Of a DNA stretch of 64,000 nucleotides, positions 1-64,000 are shown in pieces (positions within the stretch are counted from its first letter, which is position 1; each line of letters starts with the position of its first letter). The stretch lies in contig JAFSTI010000030.1 of assembly GCA_017450585.1 (NCBI GenBank), positions 110 through 64,109 of the forward strand. The letters are read 5' to 3'. A program made the translations under genes and the position numbers. This DNA is from Bacteroidales bacterium. Its GTDB lineage: Bacteria; Bacteroidota; Bacteroidia; Bacteroidales; UBA932. The notes under the pieces were generated by a model. That model made no database searches and had not been told where the DNA came from. It saw nothing but the letters and a program-made list of their open reading frames with translations.

Positions 1-11
1 TACCGGTGCCG

Positions 12-50
12 GTGTGGGTAACGGGTCGAAAAATTTCCCGTTACCTGCAC
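12..50 (+). repeat. 14-bp stem-loop (palindromic element)
   Basis: GTGTGGGTAACGGG (12-25) pairs with CCCGTTACCTGCAC (37-50), with two G-U wobbles on the + strand; 11-nt loop. Confidence 0.7.
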
Positions 51-70
51 TAGAGACGGTCTTTCTTGCA

Positions 71-224
71 AAACCCGAAATTCAGAGTCCACGGCAATGT
101 GCCATACAGGCCACTACAAGGCAGGTGGGCGTGGACTCCCAGGCAAAAAAGGCGAGGAGTCCACGCTGATGTGCCTCTCACGTGCGTAGAAGCCATGTCG
201 GCGTGGACTCCAAATTTCGGGTTT
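71..224. repeat. REP/BIME-like nested inverted-repeat cluster downstream of purD
   Basis: Four alternating copies of GAGTCCACG/CGTGGACTC at 85-93, 130-138, 157-165 and 202-210; outer inverted repeat AAACCCGAAATT (71-82)/AATTTCGGGTTT (213-224); perfect inner 11-bp stem 129-139/156-166. Confidence 0.75.
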
Positions 225-262
225 GTCGTTTTCTCCCGCTTTGGTCTAAACCTCAAAAAGTG

Positions 263-1657
263 TCAAAGTGCCTGATGGGCGATGTCAGTGCGGTAAAAGA
301 GGTTGTCGCATTTGATTTTGGCGATTTCGGCGTAGACTTTTGAGGCGACGCTGCGAAGATCTGGGCCGGAGCCTACGACCATCAGCACGCGACCTCCGGC
401 TGTAACCACTTTGGCCCCGACCGGAATATCGGTTTCGGCAGAATTCGAAAGCCCGGCACGCGCAGCACATCCTTCTGCAGAATTCGAAAGCCCATGACCC
501 GCGGCACCGGCTTCGGCAGAATTCGAAAGACCGGCACCTCCAGCGGCAGCGACGGCGCCTTCCGCCAGCGCTGTACCCATGTGGTACACACAGGCGTCGA
601 CGTTTTCGAGGCCTTCTATCGGGAAGCCTTTCTGGTAGGAGCCGGGATAGCCTTTGGAGGCCATCACTACACCCATGGTTACCTCGTCGCGCCATACCGG
701 AGCGGCGACGGGACGTCCTAGTGCTACGGCTTCAAACACCTTGAAGATGTCGCTTTCGATAAGGGGCAATACAACCTCGGTCTCGGGATCTCCGAAACGA
801 GCGTTGAATTCGATGACTTTAATTCCGTCGGGAGTTTTCATCAGGCCGCCGTAGAGGACTCCGGAAAGCGGGCATCCCTCAGCGACCATGGCATCTGCGG
901 TGGCCTGCAGGATATGCTCCAGAGCGAATGTCCTATCCTCTTCACTTATGAAGGGCAATCCAGTGTAGGCTCCCATTCCCCCGGTATTGGGACCCTTGTC
1001 CCCGTCGAAGGCTCGCTTGTGATCCTGAGCCAGCGGCATTGGATAGACGTTGTGGCCGTCCACGAAGCACATAAATGAGAACTCCGGGCCGGTAAGGAAA
1101 TCTTCCACAACCACTTTCCCCTGTCCAAAACGGCCATCCAGCAGCATATCCTTCAATGCGGCCTCAGCCTCAGCGAGATCAGCGGCAATCACAACCCCCT
1201 TCCCTGCGGCGAGTCCGTCATATTTAAGCACTGCCGGGAAGGGACGCCCTGCCACAAAAGCAAGTGCTTCGTCATAGGATGTGAAACTCCGGTAGCCGGA
1301 AGTAGGGATGGAGTATTTCTGCATCAGTATCTTAGCGAACTCCTTGCTGCTCTCAATCCTCGTAGCGGCCTTTGTGTGGCCGAAAATTGCAAGCCCCTCG
1401 GCGCGGAACGCGTCCACTATGCCGGCGCTCAGCGAAGACTCGGGACCGACGACAGTCAGGTCCACTTTTTCGCGCTTCGCCAGTTCTAGCAGACCTGCCA
1501 CGTCAGTATCCTTCAGCGGCACGCAGGTCGCCATTTGGGCAATACCGGCGTTCCCCGGAGCGCAGAGTATTTCAGAAACGGACGGACTGCGGCGCAGAGC
1601 ATCCACAATGGCGTGGCACCTGCCGCCACCGCCGACTACCAGTACTTTCTTTCCCAT
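263..1657 (-). CDS. purD: Phosphoribosylamine--glycine ligase (GAR synthetase) with an in-frame repeat insertion
   Basis: APGNAG, VGPE, ESSKEFAK, GLAAGKGV, DGDKGPNTGGMGAY, EFNARFGDPE, GYPGSY and VTAGGRVL motifs; last gene of the pur cluster. Confidence 0.97.
   Translation of the reverse strand: MGKKVLVVGGGGRCHAIVDALRRSPSVSEILCAPGNAGIAQMATCVPLKDTDVAGLLELAKREKVDLTVVGPESSLSAGIVDAFRAEGLAIFGHTKAATRIESSKEFAKILMQKYSIPTSGYRSFTSYDEALAFVAGRPFPAVLKYDGLAAGKGVVIAADLAEAEAALKDMLLDGRFGQGKVVVEDFLTGPEFSFMCFVDGHNVYPMPLAQDHKRAFDGDKGPNTGGMGAYTGLPFISEEDRTFALEHILQATADAMVAEGCPLSGVLYGGLMKTPDGIKVIEFNARFGDPETEVVLPLIESDIFKVFEAVALGRPVAAPVWRDEVTMGVVMASKGYPGSYQKGFPIEGLENVDACVYHMGTALAEGAVAAAGGAGLSNSAEAGAAGHGLSNSAEGCAARAGLSNSAETDIPVGAKVVTAGGRVLMVVGSGPDLRSVASKVYAEIAKIKCDNLFYRTDIAHQAL
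438..529. repeat. Three-copy 39-bp-period repeat inside purD (GLSNSAE peptide)
   Basis: GCAGAATTCGAAAG begins at 438, 477 and 516; it encodes three GLSNSAE-containing 13-aa units. Confidence 0.95.
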
Positions 1658-1660
1658 GTC

Positions 1661-3196
1661 TCAGTGTTTAAAATGACGCACGCCGGTAAAGAGCATGCAG
1701 ATACCCATTTCATCGGCCTTATCGATAGACTCGTCGTCGCGGATACTTCCGCCCGGCTGGACAATAGTAGTGACCCCGTAGCGTGCTGCCAGTTCAACGG
1801 TATCACCGAAAGGCAGGAAACCGTCCGAAGCCAATACAAGGCCATCGGTGAAACCGGCGTTCTTCGCTTCATTTAGGGCAATATCAGCGGAGCCGACGCG
1901 GTTCGTCTGTCCGGCACCGATACCGATCGTATGATTGTCCCGAACCACGGCGATGGCGTTGGATTTCACGTGCTTGACGATCTTCCAGCCGAACTCGGCA
2001 TCGGCAAGTTGCGCCGCCGTAGGTTTAACCTTAGTGACGCACATTTCGGCGGTAAGCTGCTCCACCTGGGTATCGAGTTGCTGGGAGAGCAATCCCCCAT
2101 TGACACTGATATACTGAGGCACGGAAGCACCGTCACGGGTCATATCGACCTTCATCACTCGGAGATTCTTCTTGGCGGCGAGAATCTCAAGGGCCTCGGG
2201 AGTATAGTCAGGGGCAATTACGATCTCCAGGAAAATAGGCTTCATGCCCAGCGCGACCTCGGCAGTCAGCGTTCGGTTTACACCCACGATTCCTCCGTAA
2301 ATGCTGACCTTATCGGCCTCATACGCGGCCTGCCAGGCTTCTTCAATAGTCGCTCCGACAGCTGCGCCGCAGGGATTCATATGCTTGAGGGCCACACAGA
2401 AAGGCTCCTCGAAGTCACGAAGGACATTCAGGGCTGCATTGGCATCCTGAATATTATTGTACGAAAGCTCCTTTCCCTGTATCTGCTCGGCAAAAGCCAG
2501 TGAGAAGGGGGCGGGCTGCATTGCAGCATAGAACTTGGCACTCTGATGAGGGTTCTCACCGTAGCGAAGGCTCTGCTTCAGGTCGTACTCGAGGAAGAGC
2601 TTCTCATTCAGGCCGGCCTGGGCACGCATATACGTGGCAATGCAGGAGTCATACTCGGCAGTGTGGGTATAAGCCTTCGCAGAGAGTTGCAGACGGGTTT
2701 GGTCGGACGTCTTGCCATTGGTACGGAGCTCATCCAAGACCCGGTCGTAATCAGCGGGATCGCAGATGATGGTGACATCTTTCCAGTTCTTCGCGGCGCT
2801 GCGGACCATCGAAGGGCCGCCGATATCAATATTCTCGATAGCATCCTCCATGCTCACGCCTTCCTTGGCAATAGTCTGGCGGAAAGGATAGAGGTTTACG
2901 CAGACGAGTTCGATGGTCTCGATTCCGTTCTCCTTAAGCGTCTGCATGTGGGCAGGTACATCCCGGCGGGCGAGAATTCCGCCATGTACCTTAGGGTGAA
3001 GGGTCTTCACGCGTCCGTCACAAATCTCGGGGAAACCGGTGACCTCACTGATTCCTATCGTCTTAACGCCTTCGGACTCAAGTAGTTTCTGAGTCCCTCC
3101 GGTCGCAATTATCTCCCAGCCCAGATCGACAAGGCCCTTTACGAAGGGCACCAGGCCGCTTTTATCACTTACACTTACAAGTGCTCTGTTTTTCAT
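1661..3196 (-). CDS. purH: Bifunctional AICAR transformylase/IMP cyclohydrolase
   Basis: ALVSVSDK, GRVKTLHPKVHGGIL, IDIGGPSM, LRYGENPHQ, KHVKSNAI and QPGGSIRD motifs. Confidence 0.98.
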   Translation of the reverse strand: MKNRALVSVSDKSGLVPFVKGLVDLGWEIIATGGTQKLLESEGVKTIGISEVTGFPEICDGRVKTLHPKVHGGILARRDVPAHMQTLKENGIETIELVCVNLYPFRQTIAKEGVSMEDAIENIDIGGPSMVRSAAKNWKDVTIICDPADYDRVLDELRTNGKTSDQTRLQLSAKAYTHTAEYDSCIATYMRAQAGLNEKLFLEYDLKQSLRYGENPHQSAKFYAAMQPAPFSLAFAEQIQGKELSYNNIQDANAALNVLRDFEEPFCVALKHMNPCGAAVGATIEEAWQAAYEADKVSIYGGIVGVNRTLTAEVALGMKPIFLEIVIAPDYTPEALEILAAKKNLRVMKVDMTRDGASVPQYISVNGGLLSQQLDTQVEQLTAEMCVTKVKPTAAQLADAEFGWKIVKHVKSNAIAVVRDNHTIGIGAGQTNRVGSADIALNEAKNAGFTDGLVLASDGFLPFGDTVELAARYGVTTIVQPGGSIRDDESIDKADEMGICMLFTGVRHFKH

Positions 3197-3204
3197 CTTA
3201 AAAA

Positions 3205-4230
3205 TTACTTAATTGTTACTCCAGTTCCTTCGATCACCTTACCTATTACGGTAGCCTTGTCGCCGTGCGAGGCGAGAATCTCGATAGCACGAGGGGCATC
3301 TGCGGCAGGCATTGCGATGACCATTCCGATACCCATATTGAAGATGTTGAACATCTCGCGGTGAGGGATTCCTCCCCATTTCTCGAGCATACGGAAGACG
3401 GGAAGGATTTCCCAGCTGCCCTCGATAACCTCGACTCCCTGGCCTTCGCGCAGAATACGGGGAATATTCTCATCGAAACCGCCACCGGTAATGTGGCTGA
3501 TGCCGTGCGCATCGCAATTTGCGATAACATCCAGCACCTGCTTCACATAGATACGGGTAGGCTCCAGGAGAGTTTCACCGAGAGTGCGGCCGCCGAACTC
3601 AGCGACGCTCTGTTTCAGAGAAAGGCCGGCATCGGCAATTATCTTGCGCACCAGACTGAAACCGTTTGAATGGACGCCTGTGGACGAAATACCGACCAGC
3701 ACGTCACCTACGGAAACCTTGCTGCCGTCGATGAGCTTAGACTTTTCGACCACACCGGTGGTATATCCGGCGATGTCATATTCACCGTCAGAATACATTC
3801 CCGGCATCTCGGCCGTCTCGCCGCCGACCAGCGCACAGCCTGCCTGACGGCAACCCTCTGCCACGCCTGCGACAATCGCCTCTACCTTTTGAGGAATATT
3901 GTGTCCGAGCGCCACATAATCCAGGAAGAAGAGCGGCTCCGCTCCTTGCGCCAGGACGTCGTTCACGCACATGGCCACGGCATCAATACCGATGGTATCG
4001 TGCTTATCCATCTCGAAGGCCAGTTTTAATTTGGTTCCGACACCGTCGGTCCCGCTGACAAGTACAGGCTCTTTAATCCCGAGAGCGGAAAGGTCGAACA
4101 TTCCTCCGAATGATCCGATACCACCCATCGAACCCTTGCGGGATGTCGATGCAACATGCGCCTTGATGCGCCTGACTACCTCATATCCGGCTTCCAGGTT
4201 TACGCCGGCTTTTTCATATGAAACTGCCAT
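3205..4230 (-). CDS. purM: AIR synthetase (phosphoribosylformylglycinamidine cyclo-ligase)
   Basis: [49 protein letters not shown] and FNMGIG motifs. Confidence 0.98.
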
Positions 4231-4233
4231 ATT

Positions 4234-5595
4234 TTATTCGTCTTGTTCGTAATCGTATTGGTACAGTGCCGTAGGATACTCGCCATTAAAGCATGCAAGG
4301 CAGAGTTCGGAGCATCCGAACGAAGATGCTCTGGTGCTTTCGTGGCTGAGATAGCCCAGTGAATCAGCGCCTATGGCGATGCGGGCCTCCTCCAGCGTCC
4401 GCGTGGAGCAGAGAAGCTGGTCGGGAGTCGTCGTATCTACGCCATAGAAGCAAGGATGAGTCATCATCGGGCTGGCGATACGTACATGAACCTCCTTAGC
4501 GCCGGCGTCGCGCAGCATATTCACGATTTGCAGGCAAGTCGTACCGCGAACGATCGAGTCGTCCACGAGCACGATCCTCTTGTCTTTGACAATACTGCGT
4601 ACAGCTGCAAGTTTGATGTGTACGACCTTCTCACGCATATCCTGACGCGGCATAATGAAAGTACGGGTGACGTAACGGTTCTTGATCAATCCCATTTCGT
4701 ACGGCAGACCGCTTTCTTCAGCATAGCCCGATGCGGCGGAGAGAGATGAATCAGGCACGCCGACCACTATATCCGCATCGGCGGGGCACTCGCGGAAAAG
4801 GCGGCGTCCGGCCTCTTTGCGGAAGGCGTGGACATTACATCCGTCTATATCGCTGTCCGGACGGGCCAGATAGATATACTCCATCGCACACATCATATTC
4901 TTATGGAACTGAGAATACTGGCGGGACCTCAATCCATGATAGTCGATGGTCACCACCTCACCGGGCTTGACGTCACGGACCATCTCCGCTCCGATGAAAT
5001 CGAATGCGCAGCTCTCGCTGCTGACCACATAACCGTCACCCAGTTTGCCGATGCAAAGGGGTTTGATACCGAATTTGTCGCGGCAGGCATAGATACGGTT
5101 TTTGGTCATAATCACGAAAGCAAATCCGCCCTCAACCATATTCAGGGCGCTGATGATGCTGTTAATGCGATCCTCTGAGGCCTGTTTCTTAATAAGGTTA
5201 GCCAGCAGTTCGGCATCAGTATCAGTCTGGAATATGCAGCCGCGGTTTTCCAGATAGTCGCGGATCTGACGGCCGTTTACAAAACTGCCGTCGCCCACTA
5301 TGGCGAAGTCTCCGCTCTTATGGCTGAATACTAGTGGCTGGACGTTGTCCAGTCCGGCCTTGACTCCCCCGGCGTAGAGTGTACCGCCAAGGCCTATGCT
5401 GTCGTCGCGTTCTGCTAATTTGGCAGCATCGAAAATATCATTGACGAGGCCGATGCCCCGGTGATGATGACATACTCCGTCCTCAGAGAACGTGGCAATC
5501 CCGGCGCCTTCCTGGCCCCGGTGCTGAAGCAGGTGCAGTCCATAATAGATGACCGAACCGGCTTTCTTTACTCCATATACACCAAATACTCCCAT
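4234..5595 (-). CDS. purF: Amidophosphoribosyltransferase, Bacillus-type with Fe-S cysteines; glutaminase domain appears inactivated
   Basis: LQHRGQEGAGI, EYIYLARPDS, VPDS, VDDSIVRGTT, PCFYG and CLACF motifs are intact; the N-terminus is MGVFG with no catalytic Cys1. Confidence 0.93.
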   Translation of the reverse strand: MGVFGVYGVKKAGSVIYYGLHLLQHRGQEGAGIATFSEDGVCHHHRGIGLVNDIFDAAKLAERDDSIGLGGTLYAGGVKAGLDNVQPLVFSHKSGDFAIVGDGSFVNGRQIRDYLENRGCIFQTDTDAELLANLIKKQASEDRINSIISALNMVEGGFAFVIMTKNRIYACRDKFGIKPLCIGKLGDGYVVSSESCAFDFIGAEMVRDVKPGEVVTIDYHGLRSRQYSQFHKNMMCAMEYIYLARPDSDIDGCNVHAFRKEAGRRLFRECPADADIVVGVPDSSLSAASGYAEESGLPYEMGLIKNRYVTRTFIMPRQDMREKVVHIKLAAVRSIVKDKRIVLVDDSIVRGTTCLQIVNMLRDAGAKEVHVRIASPMMTHPCFYGVDTTTPDQLLCSTRTLEEARIAIGADSLGYLSHESTRASSFGCSELCLACFNGEYPTALYQYDYEQDE

Positions 5596-5599
5596 GGCT

Positions 5600-6313
5600 T
5601 CAGGCGTTTAATCGTTTAAGAACTTCTTCGTAACCTCTGTAGATGTCTCCCATGTCGTGACGGAAACGATCCTTATCCAGAATATCTCCGGTCTGTTTGT
5701 CACGCAGCCGGCAACGGTCCGGACTAAGTTCGTCACTGACAATCAGACGTCCGTCGTAGCGTCCGAACTCCAGTTTGAAGTCCACAAGCTCGATTCCGCA
5801 TGCGTCGAAACGGGCGCTCAGTATCTTGTTCACCTTGTGAGCGGTCTCAATGATGTAATCTACCTCATCATAATTGACCATTCCAAGCGCGACGGCCTCG
5901 TCCCCGTTGATGGGCGGATTGCCGAGAGCGTCGTTGTTGTAGCGGAACTCGACCACCACGTTGGGGGTACGGAAACCTTCCTCCAACCCCAGGCGGTGAG
6001 CCAGGGATCCGGCGATGCGGTTGTGCACTACGACCAGAAGGTCCACAAGCGATATCTTGCGGCATAGCTGCTCGCGTTCACCGTTCTGGGCGATGTAATG
6101 AGTGCTGATGCCCTCTTTCTCCAGTGTCTGGAACAAGATTCCGGAAATCTGGTTGTTAAGGCATCCCAGACCCTTGAAGCGGGCCCTTTTTACTCCGGCA
6201 TAGGCTGTGGCGACATCCTTGTAGCGGATAATCACCTCATCGGCCTTGGCCGTGGAGTAAATCTGCTTTTCGTTGCCATCGAAAAGCAAGTCCTTCTTTT
6301 CAATACTAACCAT
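5600..6313 (-). CDS. purC: SAICAR synthetase homolog with several substituted catalytic residues
   Basis: DFKLEFG, DELSPD and DKDRFR motifs plus position between purL and purF; start moved to ATG at 6313 (MVSIEKK), overlapping the purL stop. Confidence 0.9.
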   Translation of the reverse strand: MVSIEKKDLLFDGNEKQIYSTAKADEVIIRYKDVATAYAGVKRARFKGLGCLNNQISGILFQTLEKEGISTHYIAQNGEREQLCRKISLVDLLVVVHNRIAGSLAHRLGLEEGFRTPNVVVEFRYNNDALGNPPINGDEAVALGMVNYDEVDYIIETAHKVNKILSARFDACGIELVDFKLEFGRYDGRLIVSDELSPDRCRLRDKQTGDILDKDRFRHDMGDIYRGYEEVLKRLNA

Positions 6314-9300
6314 TTGTTTTTTGAAAGTAATTAACGGCGTTCCTGAACAGGTGCTGGTCCAGGTTACCGCTGATATTTTTGAAAACGTTCTTTTCGTACC
6401 TCTCGCTGTGGCCCATCTTGCCAAGGATCTGTCCGCCGGGGCTTATTATACCCTCAATGGCATAGAATGATCCGTTCGGATTCGCGGGCGAAGCCATGGT
6501 CGGCTCTCCGCTGACCGGGTCGGCATAGCGGAACGCGACCAGGTTTTTCTCGAAGAGTTCCTTCGCCATATCCTCGCTGATCACGAACTTGCCCTCCCCG
6601 TGAGAGACGGCGACCGTGTGCAGTTCCCCTTCCCGGAAGCCGGAAAGCCAGGGCGAAGCGGTCGTGCAGACGCGCGTCGTAACCATCTGGGAGATGTGCC
6701 GGTTGATGTCGTTACGGAACAGCGTCGGCGAGTCGGGGGTCAATGCGCCCGTTCTTCCGTAAGGCAGGAGTCCGCTCTTGATCAGGGCCTGGAAGCCATT
6801 ACAGATTCCGAGGATGAGTCCACCGCCGGCAAGATGATCTTCTATAGCTTTGGAAATGAGCTTATTGGCAATAATATCGGCAATGAACTTGCCACTGCCG
6901 TCGGGCTCGTCACCTGCAGAGAATCCGCCGCAGAAACCCAGTATCTGGCAGCGGCCTATATTGTCCGCCATGCGCCGGATGGATGCGTTTACATCTTCCG
7001 GAGTAAGGTTGCAGAATACATCTGTGATGACCTCTGCTCCGGCGCTGCGGAAGGCCTTGGCAGTATCGTAGTCGCAGTTGGTACCCGGAAATACCGGCAG
7101 ATATACAAGCGGTTTGCTGCACTTGTCTGCCTCCCGATAAGGCAAGCTGCATACGGCACGGGTGTCAATATCCATGTCGGGGTGCTGGGCAGGGACTGCA
7201 GCCGGATATACTTGAGAGAAGCGACCTTCACAGCTATCCTGCAGGCGGGCCGGGTCGAGTTTCTGACCGTTGACGGTAAACGTCCCGTCAGTAACCTTTC
7301 CAATGCATTTGAAGTTCGCGGCGTCGCTCAGGTCCATATCGGTTTCAAGCAACATGCCGCCATAGCAAAGGTAGAAGAGTTCGTCTTCGGAAAGGGTTAT
7401 ATTCACGCCCAGCGCATTGCCGAAGGACATTTTGGCAAGTCCCTCTGCCGCGCCGCCAAATCCGCAGGCCCAGGCAGAAAGAATCTTGCCTTCTGCGATA
7501 GCCGAGTGGATGCGGTTCCAGCCTTCCGTGAGAGCGGCGGTATCCGGCATATGATTTTTGAGTACCGGAGGACGGAAATACCAGATTGAGCTCCCGGGTT
7601 TCTTGAAGTCTGTGGAGATTACTTTTGCGGCATCTACAGTAGTGATTCCGAAGGCGATCAGAGTAGGCGGAACGCTGATATCCTCGAAAGTGCCGCTCAT
7701 AGAGTCCTTACCGCCGATGGAAGGCAGACCGAGTGAAAGCTGCATTTTCAGGGCGCCCAGAAGCGCAGAGAGAGGTTTGCCCCAGCTGTGCGGATCGTGA
7801 GTCATGCGCTCAAAATACTCCTGGTAGGAGAACCTCATGCCGGACCAGTCTCCGCCCGCGGCAACCACTTTCGCACATGCGTCCACTACAGCGAAAGCAG
7901 CACCGTGGAAGGGGCTCCAGGAAGACAGGAACGGATTATATCCGAAGGCCATGATACTTGCCGTATCGGTGTAACCGTCCACCGGCAGTTTTTGTACTGA
8001 AACCTGAGTCTCGGAGGCCTGATAGCGTCCACCGAACGGCATCAGGACGGTGGAACGTCCGATTGTAGAGTCGAAGTTTTCAATAAGGCCCTTCTGACTG
8101 CAAACATTTGCAGAAGAAAGTACGCCGCACATCTTTTCCTCCAGACCGGCGCCTACAGGCTTAACTGCGAACGGGTCGCGGTCTTCAACAGCGGCGATAC
8201 AGGCGGCCGCGTAATGGGGCGCTCCGGCGCTGTCGATGAAATCGCGGGAGATATCGGCTACGGTCTGTCCTTTATAGAACATACGCATACGCCCACGGTC
8301 GGTGACATCAGCTACATAAGTTACTTCTACATTGTCCCTGCGACAATATTCTTCCATTTCGGCCCGTGCAGAGGCTTCCACCACGACAGCCATTCTCTCC
8401 TGGGATTCGCTGATTGCGAGTTCCGTGGGGTTGAGTCCGGAATACTTGAGCGGAACGCGGTCCAGCCAGATGTCCAGGCCGGCGGCGAGCTCCCCTATTG
8501 CCACGCTGACTCCCCCCGCGCCGAAATCGTTGGATTTCTTGATTAGGCGGGTGACTTCAGGACGGCGGAACAGCCTCTGGAGCTTGCGCTCCTCGGGGGC
8601 ATTGCCCTTCTGCACCTCACTGCCGCAGGTCTCCAGCGACGCTTCGGTGTGCTCTTTGGATGAGCCGGTCGCACCTCCGATACCGTCACGCCCGGTACGA
8701 CCTCCCAGCAGCAGAATCACATCTCCGGGGGCAGGGCTTTCGCGCCTGACATTGGCTGCTTTAACGGCACCGACCACCGCACCTACTTCCAGCCTTTTGG
8801 CGGTATAGCCCTCATGGATGATTTCGCGAACATGAGTGGTTGCGAGACCGATCTGATTGCCATAACTACTGTATCCGGCAGCTGCTTTACGGCTGATAAC
8901 CCGCTGGGGCAGTTTCCCCGGCATGGTATCCTTTACCGGTTTCCAGATATCACCGGCACCTGTGACACGCATGGCCTGGTAAACATAAGCACGGCCGGAA
9001 AGCGGGTCGCGGATTGCACCGCCGAGGCAGGTTGCCGCCCCGCCGAAGGGCTCGATTTCCGTAGGGTGATTATGGGTCTCATTCTTAAACTGAAGCAGCC
9101 ATTTTTCGGTCTTTCCGTCCACATCCACATCAACGAAAATGCTGCATGCATTGTTCTCCTCGCTCTGCTCCATGTCATCGAGCAGACCTTTGCTCCGGAG
9201 ATAACGGGCGCCGATCGTGGCGAGTTCCATCAGACAGAGCGGCTTTTCGCTGCGGCCCAGTTCAGTCCGGATGCGTTTCACCTCCTCAAGCGTGCAGTTC

Positions 9301-10028
9301 AACTCGTCTTTCAGGAATGAATCATCGATTTTAATATCCGTCAGGGTCGAAGTGAAAGTGGTATGACGGCAGTGGTCGCTCCAGTATGTGTCCAGAATAC
9401 GGAGTTCAGTCTCGGTGGGATTCCGTTTTTCGCCCTTGAAATACTTCACGACCTCCCGGAGATCGTCCGCGTTCATTGCGAGGCCCCATTTCTTGCAGAA
9501 CGGAGCAAGCTGATCCTCTGTCATATCGGTGAATCCGCTCATGTCGGCGAGGGGCTTAACTTCAGCCGACTCGCTGAAGTCCAGCTTCGAAAGGTCTTTT
9601 TCGCGACATTCCACCGCATTGATGAAATAGTGGCGGATAGCATTCAGCTGCTCATCGCCCAGATCGTCATCAAAAACGAGCAAGCGACTGCTGCGGATCT
9701 TGATATCGGCCGCAGGGTCGATTAGATGGACGCAGTCCACGGCTGATGATGCCCTTTGGTCAAACTGGCCCGGAATGTACTCGACGCTCAGGTACCGGCG
9801 GCCTTCCAGAGGGAAATCTTCACTGACCACATCGGTGACCGTCTCTCCGAAGACCAGGTATTTGCTCTTTTCCAGGAGTTCGTCACTGAATCCCGCGAGG
9901 TCATAGACATTCAGAAGACGCAGGCTACGCATCTTCAGCGAAAGATTCTCGTTGAACTCCCGCAGAAGGCTGGCAGCCTCTACCCGGAACCCTTCCTTTT
10001 TCTCAACAAATATTCTTTTGTAACTCAT
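6306..10028 (-). CDS. purL: FGAM synthase, large fused type with intact glutaminase domain
   Basis: WSDHCRH, ETHNHPTEIEPFGGAATC, GGKDSMSG, PGTNC, LGICNGFQAL, SHGEG and MGHSER motifs. Confidence 0.97.
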   Translation of the reverse strand: MSYKRIFVEKKEGFRVEAASLLREFNENLSLKMRSLRLLNVYDLAGFSDELLEKSKYLVFGETVTDVVSEDFPLEGRRYLSVEYIPGQFDQRASSAVDCVHLIDPAADIKIRSSRLLVFDDDLGDEQLNAIRHYFINAVECREKDLSKLDFSESAEVKPLADMSGFTDMTEDQLAPFCKKWGLAMNADDLREVVKYFKGEKRNPTETELRILDTYWSDHCRHTTFTSTLTDIKIDDSFLKDELNCTLEEVKRIRTELGRSEKPLCLMELATIGARYLRSKGLLDDMEQSEENNACSIFVDVDVDGKTEKWLLQFKNETHNHPTEIEPFGGAATCLGGAIRDPLSGRAYVYQAMRVTGAGDIWKPVKDTMPGKLPQRVISRKAAAGYSSYGNQIGLATTHVREIIHEGYTAKRLEVGAVVGAVKAANVRRESPAPGDVILLLGGRTGRDGIGGATGSSKEHTEASLETCGSEVQKGNAPEERKLQRLFRRPEVTRLIKKSNDFGAGGVSVAIGELAAGLDIWLDRVPLKYSGLNPTELAISESQERMAVVVEASARAEMEEYCRRDNVEVTYVADVTDRGRMRMFYKGQTVADISRDFIDSAGAPHYAAACIAAVEDRDPFAVKPVGAGLEEKMCGVLSSANVCSQKGLIENFDSTIGRSTVLMPFGGRYQASETQVSVQKLPVDGYTDTASIMAFGYNPFLSSWSPFHGAAFAVVDACAKVVAAGGDWSGMRFSYQEYFERMTHDPHSWGKPLSALLGALKMQLSLGLPSIGGKDSMSGTFEDISVPPTLIAFGITTVDAAKVISTDFKKPGSSIWYFRPPVLKNHMPDTAALTEGWNRIHSAIAEGKILSAWACGFGGAAEGLAKMSFGNALGVNITLSEDELFYLCYGGMLLETDMDLSDAANFKCIGKVTDGTFTVNGQKLDPARLQDSCEGRFSQVYPAAVPAQHPDMDIDTRAVCSLPYREADKCSKPLVYLPVFPGTNCDYDTAKAFRSAGAEVITDVFCNLTPEDVNASIRRMADNIGRCQILGFCGGFSAGDEPDGSGKFIADIIANKLISKAIEDHLAGGGLILGICNGFQALIKSGLLPYGRTGALTPDSPTLFRNDINRHISQMVTTRVCTTASPWLSGFREGELHTVAVSHGEGKFVISEDMAKELFEKNLVAFRYADPVSGEPTMASPANPNGSFYAIEGIISPGGQILGKMGHSERYEKNVFKNISGNLDQHLFRNAVNYFQKTNG

Positions 10029-10495
10029 TATATCTGGGATGAAAGTACTTTTTCCGCCTGTGCGGCACGGTAAGAATCAAGTTTTGCACTGAGCTCAGGC
10101 TCACTGAGAGCCAAGATGCTAACCGCAATAAGGGCTGCATTTTTCGCTCCGTCGATAGCGACCGTCGCAACCGGAATACCGGAGGGCATCTGTACCATCG
10201 AGAGCAGAGAATCCAGACCTCCGAGATTCTTTGAGGCAATGGGGACGCCCACCACCGGGAGCGTAGTTAACGCGGCGGTCATGCCTGCCAGGTGAGCGGC
10301 ACCGCCGGCCCCGGCTATCAGGACGGCCACGTCCCTGTCTCTGGCACCCTTAACGAATTGAGTGAATTCGACCGGAGTACGGTGTGCACTGAGGACTTTC
10401 TTCTCGTAAGGAACGCCAAACTGCTCCAGTATATCGCAAGCGCCCTTCATCACGGGCCAGTCACTTGCAGAACCCATTATAACACTGACTTTCAT
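10028..10495 (-). CDS. purE: N5-CAIR mutase / AIR carboxylase
   Basis: IMGSASD, SAHRTP, AGGAAHL and [11 protein letters not shown] motifs; start set at ATG 10495 (MKVSVIMGS). Confidence 0.97.
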
Positions 10496-10499
10496 AGTA

Positions 10500-11588
10500 T
10501 TAACTGTTTTCTTTAATTTTAGCATCGCAATAAGCGCAGCGGACGGTTCCGGAATCGGTCCTGCGAAACATTGCAGGCACACTTTCGTGATTCGAGATAC
10601 ATTTGCCGTTCGGGCAGCGCATCGAAGGATCCTCGAAACACTCCGGATGTTCGGGCATCGCATGTCCTCTGTCGTCCTTCCATCTTAGCAGGCTGTAAAT
10701 CAACGCCATCCGGACGAACTTGCCGTTTTCCACCTGACGGAAATACGCAGCCCTGGGGTCAATGTCTACCTCCGGGAGGATCTCATTTACCCTCGGGAGC
10801 GGATGCAGGACTGCCATGGAGCGCTTTGCGAGGCGCATCTTGGAGGCATCCAGCACGAAACTGTCCTTCACCCTGTCGAACTCATCCTCATCCAGGAAAC
10901 GCTCCTTCTGCACGCGGGTCATATAGAGCACATCGAGTTGAGAAATAACTTCTTCGATAGTCGAGACCTCGCGGTAATCAATGCCTTGGCGGTCACATAC
11001 ATCCTGCTTGATATAATCAGGCAGTCGAAGTTCGTCAGGAGCGATCAGGATTACCTTCACGTTCTTATACCGCGACAGGGCCTTAATCAGGGAGTGAACC
11101 GTACGGCCGAAGCGAAGGTCGCCGCAGAATCCGATAGTAATGCCGTCAATATGCCCGATTTCGCGGGTGATGGTGAGCAGGTCGGTGAGAGTCTGCGTCG
11201 GATGGCTGTGTGAGCCGTCTCCGGCATTGACAATCGGGACGGGAGAGACTGCCGATGCCACGAGCGGAGCACCTTCCAGATTGTGCCTCATAGCAATAAT
11301 GTCTGCGAAGCATCCGACGACGCGCACCGTATCCTCGACGGTTTCGCCCTTGCTAACCGAAGAATTGGCGGCATCGGAAAAGCCGAGTACATTACCGCCC
11401 AGCTCCATCATGGCGGCGGTAAAGCTCAGCCTCGTACGGGTGCTGGGCTCATAGAAAAGGGTCGCCAATTTCCGGCCTTCCAGCACCTTGGAATAGCGTT
11501 CGCGGTTAGCGATTATGTCCTGCGCGAGCGAGATGATTTCATCCAGTTCCTGTTTGCTGAGGTCAGTCGGGTCAATCAGGTGTTTCAT
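10500..11588 (-). CDS. pyrB: Aspartate carbamoyltransferase catalytic chain fused to a C-terminal PyrI-type zinc domain
   Basis: [35 protein letters not shown] and HPLPR motifs; C-terminal [11 protein letters not shown]...RCAYC extension. Confidence 0.95.
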
Positions 11589-12193
11589 AGGCTGTCTCTG
11601 AATTTAAGTATATCTGTTTTCTGTTCTTCCGTAATATATCCTTCCTCCACCGCCACGTCCACAAGTGCATCCAGGCAGCTGAGAGAATGATTCTCTACCT
11701 TCGCGGCTGCGAGCCTGTCCAGCCCCTTTTGCATGCCGTAGGTAAAAATACTGATGATTCCGAGCACCTCAGCGCCTTCTTCACGCAGTGCCTCGACCAC
11801 GTCGATGACGCTGCCTCCGGTAGAGATAAGGTCTTCGATTACCACCACTTTACATCCTTGGGGCATGCGCCCTTCGATGCGGTTTGCTCGGCCGTGATCC
11901 TTCGCCGATCCGCGTACATAGCCCATAGGCAGGTCAAGTATAGATGCCGCGATGGCCGCATGCGCGATACCGGCAGTGGATGTTCCCATCAGCATCTCGC
12001 ATTGCGGATAAAGCTCTTTCACCCTCGCGGCAATGGCATTTTCCACCACCTGCCGCGCCTTCGGGGCGGAGAGGATAAGCCTGTTATCACAGTAAATCGG
12101 GCTTTTAATGCCACTTGCCCAGGTAAAGGGCTCATCCGGCCTCAAAAAAACTGCGCCGATCGAGAGCAGCTGATGTGCGATTGTCCTTTCCAT
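11585..12193 (-). CDS. pyrE: Orotate phosphoribosyltransferase
   Basis: FTWASGIKSPIYCDNR, KDHG and VIEDLISTGGS motifs; ATG at 12193 preferred. Confidence 0.96.
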   Translation of the reverse strand: MERTIAHQLLSIGAVFLRPDEPFTWASGIKSPIYCDNRLILSAPKARQVVENAIAARVKELYPQCEMLMGTSTAGIAHAAIAASILDLPMGYVRGSAKDHGRANRIEGRMPQGCKVVVIEDLISTGGSVIDVVEALREEGAEVLGIISIFTYGMQKGLDRLAAAKVENHSLSCLDALVDVAVEEGYITEEQKTDILKFRDSL

Positions 12194-12195
12194 AT

Positions 12196-12903
12196 CTATC
12201 CGCAAAAATCTTCAATACATTTGTAATATGCCGCGAGGGGGTCTTCCGCTGCAGTTATCGGCCTTCCGACCACGACATAGTCGGAGCCGAGTTCCCGCGC
12301 CATTGCGGGCGTGGTGATACGCACCTGGTCGTCCTTCGCCGCGCCCTCGAAACGGATTCCGGGAGTGACGGTCAGAAAAGCCTTCCCGCAGGTCTTCTTC
12401 ACGGAGGCAGCTTCCAGCGGCGAGCAGACCACCCCGTCCAGACCGGCGCTCCGGGCGTTCAGGGCGTAGGCAGAAATCGTCTCCTCCATCCCGGCGCCGA
12501 TGAGAAGCTCATCCCGCAGCGCCTGCGCTGAAGTTGAGGTCAATTGTGTCACGGCGATGAGCAGCGGTCTGGTGCCGTCTTCGCGGGTCAGTCCCTCCAG
12601 GGCAGCCTGCATCATTGCGGACGTGCCGGCCGCGTGGACATTGACCATATCCACATCCAGGGATGAAAGCACGCGCATAGCCTTGCGTACCGTATTAGGA
12701 ATGTCGTGCAGCTTCAGGTCCAGGAAGATACTGTGTCCCCGGGCCTTGATCTCCCGCACTATCGACGGACCTTCGGCGTAGAACAGCTCCATGCCGATCT
12801 TCACGAAGGGTTTGCGGTCCTCCGCGCCGAAATTGTCCAGAAACGCGAAGGTCTGTGCTGCGCTGCTGAAGTCGCAGGCGATTATAACGTCCCGTCCTTT
12901 CAT
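12196..12903 (-). CDS. pyrF: Orotidine-5'-phosphate decarboxylase
   Basis: KIGMEL, FLDLKLHDIPNT, VTQLTS, VTPGIR and VVGRPIT motifs. Confidence 0.97.
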   Translation of the reverse strand: MKGRDVIIACDFSSAAQTFAFLDNFGAEDRKPFVKIGMELFYAEGPSIVREIKARGHSIFLDLKLHDIPNTVRKAMRVLSSLDVDMVNVHAAGTSAMMQAALEGLTREDGTRPLLIAVTQLTSTSAQALRDELLIGAGMEETISAYALNARSAGLDGVVCSPLEAASVKKTCGKAFLTVTPGIRFEGAAKDDQVRITTPAMARELGSDYVVVGRPITAAEDPLAAYYKCIEDFCG

Positions 12904-13814
12904 ACCGTTCCGATTATTTCAGTCAATTTCTCTATGCCGAGCCGTTCCATGACGGCGGGCAGTTCTGCGGCGATGCGCGGGCAGCAGAACGGGTCGCGGA
13001 GATTCTCCGAACCGACCTGTACTGCACTGGCACCTGCCATCATCATTTCAATAACATCTTCGGCCGTCCCTACCCCGCCACATCCGATTACCGGTACGGA
13101 GCAGGCGTGCGCGACCTGCCAAACCATGCGCAGCGCCACCGGGAATATCGCCCTTCCCGAAAACCCGCCGGTCGTATTTGCCAGCACCGGTTTGCGTGTG
13201 GCAATATTGATACGCATGCCCAGCAGCGTGTTGATCAGGGTCAATGCATCCGCCCCTTCCGCCTCGCATGCCCGGGCGATCTCCACGATGTCGGTGACGT
13301 TCGGGCTGAGCTTGACGCAGAGTTTCTTGTGACCGGCGGCTTTGCGGGCGGCAGCGGTGACTCGGGCTGCGCAGCGCGGATCCGTTCCGAATGCCAGTCC
13401 TCCGCCGTGCACGTTCGGGCAGGAGATATTGAGTTCTATCATGTCAATACCCTCGCACGCCGCGGCCTTTTCGCAGCAGAGCGCGTACTCCTGCTCGCTG
13501 AAGCCGCTGATATTGGCAATAACCACACCCCCGTATACTTTCCGCAACGAGGGGACAATCTCGCCGGTAAGGCGGTCAATTCCGGGATTCTGCAGGCCGA
13601 CGGAGTTGAGCATACCGCCCTCGCACTCGGCGATGCGCGGTGTAGGATTGCCATAACGCGGCTCGGCGGTCGTACCTTTCAGGCTGATGCCTCCGAGCAG
13701 GTTCAGGTCCATGCTGTCCGCCATCTCCAGGCCGAAGCCGAAAGTGCCGCTGGCCGGGATGATGGGGTTGCGGAACTTAATCCCGCAGACACTTGTGCTG
13801 ATGTCCCTTACCAT
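12900..13814 (-). CDS. pyrD: Dihydroorotate dehydrogenase family 1B catalytic subunit
   Basis: ASGTFG, NSVGLQNPG, ELNISCPNV, KLSPNV, INTL and GGFSG motifs. Confidence 0.96.
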   Translation of the reverse strand: MVRDISTSVCGIKFRNPIIPASGTFGFGLEMADSMDLNLLGGISLKGTTAEPRYGNPTPRIAECEGGMLNSVGLQNPGIDRLTGEIVPSLRKVYGGVVIANISGFSEQEYALCCEKAAACEGIDMIELNISCPNVHGGGLAFGTDPRCAARVTAAARKAAGHKKLCVKLSPNVTDIVEIARACEAEGADALTLINTLLGMRINIATRKPVLANTTGGFSGRAIFPVALRMVWQVAHACSVPVIGCGGVGTAEDVIEMMMAGASAVQVGSENLRDPFCCPRIAAELPAVMERLGIEKLTEIIGTV

Positions 13815-14542
13815 ATCATATCCTCCTTTGCGAACACCGGACCGTCAGCGCAGACGCGTGCGGGGCCGTTATTTGTCTGTATGCTGCAGCCATAACAAAT
13901 GCCTGTCCCGCAGCCCATTCTCTCCTCCATGCTGAATTCGCCTGGTGTGTCCAGATATGCGGCCACGGCTTTCATCATGATTTTCGAACCGCAGCAGTAA
14001 TAATAATCATATCCTCTAGCCGGGGCAATAGCTTCGGTCACGACTCCTTTCAGTCCTGCCGTACCGTCCACTGTGGCGAGGTGCACTTTCAAGCCCAGTT
14101 TCTCGAATTCCTCTTTATAGAAGACCAGGGTCGCCGTGTTAAAGCCCAGCGCCACTTCCACTTCCTTTCCCGCAGCGAGAAGTTCCCGGGCGAGCAGCAG
14201 CAGCGGAGCCGTGCCGACGCTTCCGCCTATCAGCAGAGCCTTCCTGCCAGTTTTCTGAGGATGGAAGCCCTTGCCCAGGCCGGTAATCGTATCGACACTA
14301 TCCCCTTCTTTCAGAGCGGTCATATACCTGGTACCCTTGCCGACAACTTTATAGACAATCGTGAGCAGTCCGTCCTGTACATCGCTGACCGAGAAGGGAC
14401 GGCGCAGGAACACTCCGGGAATGGACAGCTGTACGAACTGTCCGCTGCCGCTTATGGCGCTGCAGTCGCCTTCCAGCACCAGTTTCCAGGTGTCGGCCGC
14501 GATGGGGACGTTTTCACGCACTATAAAGTTGACCTGCTTCAT
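13808..14542 (-). CDS. pyrK: Dihydroorotate dehydrogenase electron transfer subunit
   Basis: LRRPFSV FAD motif and EERMGCGTGICYGC...C 2Fe-2S motif; adjacent to pyrD. Confidence 0.94.
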   Translation of the reverse strand: MKQVNFIVRENVPIAADTWKLVLEGDCSAISGSGQFVQLSIPGVFLRRPFSVSDVQDGLLTIVYKVVGKGTRYMTALKEGDSVDTITGLGKGFHPQKTGRKALLIGGSVGTAPLLLLARELLAAGKEVEVALGFNTATLVFYKEEFEKLGLKVHLATVDGTAGLKGVVTEAIAPARGYDYYYCCGSKIMMKAVAAYLDTPGEFSMEERMGCGTGICYGCSIQTNNGPARVCADGPVFAKEDMIW

Positions 14543-17500
14543 TTCTGCCTGTATTCAGCGTCAATAGTTGAAATACCAAGTGTTATCTCTTCCAGAACAT
14601 CCAGTAATACCCGAACGGTTTCGAGAGAAGTGAAGATGCTGACATTGTTCTCCACGGCCGCGCGGCGAATCTCATATCCGTCCAGGCGGGTACTGTGCTG
14701 GTCGATATCGATAGTATTGATGACATAGTTCACATGGCCCTTGCTCAAGGAACGGAAGATATCGTCACTGCCCTCGCTGATCTTGTGCAGCAGCCGCGTC
14801 TTTATGCCGTGTGCGCGCAGGAACTCGGCCGTTCCCCGCGTGGCCTCGATATTGAAACCTAAGTTGTAGAAGCGACGGATAAGCGGAAGCGCTTTCTCCT
14901 TATCCACATCGGCGATAGTGACGAAGATAGTGCCGTAGTTCACCACATGCACACCGGAAGCCTGCAGGGACTTGTACAGCGCCCTGGTCAGGGAATCGTC
15001 GTAACCGATCGCTTCGCCGGTGGATTTCATCTCGGGAGAGAGATATGAATCTATTCCCTTGATCTTTCCGAAGGAGAAAGCCGGTGTCTTTACGAAGTGG
15101 CGTTTGGATTCTTTGTGATAGACTTCCGTTATGCCCTGATCTTTCAAGGACTGGCCCAGCATAACTAGAGTGGCGATCTTAGCCATGGGAACTCCCGTGG
15201 ATTTGGACAGGAACGGGACCGTACGGGAAGAGCGGGGATTTACCTCGATTACGTAGACCTTGTCATCAGGGTCCACGATAAATTGGATATTGAACAGACC
15301 CTTAATGCCGATTTCCAGACCGAGACGGGTGGAGTATTCGATAACGGTCTTTTTCACTTCCTCGCTGATGCTGAAGGAAGGATAGACGCTGATAGAGTCG
15401 CCGGAATGGATTCCGGTATGTTCCACGTGCTCCATGATTCCGGGGATAAAGACATCCTTGCCGTCGCAGATTCCGTCGATCTCAATCTCCTTGCCCTGAA
15501 TGTATTTGTCCACGAGCACGGGCGAATCTTCGTTGATCTCAACTGCATTCTGCAGGTAGTGGCGCAGGTTGTCTTCATTATTGACAATCATCATTGCCCT
15601 TCCTCCCAGCACGAAACTCGGACGCACCAGGACCGGGAACCCGATCTCATGGGCAGCCTGCACGCCTTCTTCAATGTCCGTGACGGCCTTGGCCTTGGGC
15701 TGAGGGATGCCGATGCGGCGCATGATGGATTCAAATATCTTACGGTCTTCGGCATTGTCAATAGCCTCGATGTCCGTGCCGATAATGGGGATGCCGAATG
15801 CGCTGAGCGGCTTTGCCAGGTTGATGGCGGTCTGTCCTCCGAGGCTCACTATCACTCCGTCCGGCTTTTCCAGATTGATGACGTTCATCACGTCTTCGAC
15901 TGTCAGCGGCTCGAAATAGAGCTTATCGGAGATGGTATAGTCGGTCGAGACTGTTTCGGGGTTGTTGTTGATGATTATGGCTTCGTAGCCGGCTTCCCTG
16001 ATCGCCCAGATGGCGTGAACGGTCGAATAGTCGAACTCTACGCCCTGTCCGATACGGATCGGGCCGGAACCGAGTACCAGAATCTTCTTCCGGCCGCTGG
16101 GAACGGAGTCATTGCCATATCCGTAGGTCGAGTAATAGTACGGAACGTTGGATACGTGCTTTTTGGGATAGCAGTCAATAGTCTTGTAGCCGGGGACGAT
16201 GTCGTGGTCCAGGCGGTAGCGGGTGATGTTCTCGGATTTGTCTCCCCAGAGCAGGGCGATCTCGGCATCACTGAATCCCATTGCCTTAGCTTCTTTAAGA
16301 ATGGCCTCGTCGCCGGGGTTTTCTTTCAGCCTGCTTTCCATCACCACGATGTTCAGGATTTTCTCAAGGAAGAAGGGCGTGATGCGGGTTGCATCATAGA
16401 GATCCTGAATGCTGACGCCGACCCTCATAGCCTGTGCAATGGCATGAATGCGGTCATCCGTGGGCTTTTCACAGTATGTGAGCAGTTGGCTTGCTGTCCA
16501 GTTATCGAATTTCTTGTTGTGAAGGTGACATACGCCGGTCTCCAGCGAGCGGGCTGCCTTGAGGAAGCTTTCTTCAATACTTTTGCCTATGCTCATTACC
16601 TCTCCGGTCGCTTTCATCTGGGTTCCGAGCTCGTTGGATGCTTCGGTGAATTTATCGAAGGGGAAGCGCGGGAACTTGGCGACATAATAGTCCAGGGCCG
16701 GGTCGAAGGATGCTTCGTGACCGTCCAGCTGGATTTCGTCCAGGGTGAGACCTACGGCGACTTTCGCCGTGACACGTGCTATGGGATAACCGCTGGCCTT
16801 GCTGGCAAGGGCCGAAGAGCGGGATACGCGGGGGTTGACCTCGATCAGGTAGTACCTGGAGGAATCCGGATCCTGGGCGAACTGGATATTGCATCCGCCT
16901 TCTATCTTCAGCGCGCGAATAATCTTGATGGCGCTGCTGCGAAGCGTCTTGTACTCTTTATTGTCCAGGGTGAGGGCGGGGGCTACGACGATGGAATCAC
17001 CGGTATGCACACCCACGGGGTCGACATTCTCCATGCTACAGATGGTGACCACCCTGTCGGTGCTGTCCCGCATCACCTCGAATTCTATTTCCTTGTAGCC
17101 TTTAACGCTCTTCTCAATCAGCACCTGGTGTACAGGCGAGAGAGCTAAAGCTCCATGCATGAGTTCTTCGAGTTCTGCCCTGTCGTTTGCGAATCCGCCG
17201 CCTGTCCCTCCGAGGGTAAATGCCGGTCTGAGGACCACGGGATAGCCTATCTTATCAGCTACCTTTACGGCTTCGGGAACACTGTAGACGATTTCGGAGG
17301 GGATCACAGGCTCGCCGAGACTGATGCAGAGTTCTTTGAACAGCTCCCTGTCTTCCGCCTGCTCGATGCTCTCGAACGGGGTGCCGAGAAGTTTGACCTG
17401 ACACTCATCCAGGATCCCTTTTTTCGCAAGCTGCACGGCCAGATTTAGTCCAGTCTGGCCGCCCAGGCCGGGAACTATCGCGTCGGGACGTTCGTAACGG

Positions 17501-17733
17501 ATGATCTTGGCGATGTACTCAAGTTTAAGAGGTTCCATATAAACCTTATCCGCCATATGGGTATCCGTCATGATTGTGGCGGGATTGGAGTTCACCAGAA
17601 TCACTTCATAGCCTTCTTCTTTGAGGGCGATGCAGGCCTGGGTGCCGGCATAGTCGAATTCAGCGGCCTGCCCGATAACGATCGGGCCTGAGCCGATGAC
17701 CATAACCTTCTTGATGTCAGTTCTTTTAGGCAT
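14539..17733 (-). CDS. carB: Carbamoyl-phosphate synthase large subunit
   Basis: GSGPIVIGQAAEFDY, second-half GSGPIRIGQGVEFDY, two IEVNPR motifs and a C-terminal MGS domain (IEATRGT). Confidence 0.98.
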   Translation of the reverse strand: MPKRTDIKKVMVIGSGPIVIGQAAEFDYAGTQACIALKEEGYEVILVNSNPATIMTDTHMADKVYMEPLKLEYIAKIIRYERPDAIVPGLGGQTGLNLAVQLAKKGILDECQVKLLGTPFESIEQAEDRELFKELCISLGEPVIPSEIVYSVPEAVKVADKIGYPVVLRPAFTLGGTGGGFANDRAELEELMHGALALSPVHQVLIEKSVKGYKEIEFEVMRDSTDRVVTICSMENVDPVGVHTGDSIVVAPALTLDNKEYKTLRSSAIKIIRALKIEGGCNIQFAQDPDSSRYYLIEVNPRVSRSSALASKASGYPIARVTAKVAVGLTLDEIQLDGHEASFDPALDYYVAKFPRFPFDKFTEASNELGTQMKATGEVMSIGKSIEESFLKAARSLETGVCHLHNKKFDNWTASQLLTYCEKPTDDRIHAIAQAMRVGVSIQDLYDATRITPFFLEKILNIVVMESRLKENPGDEAILKEAKAMGFSDAEIALLWGDKSENITRYRLDHDIVPGYKTIDCYPKKHVSNVPYYYSTYGYGNDSVPSGRKKILVLGSGPIRIGQGVEFDYSTVHAIWAIREAGYEAIIINNNPETVSTDYTISDKLYFEPLTVEDVMNVINLEKPDGVIVSLGGQTAINLAKPLSAFGIPIIGTDIEAIDNAEDRKIFESIMRRIGIPQPKAKAVTDIEEGVQAAHEIGFPVLVRPSFVLGGRAMMIVNNEDNLRHYLQNAVEINEDSPVLVDKYIQGKEIEIDGICDGKDVFIPGIMEHVEHTGIHSGDSISVYPSFSISEEVKKTVIEYSTRLGLEIGIKGLFNIQFIVDPDDKVYVIEVNPRSSRTVPFLSKSTGVPMAKIATLVMLGQSLKDQGITEVYHKESKRHFVKTPAFSFGKIKGIDSYLSPEMKSTGEAIGYDDSLTRALYKSLQASGVHVVNYGTIFVTIADVDKEKALPLIRRFYNLGFNIEATRGTAEFLRAHGIKTRLLHKISEGSDDIFRSLSKGHVNYVINTIDIDQHSTRLDGYEIRRAAVENNVSIFTSLETVRVLLDVLEEITLGISTIDAEYRQK

Positions 17734-17739
17734 ACACTA

Positions 17740-19026
17740 TTATTTCAAATATTCTTTTCTTTCATAAACTATCGCGCCGCCGTGCATGGTGAGCGCGCAT
17801 CTTCCTTTAACGGCCCAGCCTTCGAACGGGGTCGCGTGGCCCTTGCTAAGGAATTCGTCCGGATTGACGAAGTAGCGGTTCGACGTGTCAAATACAGCTA
17901 GTTCCGCAAGCGCCCCTTCTTCCAGTTCCGCCGGCCTCAGTGTGAAAAGTCGGCGTGGATTGTCACTCATAAGGCGGATGAGCTGCGAGGCATTGATGAT
18001 ACCGCGCTGTACGAGCCTGGTATAGAGGACCGGGAAGGCTGTTTCTAGTCCTACCACTCCGAATGCGCTCTCCTGCAGACCCTTCCCCTTCTGCTCGGCA
18101 GTGTGCGGGGCATGGTCTGTGGCAATTATGTCGATCGTCCCGTCCTTGATGCCCTGAATCAGAGCCATCCTATCCTGCTCACTGCGAATCGGCGGATTCA
18201 TCTTAAAACGTCCGTCTTCTTCTATGTCCCGGTCAATGAGTGCGAGGTAATGTGGCGCAGTCTCGCACGTGACCTTTACTCCGCGTTTTTTCGCTTTCCG
18301 GATAAGATCGACGCTTTCTTTTGTGGAAATATGGCAGACGTGATAGCGGCATCCGGTCTCAGCGGCCAGTTTCAGGTCCCGCTCGATCTGTCCCCATTCG
18401 CTGCGGGAGCAGATGCCCTTGTGCCCATGGAGGCCTGCGTAGCTGCCCTGATGGATATATCCGCCGTTCAGAAGTGAATTATCCTCGCAGTGTGCAGCCA
18501 GGATGCAGTCGTTCTCGGCAATAAGTCTCATCGCCTCTTCCATGGCCTTTTCGTCCTGCACGCCGCTGCCGTCGTCGGAGAACGCGACGGCCTTGCCCTT
18601 AAGCGACTTTACATCCACAGGCTCGAGGCCTTTTCTACCTTTCGTAATGGTGGCGTAAGGGAGGACGTCGATGCAGGCGTTCTCGTCGATGAGTTTCTGT
18701 TCTATGGCAATGTTTTCAAGGCTGTCTGGGGCCGGATTGAGGTTCGGCATGGTGCAGACAGCGGTGAATCCGCCGGCCGCAGCCGCCATGGAGCCTGTCT
18801 TTATTGTTTCTTTCTCCGGATTGCCGGGTTCGCGGAAGTGCACGTGTACATCGGCGAGCGCGGGTGTGACAATGCATCCGTGAGCGTCGAGGATCTTTAT
18901 GCCTTCCGGGATCTGTATGTCGCGGGCAATCTGTGCGATAATACCGTCGCGCACAAGCAGGTCCGCTTTACGCGAACCCTGGGAGTCAAGAATGACTCCG
19001 TTTCGTATCAGAATCGATTCAGACAT
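17740..19026 (-). CDS. pyrC: Dihydroorotase (type I)
   Basis: DVHVHFREPG, MPNLNP, CHIS, KMNPP and ATDHAPH motifs; ATG at 19026 preferred over the upstream TTG. Confidence 0.96.
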   Translation of the reverse strand: MSESILIRNGVILDSQGSRKADLLVRDGIIAQIARDIQIPEGIKILDAHGCIVTPALADVHVHFREPGNPEKETIKTGSMAAAAGGFTAVCTMPNLNPAPDSLENIAIEQKLIDENACIDVLPYATITKGRKGLEPVDVKSLKGKAVAFSDDGSGVQDEKAMEEAMRLIAENDCILAAHCEDNSLLNGGYIHQGSYAGLHGHKGICSRSEWGQIERDLKLAAETGCRYHVCHISTKESVDLIRKAKKRGVKVTCETAPHYLALIDRDIEEDGRFKMNPPIRSEQDRMALIQGIKDGTIDIIATDHAPHTAEQKGKGLQESAFGVVGLETAFPVLYTRLVQRGIINASQLIRLMSDNPRRLFTLRPAELEEGALAELAVFDTSNRYFVNPDEFLSKGHATPFEGWAVKGRCALTMHGGAIVYERKEYLK

Positions 19027-19038
19027 AACCAAATAATC

Positions 19039-19070
19039 AACAAAAAAGCAGACAGAAAACTGCCTGCTTT
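19039..19070 (-). terminator. Intrinsic terminator in the 5' leader of the pyr-pur operon (attenuator)
   Basis: Minus strand AAAGCAGGCAG-TTTT-CTGTCTGCT-TTTTTGTT: 9-11 bp stem (one G-U) followed by a U tract, just upstream of pyrC. Confidence 0.75.
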
Positions 19071-19152
19071 AATCCTCTAGCGGAGGGAATATGCCCTGCT
19101 GCACGCTGCAGCCCGGGGTCCCGAGGGATGATGCATAATTCCTTCCTTTCAT
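19069..19152 (-). CDS. Putative 27-aa leader peptide (MKGRNYASSLGTPGCSVQQGIFPPLED)
   Basis: ATG lies 7 nt after the TAACTTTG box and the TAA stop runs directly into the terminator stem; below the ORF-track length cutoff. Confidence 0.45.
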   Translation of the reverse strand: MKGRNYASSLGTPGCSVQQGIFPPLED

Positions 19153-19167
19153 AACTTTGCAAAGTTA
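19152..19167. promoter_or_regulatory. Perfect 16-bp palindrome TAACTTTGCAAAGTTA carrying a Bacteroidetes -7 box on both strands
   Basis: TAnnTTTG consensus on both strands, between the divergent pyrC and DUF4923 genes. Confidence 0.65.
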
Positions 19168-19242
19168 CCCAATTTTTTTTTGTACGAAACATTTTTTTTA
19201 GGATATTTGCGATGATTTACGAACACACAATTGTTAATAAAT

Positions 19243-19854
19243 ATGAAAAAGATTATCGTTGCCATTCTGGCTATCGTCCTGGCCGCAGGTACGGCCAGCG
19301 CTCAGGGCAGCTTGCTTGACAAGCTCAAGGGTATTGCGAATGAGGCTGCTTCACAGGTTCTCGGCTCTGTGATCAAGGTTTCTCTGCCCGGCACATGGGT
19401 GTATCAAGGCTGCGCTGTAGATGTTACAGCCGGTGATAAGGTGTCCACCATCGCCGCTAACGCAGCCATGGTCACCGTCGAGGAGAAAGCTGACAACCTG
19501 CTTGCCAAGGGCGGTATCAAGGCCGGTGTCGCCACCTTTGTATTTAACGAGGACGGCACCTTCTCTCTCGTAGGCGAGAAAAAAGCCATGAACGGCACAT
19601 ATACATATGATCAGGAGTCTGGAAACGTAGTACTGAAGTTCGGAAAGCTGCTGAATGTCCTGACAATGGAAGGCGTCGTAAAACTGACTACCGACGGCTG
19701 CGAAATGCTCTTCGATGCCGATAAATTCCTCTCATTCGTAAAGAAGGTTCTCACCAACGCCAAGGTAAAGAACTACTCCGAAACCCTCTCTACCCTCGCC
19801 CCCGTCATCGAAAGCCTCACCGGCGCCGATATCGGCTTCAAACTGAAGAGATAG
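19243..19854 (+). CDS. Secreted lipocalin-like protein (DUF4923-like)
   Basis: Signal peptide MKKIIVAILAIVLAAGTASA; GTWVYQG and GTYTYD motifs typical of this Bacteroidales family. Confidence 0.7.
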   Translation: MKKIIVAILAIVLAAGTASAQGSLLDKLKGIANEAASQVLGSVIKVSLPGTWVYQGCAVDVTAGDKVSTIAANAAMVTVEEKADNLLAKGGIKAGVATFVFNEDGTFSLVGEKKAMNGTYTYDQESGNVVLKFGKLLNVLTMEGVVKLTTDGCEMLFDADKFLSFVKKVLTNAKVKNYSETLSTLAPVIESLTGADIGFKLKR

Positions 19855-19856
19855 AT

Positions 19857-20456
19857 TCAACTCAAGTGCTCGACCAGCACTTTGACACCGATTGCGATCA
19901 GAATTAATCCGCCCAGAAGCTCGGGGCGGATTTTTTTTGTGATGCCGGCGCCGAACTTCTTACCCAACTCTGAGCCGACAATGCTCATCACGAACGAAAC
20001 TGCACCTATCATTATCAGCGGGACGACCAGCTGATCAATAGTATCATATCCTGTGCACGCGAAACTAATTCCTATGGCCAGGGCGTCAATACTTGTTGCA
20101 ACAGCCAGGACGAGCTGAGTCTTAAGACGGCCCGGATCCATCGTTTTTTCTTCCTCTTCCTTGAATGCCTCTACGATCATTTTTCCACCCATAAACGCCA
20201 GCATCGCAAACGCGATCCAATGGTCCACGGCCTGTAACTGCTCACTGAACCGGCTAGTCAGGAACCAACCGATAAGCGGCATCATGGCCTGAAATACTCC
20301 AAAAAGCAGCGCCAGGCGCAGCGCCGACACACTTCCTCCGTTTCCTGACGACCGCGGCGCCGTGACACGTCTATCACCGGCAATCATACCACACACGGTA
20401 GACACCGTAAAGCAATCCATCGCCAGCGCCAAAGCTATCAGAACAATCTCAAGCAT
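19857..20456 (-). CDS. mntP: Manganese efflux pump MntP
   Basis: ALAMDCFTVS, FGVFQAMMP, DHWIAF, ATSIDALAIG and ELLGGLILIAIG motifs; start at ATG 20456, downstream of the promoter box. Confidence 0.9.
   Translation of the reverse strand: MLEIVLIALALAMDCFTVSTVCGMIAGDRRVTAPRSSGNGGSVSALRLALLFGVFQAMMPLIGWFLTSRFSEQLQAVDHWIAFAMLAFMGGKMIVEAFKEEEEKTMDPGRLKTQLVLAVATSIDALAIGISFACTGYDTIDQLVVPLIMIGAVSFVMSIVGSELGKKFGAGITKKIRPELLGGLILIAIGVKVLVEHLS
19906..19938 (+). terminator. Intrinsic terminator for the DUF4923 gene, embedded antisense in the mntP 3' end
   Basis: AATCCGCCC (19906-14)/GGGCGGATT (19924-32) stem followed by a T8 run. Confidence 0.65.
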
Positions 20457-20485
20457 AATACTCCTCTCTATTTGCGAAGCCGCCG

Positions 20486-20493
20486 CAAATATA
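20486..20493 (-). promoter_or_regulatory. Bacteroidetes -7 promoter box (TATATTTG) for mntP
   Basis: Exact TAnnTTTG match about 30 nt upstream of the ATG. Confidence 0.6.
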
Positions 20494-20750
20494 ACGAATC
20501 TTTCCGGCCTTTTCCCCGACCGGCATGAGAATACCGCCATCGCATAGACCCTTCACTTCGTTTTTCAGTTTATGACAACACACAGGCAGATATACTGATT
20601 ATCAACGCGGTAAACAATATTTTGAGCATCGGATTGCAGTTTTTTCGACTCAAAAACAGGCTTTGATTCGCAAGAATTCTCCAAAACTTTGCTAATTTAG
20701 CATGCAACTTGCAAAGGCAGTACTAAGTTGCACAATTAAAACACTGAATT

Positions 20751-21851
20751 ATGAAAACCGCATACAGAATTCTGACTGCAGCGATGAGCATCGCTATCGC
20801 TTTCAGCATGAGCACGACTAATATCGGAGCCCAGAACCGCACGACGAGGACTGAGCGCGAAAAGACGACCACTACGACTGCAACCAAGTCGCCGGCCACT
20901 ACCACTCAGTCGACCAGTACCCGCTCCAGCAGCCCGAGCACGGCTACGCAGTCCACCAGGACCACTAGCACCACCCGTTCATCCAGTTCGGGCACGACTA
21001 AGCAAAGCGGCGCGACTTCTAATTCCAGCAAGCAAACCACTCCGGCCAGCACGTCTTCCAAGACCACATCTACGACCAGGAGTTCATCTTATACTTCCGG
21101 CAGGAGTTCCAGCCCTAAACCGGAGCCTAAGCCTGAATCTAAACCTGATACTGAAATTAAGCCCGCCACGACGCCGTCATCCAACGGCCCTACCCGTAGC
21201 GTTAATCAGTATAAGAATCAGATGAACACCACTCAGGTGACCGGCTCGAAGACTGGAAAAGAGAGTGTCGCTCCTCCGAAGAACGAGACTAAGAACGGTC
21301 CCAGCTCTTATTCTAAGCCGTCTTCTCCTGCGAGCAAATTCAAGCCCGGCGACAAATACCATGCTCCTGAACAGCACTGGTCAGCCGGACGTCCGGTACG
21401 CGAGCACAGGATGCTCCCGCCCCACAGGACTTATTACTATGGTCACAGGGAGCCCTTCATCCACGGTTATCGTACGGTTACCTTCTTCGGGCACACCTAC
21501 TACGTGATCGGAGACACTTACTACCGCCGTCATGACAATGCATATTATGTTTGCCGTCCTCCTGTCGGAGCGATCATAAACATCAATATCAATTACATGA
21601 ACAAAGGCCGTATAGGTCGCCAGACCTACTACTACGATGACGGAGTCTTCTTCGTGATGAGGCCGGACCGCCGCTACGAAGTGGTCAATCCCCCTGTCGG
21701 AGCGATTGTCTCCTGGATCCCTGAAGATTATGACATCATCATGATTGACGGATTTGAGTACTATCGCGTGGACAATACCATCTACCGCGTAGTTAGAATC
21801 TGGGGACGCTATTACTTCGAGGTAGCCGGACAGATCGAATACGAGTATTGA
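20751..21851 (+). CDS. Secreted Ser/Thr-rich protein with C-terminal DUF6515-like Tyr-rich repeats
   Basis: Signal peptide, long S/T/P low-complexity tract, then repeated G-x-x-YY / PPVGAI motifs. Confidence 0.65.
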   Translation: MKTAYRILTAAMSIAIAFSMSTTNIGAQNRTTRTEREKTTTTTATKSPATTTQSTSTRSSSPSTATQSTRTTSTTRSSSSGTTKQSGATSNSSKQTTPASTSSKTTSTTRSSSYTSGRSSSPKPEPKPESKPDTEIKPATTPSSNGPTRSVNQYKNQMNTTQVTGSKTGKESVAPPKNETKNGPSSYSKPSSPASKFKPGDKYHAPEQHWSAGRPVREHRMLPPHRTYYYGHREPFIHGYRTVTFFGHTYYVIGDTYYRRHDNAYYVCRPPVGAIINININYMNKGRIGRQTYYYDDGVFFVMRPDRRYEVVNPPVGAIVSWIPEDYDIIMIDGFEYYRVDNTIYRVVRIWGRYYFEVAGQIEYEY

Positions 21852-23332
21852 TGAAATTATCGGGACACCTGATCGCATTGCTCGCCGCCCTGCTCTACGG
21901 GGCGGCGGCTTTTGCTTCTGACAAAGTCCCGACCATAAAACTCGAAAACCACCTCATCGCAAGCACGTGCGACTCAGCGGCATTCTGGACTTACTCTAAC
22001 ACCGGCGGACTGATTCCCAAATCCGGCAATTCATATCTGGGATTATTGTCAATAGCCCCTCCGCAACCCTTGTCCCTGGGCGGAGCCTTTACAATGGATT
22101 ACGGTGCCTCACTTGCAGTCCCTTATACCGGAGGCCATGAAAAGGCGTTTGCCGGAGCAAATGCGGAAAGACCTGTGCCCGGAGAGTTATTTGTCGGGCT
22201 CCGTTGGAATAAGGTCTCCGCTGACTTCGGCATTAGAAAACGTCAGCTCGAACATGAAGAAATCAGCGTCAGCGGCGGTGATATAAGCTGGTCCGGTAAT
22301 GCCCGTAACCTGCCGGGAGTTGCTTTCACACTGAATGAATACACACTCCCCTTCGCACGTAAACTCTCTATCCGGGGGCAGTGGGGTGATTATGTCATGC
22401 CCGGTCCACGATACATCACTAATCCTCTTCTCCATCATGAAGAGGGATACCTGACATGGAGTATCACACCCAGACTCAGTTTTACCGCAGGACTGGAAGA
22501 CTGGGGAATCTGGGCCGGAACCACCGAAGATGGCACCAGGCTTCCGGTAACGTTCGGAAGATATCTGTCGGTGGTGACCGGCGGGGCCGGTTCGGCCGGA
22601 GACAGTGAGATGGACAAGGAAAATGCCCTTGGAAATCATTTGGGTCGTACCCTGATGCGTTTAAACTGGCGGGGAGACGGATACTCTCTTTCGTTATCCA
22701 AGGACAGCCCGTTTGAAGACCGCTCCGGAATGGTTCAGAAGAACTTCCCGGATGGTATCTGGACACTGGCATACAGCACAGAAAAAGACTCGTGGATTTC
22801 AGATGCCGTACTGGAATTAATTTACACGAAAAATCAGTCAGGAGAAGTTCACGCCCGCGAGGCTACAGAGGAAGAAAAGGCCTTGCAGGATCCTGAGAGT
22901 ATTAATTACGGCTGGGTCGTAACCGGCGGCTGTGACGCATACTTCAACCATATGGAGTATCGCAGCGGCTGGACTCATTATGGCAGGACTGTCGGAATTC
23001 CCCTGTTTATTCCGCAGGGTCTGGACGCTAATGGCATCTGTCCCGGAGTGGCTTGTAATTCTCTAAGTGGTCTCAATATCGGACTCAGAGGAAAACTCTT
23101 CCATACGCTTCCCTACTCATTCCGTACCACGGCAGTGCGGCACTATGGGTGCAAATTCCAGCGGGATCCTGTTTTTCAGATACCAATGACGCAGTATTCT
23201 TCATCGCTGGTCGTCACTATCCCCAAGACGCTATTTGCCGACTCGATCCGTTTCGGCCTCTACACCGACTTCGGCAGTCTCTACCCCGCCCGGCTCTCCG
23301 CTTCCCTCACACTCACCTACCGCCTCCTCTAA
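21848..23332 (+). CDS. Capsule assembly Wzi-family outer-membrane beta-barrel
   Basis: Signal peptide; SGNARNLP, NALGNHLG, YFNHMEYRSGWTHYGRTVGIP motifs; C-terminal LTYRLL beta-strand. Confidence 0.8.
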   Translation: MMKLSGHLIALLAALLYGAAAFASDKVPTIKLENHLIASTCDSAAFWTYSNTGGLIPKSGNSYLGLLSIAPPQPLSLGGAFTMDYGASLAVPYTGGHEKAFAGANAERPVPGELFVGLRWNKVSADFGIRKRQLEHEEISVSGGDISWSGNARNLPGVAFTLNEYTLPFARKLSIRGQWGDYVMPGPRYITNPLLHHEEGYLTWSITPRLSFTAGLEDWGIWAGTTEDGTRLPVTFGRYLSVVTGGAGSAGDSEMDKENALGNHLGRTLMRLNWRGDGYSLSLSKDSPFEDRSGMVQKNFPDGIWTLAYSTEKDSWISDAVLELIYTKNQSGEVHAREATEEEKALQDPESINYGWVVTGGCDAYFNHMEYRSGWTHYGRTVGIPLFIPQGLDANGICPGVACNSLSGLNIGLRGKLFHTLPYSFRTTAVRHYGCKFQRDPVFQIPMTQYSSSLVVTIPKTLFADSIRFGLYTDFGSLYPARLSASLTLTYRLL

Positions 23333-23377
23333 CCCGCCCTGCAGCAGACTTACTGTCGTCTGCGGACCGGGGTTTTG

Positions 23378-23484
23378 CTTAACGGTCTGGCGGGACTGAA
23401 GAACAGCAGCGTTACTCAGCCGCAGGCCCGAAGGGCCGAGAATGGACGTAGCGCTGTTCTGGCACGTCACGCCAGACCGTCAAG
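23378..23484. repeat. 107-nt rod-like imperfect palindrome between convergent genes
   Basis: 19-bp outer stem (23378-96/23466-84), 8-bp stem (23400-07/23453-60) and apical GGCCC-GAA-GGGCC. Confidence 0.7.
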
Positions 23485-23497
23485 AGCAGCCAGAGCG

Positions 23498-25192
23498 TCA
23501 GTCGACGTAGTTGATGGTCGCGGAAGCGCCGAAGGTTGAATCGCTGCCGATACGTATATGCGCAGGACCGCTGCAACCTTCGATAGAGCGGATCAGCACC
23601 TGTGCCCGGCCCTGATAAGCCTTCATCAGAAGAATCTGCGGAATACTCCACTCCCGGACTGTTTCCCGAAACGCCGGATCTGCGTTGCAATAGCCTAACA
23701 GACATACAGGAGCAAACTTCTGAGCGTTACGGGCATCCTCCTCAGGAATACCGAACGCCGTAGTCATATCCTTATCCACATAAATATACAGATCCTTCTC
23801 GATAGGGGCATCATTGCCATTATCATCCACCAGCCACACATCAGCCACGATAATATCCTGGCCGTCAGACTTCAGTTCAGTCTTTGAAAGGGACATCATG
23901 ATACTCTCAGCCTTCTTGCGCGACTTCTTGACCTTCCCCTCCTTTACCGGCTGCCTCAGAGCCGTAGAAGCTGAAAACTCATGAATCGGACGCGAAGGAT
24001 CCAGACGGCGGGCCAGCACCTTATCCCGCTCGAAAGAAGGACTCTGAGCCACATCCCACATCACGATGCAGGGGTGATTGCCATCACGACGCACCGCAGC
24101 TTCTACATCATCTACCTGGTCAATCAGCAGAAATCCCAGCTCATCGCACACATCCAGAAGAGCGGACGGGGCATTATGAGCCCTGACGCAGTTATATCCG
24201 GCGGCCTTCTTAGATTCCACCAGATAACGCCAATAGCCAGCCGGGACAGCACTTCCCACAGGGATATAGAAATCCTCGAGCGAACAGGCCGAAACCGTGA
24301 TTTGTTTACCGTTCAGGCTACAGTCGATCCCTCCGTCGTCGGAAGTAAAGGTACGCACGTAAAGAGGGGTGCGCAGCTCATCCACGATATTGCCGCCACG
24401 AATAACCAGCGTCCTCAGGCTATAGGCATACGGCAGGCCGAAATCCCATACGACCGGATAGTCGAAGGACAGCGTCTGCTCGTAAGACGTCTCGCTGAAC
24501 GGAATACTGTAATCCAAAGAGATCTGACTCTCGCAGATAGCAGTGCCGATAGCGTCCTCCAGATATTGCTTCACGCTCACATACTCTTCCGCTTCCGGGT
24601 CACTGTTTGAAACGGTTGTATAGACCGTCACATTGCACCGGGAACCGAAAACTTCGGTATTATAACGTACATTCGATACAGAAACAGCCGGACTCTTATA
24701 TAGCCATGCATCACCGCAAAGTCCTGCGCCTACATAAGTATCAGATTCTTTCATCTGCGCTTCAACGCGGATAAGGAGCTCATTGTCACGGCCATACGCC
24801 AGATAATTCGTCAGTTCGAACGTCCCGTCGCCCGAGGGACGGACCTCGGCGTCATTGCAATAAACATTGCACCGGGACAGCACCCCATCCAGGTCCAGGA
24901 CAATTCTCATCCCCTTGTCGGACTCAGGGATGGAAAGCACCTTCTTGTACCAGCCGGCGCTGTTTTCCGCGTATTTCCAGCCGACCATCTTTTCGGTCCT
25001 GGCCGGAATATATGGCAGGTCTACCACCCAGTCATGCGGGAGGCTGACAGTGCTCCATTTAGCCTCGGACAGGTCAAAACCAGCGTACTGGGCGAAGGAC
25101 CAGCCATTGTTAAGGAAAATCTTCTCACGTCCTTCGGCAAGCGCGGAACACATAAGTATAAGAAGCAGGGCAGAAAACAGTCTCTTGTACAT
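23498..25192 (-). CDS. Degenerate GH2 (beta-galactosidase-like) protein, catalytic barrel truncated
   Basis: Signal peptide; GH2 N-terminal domain (VSLPHDW, GWYKK), CDELGFL and RDGNHPCIVMW motifs; the acid/base NE is replaced and the barrel's second half is missing. Confidence 0.75.
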   Translation of the reverse strand: MYKRLFSALLLILMCSALAEGREKIFLNNGWSFAQYAGFDLSEAKWSTVSLPHDWVVDLPYIPARTEKMVGWKYAENSAGWYKKVLSIPESDKGMRIVLDLDGVLSRCNVYCNDAEVRPSGDGTFELTNYLAYGRDNELLIRVEAQMKESDTYVGAGLCGDAWLYKSPAVSVSNVRYNTEVFGSRCNVTVYTTVSNSDPEAEEYVSVKQYLEDAIGTAICESQISLDYSIPFSETSYEQTLSFDYPVVWDFGLPYAYSLRTLVIRGGNIVDELRTPLYVRTFTSDDGGIDCSLNGKQITVSACSLEDFYIPVGSAVPAGYWRYLVESKKAAGYNCVRAHNAPSALLDVCDELGFLLIDQVDDVEAAVRRDGNHPCIVMWDVAQSPSFERDKVLARRLDPSRPIHEFSASTALRQPVKEGKVKKSRKKAESIMMSLSKTELKSDGQDIIVADVWLVDDNGNDAPIEKDLYIYVDKDMTTAFGIPEEDARNAQKFAPVCLLGYCNADPAFRETVREWSIPQILLMKAYQGRAQVLIRSIEGCSGPAHIRIGSDSTFGASATINYVD

Positions 25193-25195
25193 AAA

Positions 25196-26467
25196 TTATT
25201 GATTTGCAGCGTTTAAAATTACTTCTGAAAGTGTGGGGTGAGCGTGAATTACAGAGCGGAGCTGCTCAACTGTCGCATCGAAGTTCATGGCGACGGCGAC
25301 TTCTTCTATGAGGTCCGAAGCATGCTCGCCCATTATGTGACAGCCGATAATTCGTCCCGAACCATCCTCGACAAGTAGTTTGCAAAGCCCTTCCGGACGG
25401 CCCATCGCCATGGCCTTTCCATTGGCCCGGAAAGCGGACTTAAGACAGCGATATGCGATTCCGCGCTCACGGCAATCCTCTTCTGAAAGACCGACCGTCG
25501 CGACTTCCGGATCAGTGAACACGGCCGCGGGACAAATCTCCATGCGGATATTGTCCTGAAGACCGAAGATTGCACAAAGAGCCTTACGGCCATGGAAGGT
25601 GGCGGCATGGGCGAGCATGATGCCACCCGTGACATCGCCAATCGCAAATATATGCGGCACACTCGTGCGCATTGACCCGTCCACGGCAATACCGCGCGGC
25701 GAATATGACACGCCGGCCTCTTCAAGCCCCAGACCCTCGACCGAAGGACGGCGTCCGACAGCCATAAGAACCTTTTCACAGTCCACAAAGGCCTCGGCAT
25801 CATTGCAGGTATAACGCACCCGCATACCAGGCTCAATCGCGGTCACCTGAGCCCCGGTCTGAATCGTTATACCCGAACGAGAAAGCTGTTGTTTAAGCCT
25901 TTTGGCAATATCTACATCGAATCTGGGTAAAATGACGGGGCAGAATTCCAGCACGCTGACTTGCGTGCCGAGTTTAGCGAATATTGACGCAAATTCAAGC
26001 CCTATCACTCCCCCGCCTATGATGCACAGGGACTCCGGAGCGCTTTCCAAGTCCAGGATGCCGGCAGAATTCAGAACCCCATTCAAGTCAACCCCCGGAA
26101 TCGGGAGCGAGGCGCTGTGCGAGCCTGTCGCGATTATGATATAATCCGCCGTGTATTCCTCATCCCCGACAAGCACGGTGCGGGAGTCCTTGAAAACGCC
26201 GCGGCCTTCAACCACATGCACCCCAGCCCTGTCCAAAAGCTGGCTGATTCCGGAACGGAGCTGCCCGGTAACGGTGTTTTTACGATCCTGCAACTCAGAG
26301 ACAGTGCCGCCTCCGGCGACAAATACCTTCGTGGGAATGCACCCCTCATTCAGACAGACACCACCCAGAGGCCCGTCAGAAATAAGGATGACATCCGCGC
26401 CGAGCCGTGCGGCTTCACGCGCAGTTTCGTATCCGCCGGGGCCGGCACCCAAAATCAGAATCTTCAT
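25196..26467 (-). CDS. lpdA: Dihydrolipoamide dehydrogenase (glycine cleavage L protein)
   Basis: [16 protein letters not shown] disulfide, GGGVIGLE and HAHPTLSE motifs; ATGA overlap with the gcvPB stop. Confidence 0.95.
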
Positions 26468-27867
26468 ATCGAGTCTTGCCATTTAAGCACCGGATGCCGT
26501 GCGGCGAGCGTCTCGTCCGGACGGCTGACCGGCGTAGTATGCGGTGCGTCGTGCAGAGTCGCAGGGTTCTCAGCCGCCTCGGCAGCTATCTTCCTCATTA
26601 TGTCAATAAATGCGTCCAGCGTTTCACGGGACTCGGTTTCAGTCGGCTCAATCATGATTGCCTGGTGGAAGAGCAGCGGGAAGTAGATGGTCGGGGCGTG
26701 GTAGCCATAATCCAGCAGCCGTTTGGCTACATCCAGAGTGGTGGCGCCCTTCACATCGTCATGCGCTCCGTCATTGACCAGACCGTCGAAGACGAATTCG
26801 TGCTTGCAGACGGACGGGATCGGCAGTTTGTACACGTCCTTGAGCGATTCCTTTATATAATTGGCCCCAAGTACGGACAATTTCCCCGCGAGCCGTATGT
26901 TCTGCCGCCCGAGGCTGAGGATGTACGCGTAGGCGCGAAGCATCACGCCGAAATTGCCATGAAAACCTGAGACTTTCAGGCTTGTGGCAATATCAGCGAG
27001 CGCGGCCTTTACACCGACAGGGCCGGAACCGGGGCCGCCGCCTCCGTGCGGAGTGCTGAAGGTCTTGTGCAGGTTCAGGTGCATAATGTCGAAGCCCATG
27101 TCGCCGGGACGTACCATGCCCAGGAGCGGGTTCATATTGGCCCCGTCATAATAGAGCAGGCCGCCGCAACCGTGCACAAGCTCCGCAATCTCCCCGATCT
27201 GACGCTCGAAAAGGCCCAGAGTGTTGGGATTTGTCATCATGATTCCGGCAATATCATCGCCGAGCAGCGGGCGCAGCGATTCGACATCCACCAGCCCGTC
27301 CGGACCGGATTTTACTTCCACGACTTGCAGGCCGCAAACAGCCGCGGAGGCCGGATTGGTACCGTGTGCGCTGTCAGGGACAATAACCTTGGTCCGGCCG
27401 GTATCGCCGCGCCTCAGATGATACTCGCGCATCACCATCAGGCCGGTAAGTTCGCCATGTGCGCCGGCGCAGGGCAGGAACGTGAAATGATCCATACCGG
27501 TAATCGCGCAGAGAGCATGGTCGAGACCGTCGATTATCTCATTTATGCCGGGGATGTCTTCTTGAAGCGGGTGGACGGCGGAAAACGCCGGCATTGCCGC
27601 AATCTCCTCATTAATCTTGGGGTTATACTTCATCGTACAGCTGCCCAGCGGGTAGAAACCCGTATCCACGCCAAAGTTCATCTGGCTGAGGGCAGTGTAA
27701 TGACGTACGACATCAGGTTCGCTGACTTCAGGAAGGCAGGTATCGCTTTCGCGACGCAGCCCTGCCGGAATGGCGGACAGTGCGTCTTTTGAAGCGGGCT
27801 CCGGAAGAGAATAACCGGTCCTGCCAGGTTTCGACAGCTCGAATATCAGTTTATCGTAGTACTTCAT
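26464..27867 (-). CDS. gcvPB: Glycine dehydrogenase (decarboxylating) subunit 2
   Basis: [21 protein letters not shown] and [18 protein letters not shown] (PLP lysine) motifs. Confidence 0.96.
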
Positions 27868-29195
27868 AAAGCAGCCCTCCTGACAGTTTCCACCAGTGCG
27901 TCGATTTCTGCACGGGTGCGTTTTTCGGTGACACAGAAGGAGACGTATCCTTCCTCGGTAAGCAGAGCGCCGAAGAATCCGGCGTCAGAGAGTGTCTGCT
28001 GGAGTTTCTTCACATCGCAGAGCGGCCTGAGCACAAATTCCTTGAGGAAAGGTGCCTTGAAGGCCGTCTCGAATTTGCCGGTAGCCAAAAGGCCATCGTA
28101 CAATGCATGGGCTCCTTCGCAACTCAGTTCGTTTACACGCTTTAAGCCTTCGGGGCCCATCAAGGCCATATATACCGTGACCCAAAGCGCCATGAGTGAT
28201 TCGTTAGAGCAAATGTTCGATGTCGCCTTTTCGCGGCGGATATGCTGTTCACGGGCCTGAAGAGTAAGCACGAATGCCCGGCGTCCATCTTTGTCCACAG
28301 TCTGCCCGACTATACGCCCGGGAAGCTTGCGCATATAATCGTTCCTGCATGCCATGAATCCGGCATAGGGACCGCCGTAGCAGAGCGGAATACCCAGACT
28401 CTGGCAGTCACCCACCGCTATATCCGCGCCCCACTCACCGGGAGTTTTCAGGACTGCGAGCGCTGAAGGATCGCAATATACGGTCAATAACGCACCGGCG
28501 TCATGCAGAGCTGCAGCGAAGCCGTCCAGGTCTTCGATGATGCCGAAACGATTGACAGAAGGCACAATTGCCCCCGCAACATCTCCATCCTCCAAAAGCC
28601 TGCGCATATCCGCGAAGTCTGTCCGTCCGTCCTTGCATGCGATGAGCTTGATAACCGTTCCGGAATACTTTGCATATGTGGCAATAACTTCTCTCACATT
28701 GGGAAGCAAAGCCTGCGAGACCAGAACGGTATTGCGGCCGCGGGTGGCGGAGATACACATTCTCACCGCTTCGGCCGCAGCGGTAGGGCCGTCATACATC
28801 GAGGCATTGGAGACATCCATTCCGGTAAGGGAACAGATCAGACTCTGATATTCAAATATATAGCGGAGAGTACCTTGAGATATTTCGCACTGGTAAGGGG
28901 TATAGGAGGTAAGGAATTCGGAGCGGGATGTAATATAAGGAATTACCGACGGGGTATAATGATCGTAGGCTCCCGCGCCGGCAAAGACCGTCTTACGGGG
29001 AGTGAGCGAGGCCATCCTGTCGAAGAAATCCCGAATCTGCTGCTCGCTCATCGCATCGGGCAGATCGTATTCCTTATCATATATAAAAGAACCGGGGACA
29101 TCAGAGTATAGGTCGTCCAGAGAGGATACGCCTATACGGTCCAACATCGCCCGGATATCTTCCTCCGTGTGGGGGAAATACTGGAATCCGGCCAT
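27864..29195 (-). CDS. gcvPA: Glycine dehydrogenase (decarboxylating) subunit 1
   Basis: [20 protein letters not shown] and [17 protein letters not shown] motifs; start at ATG 29195. Confidence 0.96.
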
Positions 29196-29199
29196 AATT

Positions 29200-29580
29200 C
29201 TATTTGCTGGTGGCTGCCTGGTATGCGGCGGCATCCATCAGGGCGTCAAGCTCCGAGGGGTCGCTCATTTCCAATTTTATAATCCAACTTCCAAAAGGAT
29301 CCGAATTGATATTCTCAGGGGCATCCTCAAGTGTCTCATTCACCTCTATAACCTTCCCGGAAACAGGGCAGTACAGGTCGGACGATGCTTTAACGCTTTC
29401 CAGCGCACCGAACTCATCGCCGGCGGCGAACTCGTCGCCAACCATAGGCATGTCCAGGTATGTAATATCTCCCATCTCTTCCTGAGCGAAGTCGGACACT
29501 CCGACCACAGCCACGTTACCTTCTGCCTTTACCCATTCATGAGACTCACTGTAGCGGAGTCCTTCAATGATTTTTGCCAT
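29200..29580 (-). CDS. gcvH: Glycine cleavage system H protein
   Basis: YSESHEWV and LESVKASSD (lipoyl Lys) motifs. Confidence 0.97.
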   Translation of the reverse strand: MAKIIEGLRYSESHEWVKAEGNVAVVGVSDFAQEEMGDITYLDMPMVGDEFAAGDEFGALESVKASSDLYCPVSGKVIEVNETLEDAPENINSDPFGSWIIKLEMSDPSELDALMDAAAYQAATSK

Positions 29581-29591
29581 AATTGTCTGTA

Positions 29592-30710
29592 TTATTTTTT
29601 GTAGTTAGTCTGATAAAAACGCTTGCGAACCACTTCAGCAGGGAAAACATGCCTGTGAATCCGGACTTTTAAAGCTGTGCCGAGAGCGGCGTATCGGGCG
29701 TCGACAAGTGCGAAACACAGGCTCCGGTCCAGGCTGATGGAGCGGTAGCCGGTCGTGACCGTACCGATCTGAGTTTCATCCTCAAGTTCGACCGCATAGC
29801 CGGCGCGGGGAATGGCCCGGTCAAGTACCTCGATCCCGACCAGTTTACGGTTAACGCCGTTTTCTTTCTGGGAGCGCAGAGCGTCGCAGCCGATGAAACC
29901 ATCTGTCTTATCCAGTTTACAGAACATACCCAGGCCGGCTTCTATCGGGGAAATATCATCGGCAAGTTCGTGCCCGTATAGTGGAAGTCCTGCTTCGAAA
30001 CGGAGGGTGTCCCGGCAGCCCAGGCCGCATGGCAATGCACCTGCCGCGAGCAGTTTATCCCAAAACTCACAGATAAGAGCGGGCGCGGCATAAACTTCGA
30101 AGCCATCCTCACCTGTATATCCGCTGCGGCTGACAATCACCGGAGTGCCTTCAGCCGTAACGGTGCAGAATTCATAAAAGCCAAGAGATGAGCAGGCTTC
30201 CATTCCCGGAAGGGTAAGCAGCAGACGCTCGGAATCGGGACCCTGGAGTGCGATCTGTCCCCACTTGTCGGAGCGGTCGGTAACCTTCACGTCAAATCCT
30301 TCGGTGCAGGAGAGCAGGTGAGCGTAATCTTTGGCAATATTGGCGGCATTGACCACCAGCAGCCAGTCTTCCTCGCCAGGACCTTTGTACACGATCAGGT
30401 CGTCCACTGTACCGCCATTGCCATGAAGCATCATCCCATAGATGATCTTGCCGCTTTCAAGCGACGATACATCGTTCGTAAACACATGATTTACAAACTT
30501 GCGGGCGTCAGGTCCGGAGATTGTAATTTCTCCCATGTGAGAGACGTCGAAAAGACCGGCTGCATTACGCACCGCATTGTGTTCCTCTACGATAGAAGAG
30601 TACTGTATAGGCATATCAAAGCCGGCGAACGGAGACATTTTGGCGCCCAGGCGTACGTGTCTTTCGTGCAGGCATGTGAGTTTCAATGTGTTGTCTGAAG
30701 AGTTTTCCAT
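29592..30710 (-). CDS. gcvT: Glycine cleavage system T protein (aminomethyltransferase)
   Basis: FDVSHMGE, RSGYTGEDGFE and GLGCRDTLRFEAGLPLYG motifs; ATG at 30710 preferred. Confidence 0.97.
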   Translation of the reverse strand: MENSSDNTLKLTCLHERHVRLGAKMSPFAGFDMPIQYSSIVEEHNAVRNAAGLFDVSHMGEITISGPDARKFVNHVFTNDVSSLESGKIIYGMMLHGNGGTVDDLIVYKGPGEEDWLLVVNAANIAKDYAHLLSCTEGFDVKVTDRSDKWGQIALQGPDSERLLLTLPGMEACSSLGFYEFCTVTAEGTPVIVSRSGYTGEDGFEVYAAPALICEFWDKLLAAGALPCGLGCRDTLRFEAGLPLYGHELADDISPIEAGLGMFCKLDKTDGFIGCDALRSQKENGVNRKLVGIEVLDRAIPRAGYAVELEDETQIGTVTTGYRSISLDRSLCFALVDARYAALGTALKVRIHRHVFPAEVVRKRFYQTNYKK

Positions 30711-30721
30711 AAGGGTTCTAA

Positions 30722-31342
30722 TCAATCCTTCAAATTTAGGAATAATTCCCGTAAAACCTCGTTGGTTTTCCGGTTTATCTGTAAATCTTCATCTGTGGCT
30801 CCCTGGTGCGGGGCGATCTCGCCACAGATATCCACTCCAAGTATTTTGCGTCTGGATGCAACGTCCTTGATTCTCTCGCACAGCTCGTCCAGAGTCATTT
30901 TTCCCTGGTCCCAATTGGTACGGGCATAGTCTGTGGACAGGATGTCCTTATCGATAGAAATATAGACCGGGATATCCGGAGAATCTTCCCTCCATTTCGG
31001 GAGTTTCTGAGCATAACGGACCCAGTTTCCACAGGACAGGATAGTTCCTCCGAATGCCCCTTCGCCATCATCACTGTGATTGTCGAAAAGCAGCAGTGAA
31101 AAGCGACGGGGAATCATTTCCAGGAAGAAAAGGGATGCGTAGTGGTAGTCTCCCCCGTCAATCCAGTGTATACCGTCGTATCCATACGGAGCGATCCTGG
31201 AGCGGATGATATATGAGGACACCGGGTCGCAGTAGCAGCATGTACCCTCAACATCCCTCAGCGATACGGTCTGAGGGGTGTGGAAACCCTCGGCCTCGTA
31301 AGTGCCGGTAAAATCCAGAATGAGTTGCTTATCAGGGTTCAA
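30722..31342 (-). CDS. Compact arginase/ureohydrolase-fold protein
   Basis: GGDYH, DNHSD, YISIDKD and GVDICGE metal-ligand motifs; TTG start; 206 aa. Confidence 0.75.
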   Translation of the reverse strand: MNPDKQLILDFTGTYEAEGFHTPQTVSLRDVEGTCCYCDPVSSYIIRSRIAPYGYDGIHWIDGGDYHYASLFFLEMIPRRFSLLLFDNHSDDGEGAFGGTILSCGNWVRYAQKLPKWREDSPDIPVYISIDKDILSTDYARTNWDQGKMTLDELCERIKDVASRRKILGVDICGEIAPHQGATDEDLQINRKTNEVLRELFLNLKD

Positions 31343-31388
31343 TTGGCTAAAAAATAGTTTCAGGCATTAAATATACCGAATTTTTTCA

Positions 31389-31396
31389 TATATTTG
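31389..31396 (+). promoter_or_regulatory. Bacteroidetes -7 promoter box (TATATTTG)
   Basis: Exact consensus in the only intergenic gap upstream of the long + strand operon. Confidence 0.6.
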
Positions 31397-31423
31397 CATG
31401 ATTACAAGCTAATTTTGCCCCTG

Positions 31424-31894
31424 ATGGCCGAAGAAGAAACCTATTACCCCCTGGATCCGGAGAAGGTCTATTTCTCAATGGATTACCTGACGCTGGACAC
31501 CGACGAAGGGCCTAAAACCCTTCGTATGGGGGCATGGCTTAACTATGATCCCGTCCGCATCCACAGGATGATCATCAGGGAAAAGACCCTTCATGTCGAC
31601 TCTTTCGAGGTGCTTAATCCTCTCGTTAGCAAGCTCAGATTTGCGGATCCGGACTACTACAAACGCTTCATGGGTTTGAATCTGATTATCGAGTTCCCGG
31701 GCTTCGGATCTAACGTCAAAGCCTCTATACCATTTGAAAACGATCCTATCGCATTCTACAAGTGGTGGCGCAAAGGTAAGCACGAGGACAAAGTCCACCT
31801 GTCGCTCGGAAATCAGATCAGGCTTTTCCAGAAGGTTTCCATGATGGAACCTAAGATTATGCTGAAAAAAGATCTGGATTTTCTGAAACAATAA
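31424..31894 (+). CDS. Hypothetical cytoplasmic protein (156 aa)
   Basis: Protein-like composition; 4-bp gap to GH92. Start moved to ATG 31424 because the upstream TTG lies inside the promoter box. Confidence 0.7.
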   Translation: MAEEETYYPLDPEKVYFSMDYLTLDTDEGPKTLRMGAWLNYDPVRIHRMIIREKTLHVDSFEVLNPLVSKLRFADPDYYKRFMGLNLIIEFPGFGSNVKASIPFENDPIAFYKWWRKGKHEDKVHLSLGNQIRLFQKVSMMEPKIMLKKDLDFLKQ

Positions 31895-31898
31895 TTAT

Positions 31899-34196
31899 AT
31901 GCGCAGTTTTTTCCGCCGTATCATATGCATCGCGGCAGCCCTGACAGCCCTATCACTGACAGGTAGCGCTGCTTTGCCAGACAGCCAGTCCCCTGTTGAT
32001 TACGTCAATACGCTGGTCGGGACTCTTTCCACCCACTCGTTCTCAACGGGTAACACTTATCCCGCAGTCGCCCGTCCCTGGGGCATGAATTTCTGGACTC
32101 CCCAGACCGGCCGTAACGGTGACGGCTGGCAGTATGTCTACACGGCCGGCCAGATCCGGGGCCTTAAGCAGACCCATCAGCCCAGTCCATGGATGAATGA
32201 TTACGGTGAGTTCTCAATCATGCCGGTTACCACCGGCGCCATTTTCGATGAGAATGAGCGTGCGAGCTGGTTCGGGCACAAGGCTGAGACCGCTACACCT
32301 TATTACTACGGCGTTTATCTTGCTGACCATGACACATATGCCGAGCTAACCCCTACTTCCCGGGCTGCCGCATTCAGGTTTACTTATCCGGAGCGTGAGC
32401 GTTCTTATTTGGTGGTGGATGCATATGAGCATGGCTCTTACGTAAAGATTATACCCGAACGAAATACCATTGTGGGCTATACCACCCGTAATGTCGGTGG
32501 CGTCGGCGATGATTTCCACAACTGGTTCATCATCCAGTCAGATACCCCCTTCGAATACTGCGGCACCGTTTCTGACGGAAAGCTATCCGAGGCTGCAGAA
32601 TCAAAGTGTGAGCACGCTCTGGCGCTGGTGGGATTCAAGACATCCCGAGGTCAGAAGGTGAACTTCAAGGTCGCATCGTCATTTATCAGTCTGGAACAGG
32701 CTGAATTAAACCTTCGCGAACTGGGTGACGGCGATTTCGACCGCATCAAAGAGGAAGGCCGCGCTGAGTGGAACGAGAGGCTTGGGCGGATTGAGGTAAA
32801 AGACGAGGACATTGACCATCTCCGCACTTTCTACTCCTGCCTCTACAGGAGTCTGCTATTCCCTCGCGATTTGTCAGAGATTGACGCGAAGGGACGCAGG
32901 GTGCATTATAGCCCCTATGATTCGAAAGTTCACGACGGATACCTGTATGGTGATACCGGCTTCTGGGACACATTCCGAAGCCTGTTCGCGCTGGTATATC
33001 TTTTCTATCCTGAAGAGGGCGAAAAGATGATGCAGGGTTGGGTTAATGTCTACAAGGAAAGTGGTCTGCTGCCTGAATGGTCCAGTCCCGGGCACCGCGG
33101 CTGCATGATAGGCAATAATTCCGCCTCAGTAGTCACCGAGGCATGGATGAAGGGCATCCGCGGATATGATGTGGAGACTCTCTGGGAAGCAGTGACCCAC
33201 GGAGCGCATGCAGTCCATCCTAACGTAAAGTCCACCGGCCGCTACGGCTGGGAATGGTATGACCGTCTGGGTTATGTCCCGTGTGACGTCGGCATCAACG
33301 AAAGTGCCGCCCGCACACTTGAGTATGCATATGACGACTGGTGCATATGGCGCCTGGGTACTGCGCTCGGGAAGCCTGCGGCTCAGACGGATCCTTATCT
33401 GAAATCCTGCCGCAACTACCAGTATCTGTACCGCAGCGCCGATGGCCTGATGGGCGGACGCCGTAAGGACGGATCTTTCCCCGAAGAGTTTAATAAATAC
33501 AAGTGGGGCGGCGATTTTACTGAGGGCAATAGCCTGCATTATACCTGGTCCGTCTTCCACGATATCGCCGGACTGATGAAGCTCATGGGCGGAAAGCAGA
33601 AGTTCGCCGATGCCCTTGACAATATCTTCAACGAGCCGCCGATCTTCGATGAGAGCTACTATCGCAGCGTCATCCACGAAATCCGCGAGATGCAGGTAAT
33701 GAATATGGGCAATTACGCCCATGGCAACCAGCCCATCCAGCACGTCCTCTATCTGTACGACTGGTGCGGCCAGCCATGGAAAACTCAGGAAAAGGTCCGC
33801 AAAGTGATGGAGACATTCTACTCCGATAAGATCGACGGGTATTGCGGAGATGAGGACAATGGCCAGACTTCAGCCTGGTACGTATTCTCGGCACTCGGCT
33901 TCTACCCGGTCTGCCCTGCATCAGCCGAATACGCCATCGGCACACCCCTGTTCCGCAAAGCCACCGTTCATTTCCCTTCCGGCAAAGATCTGGTCATCAC
34001 ATCGGATGCCTCATCTCCTGAAGCGTTCTACGTAAAGGGCTTGAAATTTGGCGATAAAGCGCATATTGTCAACTTCTTTACCCATGAGCAGCTGATAGGC
34101 GGCGGACAGATAGAATTTAAAATGTCCGAAGAGCCGAACACCAAGCGCGGCATCCGGAGCACTGATGCACCCTACTCACTTACGAATAACAAATAG
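31899..34196 (+). CDS. GH92 alpha-mannosidase
   Basis: Signal peptide; GNTYP...PWGMNFW, THQPSPW, WDTFR, TLEYAYDDW, FTEGN, HGNQP and GDEDNGQTSAW motifs. Confidence 0.95.
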   Translation: MRSFFRRIICIAAALTALSLTGSAALPDSQSPVDYVNTLVGTLSTHSFSTGNTYPAVARPWGMNFWTPQTGRNGDGWQYVYTAGQIRGLKQTHQPSPWMNDYGEFSIMPVTTGAIFDENERASWFGHKAETATPYYYGVYLADHDTYAELTPTSRAAAFRFTYPERERSYLVVDAYEHGSYVKIIPERNTIVGYTTRNVGGVGDDFHNWFIIQSDTPFEYCGTVSDGKLSEAAESKCEHALALVGFKTSRGQKVNFKVASSFISLEQAELNLRELGDGDFDRIKEEGRAEWNERLGRIEVKDEDIDHLRTFYSCLYRSLLFPRDLSEIDAKGRRVHYSPYDSKVHDGYLYGDTGFWDTFRSLFALVYLFYPEEGEKMMQGWVNVYKESGLLPEWSSPGHRGCMIGNNSASVVTEAWMKGIRGYDVETLWEAVTHGAHAVHPNVKSTGRYGWEWYDRLGYVPCDVGINESAARTLEYAYDDWCIWRLGTALGKPAAQTDPYLKSCRNYQYLYRSADGLMGGRRKDGSFPEEFNKYKWGGDFTEGNSLHYTWSVFHDIAGLMKLMGGKQKFADALDNIFNEPPIFDESYYRSVIHEIREMQVMNMGNYAHGNQPIQHVLYLYDWCGQPWKTQEKVRKVMETFYSDKIDGYCGDEDNGQTSAWYVFSALGFYPVCPASAEYAIGTPLFRKATVHFPSGKDLVITSDASSPEAFYVKGLKFGDKAHIVNFFTHEQLIGGGQIEFKMSEEPNTKRGIRSTDAPYSLTNNK

Positions 34197-34207
34197 TAAT
34201 CAAGCAT

Positions 34208-35653
34208 ATGAGACGAATCATTATCGCACTGGCAATCTCAGGAGCCCTTTTCGCTTCCTGCACGGCTGAGAAGCCTGACTACAATGCCTACACCTACACC
34301 TTCACCGAGCGCGAATTCAATTCGCAGCGTCCCGCACCTCAGGACAGGCTTTTCACTTCCGAGGCTGTGGAGAACAAAATTAAAGAGGTCCAGGGACTGC
34401 TTACCAATCCCCGGCTCGCATGGATGTTCGCGAACTGCTTCCCCAACACGCTGGACACTACCGTTCACTATCGCGAAGATGAGGATGGTCTTCCTGACAC
34501 TTTCGTCTATACCGGTGATATCCACGCCATGTGGCTGCGCGACAGCGGAGCACAGGTCTGGCCTTACATCCAGCTGGCAGACAGCGACATGAAGCTCCGT
34601 CATATGCTTGCAGGAGTCATCCGCAGGCAGTTTAAGTGCATTAATATTGACCCTTATGCCAATGCTTTCAACGACGGCCCTACCGGTGGCAACTGGATGT
34701 CCGATATGACCGACATGAATCCCAATGACCACGAACGCAAGTGGGAGATCGATTCGCAGTGCTACCCCATCCGTCTGGCGTATGAGTATTGGAAGCAGAC
34801 CGATGACGAGTCCGTTTTCGATGAGAACTGGACCAACGCCATCCGCAAGATACTGGATACGCTTAAGGAGCAGCAGCGTAAGGACGGTCTCGGCAGTTAC
34901 AAGTTTATGCGCCGCACCGAGCGTCAGTACGACACGAAGTGCTGCGGCGGTTATGGCAATCCTGTCAAGCCCTGCGGCCTGATTGTATCTTCTTTCCGTC
35001 CTTCCGATGACGCCACGGTCTTTGATTTCCTGATCCCTTCAAATTTCTTCGCCGTTACTTCCCTGCGCAAGGCCGCCGAGATTCTGGAGAAGGTCAATAA
35101 GGACAAGGCTACCGCCCGCGAATGCAGGGCCCTGGCAAAAGAGGTCGAGAAGGCTATCAAGAAATACGCGGTGGTGAATCACCCGAAATATGGAAAGATC
35201 TATGCTTTCGAGGTCGATGGCTTCGGCAACCGCCTGCTCATGGATGATGCAAATGTCCCCAGCCTTCTGGCACTGAGCTATCTGGGCGACGTAAAGAAGA
35301 ACGACCGTATCTACAAAAACACCCGCCGTTTCGTCCTCAGCGAGGATAATCCTTATTTCTTCAAGGGTAAGGCTGGCGAGGGTATCGGCGGTCCTCACAT
35401 CGGGTATGACATGGTGTGGCCGATGAGTATCATGATGAGGGCATTTACATCCAGCGATGATGCTGAGATTAAGATGTGCATCAATATGCTTATGGGCACT
35501 GACGCTGATACCGGTTTCATGCATGAGTCTTTCCATAAGGATAATCCTTATAAGTTTACCCGTAAGTGGTTTGCCTGGCAAAATACTCTGTTCGGTGAGC
35601 TTATCCTGAAGCTTATCGATGACGGTAAGCTTTCTTTGCTGAATTCGCTTTAG
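34208..35653 (+). CDS. GH125 exo-alpha-1,6-mannosidase, lipoprotein
   Basis: LFASC lipobox; PNTLDTT, TGDIHAMWLRDS, ERKWEIDS, MDDANVPSLL, MHESF and FTRKWFAW motifs. Confidence 0.95.
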   Translation: MRRIIIALAISGALFASCTAEKPDYNAYTYTFTEREFNSQRPAPQDRLFTSEAVENKIKEVQGLLTNPRLAWMFANCFPNTLDTTVHYREDEDGLPDTFVYTGDIHAMWLRDSGAQVWPYIQLADSDMKLRHMLAGVIRRQFKCINIDPYANAFNDGPTGGNWMSDMTDMNPNDHERKWEIDSQCYPIRLAYEYWKQTDDESVFDENWTNAIRKILDTLKEQQRKDGLGSYKFMRRTERQYDTKCCGGYGNPVKPCGLIVSSFRPSDDATVFDFLIPSNFFAVTSLRKAAEILEKVNKDKATARECRALAKEVEKAIKKYAVVNHPKYGKIYAFEVDGFGNRLLMDDANVPSLLALSYLGDVKKNDRIYKNTRRFVLSEDNPYFFKGKAGEGIGGPHIGYDMVWPMSIMMRAFTSSDDAEIKMCINMLMGTDADTGFMHESFHKDNPYKFTRKWFAWQNTLFGELILKLIDDGKLSLLNSL

Positions 35654-35662
35654 TTTTTTGGA

Positions 35663-36700
35663 ATGGCGGAGAAGAAGAATAACGACGTATTGATCGCGAC
35701 GATTATCATCATTCTGGTAATCGTAGCCATCGTCGTATTCCTGACTCTCCGTGACCGCAGAGCAGCCAGTGAGGCAGGAGGGGCCGGCACTGCCATCGGG
35801 GAGGCATTGGCTCCCGAAAAGGGAGGGGACCCACGCAGTGGGGAGGACCGCCACGATGGCAGTGACCGGGCCCGACGGGTGGCGGCGACGGGCCAGCCGT
35901 GGCTGGAACTGCCGGCAAGCACGACAGAAGGGCCTGGCGAACGCGAAGGCCTGTACTGCACCACGCATTACGGCACGCTGAACGGCACCAAAGCCCGAAA
36001 CTACACCATTCTCTACGACCCCGAAACATACGCCTCATACTGGGTCGCCTACCCCATCTGCGCCGCCCACCTGGGCACCGGCCGTAAAGAAAGCTGGGGC
36101 TACGATCCGGCCATACCGAAAGAAAAGCAGACCAGCGTCAGCAGCGGATACGGGGTATCCTATGCCACTCAGAAGTATTCCTCCAACTCCTATGCACGCG
36201 GTCATCAGATCCCCAACGCAGACCGTAACGGCTGCGAAGAAATGATGGCCCAGACCTATTACAGCACGAACATGACGCCCCAGCTACAAAACGGCTTCAA
36301 CGGCCACATCTGGGCTAAACTCGAGAAAGCCGTCCGGGATATGGTTCCCGTCGGCGACACTCTGTATGTTGTTACCGGGGCTTCATTCCGTAAAGTAGGA
36401 GGCAACGAGGAGATACACTATATCACGAATAAGAACGGAGGGACTTCCCTGCCAGTTCCGAACTATTACTGGAAAGTGGTCCTGAAAGTTAAGCGTGATG
36501 CAAACGGCATATCCGATGCCAGCGCCATCGGGTTCTGGCTGCCTCATGAGGAAATTACCGAGCGGCAGTGGTACGACTATACGGTAAGCGTCGATCAGAT
36601 CGAGGCCTGGACAGGCTTCGACTTCTTCGCGAATCTCAGCACTTCGCTTCAGGACGGATCCGAAGCCAATACCGACCTTGAATCATTCAGATCATATTAG
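35663..36700 (+). CDS. Membrane-anchored DNA/RNA non-specific endonuclease (His-Me finger)
   Basis: N-terminal TM helix; YARGHQIPNAD, NMTPQ...FNGHIW and VPNYYWKVVL motifs. Confidence 0.9.
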   Translation: MAEKKNNDVLIATIIIILVIVAIVVFLTLRDRRAASEAGGAGTAIGEALAPEKGGDPRSGEDRHDGSDRARRVAATGQPWLELPASTTEGPGEREGLYCTTHYGTLNGTKARNYTILYDPETYASYWVAYPICAAHLGTGRKESWGYDPAIPKEKQTSVSSGYGVSYATQKYSSNSYARGHQIPNADRNGCEEMMAQTYYSTNMTPQLQNGFNGHIWAKLEKAVRDMVPVGDTLYVVTGASFRKVGGNEEIHYITNKNGGTSLPVPNYYWKVVLKVKRDANGISDASAIGFWLPHEEITERQWYDYTVSVDQIEAWTGFDFFANLSTSLQDGSEANTDLESFRSY

Positions 36701-36702
36701 CC

Positions 36703-37806
36703 ATGAGGACTGTTGAAGAACTTCTCTTTATCACGCTGCGGGCGGGACTCGGGGCTGAATTAAGCCCGGGTGTTGAGGCATGTGCCGATGATGCCCTTTG
36801 GGAGCAGGTGATAAACCTCGCCCGCAAGCAGGGAACCTTGGCCATCTGCCAGGACGGTCTTGTCAGGCTGATGAACGAAGGGGTCGATACCGGGATTGGT
36901 AAACAACTCAGACGGAGCTGGTTTAGCCGAAGCGTCAGTTACGAACGCCAATACGAGAAATACACCAAGGTCCTTTCCTCTCTTGCCGGCCTGTACGACA
37001 AGGAAGGCTTCAAGATGATGACGATGAAAGGATACGGGATGTCGCTGCTCTACCCCACTCCCCAACACCGTCCCTGCGGCGATATTGACATATGGCTTTT
37101 CGGCAGGCAAAAAAAGGCAGACCTGATGCTTCGCAAGAAGTATAGCGTGGGCATTGACGATAGCCACCACATCCACTCCGTGTTTAAGGCGAACGGAATC
37201 ACGATTGAGAACCACTACGACTTCTTCAACCCGTACAGCTACGCCTCTAACCGCAGGGTCAATGAGCTATTGACAGAGTTGGCGACCGTGGACCAATGCG
37301 GCACTTTGGACCTGGATGGCAGAACGGTCTACATCCCTTCGGCAGATTTCAACGCCCTCTACCTGGTACGGCATGCGGCCCAACATTTTGCTGCCATCGA
37401 GATTACTCTGAGACACCTGCTCGACTGGGGCTTTTTCTGTAAGGCACACGGGAGCGATGTCGATTGGGACCGAATGCTTCCGCTGATTGAGTCCCTGAAT
37501 ATGGACCGTTTCCTGCATGCCATCGACGCTATCCTTGTTGATTACCTGGGGTTCAGCGAGAGTTGTTTCCCGCCCATCAAACGGGATTATGATCTGGAAG
37601 CGAGGGTGCTGGAATCCATCATCGCGCCGGAGTATCCCGATGATGCCAAACCCTCTAGGGGCCTTTTCCGCATCCTTATCTGGAAGCTCAGGCGCTGGTC
37701 TTCCAATCTCTGGAAGCAGCGCATAGTCTATAACGAGTCTCCCCTGCGCACCTTCCTGTCGCAGATTCTCTCGCATATCCTTAAACCCGGGACTATCAAA
37801 TCGTAA
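36703..37806 (+). CDS. Nucleotidyltransferase family protein (NTP_transf_5-like)
   Basis: MKG...LYP and RPCGDIDIW (GDxD) motifs, IENHY, and LRHLLDW. Confidence 0.8.
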   Translation: MRTVEELLFITLRAGLGAELSPGVEACADDALWEQVINLARKQGTLAICQDGLVRLMNEGVDTGIGKQLRRSWFSRSVSYERQYEKYTKVLSSLAGLYDKEGFKMMTMKGYGMSLLYPTPQHRPCGDIDIWLFGRQKKADLMLRKKYSVGIDDSHHIHSVFKANGITIENHYDFFNPYSYASNRRVNELLTELATVDQCGTLDLDGRTVYIPSADFNALYLVRHAAQHFAAIEITLRHLLDWGFFCKAHGSDVDWDRMLPLIESLNMDRFLHAIDAILVDYLGFSESCFPPIKRDYDLEARVLESIIAPEYPDDAKPSRGLFRILIWKLRRWSSNLWKQRIVYNESPLRTFLSQILSHILKPGTIKS

Positions 37807-39242
37807 TGCAATATACGAAGAGTACCATATTGAAATCCTTTGCCTGGAAGCTGCTTGAGAAATTCAGCCTCCAGATTATCGCTTTCGTGGTCGCGATCGT
37901 TCTCGCCAGACTCCTTAGTCCGGAAGATTTCGGTATGGCAGCCATCATCATCGTGATTATGACGATAAGTGATGTCATCATCCAGGGCGGCTTGAATATG
38001 GCGGTCGTACAGAAAAAAGATCCAAACAGTGATGATTACTCCACCATCTTCTGGTGCAGTCTCCTCTTGTCACTGGTCATATATCTGCTGGTGTTCATCT
38101 TTGCGGGGAGAATATCATCATTCTTCCATATGGAAGGGCTGAAAGCCCCCTTGAGGGTGCTGTGCCTGACCTTGATTGCATATGCGTTCAACTCTGTACA
38201 GCGGGCTTACGTCTCGAAAAACATGCTCTACAGGCAGCAGTTCATCGCCGCCTTGATCGCCGTTCTTTCTGCCGGAGCCACTGGAATCATCCTGGCTGTC
38301 AGAGGCTATGGAGTATGGGCTCTCGTATGGTATTATTTGCTTACCACAGTATTAACCTCCTTCCTGATGTTGATCACTGTGAAATGGAGACCCACATTCA
38401 GGTTCAGTGTAACGTCGTTCAAAGCGTTGTTTGGATTCGGATGGAAGATAATGCTTTCCAATACCATTATTTCGGTGTTTAATAATGTCCGTAGCATAAT
38501 TGTCGGCCGGCTTTTTCCTGCGGGACTTCTGGGCTTCTACGACAGAGGACGTCAATTCCCTGCCATCGTGGTGGAGAATATCAATGCTTCCGTGCAGACC
38601 GTGATATTCCCCGTACTGTCTGAAGACCAGGATAACACATCAGCGATGAAAGAGACGATGCGAAAAAGCATACGGATTTGCACTTTCGTTATTTTCCCTG
38701 TCCTGGCCTGGCTGCTGGCCTGTGCTGACAGCGTCACGGAACTTGTCCTGACAGCCAAATGGCTTCCGGCCGTCCCGTATATGCGCATTTTCTGCATTGC
38801 ATATCTGCTTCTCCCGCTCCAGTTATCGAATCTGGAGGCGATCAAAGCCCTCGGACACAGCGAGGTTACTCTTCGCATCGAATTGATCAAGAAAGCAGTG
38901 GAGATAGCCGTACTTATCGTCAGTGCAAAAATGGGAATAATGGCTATCGCATGGGGCGTCGTGATCTGTAATGCCGCCGCACTATTAATAAACCTGCCCC
39001 CTACGCTCCGATATCTCGGATATAGCATCAGAGAGCAGATTTCCGATATTCTACCCCAGCTTCTGATTTCGGCTCTTGCAGGCGCTGCCGCGTATGCCAT
39101 AGGCCTGTGTGGGCTCGGAGTTGCACTGAAGGTTCTGCTTCAGTTGTCCGCAGGCATCTTGGTCTATTATCTGCTTTCCGCCCTGTTCCGCGTAAAAGCC
39201 TTTGAAAGCGGAAAATCCTATATGAAGTCAATGATTCAATGA
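37806..39242 (+). CDS. wzx: Wzx-type polysaccharide flippase
   Basis: LARLLSPEDFG, about 12 TM helices, LGFYDRG motif. Confidence 0.9.
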   Translation: MQYTKSTILKSFAWKLLEKFSLQIIAFVVAIVLARLLSPEDFGMAAIIIVIMTISDVIIQGGLNMAVVQKKDPNSDDYSTIFWCSLLLSLVIYLLVFIFAGRISSFFHMEGLKAPLRVLCLTLIAYAFNSVQRAYVSKNMLYRQQFIAALIAVLSAGATGIILAVRGYGVWALVWYYLLTTVLTSFLMLITVKWRPTFRFSVTSFKALFGFGWKIMLSNTIISVFNNVRSIIVGRLFPAGLLGFYDRGRQFPAIVVENINASVQTVIFPVLSEDQDNTSAMKETMRKSIRICTFVIFPVLAWLLACADSVTELVLTAKWLPAVPYMRIFCIAYLLLPLQLSNLEAIKALGHSEVTLRIELIKKAVEIAVLIVSAKMGIMAIAWGVVICNAAALLINLPPTLRYLGYSIREQISDILPQLLISALAGAAAYAIGLCGLGVALKVLLQLSAGILVYYLLSALFRVKAFESGKSYMKSMIQ

Positions 39243-39246
39243 CAGC

Positions 39247-40143
39247 ATGAAGTTATCCATCATCATACCGGTTTATAATGTGGAAGACTTCCTGCAGGAA
39301 TGCCTGGATAGTGTTCTGTGCCTGGAAGGCGAAGACTGGGAGGTGATCGCGGTGGACGACGGGTCTACCGACTCTTCTTCGGACATTCTCGACTCATATT
39401 CCGGGCATCAGAATGTAAAAATAATCCATACTCCAAACGGCGGCTCATCAGCGGCTCGGAACAGGGGCATGTCCGAAGCCTCCGGAGAGTATGTAGCATT
39501 TATCGACAGCGATGATACAGTCGACGCCGGTGCCCTGCGCTCATTAATCGATTTACTTGACGGACAAGACGTTCTTGCGGCATCATATATGATCCAGGAT
39601 GGAGACGGGACTCTTCACGAAGACCGCCGGCACATTTTGCCGGACGGTTTAAAATGTGACGGTCCGGTATTCATCAGGAAGTATCTTTCCCGGGCATCTG
39701 CCGTAGTCTGGCGCAGCATATGGAGGCGTGAACTGATTGCTTCGATCTCGTTTCATGAAGGGGTCCGTTTCGAAGATGTAGAGTGGAGTCTCATGGCATA
39801 TCACTATGCCTCGCTGATAGAATGCAGGGATATACCCTTTTATTATTACAGGTTGCGGAACGGTTCGATAATGAGCTCACATGCAGACTTCAGGACATTG
39901 TCCGACGCCATGACTGTATGCCAAAGCCTTTTGGATTCTTCTAAGGATGTGAAAGACCGCGGGATCCGCCGCGTTTACGAGATTCAAGGCCTGCACGGAG
40001 CCATATATACGGCACTTCGCAGCCGCAAATCGCTTACAAAGTCTCAAAAACGGTCGTTCGTTACGTTTCTACGGAAAAACCGGACGACAGATTTCAAGTA
40101 TGCCATAATCAGATTGGCCAGTATCATTCTTTTCAGTTTCTGA
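39247..40143 (+). CDS. GT2 glycosyltransferase
   Basis: SIIIPVYNVE, VDDGSTD, ARNRG, FIDSDD and FEDVEW motifs. Confidence 0.93.
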   Translation: MKLSIIIPVYNVEDFLQECLDSVLCLEGEDWEVIAVDDGSTDSSSDILDSYSGHQNVKIIHTPNGGSSAARNRGMSEASGEYVAFIDSDDTVDAGALRSLIDLLDGQDVLAASYMIQDGDGTLHEDRRHILPDGLKCDGPVFIRKYLSRASAVVWRSIWRRELIASISFHEGVRFEDVEWSLMAYHYASLIECRDIPFYYYRLRNGSIMSSHADFRTLSDAMTVCQSLLDSSKDVKDRGIRRVYEIQGLHGAIYTALRSRKSLTKSQKRSFVTFLRKNRTTDFKYAIIRLASIILFSF

Positions 40144-40147
40144 GACT

Positions 40148-41260
40148 ATGGCTCTTGCATTTACAGTATATTTCGGCCTGCTGATCCTGCTTCTTGCACA
40201 TTCCGCTTTGGTACATGGCAAGAAGTTTACTCCTGCAGCCTGGCTGGCTGTTTCCCTGGGGCCTATCCTGCTTATGGCCTTAGTGCTGGGGTTCAGATAT
40301 GACGTCGGAATGGACTACATGATGTACGCACAGCACTTCGATAATATCGGGCGTTATCTGAATGACGAGGAGACCTACGAACCGGTATATGAACTGATTA
40401 ATATTATCCTGGGACGAGCCGGAGCCCCGCTTCCGCTCTTGTTCATGGTGACTGTGGGTCTGGAAACGGCCTTCTTCTATATGGCCTTCGAGGACAAGCA
40501 GGAAATGCTCCCCTTCGCCGTCCTGTTCTATTTCATTACCGGACAAATCTTTTATGACCTTAATATCGTCAGACATGCCATTGCGACGATGATATTTATC
40601 TGGAGCCTGAGATATCTGGATAGCGGTGAGTTCTGGAAATATCTGCTGGGGATTGCGTTTGCGAGCTGTTTTCACATCGCTGCCTCGGTCCTGATCCTGG
40701 TATGGTTTCTCCGATCGCCGAAACGGCTGTTCATCGACCGTCCGTCGATAGTAGTAATTCTGTTTATCATTACCCTTATCATTGGCCCGATAGTCACGAA
40801 AACTCTTTTCGATCCGATGAAAGATGTTTTTGAAGTGCTGGGCTACAAGAACTACATCTATCTGGTCGAAGATTGGGAAATGGACATTTCAAGCGGAATG
40901 GGAATGTATCTGCATAAAGCGTTGGATCTGGTCACCATCCTGCTGGGACTGAAGTTCGCAGGACAGATCGGAAGTAAATCTTTCAATGCCGCGCTGCGGA
41001 CATTTATAATAGGCGCATGGCTGGCCAATATCTTCGGTCTGAACATGCTGCTTTCTCGTATACCGTTCTCACTGACATCGCTGCGCATACTGATATTGCC
41101 TGTCATTGCCGCGAACGTTCTTAAAGACAGAGAGAATGGTAAATTCACGCTCGAAATGGGTATTATGGCCGGAGTTATGATTATATATCTGGTCTTGTTT
41201 GTCGCCGATATTGCCGGCGGAGCGAGTAAATGCTCGCCATTCCAATTTTACTCCCTATGA
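40148..41260 (+). CDS. EpsG-family polysaccharide polymerase (Wzy-like)
   Basis: GFRYDVGMDY..Y, EPVY, NIVRHAIA and FHIAA motifs; polytopic membrane protein. Confidence 0.85.
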   Translation: MALAFTVYFGLLILLLAHSALVHGKKFTPAAWLAVSLGPILLMALVLGFRYDVGMDYMMYAQHFDNIGRYLNDEETYEPVYELINIILGRAGAPLPLLFMVTVGLETAFFYMAFEDKQEMLPFAVLFYFITGQIFYDLNIVRHAIATMIFIWSLRYLDSGEFWKYLLGIAFASCFHIAASVLILVWFLRSPKRLFIDRPSIVVILFIITLIIGPIVTKTLFDPMKDVFEVLGYKNYIYLVEDWEMDISSGMGMYLHKALDLVTILLGLKFAGQIGSKSFNAALRTFIIGAWLANIFGLNMLLSRIPFSLTSLRILILPVIAANVLKDRENGKFTLEMGIMAGVMIIYLVLFVADIAGGASKCSPFQFYSL

Positions 41261-41967
41261 GTATTCCGAAGGTAATACACTACTGCTGGTTTGGCGGGAA
41301 TCCCCTGCCGGAACTGGCCGCGCAATGCATCGAATCCTGGAAGAAATTTCTTCCCGATTACGAGATCATGCGCTGGGACGAGTCGAATTTCGATGTAAAC
41401 TCCATCCCATACACGGCTGCGGCATACAACGCGCGCAAATTTGCGTTTGTAAGCGATTATGCACGTTTCAGGATACTTTACGAACACGGCGGGGTTTATT
41501 TCGACACTGATGTGGAAGTGATAGCCCGGATGGATGATGTGCTTGAAAAAGGACCATATATGGGACGGGAAAACGGTCACGACGTAGCCTCAGGCCTGGG
41601 AATGGCGGCACCTGCCGGATTACCTTTTTACCGGGAAGTCTTGGATTATTACGAGGGTCTGGAGTTCGATACCACCACGGTCGTGCAGCACGTTACCCGC
41701 CTGCTTGAGAAACACGGCCTGGTAGAGAGCAAGGACGTGGAAACCGTAGCCGGGATTAATATCTATCCCGAGAGCTGGTTCAATCCCATTTCGACCTTTG
41801 ACGGGATCCTGCGGCTGACGCCCGACACCCGCACCATCCATCATTTCGCACAGTCATGGGTGAGCCCGTCGCATCGTTTTTTCAGGAAAATCGCACTCAA
41901 AATACTAGGTCCCGCGAATAAACGGAAACTGTCTGATTTTTTGTTAAATTTGCGTCGCAAAAAATAA
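41257..41967 (+). CDS. GT32 (DXD, Gly_transf_sug) glycosyltransferase
   Basis: IPKVIHYCWFGG, FAFVSDYAR and GGVYFDTDVE motifs; ATGA overlap with the preceding stop. Confidence 0.92.
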   Translation: MSIPKVIHYCWFGGNPLPELAAQCIESWKKFLPDYEIMRWDESNFDVNSIPYTAAAYNARKFAFVSDYARFRILYEHGGVYFDTDVEVIARMDDVLEKGPYMGRENGHDVASGLGMAAPAGLPFYREVLDYYEGLEFDTTTVVQHVTRLLEKHGLVESKDVETVAGINIYPESWFNPISTFDGILRLTPDTRTIHHFAQSWVSPSHRFFRKIALKILGPANKRKLSDFLLNLRRKK

Positions 41968-41977
41968 CCACCACGCA

Positions 41978-43153
41978 ATGAGCGTTTTGCTTGCATCCAT
42001 ATTGCTTTTCGCATTGTCCTTTACCACGGTCGTCATCGTGTATCCCACGGTATGCCGTTTTGCCGTGCGTAACGGGATCATCGACAATCCGGGGGCACGC
42101 AAGCTTCAGAAGCAACCGGTCCCGGTGGCCGGCGGCATCGCTGTATTCTGCGGGGTAGCGGCGGGGCTCCTGGTCGGCGACATGTTTTTCACCATCTGGA
42201 AAGTGTCGGTCCTATTGACCTCAATGCTGGTGCTGCTGATAATCGGCGTGACGGATGACATAAAGACGCTCAGCCCGAAGATCCGGGTGCTCATCGAGAC
42301 CCTGGTCACTTACATGTTTATCACCGGAACGGATTTGTTTATCGCGGATTTCAACACCCTCTGGGGCGTGGAAGGACTTCCGATCTGGGCAGGATACCTG
42401 ATCTCGATTTTCGCGGGCGTGGGCATCCTGAACGCCATGAACCTTCTGGATGGAGTGGACGGTCTGTGCTCGGGCTTCGCCTTTGTCGCGAGCGTCGTGT
42501 TTGCAGGCCTGTTTTTCAAACTGTACTCGCCCAGACTCGGCTGCATCGGAGTCGTTTGCGCCGCATACATATTGCCCTTCTTCTTCCACAATGTCTTCGG
42601 CCGGAAGTCTAAGATGTTCCTCGGGGACGGCGGCTCGCTGCTGCTTGGGCTGATGATGATCATTTTCGTCTTCAGCGCGTTTTCAAACAACTCCCCTGCC
42701 CTGAGGCTGGCGGGGAACGGCGTCGGAAGCGTAGCAATCGTCCTGGCAGTGATGTCCGTGCCGGTTTTCGACACGCTCAGGGTTATGTTCTCGCGCATCC
42801 TGCATGGCTGCTCGCCCTTCCTTCCGGACAATAATCACCTCCATCACGACTTCATAAAACTTGGATTCTCGCACCTGGCGACGACTGTCTGCATGGTCAG
42901 TCTCGACCTGTTGGTGCTGCTCGCATGGCGTATCGCATATGATGCGGGAGGCAGTGTCGACGTGCAGTTTTATGCCGTCCTGGGCACGGGCATCCTGCTT
43001 ACGCTTGGGACTCACCTGATGCTGAAGGGCATTTTAAATCGCGATGCGAAAGCCTGCGCCACGCTTAAGCGCTTCGGTCAATGGACCCGTTCGCTGGAGC
43101 AGACGAAGTTCTGGACAGCAATGGAAAAATTAGCTGACAAAAGATTTCAATAG
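41978..43153 (+). CDS. WecA/MraY-family undecaprenyl-phosphate HexNAc-1-phosphate transferase
   Basis: DNPGARK, PVAGG, GVTDD, NAMNLLDGVDGL, FLGDGGS, DTLRV and HLHH motifs. Confidence 0.9.
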   Translation: MSVLLASILLFALSFTTVVIVYPTVCRFAVRNGIIDNPGARKLQKQPVPVAGGIAVFCGVAAGLLVGDMFFTIWKVSVLLTSMLVLLIIGVTDDIKTLSPKIRVLIETLVTYMFITGTDLFIADFNTLWGVEGLPIWAGYLISIFAGVGILNAMNLLDGVDGLCSGFAFVASVVFAGLFFKLYSPRLGCIGVVCAAYILPFFFHNVFGRKSKMFLGDGGSLLLGLMMIIFVFSAFSNNSPALRLAGNGVGSVAIVLAVMSVPVFDTLRVMFSRILHGCSPFLPDNNHLHHDFIKLGFSHLATTVCMVSLDLLVLLAWRIAYDAGGSVDVQFYAVLGTGILLTLGTHLMLKGILNRDAKACATLKRFGQWTRSLEQTKFWTAMEKLADKRFQ

Positions 43154-43155
43154 AT

Positions 43156-43806
43156 ATGACATTTAACGACATTCTGCAACTGTTCGTAACTAAGGACAAG
43201 CGCTTCTTCCCGCTGTTTATCAATTCTGCGGAGAACATTGTGAAAGCTGCCACCATGCTTGTGGATCTCACTCACGAGGATGATCCCGAAGAAAGAAAAA
43301 TAATCGCTCACAGGATCAAGGAATGCGAGACTGCAGGTGACCAGATCACCGATAATATCATCAATGAACTGATCGACGCTTTTGTTACACCTTTCGACCG
43401 CAACGAGATTCACGACCTGGCCGAAGATATGGATTCCCTGCTGGATTGCATCCGTGATTCATCAAAGAAGATCGTTATTTACCAGCCTAAGACTAACAGT
43501 AAGAAGATAGCGGAGATCGCAGAGTATATCCTGAAAGATGCCGAAATCGTACTGGATATCGTCGGCCGTCTGGAGAATCTCCGCAAGCAGACTAAGGAAC
43601 TCGATAAACTTTGCGATGACATCAAGGATATCGAGCATACCGTTGATGACCTTTACGAGTCATATATGAGCAATCTGTTTGCCTGCGAGAAGGACGCCAT
43701 CGAACTGGTGAAGAAGAAGAACATCATCCAGGCCTTCGAGGACACCTCAGACTGCGCCAAGCGTCTGTCTTCCACCATCCGCAGCATCGTGGTCAAAAAC
43801 GGATAG
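43156..43806 (+). CDS. DUF47 / PhoU-like phosphate transport regulator
   Basis: E-x-x-GD and FVTPFDRNEI motifs; immediately upstream of the PiT gene. Confidence 0.9.
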   Translation: MTFNDILQLFVTKDKRFFPLFINSAENIVKAATMLVDLTHEDDPEERKIIAHRIKECETAGDQITDNIINELIDAFVTPFDRNEIHDLAEDMDSLLDCIRDSSKKIVIYQPKTNSKKIAEIAEYILKDAEIVLDIVGRLENLRKQTKELDKLCDDIKDIEHTVDDLYESYMSNLFACEKDAIELVKKKNIIQAFEDTSDCAKRLSSTIRSIVVKNG

Positions 43807-43811
43807 GTCAG

Positions 43812-44870
43812 ATGGTAATAGTAGTACTGATCACTGCGCTGATAGGCCTGTGGTTCATCTTCACTAACGGGATGAACGACGCCGCCAACTGCATTGCAAC
43901 AGTCGTGGCGACTAAGGCCCTCAGCCCCATCCAGGCCGTTCTCTGGGCCGCGCTGTTCAGTTTTTCGGCCCTGTTTATCTTCGACATGACGGTCGCTGCC
44001 ACCATGGGTAAAGGAATCGTACAGGAAAGCAGCATTGACGTTTACGTGATACTTGCCGCCCTGCTCGGAGCCGTGCTGTGGACGCTTATCTGCACGCGTT
44101 TCGGCATACCGATTTCGACTTCCCACGCCCTGATCGGCGGACTTATCGGGCCCGTATGGTTCGGTAAGGGTGCGGCATTCCTGATCGGCAAGGGTATTTT
44201 CACCATTGTCGCATTCATCGTCATCTCTCCCCTGCTGGGAATGGTGATGGGCTTCGTGCTGAACTCCATTTTTATGGCAATATTCAAAAAGAGCCGTAAA
44301 CCCAAGGTCGACAAGGCCTTCCGACGCATGCAGCTGGTCTCATCCGCCGCCTTTGCCCTCGGATACGGAGGTAACGACGGTCAGAAGACCATGGGCCTGA
44401 TAGCGGTACTGCTGGCATCGGCCTATTCCGTCGCGCCGGACAATGCATTCCTGCAGTTTATTTATGGCAATGGGGCCGCGGCATCCGATGCGTCTTTCTT
44501 TATCCCCATGTGGCTGAAGCTCACCTGCTACGGACTGATTTCGCTGGGTATGGTGACAGGAGGCTGGAAGGTTATCCGCACGCTGGGAGACGGTCTGACC
44601 CGTATCAACCCGGCACAGGGCTTCTGTGCAGAGGCTTCCGGTGCCGCCACACTGATATTGACAGCTCTTGCGGGTATCCCGGTTTCTACGACCCATACCG
44701 TGACCGGTGCAATCATCGGTACAGGACTGACCCGCGGCGTGAAAAAAGTCCGCTGGCTCACCGCGAAGAACATAGTCTGGACCTGGGTGATCACTATCCC
44801 CGTAGCTATCGTTATATCCGGACTGATCTATCTTCTCATGATGAAAACTGGCATCACCTCGATACGATAG
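43812..44870 (+). CDS. pit: PiT-family inorganic phosphate transporter
   Basis: NGMNDAANCIAT, PISTSHALIGG, GGNDGQKTMG and GIPVSTTH motifs. Confidence 0.93.
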   Translation: MVIVVLITALIGLWFIFTNGMNDAANCIATVVATKALSPIQAVLWAALFSFSALFIFDMTVAATMGKGIVQESSIDVYVILAALLGAVLWTLICTRFGIPISTSHALIGGLIGPVWFGKGAAFLIGKGIFTIVAFIVISPLLGMVMGFVLNSIFMAIFKKSRKPKVDKAFRRMQLVSSAAFALGYGGNDGQKTMGLIAVLLASAYSVAPDNAFLQFIYGNGAAASDASFFIPMWLKLTCYGLISLGMVTGGWKVIRTLGDGLTRINPAQGFCAEASGAATLILTALAGIPVSTTHTVTGAIIGTGLTRGVKKVRWLTAKNIVWTWVITIPVAIVISGLIYLLMMKTGITSIR

Positions 44871-45983
44871 ATGAAACTGATATTCAGCGACAACGGGATG
44901 CGGGCCCTGCTGAATTTCCGCATTGATGTGATACGGCACTTCGCTGCCCGTGGGGACGAAGTGATACTGATCTACCCGCAATGCACACACGAGACAGAAC
45001 GCGAACGTGATATTCCTGCAGGATGCAGGACCATCGCCCTTCCGGTCAACCCCACAGGGAGAAGCATAGCGGAGGATATCAGGTATTTCCGCAGCCTGAA
45101 GCGCATTTATAAGTCGGAGAGGCCTGATGCAATCGTGCATTATTCCATTAAGCCCAATATCTACGGCACCCTGGCTGCACGTTCGGCAGGGATAAAGAAT
45201 ATCGCCGTAGTCGCCGGCCTGGGCTATGCCTTTACCGGCAACCAGCCCGGTAAGGTAATCGCAAGGGCGATGCTCCGCTTCGGACTGCGCCGTGCAGACA
45301 CTGTGATCACTCTGAATACCGTGATCCGGGATCTGCTACTCTCAAGGCATTTTGTTCATTCCCGGAGGCTCCTGCTGCTGGAAGGCGGAGAAGGTGTCAA
45401 TCTGGATAAATTCAGGCCTGAAGCGAATGCGGCCGCCGCTGAGCCCAGGTTCCTGCTGGTGGCTCGGGTACTGTTTGACAAGGGCTATGAAGAATACGTC
45501 CAGGCTGCCTCTGAGATTCATAAAACATATCCCGATGTACACTTCGACCTACTGGGCCCTTTGGATACCGAAAGCCCGATGGGTGTACCTCAGGAGCGTC
45601 TGGAAGAAGATGTACGCAGCGGCCACATACGCTATCTCGGATATATGACCGATCCCCGCACAGAAATCAGGCGGAGCGGCACCGTAATGGTTCTCCCCAG
45701 CTGGCATGAAGGGCTAAGCCGTGCTCTTATGGAGGGAGTCGCCATGGGACTGCCCGTAATTGCAAGCGATATCCCCGGATGCCGGGAACTGGTCGCCGAG
45801 GGTATCAACGGTTACCTGTGCCGGAGCCATGATGCCTCATCCCTGAGGGGTGCGATGTCCCGGATGTTGAGTATCAGCGATGAAGAGAGGGCTGAAATGG
45901 GCCGGCAGAGCCGGAAATTGGCTGAAGAGAGATTCGATGTTCAGAAAGTGATAGAAGTTTACGAGTCTCTTATTGGGAAATAG
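44871..45983 (+). CDS. GT4 glycosyltransferase (PglA/WbnH-like)
   Basis: IKPNIYG, GLGYAF, GEGVNL, KGYEEY and PSWHEGLSRALMEG motifs. Confidence 0.9.
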   Translation: MKLIFSDNGMRALLNFRIDVIRHFAARGDEVILIYPQCTHETERERDIPAGCRTIALPVNPTGRSIAEDIRYFRSLKRIYKSERPDAIVHYSIKPNIYGTLAARSAGIKNIAVVAGLGYAFTGNQPGKVIARAMLRFGLRRADTVITLNTVIRDLLLSRHFVHSRRLLLLEGGEGVNLDKFRPEANAAAAEPRFLLVARVLFDKGYEEYVQAASEIHKTYPDVHFDLLGPLDTESPMGVPQERLEEDVRSGHIRYLGYMTDPRTEIRRSGTVMVLPSWHEGLSRALMEGVAMGLPVIASDIPGCRELVAEGINGYLCRSHDASSLRGAMSRMLSISDEERAEMGRQSRKLAEERFDVQKVIEVYESLIGK

Positions 45984-45996
45984 GCAGGATAATTAT

Positions 45997-46004
45997 TATC
46001 TTTG
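45997..46004 (+). promoter_or_regulatory. Bacteroidetes -7 promoter box (TATCTTTG)
   Basis: Exact consensus 35 nt upstream of the TPR gene ATG. Confidence 0.65.
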
Positions 46005-46039
46005 CATGATTTAAAGATAACGATAAATTATAAGATATT

Positions 46040-46711
46040 ATGGCAAAGACCACTAAGAAAACCGAAGCTGAGCAGGCCGCAAAGGTAGTCGAGTCCGTCA
46101 GCAAGACCGAAGAATTCTATAACGAGCACAAAAAGACCATCTGGACTGTTATTATTGCAGTCCTCGCAGTAGGTGTGTGTATTCTCGGATATCACAAATT
46201 CATCTATCAGCCCAAGTGCGCTGAAGCGCAGGAGCAGGTATATCACGCCGAAGCCGCTTTCCGCGAAGGCAACTATGAACTGGCCCTCGACGGTGACGAT
46301 AACAACCCCGGATTCGCCGAGGTGGCCGCCACTTACGGAGCCAAGGCTGGCAAGGCTGTCTATTTCTATGCCGGTGCCAGTGCTCTTAAGCTCGAGCGCT
46401 ACGAAGATGCCGTAAAATGGCTGAAGAAGTACAATGGCAAGGACGAGATTCTCGGTGCACGTGCCATCGCCTGCATGGGTGATGCTTACTGCGGAATGGA
46501 AGAATATGCAAAGGCTGCCGCCGCTTTCGAGAAGGCCGCCGCATTTGCTGATAATGTATTCGCCGCCCAGTACCTGCTGAAGGCCGGTATCGCATACGAG
46601 GAACTTGGAAAGAACGACAAAGCCCTCGCCTGCTACGAGATCATCAAGGACAAGTATCCCCAGTCTATCGAAGGATACGATATCGACAAGTACATCAACC
46701 GCATGAAGTAA
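46040..46711 (+). CDS. Membrane-anchored TPR protein (YfgM-like)
   Basis: Single N-terminal TM followed by TPR helices. Confidence 0.8.
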   Translation: MAKTTKKTEAEQAAKVVESVSKTEEFYNEHKKTIWTVIIAVLAVGVCILGYHKFIYQPKCAEAQEQVYHAEAAFREGNYELALDGDDNNPGFAEVAATYGAKAGKAVYFYAGASALKLERYEDAVKWLKKYNGKDEILGARAIACMGDAYCGMEEYAKAAAAFEKAAAFADNVFAAQYLLKAGIAYEELGKNDKALACYEIIKDKYPQSIEGYDIDKYINRMK

Positions 46712-46717
46712 ACGGCA

Positions 46718-47470
46718 ATGGGAAGAGCATTTGAATTCCGCAAGGAAAGAAAGTTGAAAAGATGGGGTCACATGGCCCGCGTCTTTACCAAACTCGGAAA
46801 GGAAATCACCATCGCCGTGAAGAACGGCGGACCGGACGTTACCGGTAACCCCCGCCTGCGTGCCCTCCTCGCAGAGGCCCGCAGCGAGAGCATGCCTAAG
46901 GAGAATATCGAAAGGGCTATAAAGAAAGCCACCGATAAGACACTTGGGGATTTCAAGGAAATCGTCTATGAAGGATACGGCCCCTACGGTATCGCATTCC
47001 TGGTCGAAACGGCCACTGACAATAATACCCGCACCGTGGCAAATGTCCGCAGCTATTTCACCAAATGCGGCGGCTCTCTGGGAACCAGCGGTTCCGTCAG
47101 TTTCATGTTCGACCACAAGTGCGTATTCCGCATCAAGGAGGCCGAAGGACTGGATATCGAAGAGCTTGAACTTGAGCTGATCGATTACGGTGCCGAGGAA
47201 GTTTTCGAGGAGGTAGAAGTGGACGAGGATGACAACGAGACCAAGAATGTCTGTATTTACGGATCATACGAGTCGTACGGCGCTCTGCAGAAATACATTG
47301 AAGAGAATAACTACGAGCTGGTATCCGGAGGATTCGAACGCATCCCGAACGTAGATCTTAAGGACGTAACTCCTGAGCAACGTTCGACCCTTGATAAACT
47401 CACAGACCTTCTGGAAGAAGATGAGGATGTGACACATGTATACTCGACCATGAAACCGGCCGAGGAATAA
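46718..47470 (+). CDS. yebC: YebC/PmpR family protein
   Basis: NPRLR, MPKENIERAI, YEGYGP, TDNNTRT and GSVSFMF motifs. Confidence 0.96.
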   Translation: MGRAFEFRKERKLKRWGHMARVFTKLGKEITIAVKNGGPDVTGNPRLRALLAEARSESMPKENIERAIKKATDKTLGDFKEIVYEGYGPYGIAFLVETATDNNTRTVANVRSYFTKCGGSLGTSGSVSFMFDHKCVFRIKEAEGLDIEELELELIDYGAEEVFEEVEVDEDDNETKNVCIYGSYESYGALQKYIEENNYELVSGGFERIPNVDLKDVTPEQRSTLDKLTDLLEEDEDVTHVYSTMKPAEE

Positions 47471-47474
47471 CATC

Positions 47475-47503
47475 ATGGAACCGCCCGCGAGGCGGTTTTC
47501 CAT
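47475..47503 (+). terminator. GC-rich hairpin between yebC and mmdA (weak terminator or processing site)
   Basis: AACCGCC-CGCGA-GGCGGTT stem extended by ATGGAA/TTCCAT; interrupted U tract. Confidence 0.5.
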
Positions 47504-47518
47504 TTATTTAGAGATATT

Positions 47519-49078
47519 ATGATCCAGCAAGAAAAAATCAACGGACTGGTGGAGCGCAGAGCTGCTGCGCGTCTGGGCGGCGGTCAGAAACGCATCGATG
47601 CCCAGCATCAGAAAGGTAAGCTCACAGCCCGTGAGAGACTTGCTCTGCTTCTTGACGAAGGCTCATTCGAAGAGTATGATATGTTCGTGCAGCACCGTTG
47701 CACCAACTTCGGAATGGAGAAGCAGCATTTCGACGGCGACGGTGTGGTAACCGGACAGGGAACCATCGGCGGCCGTCTCGTTTACGTATTTGCCCAGGAC
47801 TTCACCGTCAGCGGAGGATCCCTGTCGAAGACTATGTCCGAGAAGATCTGCAAGGTCATGGACATGGCGGTTCGCAACGGTGCTCCGTGCATCGGGCTGA
47901 ATGACAGCGGTGGAGCCCGTATTCAGGAAGGCATTGACGCGCTGGCCGGTTACGGCGACATCTTCGAGAGGAACATCCTCTCATCAGGTGTCATCCCGCA
48001 GATCAGCGGCATATTCGGCCCTTGCGCCGGCGGAGCGGTCTACTCCCCCGCCCTTACTGACTTTACGCTCATGGTTAAGGATACGTCATACATGTTCCTG
48101 ACCGGTCCGGGTGTGGTCAAGCAGGTTACCGGCGAGACCGTTTCAGCTGAAGAACTAGGCGGCGCGAGCGTACATGCCGGCAAGAGCGGTGTCGCTCATT
48201 TTGCAGCCGACAGCGAACAGGAAGGCATCGCCAAAATAAAAGAGTTGCTGAGCTTTATCCCCCAGAACAATATGGAGACCGCGCCGGAGCTGCCGACCGG
48301 CGATCCCCTGTCCAGAGTGGACGACGCCCTGAATACCATTATTCCCGATAACCCGAACAAGGCTTATGACATGTATCAGGTTATCCGCTCGATCGTAGAC
48401 GACGGTAATTTCTTCGAGATTCATGAGTCATTCGCGAAGAATATCATCGTGGGATTCGCCCATATGAACGGACAGAGCGTAGGTATAGTGGCCAACCAGC
48501 CTAAGGTCCTGGCCGGTGTGCTGGATATCAACGCTTCTCGCAAAGCAGCCCGTTTCGTGCGTTTCTGCGATGCGTTCAATATCCCCTTGGTCACGCTGGT
48601 CGACGTGCCCGGTTTTCTCTGCGGTACACAGCAGGAATACGGAGCCATCATTACCAACGGAGCCAAACTGCTCTATGCCTACGGCGAAGCGACAGTGCCG
48701 AAAGTGACCGTCACGCTGCGCAAAAGTTACGGCGGCGCACACATCGTCATGAGCTGCAAGCAGCTGCGCGGTGATGTGAATTACGCCTGGCCCAGCGCTA
48801 ACATTGCGGTTATGGGTGCCGATGGCGCCGTGGACGTACTTTACGGAAAAGAAATCAAGGCCGAAGAAGACCCTGCCAAACAAGCCGAGATCGCGGCTCA
48901 GAAAAAGGATGAGTACAATGACCTCTTCTGCAATCCTTATCAGGCTGCGCAGAAAGGCTACATCGAGGACGTAATCGAACCCCGGAACACCCGGTTCCGC
49001 GTCATCCGGGCCCTCGAATCACTACGCGGTAAGAGACAGGAGATGCCTGCCAAGAAACACGATAACCTCCCGCTTTAA
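47519..49078 (+). CDS. mmdA: Methylmalonyl-CoA decarboxylase alpha subunit (carboxyltransferase)
   Basis: [32 protein letters not shown] and KKHDNLPL motifs, in an OadG/biotin-carrier/OadB context. Confidence 0.85.
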
Positions 49079-49081
49079 GAG

Positions 49082-49483
49082 ATGCTCTCCATTCTGCTGA
49101 ATATGACCAAAGGCGCCGAGGCGGTGGCAAGGACCGACCCCCACGGGTTTATATTGTCCCTGATTGCCGTAATGGTAGTTTTCTCCGCCCTGCTGATCCT
49201 GTATGGCATCTACAGCCTGACAGGACACGCGTTCACCGGAGGATTCAAACGTGCGCGCAGGAAACCTGCCGGACGTGATGCGGAGGTCGCCGCAGCGATT
49301 GCCATTGCCCTTAAGCAGGAACTGTCAGAGGCCGATCCTGAGGTCGCCGCGGCCATTGCCCTGGCGCTTGAGCTGAACTCCGGCGGCGCGCATGACAGCG
49401 AGCCGTACGTGATAACTATTGACAGAAAGCCTTCCGCATGGCAGGATAAGGCCCTCACTTTTAGAAAAATGCCATTGAGATGA
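49082..49483 (+). CDS. mmdD: Na+-decarboxylase delta/gamma subunit (OadG family)
   Basis: Single TM helix, duplicated EVAAAIA motif and AHDSE tail. Confidence 0.8.
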   Translation: MLSILLNMTKGAEAVARTDPHGFILSLIAVMVVFSALLILYGIYSLTGHAFTGGFKRARRKPAGRDAEVAAAIAIALKQELSEADPEVAAAIALALELNSGGAHDSEPYVITIDRKPSAWQDKALTFRKMPLR

Positions 49484-49926
49484 AACAATACAATTTCAAA
49501 ATCAACGGACATGAATACGCCGTTGAAATCAATTCCATAGCTGACGGCCGTGCCAGCGTGACGGTGAACGGTACCGCGTACGAGGTAGACCTTCCGGAAG
49601 GGACCGCCGCTCCGGTTCAGGCCCCGACTGCAGTACCTGTAGCAAACCAGGCTCCGGCACAGGCCTCCGCCGCTGCACCCGCACCGGGCAATGCTCCTGT
49701 CGCCTCCGGGGATGCCCTTATCATCAAATCCCCCATGCCCGGCACTATCATCGATGTGTGCGTCAAACCCGGCGACAGTATCTCCAGAGGAGCTAAGGTA
49801 GCGGTTCTGGAGTCCATGAAGATGGAAAATGACATACTCGCCGAGAAAGACGGCGTCATCAAGGACGTTTTCGTGTCCAAAGGTGACCAGCTCTCCGACG
49901 GAGACAAAATCGTTAGCATAGCCTAG
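49480..49926 (+). CDS. mmdC: Biotin carboxyl carrier subunit
   Basis: INGHEYAVE N-terminus, Ala/Pro linker, SPMPG and ESMKM biotinylation motif. Confidence 0.9.
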   Translation: MKQYNFKINGHEYAVEINSIADGRASVTVNGTAYEVDLPEGTAAPVQAPTAVPVANQAPAQASAAAPAPGNAPVASGDALIIKSPMPGTIIDVCVKPGDSISRGAKVAVLESMKMENDILAEKDGVIKDVFVSKGDQLSDGDKIVSIA

Positions 49927-49929
49927 GCG

Positions 49930-51075
49930 ATGGAACACGTCATCGAAAGCCTCATCCGTTTCTGGCAGTTTACCGGCTTCGCCAATGCCAGCTGGCAGCA
50001 CCTGCTGATGATTCTCATCGGCGTGGTGTTCATCACGCTTGGCATCGTGAAGAAATGGGAGCCGCTGCTGCTGGTACCGATCGGATTCGGCATTATCATT
50101 GGCAATATCCCGGTGTTCCCGGGCCTGCAGGTCAGCCTTTACGAACAGGGCTCCGTGCTGAATATCCTGTACCAGGGCGTGCGGCAGGGCTGGTATCCGC
50201 CGCTTATCTTCCTGGGCATCGGAGCCATGACCGACTTCTCCGCACTGATATCCCAGCCACGGTTGGTGCTGATCGGCGCAGCGGCTCAGATGGGAATATT
50301 TGGAGCGTTCCTGCTCGCTTTGGCCATGGGCTTTACGCCGAACGAAGCCGGTGCTATCGGCATTATCGGCGGTGCTGACGGTCCTACCGCCATCTTCCTT
50401 AGCTCGAAGCTCGCCCCCGAACTGCTCGGCGCCATCGCGGTTTCAGCCTATTCATACATGGCCCTGGTGCCGATTATCCAGAAGCCCATCATGCTTCTGC
50501 TCACGACTCCTAAAGAGCGCGTAATCCGCATGAAAAAGCCCCGTGAGGTAAGCCAGAAAGAAAAGATCATCTTCCCTATCGTGGGCTTCATCGCCACAGC
50601 CTTCATCGTACCTTCCGGTCTTCCGCTGCTGGGTATGCTGTTCTTTGGCAATCTGCTCAAGGAATCAGGTGTCACCCGCCGTCTGGCAGAGACCGCGCGC
50701 GGTCCGCTCATCGATGTGGTGACCATTCTTATCGGCCTGACCGTGGGTGCATCCACCCAGGCCAATGTATTTATCAGCGCCACTTCCGTGAAAATCTTCC
50801 TGCTGGGTCTGCTTTCCTTTGTGATTGCGACTACATGCGGAGTACTTTTCGTTAAGATATTTAACTTGTTTATCAAGAACCCCGAAAATAAAATCAATCC
50901 GCTCATCGGCAACGCCGGAGTTTCCGCAGTCCCTGACAGCGCCCGGGTATCCGAGACTGTGGGTCTGGAGGCAGATCCGTCCAACCACCTGCTGATGAAC
51001 GCCATGGCACCTAATGTGGCCGGAGTTATCGGCTCCGCTGTCGCCGCTGGTATATTGCTCGGATTCTTGGGATAA
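49930..51075 (+). CDS. mmdB: Na+-translocating decarboxylase beta subunit
   Basis: EPLLLVPIGFG, GIGAMTDF, IGGADGPTAIF, AYSYMALVP and AGVSAVP motifs. Confidence 0.93.
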   Translation: MEHVIESLIRFWQFTGFANASWQHLLMILIGVVFITLGIVKKWEPLLLVPIGFGIIIGNIPVFPGLQVSLYEQGSVLNILYQGVRQGWYPPLIFLGIGAMTDFSALISQPRLVLIGAAAQMGIFGAFLLALAMGFTPNEAGAIGIIGGADGPTAIFLSSKLAPELLGAIAVSAYSYMALVPIIQKPIMLLLTTPKERVIRMKKPREVSQKEKIIFPIVGFIATAFIVPSGLPLLGMLFFGNLLKESGVTRRLAETARGPLIDVVTILIGLTVGASTQANVFISATSVKIFLLGLLSFVIATTCGVLFVKIFNLFIKNPENKINPLIGNAGVSAVPDSARVSETVGLEADPSNHLLMNAMAPNVAGVIGSAVAAGILLGFLG

Positions 51076-51094
51076 TAACATACATAACAGATAT

Positions 51095-51700
51095 ATGCAG
51101 AATAAATTGCAAGAACTAACCGACAGGCTCTATCAGGAAGGTCTGTCGAAAGGGAAAGAAGAAGCCGATGCCCTGCTTGCCCGCTCCCGTGAGCAGGCAG
51201 ATAAGATTATCGCCGACGCCAACGCGAAAGCGGAAGAGATCCTCTCCCAGGCCCGGCGTGATGCCGAGGCCCTGCGCGCTAAGGTAGAAGGCGACATCAA
51301 GATGGCTTCAGCACAGGTTCTCCAGGCGACACGCCGCGATGTTGAGAATCTGGTAATCGCGAAGGTCTCTGACGAAAAAGTCGGGGCGGCGATGTCAGAC
51401 GGTGCATTCCTGAAGAAGGTTATTACTGAGGTCGCATCAAAATTCTCTGCGCAGCAGGCTTGCGACATAGCGCTGGTACTCCCGGAGAGTCTGCATGCAG
51501 AACTCGAACCCTTCGTTAAGGGAGAGCTCGCGAAGACACTCTCCAAGGGTGTAAGCGCCAGCTTTACCAAGAAGATCGCAGGCGGATTCACCATCGGTCC
51601 TGCGGACGGTTCGTACTTTATCAGCTTTACCGACGAGTCTTTCAAGGCTCTCATCGGAGAATATCTCCGTCCGGTTACGAAAAAACTGCTTTTCGGCTAG
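51095..51700 (+). CDS. V/A-type ATPase subunit E
   Basis: LQELTDRLYQEGLSKG coiled coil and GGFTIGPADGSYFISFTD; first gene of the ATPase cluster; ATG at 51095. Confidence 0.88.
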   Translation: MQNKLQELTDRLYQEGLSKGKEEADALLARSREQADKIIADANAKAEEILSQARRDAEALRAKVEGDIKMASAQVLQATRRDVENLVIAKVSDEKVGAAMSDGAFLKKVITEVASKFSAQQACDIALVLPESLHAELEPFVKGELAKTLSKGVSASFTKKIAGGFTIGPADGSYFISFTDESFKALIGEYLRPVTKKLLFG

Positions 51701-52300
51701 ATGAACAACTACGAATACATAGTTGCCAGCCTTCCCATCCTGAGCCGCGACCCTAAATCCGCGGCCGGATTCGACAGCGCTGAGGTCATCGAAGAGATTC
51801 GCAGCCAATTCTCCACTGCCGACAAGGAACTGCTCGATATGCTGCTTCACAGCCGCGTGGAGTCCGGCATGACCAGGGAGTTCTATCTGGAAGCCGGAAA
51901 GTGCTCCAGCCGTTTTCTGCGTGAGTATCTGCGCTTCGACATGGATGTACGCAATACCAAGGCCGCATGGCTGAATAAGGCGTTCTCCCGTCCCGCCTCG
52001 CAGGATCTTATCATCCTGGACGAGGAGTCGGAAGCAGAAAGCGTCGAAGGACTTGACAGCATCCTGTCAGGCTCGGATCTGCTGGAGCGGGAACGCGGTC
52101 TGGATGCTCTATATTGGGACAAGATTGAAGCGCTGACCGTATTTGACTACTTCGATGCGGACGCGATACTCGGTTTCGTGGCAAAGCTGCTCATAGTGGA
52201 CCGCTGGCTGAAACTGGACGAAAAGACGGGCCGCGAGCTCTTCGGAAAACTCGTTAGGGATATGCGCGAAAACGCGCCTGAAATAAAATTTGAAGCATAA
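51701..52300 (+). CDS. DUF2764 protein (V/A-ATPase subunit C equivalent)
   Basis: YEYIVASLP N-terminus, LD...W...E motif; position between subunits E and A. Confidence 0.8.
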   Translation: MNNYEYIVASLPILSRDPKSAAGFDSAEVIEEIRSQFSTADKELLDMLLHSRVESGMTREFYLEAGKCSSRFLREYLRFDMDVRNTKAAWLNKAFSRPASQDLIILDEESEAESVEGLDSILSGSDLLERERGLDALYWDKIEALTVFDYFDADAILGFVAKLLIVDRWLKLDEKTGRELFGKLVRDMRENAPEIKFEA

Positions 52301-52305
52301 TATAT

Positions 52306-54060
52306 ATGAAAAGTACAGGAAAGGTTATCGGAATAGTTTCGAACCTGGTGACGGTACGCACCGACGGGCCTGTGGCAGAGAATGAGCTCTGCTACATCGA
52401 CCTGGACGGCACACGTCTGCTGGCCGAGGTAATCAAGGTCAGCGGCGACAAGGCCTCGGTGCAGGTGTTTGAAAGTACCCGTGGACTGCGGGGCGGCGAC
52501 AGCGTAGAGTTCGAAGGCAGGATGCTTGAGGCCACACTGGGCCCCGGCTTGCTTTCCAGTGTTTATGACGGTCTGCAGAACAATCTGGCCACCATGAAGG
52601 ACGTTTTCCTCAAGCGCGGCGAGTACACTGATCCGCTGGATCACGAAAAACTCTGGGACTTTACGCCCATTGCAGCCGCATCAGATAAAGTTAAGGCCGG
52701 AGACTGGCTCGGCGAAGTGAAAGAAGGCTGGCTGCCTCACAAAATCATGGTCCCCTTCAGCTTCAAGGGCGAGTACACCGTTAAGAAGGTTGTCCCGGCC
52801 GGGCAGTATAATATTGACACCGTAATCGCCACCCTCGTCAACGAAGACGGCGAAGACGTGCCGGTTACCATGACTCAGAAATGGCCGGTCAAGGTCGCGA
52901 TCAAGGCTTACACCGAGAAGCCCCGTCCGAATAAGATCATGGAAACGGGCGTGCGCGTAATCGACACGTTCAATCCCATCGCGGAAGGCGGTACAGGATT
53001 CATTCCCGGCCCGTTCGGTTGCGGAAAGACCGTGCTGCAGCACGCTATTGCCAAGCAGGGAGAGGCCGATGTCATCGTGATGGCCGCATGCGGTGAACGT
53101 GCCAATGAGGTCGTGGAGATCTTCACCGAATTCCCGGAGCTGGTCGACCCGCACACCGGGCGCAAGCTCATGGAGCGTACGACCATCATCTGCAACACAT
53201 CCAACATGCCGGTGGCAGCCCGCGAGGCGTCTGTATACACGGCAATGACCATCTGTGAGTATTACAGGGCAATGGGACTGCGCTGCCTGCTGCTCGCTGA
53301 TTCCACTTCCCGCTGGGCACAGGCTCTGCGTGAGATGAGTAACCGTATGGAAGAGCTTCCCGGTGCGGACGCCTTCCCCGTGGACCTGTCCGCCATCATT
53401 TCGAACTTCTACGCCCGCGCGGGTATGGTCGTCCTGAACAATGGCAAGACCGGAGCCATTACCTTTATCGGCACGGTCTCCCCTGCCGGCGGTAACCTCA
53501 AGGAGCCTGTGACTGAATCTACCAAGAAAGCCGCACGCTGCTTCTATGCACTGGAGCAGAATCGCGCCGACCAGAAACGCTATCCGGCCGTGAATCCCAT
53601 CGATTCATATTCAAAGTATCTTGAATATCCTGAGATTATCGAGTATCTGGATGAAAAGATCGAGAAAGGATGGGTCGAGAAGGTCTCCAAGGCTAAGAAT
53701 ATCGTCCGCCGCGGAAAGGAAGCCATGGACCAGATCAATATTCTCGGTGATGACGGTGTCCCTATGAGTTATCACGAGTCCTTCTGGAAATCCGAGATGA
53801 TCGACTTCGTCATCCTCCAGCAAGACGCTTTCGATGCAGTGGACAGCATCACCCCGCTCTCCCGCCAGAAGTTCATGCTGGACTTCGTGCTGGATATATG
53901 CGCACATGAGTTCAAGTTCGATAATTATGAACAGTGCAGGGACTACTTTAAGACCCTGATAAACCTGCTGCGCCAGATGAACTACTCCGAGTTCGAGAGC
54001 GCGGATTTCCGCAAGTATCAGACAGAAATAACCAAGCATTTGTCAGACAATGTCCAATAA
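52306..54060 (+). CDS. V/A-type ATPase catalytic subunit A
   Basis: Walker A GPFGCGKT, CGERANE, ADSTSRWA and PAGGN motifs. Confidence 0.96.
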   Translation: MKSTGKVIGIVSNLVTVRTDGPVAENELCYIDLDGTRLLAEVIKVSGDKASVQVFESTRGLRGGDSVEFEGRMLEATLGPGLLSSVYDGLQNNLATMKDVFLKRGEYTDPLDHEKLWDFTPIAAASDKVKAGDWLGEVKEGWLPHKIMVPFSFKGEYTVKKVVPAGQYNIDTVIATLVNEDGEDVPVTMTQKWPVKVAIKAYTEKPRPNKIMETGVRVIDTFNPIAEGGTGFIPGPFGCGKTVLQHAIAKQGEADVIVMAACGERANEVVEIFTEFPELVDPHTGRKLMERTTIICNTSNMPVAAREASVYTAMTICEYYRAMGLRCLLLADSTSRWAQALREMSNRMEELPGADAFPVDLSAIISNFYARAGMVVLNNGKTGAITFIGTVSPAGGNLKEPVTESTKKAARCFYALEQNRADQKRYPAVNPIDSYSKYLEYPEIIEYLDEKIEKGWVEKVSKAKNIVRRGKEAMDQINILGDDGVPMSYHESFWKSEMIDFVILQQDAFDAVDSITPLSRQKFMLDFVLDICAHEFKFDNYEQCRDYFKTLINLLRQMNYSEFESADFRKYQTEITKHLSDNVQ

Positions 54061-55369
54061 AGCATATCAGAGAGTTTACACACAGCTGGACGGCATCACA
54101 AAAGCCACCGTCTCGCTGAAAGCAGAGGGCGTGAGCAACGATGAACTGGCCACCGTTCACGGAAGGCTTGCGCAGGTCGTCAAGACCAAGGGGGACAGCG
54201 TCACCCTGCAGGTATTCGCCGGCACAGAGGGCATTCCGACCAATGCCGAAGTGTCGTTCATGAGCCAGCCCCCTACCCTGAAAGTGAGCGAACAGCTCAG
54301 CGGCCGTTTCTTCAACGCTTATGGCAATCCCATCGACGGCGGTCCCGAGATTGAAGGAGAAGAGCGCCAGATAGGCGGTCCTTCCGTCAATCCGTACAAG
54401 CGCCGCCAGCCCTCACAGCTCATTCCAACCGGCATCGCCGGCATTGACCTTAACAATACACTCGTCTCCGGACAGAAGATTCCGTTCTTCGCCGATCCGG
54501 ACCAGCCGTACAACCAGGTTATGGCGGACGTGGCCCTGCGTGCCGATGTGGATAAGATCATCCTCGGCGGCATGGGACTGTCGAACGATGACTATCTGTT
54601 CTTCCGTCACGCTTTTGAAGGCGCAGGTGCCCTGGAAAAGATCGTCAGCTTCGTCAATACGACTGAAGAACCGCCGGTAGAGCGTCTGCTCATCCCGGAC
54701 ATGGCGCTTACAGCTGCCGAATACTTTGCTGTAGATAAGAATGAGAAAGTGCTTGTCCTGCTGACAGATATGACTCTGTACGCCGATGCGCTCTCCATCG
54801 TTTCTAACCGTATGGACCAGATTCCATCCAAGGACTCCATGCCTGGTTCCCTGTACTCCGATCTCGCAAAGATCTACGAGAAGGCCGTACAGCTACCTTC
54901 GGGCGGATCGATCACCATCATTGCCGTTACTACACTAAATGACGGAGATATCACTCACGCTATCCCGGACAATACCGGATACATTACCGAAGGTCAGCTG
55001 TTCCTGCGTCTGGATACTGATACGGGCAAGGTTATCGTGGATCCGTTCCGTTCGCTGAGCCGCTTAAAGCAGCTCGTACAGGGCAAAGTTACACGCGAGG
55101 ACCACTCTCAGGTGATGAATGCGTCCGTGCGTCTTTATGCCGATGCCCAGAACGCCAAGACCAAGCTGGAGAATGGTTTCGATCTGTCGGATTATGACCT
55201 CCGCTGCCTGGAATACGCCAAAGATTACGCGGTGAAGCTGCTGGCCATCGATGTCAATATCACCATCGACCAGATGCTGGATACCGCCTGGGAGCTGTTT
55301 GCCAAATACTTCTCCAAAGCTGAAACAGGTATTAAACAGGCACTCATCGACAAGTACTGGAAAGACTAA
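54050..55369 (+). CDS. V/A-type ATPase subunit B
   Basis: GQKIPFF, LTDMT, PGSLYSDLA, HAIPDNTGYITEGQ and SLSRL motifs. Confidence 0.96.
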   Translation: MSNKAYQRVYTQLDGITKATVSLKAEGVSNDELATVHGRLAQVVKTKGDSVTLQVFAGTEGIPTNAEVSFMSQPPTLKVSEQLSGRFFNAYGNPIDGGPEIEGEERQIGGPSVNPYKRRQPSQLIPTGIAGIDLNNTLVSGQKIPFFADPDQPYNQVMADVALRADVDKIILGGMGLSNDDYLFFRHAFEGAGALEKIVSFVNTTEEPPVERLLIPDMALTAAEYFAVDKNEKVLVLLTDMTLYADALSIVSNRMDQIPSKDSMPGSLYSDLAKIYEKAVQLPSGGSITIIAVTTLNDGDITHAIPDNTGYITEGQLFLRLDTDTGKVIVDPFRSLSRLKQLVQGKVTREDHSQVMNASVRLYADAQNAKTKLENGFDLSDYDLRCLEYAKDYAVKLLAIDVNITIDQMLDTAWELFAKYFSKAETGIKQALIDKYWKD

Positions 55370-55974
55370 ATGGCCATTAAGTTTCAATATAACAAAACGT
55401 CTCTGACCAATCTCGGCAAGCAGCTGAAGGTGCGCCAGAAGGCCCTCCCTACCCTAAAGAATAAGGAGTCGGCCTTGCGTGCCAGCGTGCTGGCGGCGAA
55501 AAAAGAGTCCGAAGACTTCGAGCGCCGGGTTTCTCTGGCTCTCGACTCTTACGACTATATGGCCGCCCTTTGGAACGAGTTTGACGCTTCGCTGATAAGG
55601 ATATCGGACGTGACCCTGAAGACGGTAAAGGTGGCGGGTGTAAAAATCCCCGACCTGGAGGATATCTCCTACGAGATTCTGCCCTTCAACGCCTTCGCAT
55701 CTCCGGCCTGGTATGCCGACGGAGTCGCCATCTTGAAGCAGATAGCAGAGCTCGGTATCCGCAGTGAGATAGCGCTTGAGCGCTGCCGTATCCTGGATTA
55801 CCAGCGGAAGAAGACCACGCAAAAGGTCAATCTGTACGAAAAAGTGCAGATTCCGGGATATCAGGAGGCTATTCGTAAGATAAAGAGATATATGGAGGAT
55901 GAAGAGAACCTGAGCAAGGCATCATCCAAGATAGTAAAGACCCGCCACGCCGCGGAAGAAGAGGAGGAAACGCT

Positions 55975-55978
<4 letters not shown>
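55370..55978 (+). CDS. V/A-type ATPase subunit D
   Basis: LPTLKNKE and KKTTQKVNLYEKVQIP motifs. Confidence 0.94.
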
Positions 55979-58166
<2,188 letters not shown>

Positions 58167-58174
58167 TTATTCCA

Positions 58175-59161
58175 ATGAATCAAGAATCCCAGATTTGGTT
58201 TATCATAGTTAATCCCGGAGCCGGTTCGGGAAAGACCATCAGTGGATGGCCTGAGGCCGAACGCGCACTCAGGGATCTGGCAGTCCCCTACAAAGCAGTA
58301 TTTACCAGCCACAAGGGTCATGCGAAAGAACTGACGCAGACTGCGGCAGAAGCCGGATACAGGCGTTTTGTCGCAGTCGGCGGAGACGGCTCGATCCATG
58401 AGGTGACAGGTGGAATCATGAGCTATTGCGACGAGAGCGGTACCGATGTGTCGGAGTTCAGTTTTGCAGTGATCCCTATCGGATCAGGCAATGACTGGAT
58501 CCGCACGGCCGGCATCCCGAATGATCCGAGAAAAGCTGTGGAGCTTATCGCGGCAGGGCATTTCGAAAAGAGTGATGTCGTGCGTGTGGAGACGACCGGC
58601 GGTGTCAGTTACATGGCAAATGTAGGAGGCACGGGCTTCGACAGCCGTGTATGCGACCGGGTGAACCATCTCAAAGAAAGGGGCCGTCGCAGCCGTTTCC
58701 TCTATGCGCGGGCGCTGATGCGCGTTGTCCTGGGGTTCAGAGCGCTGGAAGCAGAAGTTATCTGTGACGGGAAGACAGTTTTCAGCGGGTCTATGTACTC
58801 GCTGGCTATCGGCAACGGTCGCTACAGCGGAGGCGGCATGATTCAGGTACCGGGAGCACGCATGGATGACGGCACGATAGACGTGACCGTCGTTCCGGTG
58901 ATTCCGTTTTCCGAAATTCTCCGGGATGCGCCGAAACTGAAGAACGGCCGCATAGCGGACAGTAAGAGCCTGCAGTTTTTCCGCTGCAAGGAGCTGGAAG
59001 TAAGACAATTATCAGCCGACGCTGCCCACAGTCCCGAACTGGTGGAAGTGGACGGTGAGATAGAAGGAGCCCTGCCGATGCGGGTAAGCGTAAGCGGAGG
59101 GCAGATTAATGTTATTGCTAATTACCAACAACATGGAATACAGGAATCTGAGCGCGGATGA
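58175..59161 (+). CDS. Diacylglycerol kinase-family (YegS/BmrU-like) lipid kinase
   Basis: VNPGAGSGK, GGDGSIHEV, PIGSGNDW, GNGRYSGGG and VDGE motifs. Confidence 0.9.
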   Translation: MNQESQIWFIIVNPGAGSGKTISGWPEAERALRDLAVPYKAVFTSHKGHAKELTQTAAEAGYRRFVAVGGDGSIHEVTGGIMSYCDESGTDVSEFSFAVIPIGSGNDWIRTAGIPNDPRKAVELIAAGHFEKSDVVRVETTGGVSYMANVGGTGFDSRVCDRVNHLKERGRRSRFLYARALMRVVLGFRALEAEVICDGKTVFSGSMYSLAIGNGRYSGGGMIQVPGARMDDGTIDVTVVPVIPFSEILRDAPKLKNGRIADSKSLQFFRCKELEVRQLSADAAHSPELVEVDGEIEGALPMRVSVSGGQINVIANYQQHGIQESERG

Positions 59162-61115
59162 GATATCCAGGCTCGAATCACAAGCCTGTCAGGCTGCTGA
59201 CTGGTCCCGAGTCATGGTATCCGAGGGTTTTACGCCCGATCATATTTTCTACACCCGCTTCAGCGGAGATATACGCCTGGGCTCTTTCAGGCGGGAATTC
59301 GTACTGGCCGGCGGAATCAGCAAACACGCCGGAGTACGGCACGCCACCCTGCATAATGTCGTAATCGAAGACGACTGTTGCATTGAGAATGTCAACAACT
59401 ACATCTCCAATTACCATATAGGCCATGATTCTTTCATCGAGAACGTGGATGTGATTGTCAATGACGGTCTCTGCACTTTCGGAAACGGCGTGGATGTGGC
59501 GGTAATGAACGAGACCGGTGGACGCGAGGTGATGATTTATGACCGTCTGACCGCACAGCAGGCATATATCATGGCCTTGTATCGCCACCGTCCCGAACTT
59601 ATTGCTCGGCTTCGGGCCATGATCGGAGCATATTCCGAGTCCCGCCGAAGTGAAACCGGACATATAGGATCTTACGTCCGGATTGCCGATACCGGCTATA
59701 TCAAAGACGTTTATATCGGCGACTACGCGCACATAGAAGGCACGGCCAGGCTCTACAATGGCAGCATCAATTCCAACCAGGCCGCTCCGGTTCAGGTCGG
59801 AGTCGGTGTGATCGGAGACGATTTCATCATTTGCTCCGGCAGCGAAGTTAAGGACAATGTCTCATTCTCCCGCTGTTTCATCGGGCAATCCTGCAAACTC
59901 GGTCACGGCTATTCGGCCAGTGATTCGCTCTTCTTCAGCAATTGCCAGGGAGAAAACGGGGAAGCCTGTGCCATTTTCGCCGGTCCTTTTACGGTAACAC
60001 ATCACAAGAGCACGCTGCTCATCGCCGGAATGTTCTCATTTATGAATGCCGGCTCCGGTTCGAACCAGAGTAACCACATGTACAAACTTGGCCCCATTCA
60101 TCAGGGCATCATGCAGCGCGGTTCGAAGACTTCATCCGATTCGTATATCCTATGGCCCGCCAAGGTGGGAGCTTTCTCTCTGGTTATGGGACGCCATGTC
60201 ACCCACCCGGATACATCATGCTTCCCGTTTTCATATCTGATGGAACAGGACAGCCACACATACATCGTACCGGGAGCGAACTTGAAGAGCGTGGGAACCA
60301 TCCGCGATGCCCGCAAATGGCCAAAACGCGACGGGCGCAAGGAAGGCGACAAACTGGACTGCATTAATTTCAACCTGCTCAGTCCGTTCACCATTACAAA
60401 TGTCCTGAAAGGAATAGATGCGCTGAAATCACTTCAGGCCGTTTCCGGATCAGACACTGCCGAATATATGTATCATGGTTGCGTAATCCGCGCGTCCTCC
60501 CTGAAAAAGGGACAGAAATTCTATTCGATGGTGATGGATAAATTCCTCGGGAACTCATTGATCTCCCGTATCCAGAAATCCCCTGCCGGAGACATCGAGT
60601 CTATCCGCAAGACTCTGGTTCCGGACTCAAATGTCGGACAGGGAGAATGGATCGACGTCGGCGGCATGATAGCCCCGCAGAGCGAAGTGGACGCGTTGCT
60701 CTCCGATATTGAAAGCGAAGCCGTGGCATCTTTGGATGCCGTTTCCGAGCGTTTCAACCGGATGCACTCGAATTACTATTCATATGAATGGACCTGGGCG
60801 TCAAAAGTGCTGGAGGAGTATTATGGGATCGACCTTAAGACGGTATCTGCAGCCACACTGCTCAAACTGATTCACGTCTGGCATCAGTCAGTTATCGGTA
60901 TCGACAACCTGCTTCTGGAGGATGCAGCAAAAGAATTCTCCCTGAGTATGATGACGAGTTTCGGAGCTGACGGGAGCGACAGCGTAAAGATGGAAGATTT
61001 CGTGCAGGTACGCGGTGCAGCCTATGATGATGATCCTTTCGTCAAAGATATCAGAGAGCACATACGGCGTAAAACCGCACTGCGTGATGAAATGCTTTCC
61101 TTTATCCAGGACTAA
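59133..61115 (+). CDS. DUF4954 family protein (left-handed beta-helix-like)
   Basis: MEYRNLS N-terminus, NETGGREV, GPFTVTHHKSTLLIAG and GTIRDARKWPKRD; typical Bacteroidales protein. Confidence 0.8.
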   Translation: MEYRNLSADEISRLESQACQAADWSRVMVSEGFTPDHIFYTRFSGDIRLGSFRREFVLAGGISKHAGVRHATLHNVVIEDDCCIENVNNYISNYHIGHDSFIENVDVIVNDGLCTFGNGVDVAVMNETGGREVMIYDRLTAQQAYIMALYRHRPELIARLRAMIGAYSESRRSETGHIGSYVRIADTGYIKDVYIGDYAHIEGTARLYNGSINSNQAAPVQVGVGVIGDDFIICSGSEVKDNVSFSRCFIGQSCKLGHGYSASDSLFFSNCQGENGEACAIFAGPFTVTHHKSTLLIAGMFSFMNAGSGSNQSNHMYKLGPIHQGIMQRGSKTSSDSYILWPAKVGAFSLVMGRHVTHPDTSCFPFSYLMEQDSHTYIVPGANLKSVGTIRDARKWPKRDGRKEGDKLDCINFNLLSPFTITNVLKGIDALKSLQAVSGSDTAEYMYHGCVIRASSLKKGQKFYSMVMDKFLGNSLISRIQKSPAGDIESIRKTLVPDSNVGQGEWIDVGGMIAPQSEVDALLSDIESEAVASLDAVSERFNRMHSNYYSYEWTWASKVLEEYYGIDLKTVSAATLLKLIHVWHQSVIGIDNLLLEDAAKEFSLSMMTSFGADGSDSVKMEDFVQVRGAAYDDDPFVKDIREHIRRKTALRDEMLSFIQD

Positions 61116-61136
61116 GCTTTTTCTCAGAAAAAATCA

Positions 61137-61144
61137 TATCTTTG
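61137..61144 (+). promoter_or_regulatory. Bacteroidetes -7 promoter box (TATCTTTG) for parAB
   Basis: Exact consensus 21 nt upstream of the parA ATG. Confidence 0.65.
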
Positions 61145-61165
61145 TGAGAATATCGATAAAAGGAA

Positions 61166-61936
61166 ATGGGAAAAATTATTGCGATAGCTAACCAGAAGGG
61201 CGGAGTCGGGAAGACCACCACCGCGATTAATCTCGCGGCGTCGCTTGCCGTATTGGAGAAGAAAGTTCTCGTAATCGACGCAGATCCGCAGGCAAACACC
61301 ACCTCGGGACTTAATTTTTCTCCCGAGGATGACCAGAAGCGTACAATCTACGAAGTTATGATCGGAAGCATCGAAGTTCACGATGCCCTTATCCAGACCG
61401 AGATTGCCAACTTGCACATGATTCCCTCCCATATCAACCTCGTGGGTGTGGAGATCGAGCTTCTGGATGCCCCCGAGCGCGAATCTATTCTGCGCAAGGC
61501 TCTCGCGCCCCTTAAAAATGAGTATGATTACATCATCATTGACTGTTCCCCTTCGCTGGGTCTGGTCACGGTGAACTGCCTCACCGCAGCCGATTCGGTC
61601 ATTATTCCCGTCCAGCCGGAATTCTTCGCTCTGGAAGGCCTCGGCAAACTCCTTCAGACTATCCGCATAGTGCAGAATAAAGTCAATCCCGCGCTGACCA
61701 TCGAAGGATTCGTGGTCACGATGTTCGATGGCCGCACCAGGGTCCATACCCAGGTGGTCGGAGAGCTTCGCGAACATTTCGGTGACATGGTCTTCAATAC
61801 CATCATCCAGCGTAATATCCGCCTCAGCGAGGCTCCTTCGCACGGCAAACCCATCATTCTGTATGACGTGATGAGTACCGGAGCGTCGAACTACCTGAAC
61901 ATGGCTAAAGAACTCTTAGAGAAAAATCAGGCATAA
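61166..61936 (+). CDS. parA: Chromosome partitioning ATPase ParA/Soj
   Basis: ANQKGGVGKTTT, DADPQAN, IDCSPSLG and RNIRLSEAPSHG motifs. Confidence 0.97.
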   Translation: MGKIIAIANQKGGVGKTTTAINLAASLAVLEKKVLVIDADPQANTTSGLNFSPEDDQKRTIYEVMIGSIEVHDALIQTEIANLHMIPSHINLVGVEIELLDAPERESILRKALAPLKNEYDYIIIDCSPSLGLVTVNCLTAADSVIIPVQPEFFALEGLGKLLQTIRIVQNKVNPALTIEGFVVTMFDGRTRVHTQVVGELREHFGDMVFNTIIQRNIRLSEAPSHGKPIILYDVMSTGASNYLNMAKELLEKNQA

Positions 61937-62880
61937 TGGCTACTTCAAGCAAAACTCCCCGCGGACTTGGTAAAGGTCTGAGCGCGCTGCTGGGTGAAGG
62001 ACAGAGTGTGGATGATTTCCGTAAACCCGTAGGATACATTAACAAGGCCATCGTAAGCAGCACGGGACGTGCTCCCGAGACGGCTGACATACTCCGGATT
62101 CCCATCGGGATGATTGAGCCTAATCCCTACCAGCCCCGTACCGCATTCAGCGACGAGACGCTGCAGGAACTTGCAGACTCTATCCGTTCCCTTGGTCTGA
62201 TCCAGCCCATCACGGTACGAAAGATTTCCGACGGACGCTACCAGATAATAAGCGGCGAACGTCGATTCCGTGCGTGCAAGGCGGCCGGATTTGATATGGT
62301 TCCCGCTTATATCCGTGAGGCCAATGATCAGGGAATGCTTGAGATGGCTATCGTGGAGAATGTCCAGCGTGAAGATCTGGACCCGATCGAAGTCGCCTTG
62401 AGCTATCAGAGACTCATCGACGAGTGCTCCCTCACTCAGGATCAGATGGCCGGTCGGGTGGGTAAAAAACGCGCCTCGGTAACCAACTACCTCCGTCTGC
62501 TCAAACTCCCGGCTAAAGTCCAGCACGATCTCAAAGTAGGCCTTATTTCCGTCGGTCATGCGAAAGTCATACTCGGTGCCGACGATCCGGCAGTACAGGA
62601 GGATCTCTGCGACCAGGTAATCAGCAAAGACCTGTCGGTCCGCCAGTTGGAAGAGAAACTTCACGCCCTTAACAAGGGCCGTAAAGAGAAAACCTCACAG
62701 ACTGGCGAAGAGGAAATGCCCGAAGTATATTACAGGGCGCTGGAAACCTTCGGCCGTTATTTTGGAGACAATATTTCCCTCAAGCGTAGCGCCGGCGGCA
62801 AAGGCAGTCTCACTGTCCGTTTCAGTTCCGACGAGGAGATGGAGCGTTTCATAAACGCCATCGATCCCCGTCACGAATAG
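61936..62880 (+). CDS. parB: Chromosome partitioning protein ParB/Spo0J
   Basis: LGKGLSALL, PNPYQPR, GLIQPI, SGERRFRA, ENVQREDL and HTH region. Confidence 0.97.
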   Translation: MATSSKTPRGLGKGLSALLGEGQSVDDFRKPVGYINKAIVSSTGRAPETADILRIPIGMIEPNPYQPRTAFSDETLQELADSIRSLGLIQPITVRKISDGRYQIISGERRFRACKAAGFDMVPAYIREANDQGMLEMAIVENVQREDLDPIEVALSYQRLIDECSLTQDQMAGRVGKKRASVTNYLRLLKLPAKVQHDLKVGLISVGHAKVILGADDPAVQEDLCDQVISKDLSVRQLEEKLHALNKGRKEKTSQTGEEEMPEVYYRALETFGRYFGDNISLKRSAGGKGSLTVRFSSDEEMERFINAIDPRHE

Positions 62881-62888
62881 TCCCACTT

Positions 62889-63782
62889 ATGAGAGCGTGG
62901 AGCAGGGCCATATCGATGTTGTTATGCTGTGTCGCTTTTGCCGCAGTCAGCCAGAACGCATACGCCCAGTTCAAAAAAGACGCTTTCACCCAGGACTATG
63001 GCGAGCAGGAAGGTGCCGAAACCGACACGACCGCCTCACTGATTTCCTTTAAAGAATACATACGCGGCATTACGCACAAGGACAAGGCACGCATCGGAAC
63101 GCTTGCGGTCGGTTCTGCTCTCTGTGTCGGAGGAATGCAGATCTACAATCGCGATTACTGGAAACTGCCAATCATTTACGGCGGCATCGCAGCGGGCGCC
63201 GGCAGCGGTATCTATTTCCTTAATAAGGGCAATAAAAGCGCAGCCACGGTCTCTTTCGCTGCGGCCGGAGTAATTTATTACGCATCATTCATGGACGGGG
63301 CGGTGAACTATCACCGTGACGACAAAAAACATCATCCGGGTCGGGCGACCCTCTATTCGGTACTCTGCCCCGGGCTGGGACAGATATACAACGGCGAGGC
63401 ATGGAAGATACCCATTTACTGGGGCTGCCTGCTGGGGGCGGGGCATTTCCTCGCTGTCAACAACAAGAATTACGTCCGTTTCAAACGTATCCATAACGAG
63501 GCCTCATCCGGGGACGGCACTTACACTGAATCCATCTCCGAATCCACCGCCCTTTACTACAGGGACGTGTACAGGCGTTACCGTGATTACTCGATAGTCG
63601 CCCTGGCAGGATTCTATCTCCTTCAGGCTATTGATGCCAATGTATTCGCCTTCATGACGGATTTCGAGGTATCGGACGACATCTCGATGAAAGTGGCCCC
63701 GGAGGTCATATTGCCCGAAAACAACCAATACGCATTCCATGCTCCCCCGGCTTATGGGATGAGCATTGCATTCCGATTCTGA
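62889..63782 (+). CDS. DUF5683 membrane protein with two tandem domains
   Basis: GGMQIYNRDYWKLPIIYGG and PGLGQIYNGEAWKIPIYWG; conserved position after parB. Confidence 0.8.
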   Translation: MRAWSRAISMLLCCVAFAAVSQNAYAQFKKDAFTQDYGEQEGAETDTTASLISFKEYIRGITHKDKARIGTLAVGSALCVGGMQIYNRDYWKLPIIYGGIAAGAGSGIYFLNKGNKSAATVSFAAAGVIYYASFMDGAVNYHRDDKKHHPGRATLYSVLCPGLGQIYNGEAWKIPIYWGCLLGAGHFLAVNNKNYVRFKRIHNEASSGDGTYTESISESTALYYRDVYRRYRDYSIVALAGFYLLQAIDANVFAFMTDFEVSDDISMKVAPEVILPENNQYAFHAPPAYGMSIAFRF

Positions 63783-63787
63783 CTTTA

Positions 63788-64000
63788 ATGAAGCGACTGA
63801 TAATTCTCTCTGCCCTGGTGCTCGGCACCATTCCGGCATTCTCGCAGACACCAGACACCCTGGCCGTGGCTATTGACAGCACCGCGATGGAAATCGCCAT
63901 CGAGGCCGACGGGGCTGCGGCAGCTGACACCCTCGCGATGGCTGACGTGGATGTGGACTCACTGCTTGGAAACTGGTACACCGCACTGCAGGCCGATGGC
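63788..64000 (+). CDS. N-terminal fragment of a probable LysM lytic transglycosylase (runs off the window)
   Basis: ATG 63788, signal peptide MKRLIILSALVLGTIPAFS, DSLLGNWY motif; product inferred from Bacteroidales parA-parB-DUF5683 synteny. Confidence 0.55.
   Translation, partial: MKRLIILSALVLGTIPAFSQTPDTLAVAIDSTAMEIAIEADGAAAADTLAMADVDVDSLLGNWYTALQADG

Follow-up and report, generated by a model that had tools for sequence, protein, structure and literature searches.

PurF is the glutamine amidotransferase that catalyses the committed step of purine synthesis, and the locus described here raises the question of how, and from which nitrogen donor, phosphoribosylamine could be made by a PurF homologue that has no N-terminal Cys nucleophile (Cys1). 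The gene was found in a window of 64,000 nucleotides (the whole stretch of DNA that was analysed) from a Bacteroidales bacterium, where it forms part of a purine operon (Table 1). In the following, this homologue and its close relatives are referred to as type A, as opposed to the canonical PurFs that carry Cys1.

Table 1. Position of the type A purF gene, its parts and the neighbouring purine and pyrimidine genes within the window.
Feature	Position	Strand	Basis or remark
purD	263-1657	(-)	ORF; synteny with eight other loci
purH	1661-3196	(-)	ORF; synteny with eight other loci
purM	3205-4230	(-)	ORF; synteny with eight other loci
purF (type A), Cys1-less amidophosphoribosyltransferase homologue of 453 aa	4234..5595	(-)	TIGR01134, 1ao0 alignment, AF2 model
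PRTase domain, residues 229-453	4237..4911	(-)	Pfam Pribosyltran
Ntn-glutaminase-like N domain, residues 1-228	4912..5595	(-)	Pfam GATase_7/GATase_6
Codon GAC = Asp102, column of the oxyanion-hole Asn (E. coli N101)	5290..5292	(-)	HMMER alignment, column comparison
Start context TAA (purC stop)-ACG-CCT-GAA-GCC-ATG-GGA	5590..5610	(-)	direct sequence reading
purC	5600-6313	(-)	NCBIfam 179.5 bits, under cut-off 189.9
purL, large, glutaminase Cys intact (GICNGFQ)	6306-10028	(-)	NCBIfam FGAM synthase 1674 bits
purE	10028-10498	(-)	NCBIfam 211.6 bits
pyr part of the co-directional super-operon, directly joined to purE	10500..19032	(-)	
pyrB-pyrI	10500-11588	(-)	ORF translation
carB, 1064 aa	14539-17733	(-)	NCBIfam + Pfam
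pyrC	17740-19032	(-)	NCBIfam + Pfam

The gene product is a PurF of the B. subtilis type. It reaches 456.9 bits on the PurF equivalog model TIGR01134 (EC 2.4.2.14; cut-off 350), can be aligned over its entire length with B. subtilis PurF (1ao0; HMMER, E=8.7e-145) and has the two-domain architecture of this enzyme, with Pfam matches to GATase_7/6 (residues 81-198) and Pribosyltran (residues 267-371). An AlphaFold (AF2) model built on an alignment of 50 homologues (pLDDT 76.5, pTM 0.75) superposes on 1ao0 with a TM of 0.81 (Foldseek); the model is of moderate confidence, with poorly modelled stretches at residues 119-138 (D127 among them) and in the PRTase flexible loop. The best 120 database homologues, with 67-100% identity, go by the name 'MAG: amidophosphoribosyltransferase [Bacteroidales bacterium]', and with the sole exception of one truncated entry they begin with M-[GS]-[VIL]-[FLI]-G.

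The open reading frame starts with the codons ATG GGA GTA TTT GGT (MGVFG), such that Met occupies the position of Cys1, and removal of this Met would expose a Gly and not the Cys, Ser or Thr that serves as nucleophile in an active Ntn-hydrolase. The stop codon of purC (TAA) lies in frame four codons 5' of the ATG, so that neither a propeptide nor a preceding Cys could be accommodated. As a stop is encountered 1-10 codons 5' of the start in all type A loci inspected (the window and 20 others), an upstream start or a propeptide that would supply the Cys can be excluded for these loci. At one type A locus (L054), a Cys codon directly precedes the ATG, yet without a plausible start. Throughout the family, the Cys1 column contains Met (139/139 members), followed by Gly in 75 and Ser in 64, and these two residues alternate between close relatives. 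A different, conserved Cys that might act as nucleophile was rejected as well, as none exists among the 139 members and Cys42, as a candidate, is present in merely 64/139.

The alterations extend beyond Cys1 into the glutamine pocket. In the HMMER alignment to 1ao0, GHVRYAT of B. subtilis PurF is GGTLYAG in the window protein, with Leu73 (codon 5377-5379) in place of the Arg equivalent to E. coli R73, and AHNGNLVN is VGDGSFVN, with Asp102 in place of the oxyanion Asn (E. coli N101); Gly76 further stands for Thr and Gly101 for His, and R26, Y74, G103 and D127 are kept. Expressed in E. coli PurF numbering, in which we take Asn101-Gly102 to be the oxyanion hole and Arg73, Thr76 and Asp127 to be glutamine ligands, this corresponds to a change of Asn101 to Asp, Arg73 to Leu and Thr76 to Gly, with Gly102 and Asp127 retained. 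The original prediction had listed the MGVFG start behind stop-T-P-E-A without propeptide or Cys1, the loss of the Arg and the Asn from these two motifs, TDAE in place of SDTE, and a conserved PRTase domain (VDDSIVRGTT, VPDS) with its Fe-S cysteines. Direct reading of the sequence and the alignment to 1ao0 bear out these points, with one correction for SDTE: the motif is indeed altered (SSDTE in B. subtilis PurF, TDAE here), but the functional Asp (E. coli D127, codon 5215-5217) is retained and it is its neighbour that has changed.

When 139 type A members (database and genome-derived copies) were compared with 33 canonical PurFs column by column in E. coli numbering, position 71 was found to be S/A/N/G in type A instead of His, position 73 Q/K/R/L (Arg in only 32 of 139), position 78 S/A instead of Gly and position 100 G/S/N/C instead of His. 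Thr76 has become Asn in 129/139 members and position 79 is Lys in 125/139. The column of Asn101, which is Asn in 33/33 canonical PurFs, is always acidic in type A (Asp in 82 and Glu in 57 of 139), such that the survey of homologues for the same losses that the original prediction had called for returned Met at Cys1 together with Asp or Glu at position 101 in every member. R26, G27, Y74, P87, G102 and D127 are invariant or nearly so in type A, with Asp in the D127 column of 131/139 members. Together with the acidic residue 101, the conserved R26, Y74 and D127 could mean a ligand-binding pocket rather than an open vestibule.

In the PRTase domain, VDDSIVRGTT, VPDS and the four Fe-S Cys positions (Cys236/382/432/435) are kept in the window protein, all four cysteines being found in 120/120 close homologues and invariant in the set of 50 sequences. 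The PRPP loop DDSIVRGTT (residues 345-353) and the flexible-loop residues K305 and R311 are identical in 139/139 type A members, so that the protein displays the PRPP loop, the flexible-loop Lys and Arg and the [4Fe-4S] ligands of the B. subtilis type. Also invariant or nearly so (E. coli numbering) are K326 and R332, which we take to belong to the flexible loop, and Y258, Y329, F334, I335, V370 and L415, which presumably line the PurF ammonia channel. Clade-specific substitutions of the C domain are R265, K356, M377/M378 and R399. Among the columns that are invariant in canonical PurFs, 9/65 are altered in the N domain of type A vs 1/77 in the C domain (Fisher p=0.006, calculated on rows that are not independent), and 56/65 N-domain columns are thus unaltered. 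A coordinated pattern that recurs in all 139 members can be ascribed neither to chance nor to sequencing error. The dismantling in type A is targeted at the glutamine pocket, with the remaining N domain and the channel preserved.

The type A family has at least 139 intact full-length members, which stem from herbivore-gut Bacteroidales MAGs. In a maximum-likelihood tree, 21 type A sequences form one clade (SH-aLRT 100, stem 0.30) that is nested among canonical, propeptide-bearing operon PurFs (…hEE|CGVFG) of the same Bacteroidales family, which in turn group with B. subtilis PurF; this position would imply an origin independent of that of archaeal PurF', in a tree that was built without PurF' sequences. 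Pairwise identities of PurL, PurM, PurH and PurD at nine loci gave no clear signal of a horizontal transfer of the pur operon. The ratio of N- to C-domain p-distance is 1.67 in type A vs 1.10 in canonical PurFs, i.e., the type A N domain diverges relatively faster, and one might read this as the mark of a decaying duplicate or pseudogene. The likelihood of such decay is, however, negligible in our eyes: for type A pairs with unsaturated dS, dN/dS (Nei-Gojobori) amounts to 0.026-0.074 (N domain) and 0.021-0.060 (C domain), values which indicate strong purifying selection on both domains, and the many intact members carry conserved replacement residues. Relaxed selection is hence rejected by dN/dS of about 0.03-0.07 in both domains, and the per-domain check suggested with the original prediction finds the PRTase domain no more relaxed than its partner.

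The genomic context of the gene is equally informative. The gene order in the window is purE-purL-purC-purF-purM-purH-purD, with the type A gene between purC and purM, and in relatives the same slot is filled either by a canonical Cys1 PurF (G006, G138) or by a type A gene (G270, G256, G158, G212, G315, G298). Type A is the positional orthologue within purL-purC-purF-purM-(purN)-purH-purD, as is expected of a member of the purine pathway; the operon of G270 comprises purC-like, purE, purL, purC, type A purF, purM, purN, purH and a purD-folD fusion. Neither in the pur operon of the window nor in that of G270, a genome with type A as its only PurF, was a separate glutaminase gene found. Type A occurs in seven genomes of a 201-genome sample of the window's family. 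In four of these (G212, G270, G256 and G158, 94-97% complete) it is the only PurF homologue detected by a prefiltered search of MAGs (protein query at E<=1e-30 and TIGR01134 at E<=1e-5); the same prefiltered search did not report glmS in the four genomes either, though it did so in G000. That a complete pur operon under selection should have a Cys1-less protein as its sole PurF is an argument for phosphoribosylamine synthesis by this protein itself.

Type A and canonical PurF occur together in the source genome, G298 and G315. The canonical PurF of the source genome is encoded on another contig (C18; MSQIHEE|CGVFG…GHVRY…AHNGN…SSDSE, 452 bits), and an identical protein was found on metagenome contigs in the order gltB-gltD-dapF-aminotransferase-pyrG-carA-carB-purF-purA-purC(312 aa)-purB. 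This locus is a cluster of glutamine amidotransferases, and its equivalent in G298 has a carA-carB fusion followed by canonical purF. The nucleophiles of GlmS (MCGIVG) and of the operonic PurL (GICNGFQ) are likewise kept in the source genome, which together with the canonical PurF shows that the organism still uses glutamine. The intact glutaminase of the PurL from the very same operon also means that glutamine has not been dropped by the lineage in general. For the source genome, the type A gene would then represent an operon-encoded isozyme, with a canonical and presumably glutamine-dependent PurF in a separate cluster.

A second glutamine-dependent step appears to be affected in the same operons. 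Upstream of purE and on the same strand, the window contains pyrC, carB, pyrK, pyrD, pyrF, pyrE and pyrB-I, of which pyrK, pyrD, pyrF, pyrE and pyrB-pyrI were named by their ORF translations and by Pfam matches in the syntenic loci L071/L073. The carB product is without a GATase or CPSase_sm_chain domain (NCBIfam/Pfam), and carA was found neither between pyrC and carB, which abut, nor as an ORF at 19033-20750. In G158 and G315, pyrC is directly followed by pyrK. In three other type A genomes an operonic carA does exist, yet the catalytic triad of its product is broken: GICLG is GLGLG in G298 (Cys to Gly), GVSLGH replaces the Cys by Ser in the P0008 genome, in which HPE has also become YPE (His to Tyr), and the latter change recurs at L077, where the CarA adjoins a type A PurF that starts with MSIFG. 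Among 121 CarA sequences of this neighbourhood of sequence space, just 21 keep both the Cys and the His. The pyr operons of two genomes with intact CarA that were examined are unlinked to pur genes, and the same applies to one genome with a Cys to Ser CarA. The parallel loss or inactivation of carA next to type A PurF is a new observation of the present study, and it suggests that CarA inactivation or loss in these operons is a coordinated adaptation and not a one-off.

Taken as a whole, we consider it probable that the type A gene encodes a functional, [4Fe-4S]-type, ammonia-dependent PRPP amidotransferase that works without glutamine hydrolysis; that the enzyme is active, that its donor is ammonia and by which route the latter enters are all read from the sequence and its context. 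Under this reading, phosphoribosylamine would be formed from PRPP and free ammonia, and glutamine-dependent synthesis is predicted to be absent. The retained Ntn domain would support the PRTase domain structurally and probably also form the opening of the conserved ammonia channel. The glutamine pocket would have been cleared of bulky and of catalytic side chains by the loss of Cys1, His71, Arg73 and His100 and re-lined by the changes of Thr76 to Asn, of position 79 to Lys and of Asn101 to Asp or Glu, and ambient NH3/NH4+ may enter at this former pocket and travel from there to the PRPP site. It has been reported that PPAT uses ambient NH3, and entry of external NH3 via the glutamine site has been proposed (PMC12017579). 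According to the account given of Mei & Zalkin 1989 in a later paper (PMC3261824), the E. coli PurF variants C1A and C1S lose the activity with glutamine and keep the use of ammonia. The original prediction had put forward just such an ammonia-only enzyme and had related it to an ammonia-rich gut or rumen. The computational tests that were able to refute the predicted activity all came out in its favour, and the carriers in public records are indeed MAGs from rumen, omasum, cecum and horse faeces, i.e., from the rumen and the hindgut.

Other explanations have to be weighed against this one. The ammonia could be supplied in trans, by a separate glutaminase or by another amidotransferase that docks onto the remodelled N domain, and the strong conservation of this domain, in which residues specific to the clade have newly arisen at the surface or in the pocket (K79, N76, D/E101), as well as the active-looking glutaminase domain of the PurL from the same operon would fit such a scheme. 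We nevertheless regard it as improbable, given that the operons of the window and of G270 hold no stand-alone glutaminase gene and that the glutaminases of the operonic CarAs are themselves dead or absent. It is quite improbable, too, that type A serves as a pseudo-glutaminase subunit whose activity depends on assembly into a hetero-oligomer with a canonical PurF, or whose role is to regulate the latter. The three genomes that harbour both forms and the crenarchaeal PurF/PurF' pairing, in which the archaeal PurF' always accompanies PurF (PMC3261824), might point in this direction, but a dependent partner should not be the sole PurF homologue of four nearly complete genomes, and within a complete pur operon at that, nor would its PRTase catalytic motifs be expected to be invariant throughout.

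Ser is a known nucleophile of other Ntn-hydrolases, and it follows the initial Met in 64/139 type A members. One could therefore imagine that glutamine or another amide still serves as donor by means of a non-canonical nucleophile, such as the N-terminal Ser of the M-S variants. This appears highly unlikely, as the remaining 75/139 members, the window protein included, have Gly at this position with both residues alternating among close relatives, as the oxyanion Asn is without exception replaced by an acidic residue and Arg73 is mostly lost, and as the E. coli C1S enzyme is without glutamine activity in the account cited above (PMC3261824). We would assign a similarly low probability to a changed chemistry, in which the protein would be a PRTase that uses some nucleophile instead of ammonia or belongs to a pathway outside purine synthesis. 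The clade-specific substitutions in the C domain would be in line with such a change, but the PRPP and flexible-loop residues are all unaltered, type A is the sole PurF of some genomes, and the gene is flanked by purC and purM in a complete pur operon, with PurD as the next enzyme in need of phosphoribosylamine.

If ammonia-dependent synthesis by type A is correct, free ammonia can be a physiological nitrogen donor for purines in ammonia-rich guts, and the type A enzymes would offer a natural system for a long-standing problem of mechanism, namely how external NH3 reaches the PRPP site. Type A would then represent a large, naturally selected clade in which the glutaminase chemistry is apparently gone and the domain and the ammonia channel are kept. 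Genome-scale metabolic models and annotations for Bacteroidales of the rumen and gut, in which such proteins are called 'amidophosphoribosyltransferase' and 'glutamine-hydrolyzing carbamoyl-phosphate synthase small subunit', would mis-state the nitrogen flow. As a more tentative idea, which we consider doubtful, one could speculate that the re-lined pocket is a dedicated site for the capture and deprotonation of ammonium (acidic residue 101, Lys79 and Asn76, with Tyr74, Asp127 and the channel kept), by which phosphoribosylamine would be made efficiently from NH4+, and that a large part of the gut Bacteroidota starts both purines and pyrimidines from free ammonia. Should this be true, such a capture site, the dead or absent operonic CarA and the Cys-less type C protein of most Bacteroidota, described below, would together mean that these gut Bacteroidota use ammonia and not glutamine for the start of both pathways.

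No report of a bacterial PurF without Cys1 was found in the literature, the nearest being a paper on archaeal PurF'. The closest enzyme to type A is B. subtilis PurF (1ao0, 1gph), which shares about 48-49% identity over the full length, the two-domain fold and the pur-operon context, and with which the four Fe-S cysteines, the PRPP loop and the flexible loop are held in common. It differs in that type A lacks the propeptide and Cys1 and has replaced the His, Arg, Thr, His and Asn of the glutamine site, and in view of these losses a glutamine-dependent activity is not expected. The original prediction had further remarked that the native PurF of Bacteroides also appears to lack Cys1 and that the loss may hence be convergent. 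Such a protein does exist: type C, a common PurF-like protein of Bacteroidota with 468 aa, which is widespread in Bacteroidales and starts with MSGFFG or MGGFFG. It resembles type A in the missing Cys1, the PurF-like two-domain architecture and the annotation as amidophosphoribosyltransferase, but it is just 30-35% identical to type A, stays below the cut-off of TIGR01134 (196 bits) and has HLGTKRGG in place of HRGQE. Type C, which was not found in the source genome, is a separate lineage that is independent of type A, in support of convergence.

The E. coli Cys1 mutants, as far as they are described in the citing paper (Mei & Zalkin 1989, cited in PMC3261824), resemble type A in that the loss of Cys1 abolishes glutamine use and leaves the NH3-dependent synthesis of phosphoribosylamine; they are, however, laboratory point mutants, whereas the loss in type A is natural, ancient and part of a remodelling of the whole pocket. 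A parallel for the pyrimidine branch is provided by CPS1, which is ammonia-specific, with a glutaminase-like domain that is dead through a Cys to Ser exchange and with ammonia taken from the environment (PMC4655335). The operonic CarAs beside type A PurFs have lost their triads in the same way, although CPS1, a mitochondrial enzyme of eukaryotes, catalyses another reaction and its glutaminase domain belongs to class I (triad). In concept, type A comes closest to crenarchaeal PurF', which was hypothesised to be an ammonia-dependent PRPP aminotransferase by Brown et al. 2011 (Biol Direct 6:63), where this was left untested (PMC3261824). Like type A, PurF' has no N-terminal Cys and is sited among purine genes; unlike type A, it belongs to archaea, carries Ala or Val where the Cys would be and is always found beside a canonical PurF (PMC3261824). 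Such a pairing does not apply to type A, as the canonical purF of the source genome lies on another contig and none was found in four other genomes. Type A instead replaces the operon copy, is the sole PurF in some genomes and co-occurs with a dead or absent CarA.

The pyrimidine and purine operons of the window are joined head to tail in a co-directional cluster of about 19 kb and 14 genes, in which the gene junctions are short or overlapping and from which purK, purB and purN are absent. For the carB of the pyr operon, no carA partner was found in the window. In three other genomes that carry the Cys1-less type A PurF, the catalytic Cys, the catalytic His or both are gone from the operonic CarA (see table), and both residues are kept in just 21 of 121 related CarA sequences, although these are labelled 'glutamine-hydrolyzing' in their annotation.

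Coordinates of features in the window and in related genomes
Feature	Location	Remark
Head-to-tail pyrimidine and purine operons	window 10028-19032	
carB + pyrC	window 14539-19032	pyr operon
Operonic purC, 237 aa	window 5600-6313	TIGR00081 179.5 bits, slightly below cut-off of 189.9
Tandem repeat in purD	window 434-538	39 bp, 2.7 copies, 78% matches
Operonic CarA, GLGLG	L028:1592-2674	type A genome
Operonic CarA, GVSLGH plus YPE	L073:3721-4800	type A genome
Operonic CarA, YPE	L077:10001-11059	type A genome
purD-folD fusion	L022:13492-15600	G270
Contig with canonical PurF	L068:1-14967	

A canonical PurF identical to that of the window's genome is encoded on another contig, L068, in the order gltB-gltD-dapF-aminotransferase-pyrG-carA-carB-purF-purA-purC(312 aa)-purB. 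This cluster groups four glutamine amidotransferases with a second, long-form purC, the second PurC of the window's genome having 312 aa. In several type A operons an additional, weaker purC-like gene (118 bits) lies upstream of purE.

The tandem repeat within purD is in frame and codes for repeated units containing G(L)SNSAE, apparently inserted into the C-terminal region of PurD. In G270, whose only PurF homologue found is type A, purD and folD form a single 702-aa ORF; in the genome of P0008, another type A carrier, folD is a separate gene after purD.

An in-frame fusion of purC with canonical purF (706-712 aa) was found in one genus (L041, L042; also L043 and L044), with a short linker ending in …EIHEE|CGVFG at the joint. 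Cys1 of this fusion could be exposed only via autoprocessing that frees the whole PurC domain.

A common 468-aa Bacteroidota protein, type C, is annotated 'amidophosphoribosyltransferase' (L007, L008, L009, L015; P0121-P0240). It begins with MSGFFG or MGGFFG, which places Ser or Gly at the Cys1 position, and carries HLGTKRGG in place of HRGQE. Its conservation across the 120 nearest homologues is 79-91%, and it scores 196 bits against the PurF equivalog model TIGR01134, whose cut-off is 350.

Follow-up and report, generated by a model that had tools for sequence, protein, structure and literature searches.

A divergent PurC paralogue with a remodelled ATP/Mg subsite accompanies a cysteine-less PurF in a purine operon of gut Bacteroidales

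The window analysed here is a stretch of 64,000 nucleotides from contig JAFSTI010000030.1 (assembly GCA_017450585.1). The source genome is a 2.18-Mb Bacteroidales MAG of 218 contigs, with 90% completeness and 3% contamination, and MAG incompleteness weakens any claim of absence made from it. Contigs related to the window come from rumen and gut MAGs, some of them labelled Candidatus Cryptobacteroides. On its minus strand the window carries a tightly packed operon in the order pyrB-pyrI, purE, purL, a PurC-like gene, purF′, purM, purH and purD. The purine genes are the following:

10028–10495, minus strand: purE, class I type (SAHR plus a second motif); the ATG at 10495 is probably where the protein truly starts, for a length of 155 aa
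6306–10028, minus strand: purL, large single-chain FGAM synthetase of 1240 aa; its stop codon overlaps the start of V
5600–6313, minus strand: purC′ (product "V"), short-form PurC paralogue of 237 aa with a remodelled ATP/Mg subsite (N14, E15, L49, L93, H97, N126, N132, R204)
4234–5595, minus strand: purF′, cysteine-less amidophosphoribosyltransferase with the N-terminus MGVFGV, co-inherited with V as a two-gene module
3205–4230, minus strand: purM, single copy in the genome
1661–3196, minus strand: purH, single copy in the genome
263–1657, minus strand: purD, single copy in the genome

Translation of 5600–6313 on the minus strand yields an uninterrupted protein of 237 aa. The purC′ ATG (6313–6311) and the purL stop codon (6308–6306) lie within an 8-nt overlap, ATGGTTAG, and the purC′ TGA (5602–5600) is found 4 nt upstream of the purF′ ATG at 5595. 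The first-pass annotation had described an intact reading frame tightly coupled to purL and purF, and these junctions bear it out. The genes purD, purH, purM, purL and purE occur once each in the genome, all in this operon, which is the genome's only purine operon and in which V fills the classical purC slot. A longer purE reading frame, extending to 10663, overlaps pyrB-pyrI; in related loci, purE encodes 155–162 aa.

V matches the Pfam family SAICAR_synt (PF01259) end to end (205.9 bits, residues 10–234). Against the NCBIfam purC equivalog TIGR00081 it reaches 179.5 bits, below the cut-off of 189.9, whereas the canonical operon PurC L010 scores 251.4 bits. An AF2 model of V, with a mean pLDDT of 91.3 and a pTM of 0.89, confidently predicts a PurC fold. 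The closest solved structure, PurC of Clostridium perfringens (3nua), has the same fold and length and aligns from end to end (E = 3e-73, 249 bits), but carries the canonical residue at every position that is changed in V.

The motif changes and intact motifs quoted in the first-pass annotation were all found where it had placed them. The changed motifs of V are FDGNEK (11–16), FKGLGCLNN (46–54), DLLVVVHN (91–98), YNNDALGNP (125–133) and CRLRD (201–205); DFKLEFG (178–184), DELSPD (194–199) and DKDRFR (213–218) are intact. The intact motifs, in the form DFKLEFG, DE.SPD..R and DKDRFR, are common to V and the short-form SAICAR synthetases of known structure (3nua, 2ywv, 4fe2 and 2gqr/2gqs). In contrast, 3nua, 2ywv and 2yzl read GKAK, a glutamate at the E90 position, VRN and YK.D...DP, where V reads GNEK, DLL, VHN and YNND...NP. 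In E. coli numbering, the changed positions are K11 (N14 in V), A12 (E15), the lysine of GKG (L49), E90 (L93), R94 (H97), K123 (N126), D129 (N132) and W201 (R204). The residues K13, D125, D175, K177, E179, D191, R199, K211 and R215 are kept, as K16, D128, D178, K180, E182, D194, R202, K214 and R218. Among the changed residues, R94 is one that we take, from the E. coli structure, to contact the 5′-phosphate of CAIR.

Residue roles in V were assigned from the mechanism of human PAICS (PMC9376930) and from motif spacing. In a quantum-chemical study of PAICS, K17, K19 and K131 contact ATP, E97 and D137 are shared ligands of MgB and MgC, K191, K228, R232 and T40 bind aspartate, and E193 and D207 lie in the ATP/MgA region (PMC9376930). 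E97 and D137 thereby hold the second and third Mg2+ ions, which bridge the γ-phosphate of ATP and the carboxylate of CAIR (PMC9376930). By spacing, PAICS residues K17, K19, E97, K131, D133, D137, K191, E193, D207, R215, K228 and R232 correspond to positions 14, 16, 93, 126, 128, 132, 180, 182, 194, 202, 214 and 218 of V. This mapping also fits the ends of the HMMER alignment to 2h31, and the E. coli numbers given in the first-pass annotation are consistent with it. The SAICAR synthetase domain of PAICS (2h31, 6yb8/6yb9) thus shares a homologous active-site scaffold with V, but its K17, E97, K131 and D137 are replaced by N, L, N and N, and V is not fused to PurE.

Of the three lysines that contact the ATP phosphates, K11, K13 and K123 (human K17, K19 and K131), only K13 remains, as K16. 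The ligands of the second and third Mg2+ ions, E90 and D129 (human E97 and D137), are absent and are replaced by L93 and N132. Retained are the residues of the first Mg2+ and the nucleotide (K13, E179 and D191), the ribose and phosphate contacts (D175, S100 and R199) and the aspartate-binding residues (K177, K211 and R215).

Canonical residues prevail at the changed positions in related proteins. In the 109 cluster representatives closest to V (215–300 aa, drawn from 1.8 billion clusters), the canonical residue is found in 82% at K11, 89% at the lysine of GKG, 81% at E90, 97% at R94, 86% at K123, 84% at D129 and 82% at W201. Two canonical PurCs from the same operon position, L104 and L010, are 45–46% identical to V and keep all 15 of 15 key positions, seven of which differ in V. 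Because equally diverged PurCs keep the complete set, the changes in V are targeted at the active site and do not simply follow from divergence. At codon 204 (window 5702–5704), the motif CRLWD reads CRLRD in the source genome only; the tryptophan is present in an 86%-identical relative and in all other family members. W201R may be a real lineage-specific change, or it may be an assembly or consensus error.

V belongs to a large family. A word-indexed search returned relatives of about 240 aa by the thousand, named in the databases only as Bacteroidales PurC or SAICAR synthase, and a scan of GTDB species genomes located family V at 386 loci in rumen and gut Bacteroidales species. The reading frame was intact, with no frameshifts or stops, in 80 of 80 retrieved loci (the best 80 of the 386), and in these the gene order is, almost without exception, purE-purL-V-purF′-purM-(purN)-purH-purD.

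A comparison of 97 V sequences with 64 canonical ones revealed only four strongly conserved, non-conservative differences, all of them in the triphosphate/Mg pocket. At position 14, lysine (100% of canonical sequences) is replaced by asparagine in 95% of V. The A15E change, which places a glutamate in the phosphate loop, is fixed in 100% of V. R97H is found in 73%, and K126N in 100%, although position 126 had served to select the V set. In the phylogenetic tree, V forms a clade (support 0.987) in which the changes accumulated stepwise, K123N first and K11N thereafter. R94H arose at least twice within the clade, and E90 was independently replaced by Q, V, L, H, Y, A and N. Basal members retain E90, R94 and D129. 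The signature of the whole family comprises only K11N and K123N (plus A12E), with R94H and the loss of E90 occurring later and more than once. The subclade of the window gene (17 leaves, support 0.994) adds the change of GKG to GIG or GLG, of E90 to V or L, and D129N; GLG, E90L and D129N are specific to this subclade, and W201R is confined to the source genome. K13, D125, K177, E179, D191, R199, K211 and R215 are fixed in the clade on the tree, and K177 and E179 are additionally gone in some V proteins of genomes that bear a further PurC homologue, U, described below (L097, L099 and L107).

Sequence evolution of V is strongly constrained. Between V and its nearest relative, L111 (86% identity), dN is 0.091 and dS 0.89, giving an omega of 0.10; the adjacent PurF′ fragment has an omega of 0.025 in the same comparison. 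Over 634 pairs, which are drawn from within the family and are not independent of one another, the median omega is 0.102 for V, 0.087 for purF′, 0.129 for purM, 0.164 for purL and 0.119 for both purH and purE. V is thus as constrained as the enzymes that surround it, which leads us to reject pseudogenisation. The first-pass annotation had read the changes as repurposing rather than random decay and had proposed that orthologs be inspected for frameshifts and for purifying selection. The low omega, the intact reading frames and the fixation of N14, E15 and N126 all speak for its reading.

A whole-genome Pfam search identified exactly two PurC homologues in the source genome, V and a long form. 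The long-form PurC, of 321 aa, is encoded on contig C153 between purA and purB, at L001:1318–2283 on the minus strand, has the canonical catalytic residues and scores 455 bits against NF009251 (cut-off 371). Proteins of this Bacteroidetes/yeast type (about 320 aa) share the Pfam family and the genome with V and presumably bind the same ligands, but are barely detectable with V by BLAST. Bin contamination was considered as the source of the long-form gene and rejected: the contig has a GC content of 0.553 against 0.547 for the genome, and the same type is found above its cut-off in 182 of 201 genomes of the same family, each at least 90% complete. Judged from its sequence, the long-form PurC on C153 is the real SAICAR synthetase of the source genome, and the second purC for which the first-pass annotation had suggested a search is thereby found.

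The same 201 genomes reveal how V is distributed relative to other PurCs. Of these, 39 encode a short PurC in the operon, and 37 of the 39 also hold the long form or U. The two remaining genomes (G238 and G077) have an operon PurC that keeps E90, R94, K123 and D129. The lone operon PurC of G077 is fully canonical, and that of G238, the "GVSIK" PurC, is canonical except for its glycine-rich loop (K11V, K13I). A degenerate V as the sole PurC was found in none of the 201 family genomes, a negative whose weight is limited by the incompleteness of MAGs. In the window's own subclade, the long form is likewise present in five of five genomes checked. The GVSIK type, in which K11 is replaced by V, lies at L096:1474–2205 (G238) and also occurs in L012–L014. 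Because it is the sole PurC homologue of the 97%-complete genome G238, the lineage may be able to do without K11.

The third homologue, U, is a protein of 226 aa, about 28% identical to V and with about 85% conservation among MAGs of Bacteroidales and Clostridia. It keeps GKTK, E90, R94, K123, D129, K177, E179 and D191, its ATP, Mg and CAIR residues are complete, and the C-terminal aspartate-binding motif DKDRFR is absent. U resembles V in being a divergent, operon-borne PurC homologue below the TIGR00081 cut-off. The two differ in their losses, which are complementary (U lacks DKDRFR, V the ATP/Mg residues), and in that U replaces a missing long form: it was found in exactly five of the 201 genomes (G082, G123, G146, G154 and G208), all of which lack the long form. 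On Oscillospiraceae contigs, a pyr-pur super-operon has U as its one purC, placed as in the classical purE-purC-purF order. Since U and the long form exclude one another, and since the Oscillospiraceae operons have no purC other than U, these two proteins would be the catalysts and V an additional one. A complementary heterodimer of U and V is ruled out here, as the source genome has no U.

Several observations on U stand beside these results. U is encoded, for example, at L036:3055–3735 (plus strand), lies upstream of purE in 17 of the best 80 related loci and is often annotated as "hypothetical". At L100 (G154:C17:138149–138850), the Pfam match to U crosses one in-frame TAG, located beyond the end of the 226-aa match to the U profile. 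The Oscillospiraceae super-operon is exemplified by L134:1–18687, with the gene order pyrC-carB-pyrK-pyrD-pyrF-pyrE-pyrB-pyrI-purE-U-purF-purM-(formate/nitrite-transporter-family gene)-purN-(PurO-like IMP cyclohydrolase)-AICARFT-purD-purL. The PurF of L134 also lacks the N-terminal cysteine (MGGFFG). The resemblance between L134 and the window's operon type suggests a clostridial origin for the latter.

With regard to the remaining purine genes, no purK was found above the TIGR01161 cut-off in the whole genome, although its PurE is of class I; the best match, of 167 bits on contig C74, is probably purT. The idea that V might substitute for the missing PurK has nothing in its favour, because the ATP-phosphate contacts are lost in V, and the high CO2 of the rumen offers a simpler explanation.

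Every PurC of the V type that has a purF downstream adjoins a cysteine-less PurF, with an N-terminus of MGV... or, in a few cases, MSV... or MAV.... Canonical and GVSIK operon PurCs adjoin a Cys-containing PurF, and in operons of the same genus that lack purC, purL is followed directly by a Cys-containing PurF. At five loci, V occurs without an adjacent purF. Over 1596 locus pairs, the pairwise identities of V and PurF′ are strongly correlated (Spearman rho 0.80); the correlation is 0.34 for V and the equally adjacent purL, −0.05 for V and purM, and −0.06 for PurF′ and purM. V and purF′ therefore have a history distinct from that of their flanking genes and behave as a two-gene cassette. The association is one of co-inheritance and possibly goes back to one ancestral event. 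In the first-pass annotation, V had been proposed as a partner of altered PurF and PurL proteins. The PurF part of this proposal is upheld by strict co-occurrence and the correlation of identities, which speak for co-inheritance rather than for physical contact; for PurL, only translational coupling was found.

PurF′ is probably an ammonia-dependent enzyme. In the source genome a second purF, on contig C18, retains the catalytic cysteine (...EECGVFGV...). PurF′, unlike V, serves as the sole copy of its kind in some high-quality genomes (G268, G263 and G082), which agrees with its being a working enzyme. On C18 (8 kb; L117), a second carB-like reading frame (1079 aa) lies beside the Cys-containing canonical purF (C18:6562–7905); these duplicate two genes that, in the operon, encode versions lacking a glutaminase function.

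V can thus be described by three features of a pseudoenzyme: residues of the parental chemistry are lost, the reading frame is intact and under purifying selection, and a presumably active paralogue is encoded in the genome. A known pseudoenzyme partner of an active paralogue is the AdoMetDC prozyme of trypanosomatids. V resembles it in the loss of catalytic residues, in purifying selection and in the presence of an active copy alongside; any interaction or activation by V is putative.

One might suspect that V is a redundant purC on its way to becoming a pseudogene, as the genome has a canonical copy at another locus, V, with a mean pairwise identity of 72%, is conserved less than any other gene of the operon, and W201R is unique to the source genome. 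This is scarcely credible for a gene whose reading frame is unbroken in every one of the 80 retrieved loci, whose omega is about 0.10 and whose product has a confidently predicted fold. The constraint on V could instead be that of a working SAICAR synthetase with a remodelled site, using, for instance, one-metal chemistry or having E15, D128 or H97 as substitutes, and acting as an isozyme redundant with the long form. V holds the canonical purC position in the genome's only purine operon, is under purifying selection equal to that on the neighbouring enzymes, and retains K13, K177, E179, D191, R199, K211 and R215. K11 is apparently dispensable in the related sole-copy GVSIK PurC, and E90, R94 and D129 are present in basal V. 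However, the two residues that hold the second and third of the three Mg2+ ions have been lost, together with K123 and R94, and E90 has been exchanged many times for chemically unrelated residues, as expected of a disused site. In addition, none of the 201 high-quality genomes has V as its sole PurC, and L097, L099 and L107 have also lost K177 and E179. We consider an active isozyme unlikely.

An enzyme with a new chemistry or substrate, which retains the phosphoribosyl and aspartate subsites, dispenses with γ-phosphate transfer from ATP and acts together with PurF′, appears unlikely to us. No missing step of the pathway points to a candidate reaction, the site around position 93 varies within the family, and no precedent was found in the literature searched. 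Yet fixation of the replacements themselves (N14, E15, N126 and, for the most part, H97) suggests that selection favoured a new site and that more than simple loss took place, the triphosphate pocket has changed in charge by about −3, and V is tightly co-inherited with the ammonia-type PurF′.

The explanation that we favour, with slightly more confidence than doubt, is that V is a PurC paralogue disabled in catalysis but still able to bind ligands, and that it makes up a module together with PurF′. V would be a folded, operon-expressed protein that has lost the canonical SAICAR-synthetase machinery and is kept by purifying selection for another role. It would no longer make SAICAR through the known three-metal mechanism, may still bind a nucleotide and/or an aspartate-like ligand, and would serve the operon-encoded pathway as a non-catalytic accessory with a regulatory, stabilising or intermediate-handling function. 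Its most probable partner would be the ammonia-dependent PurF′. Several points count against a non-catalytic V. Some of the lost residues are possibly dispensable, as the GVSIK protein, a sole PurC, lacks K11; early V may be active, as basal members keep E90, R94 and D129; and the fixed E15 is a possible substitute metal ligand. V also occupies the classical purC slot of the genome's only purine operon, and its co-occurrence with the long form may just mirror the long form being ancestral in the family (182 of 201 genomes).

A bolder proposal, which we hold to be quite improbable, is that V and the cysteine-less PurF′, acting as a unit of two proteins, carry out or control the first purine step in a new way. 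V might, for example, bind and hand on the labile phosphoribosylamine, by means of its retained pockets and the acidic E15 site, or might couple aspartate- or ammonia-derived nitrogen to PurF′. If true, this would be the first described non-catalytic or neo-catalytic subunit with a PurC fold in the bacterial purine pathway.

PurC is treated as a housekeeping enzyme with one function, and genome annotation names every member of family V "SAICAR synthetase". In the literature on PurC paralogues, purine-pathway pseudoenzymes and Cryptobacteroides purine metabolism, we found no degenerate PurC paralogue or pseudoenzyme of the purine pathway. Should V prove active, the list of essential PurC residues would be redefined; either way, metabolic reconstructions that count V as purC can be wrong. 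If V is non-catalytic, it would represent, as far as the literature searched shows, an undescribed kind of pseudoenzyme in a core bacterial biosynthetic operon, and it would give a way to study how purine synthesis organises its unstable first steps in gut habitats rich in ammonia.
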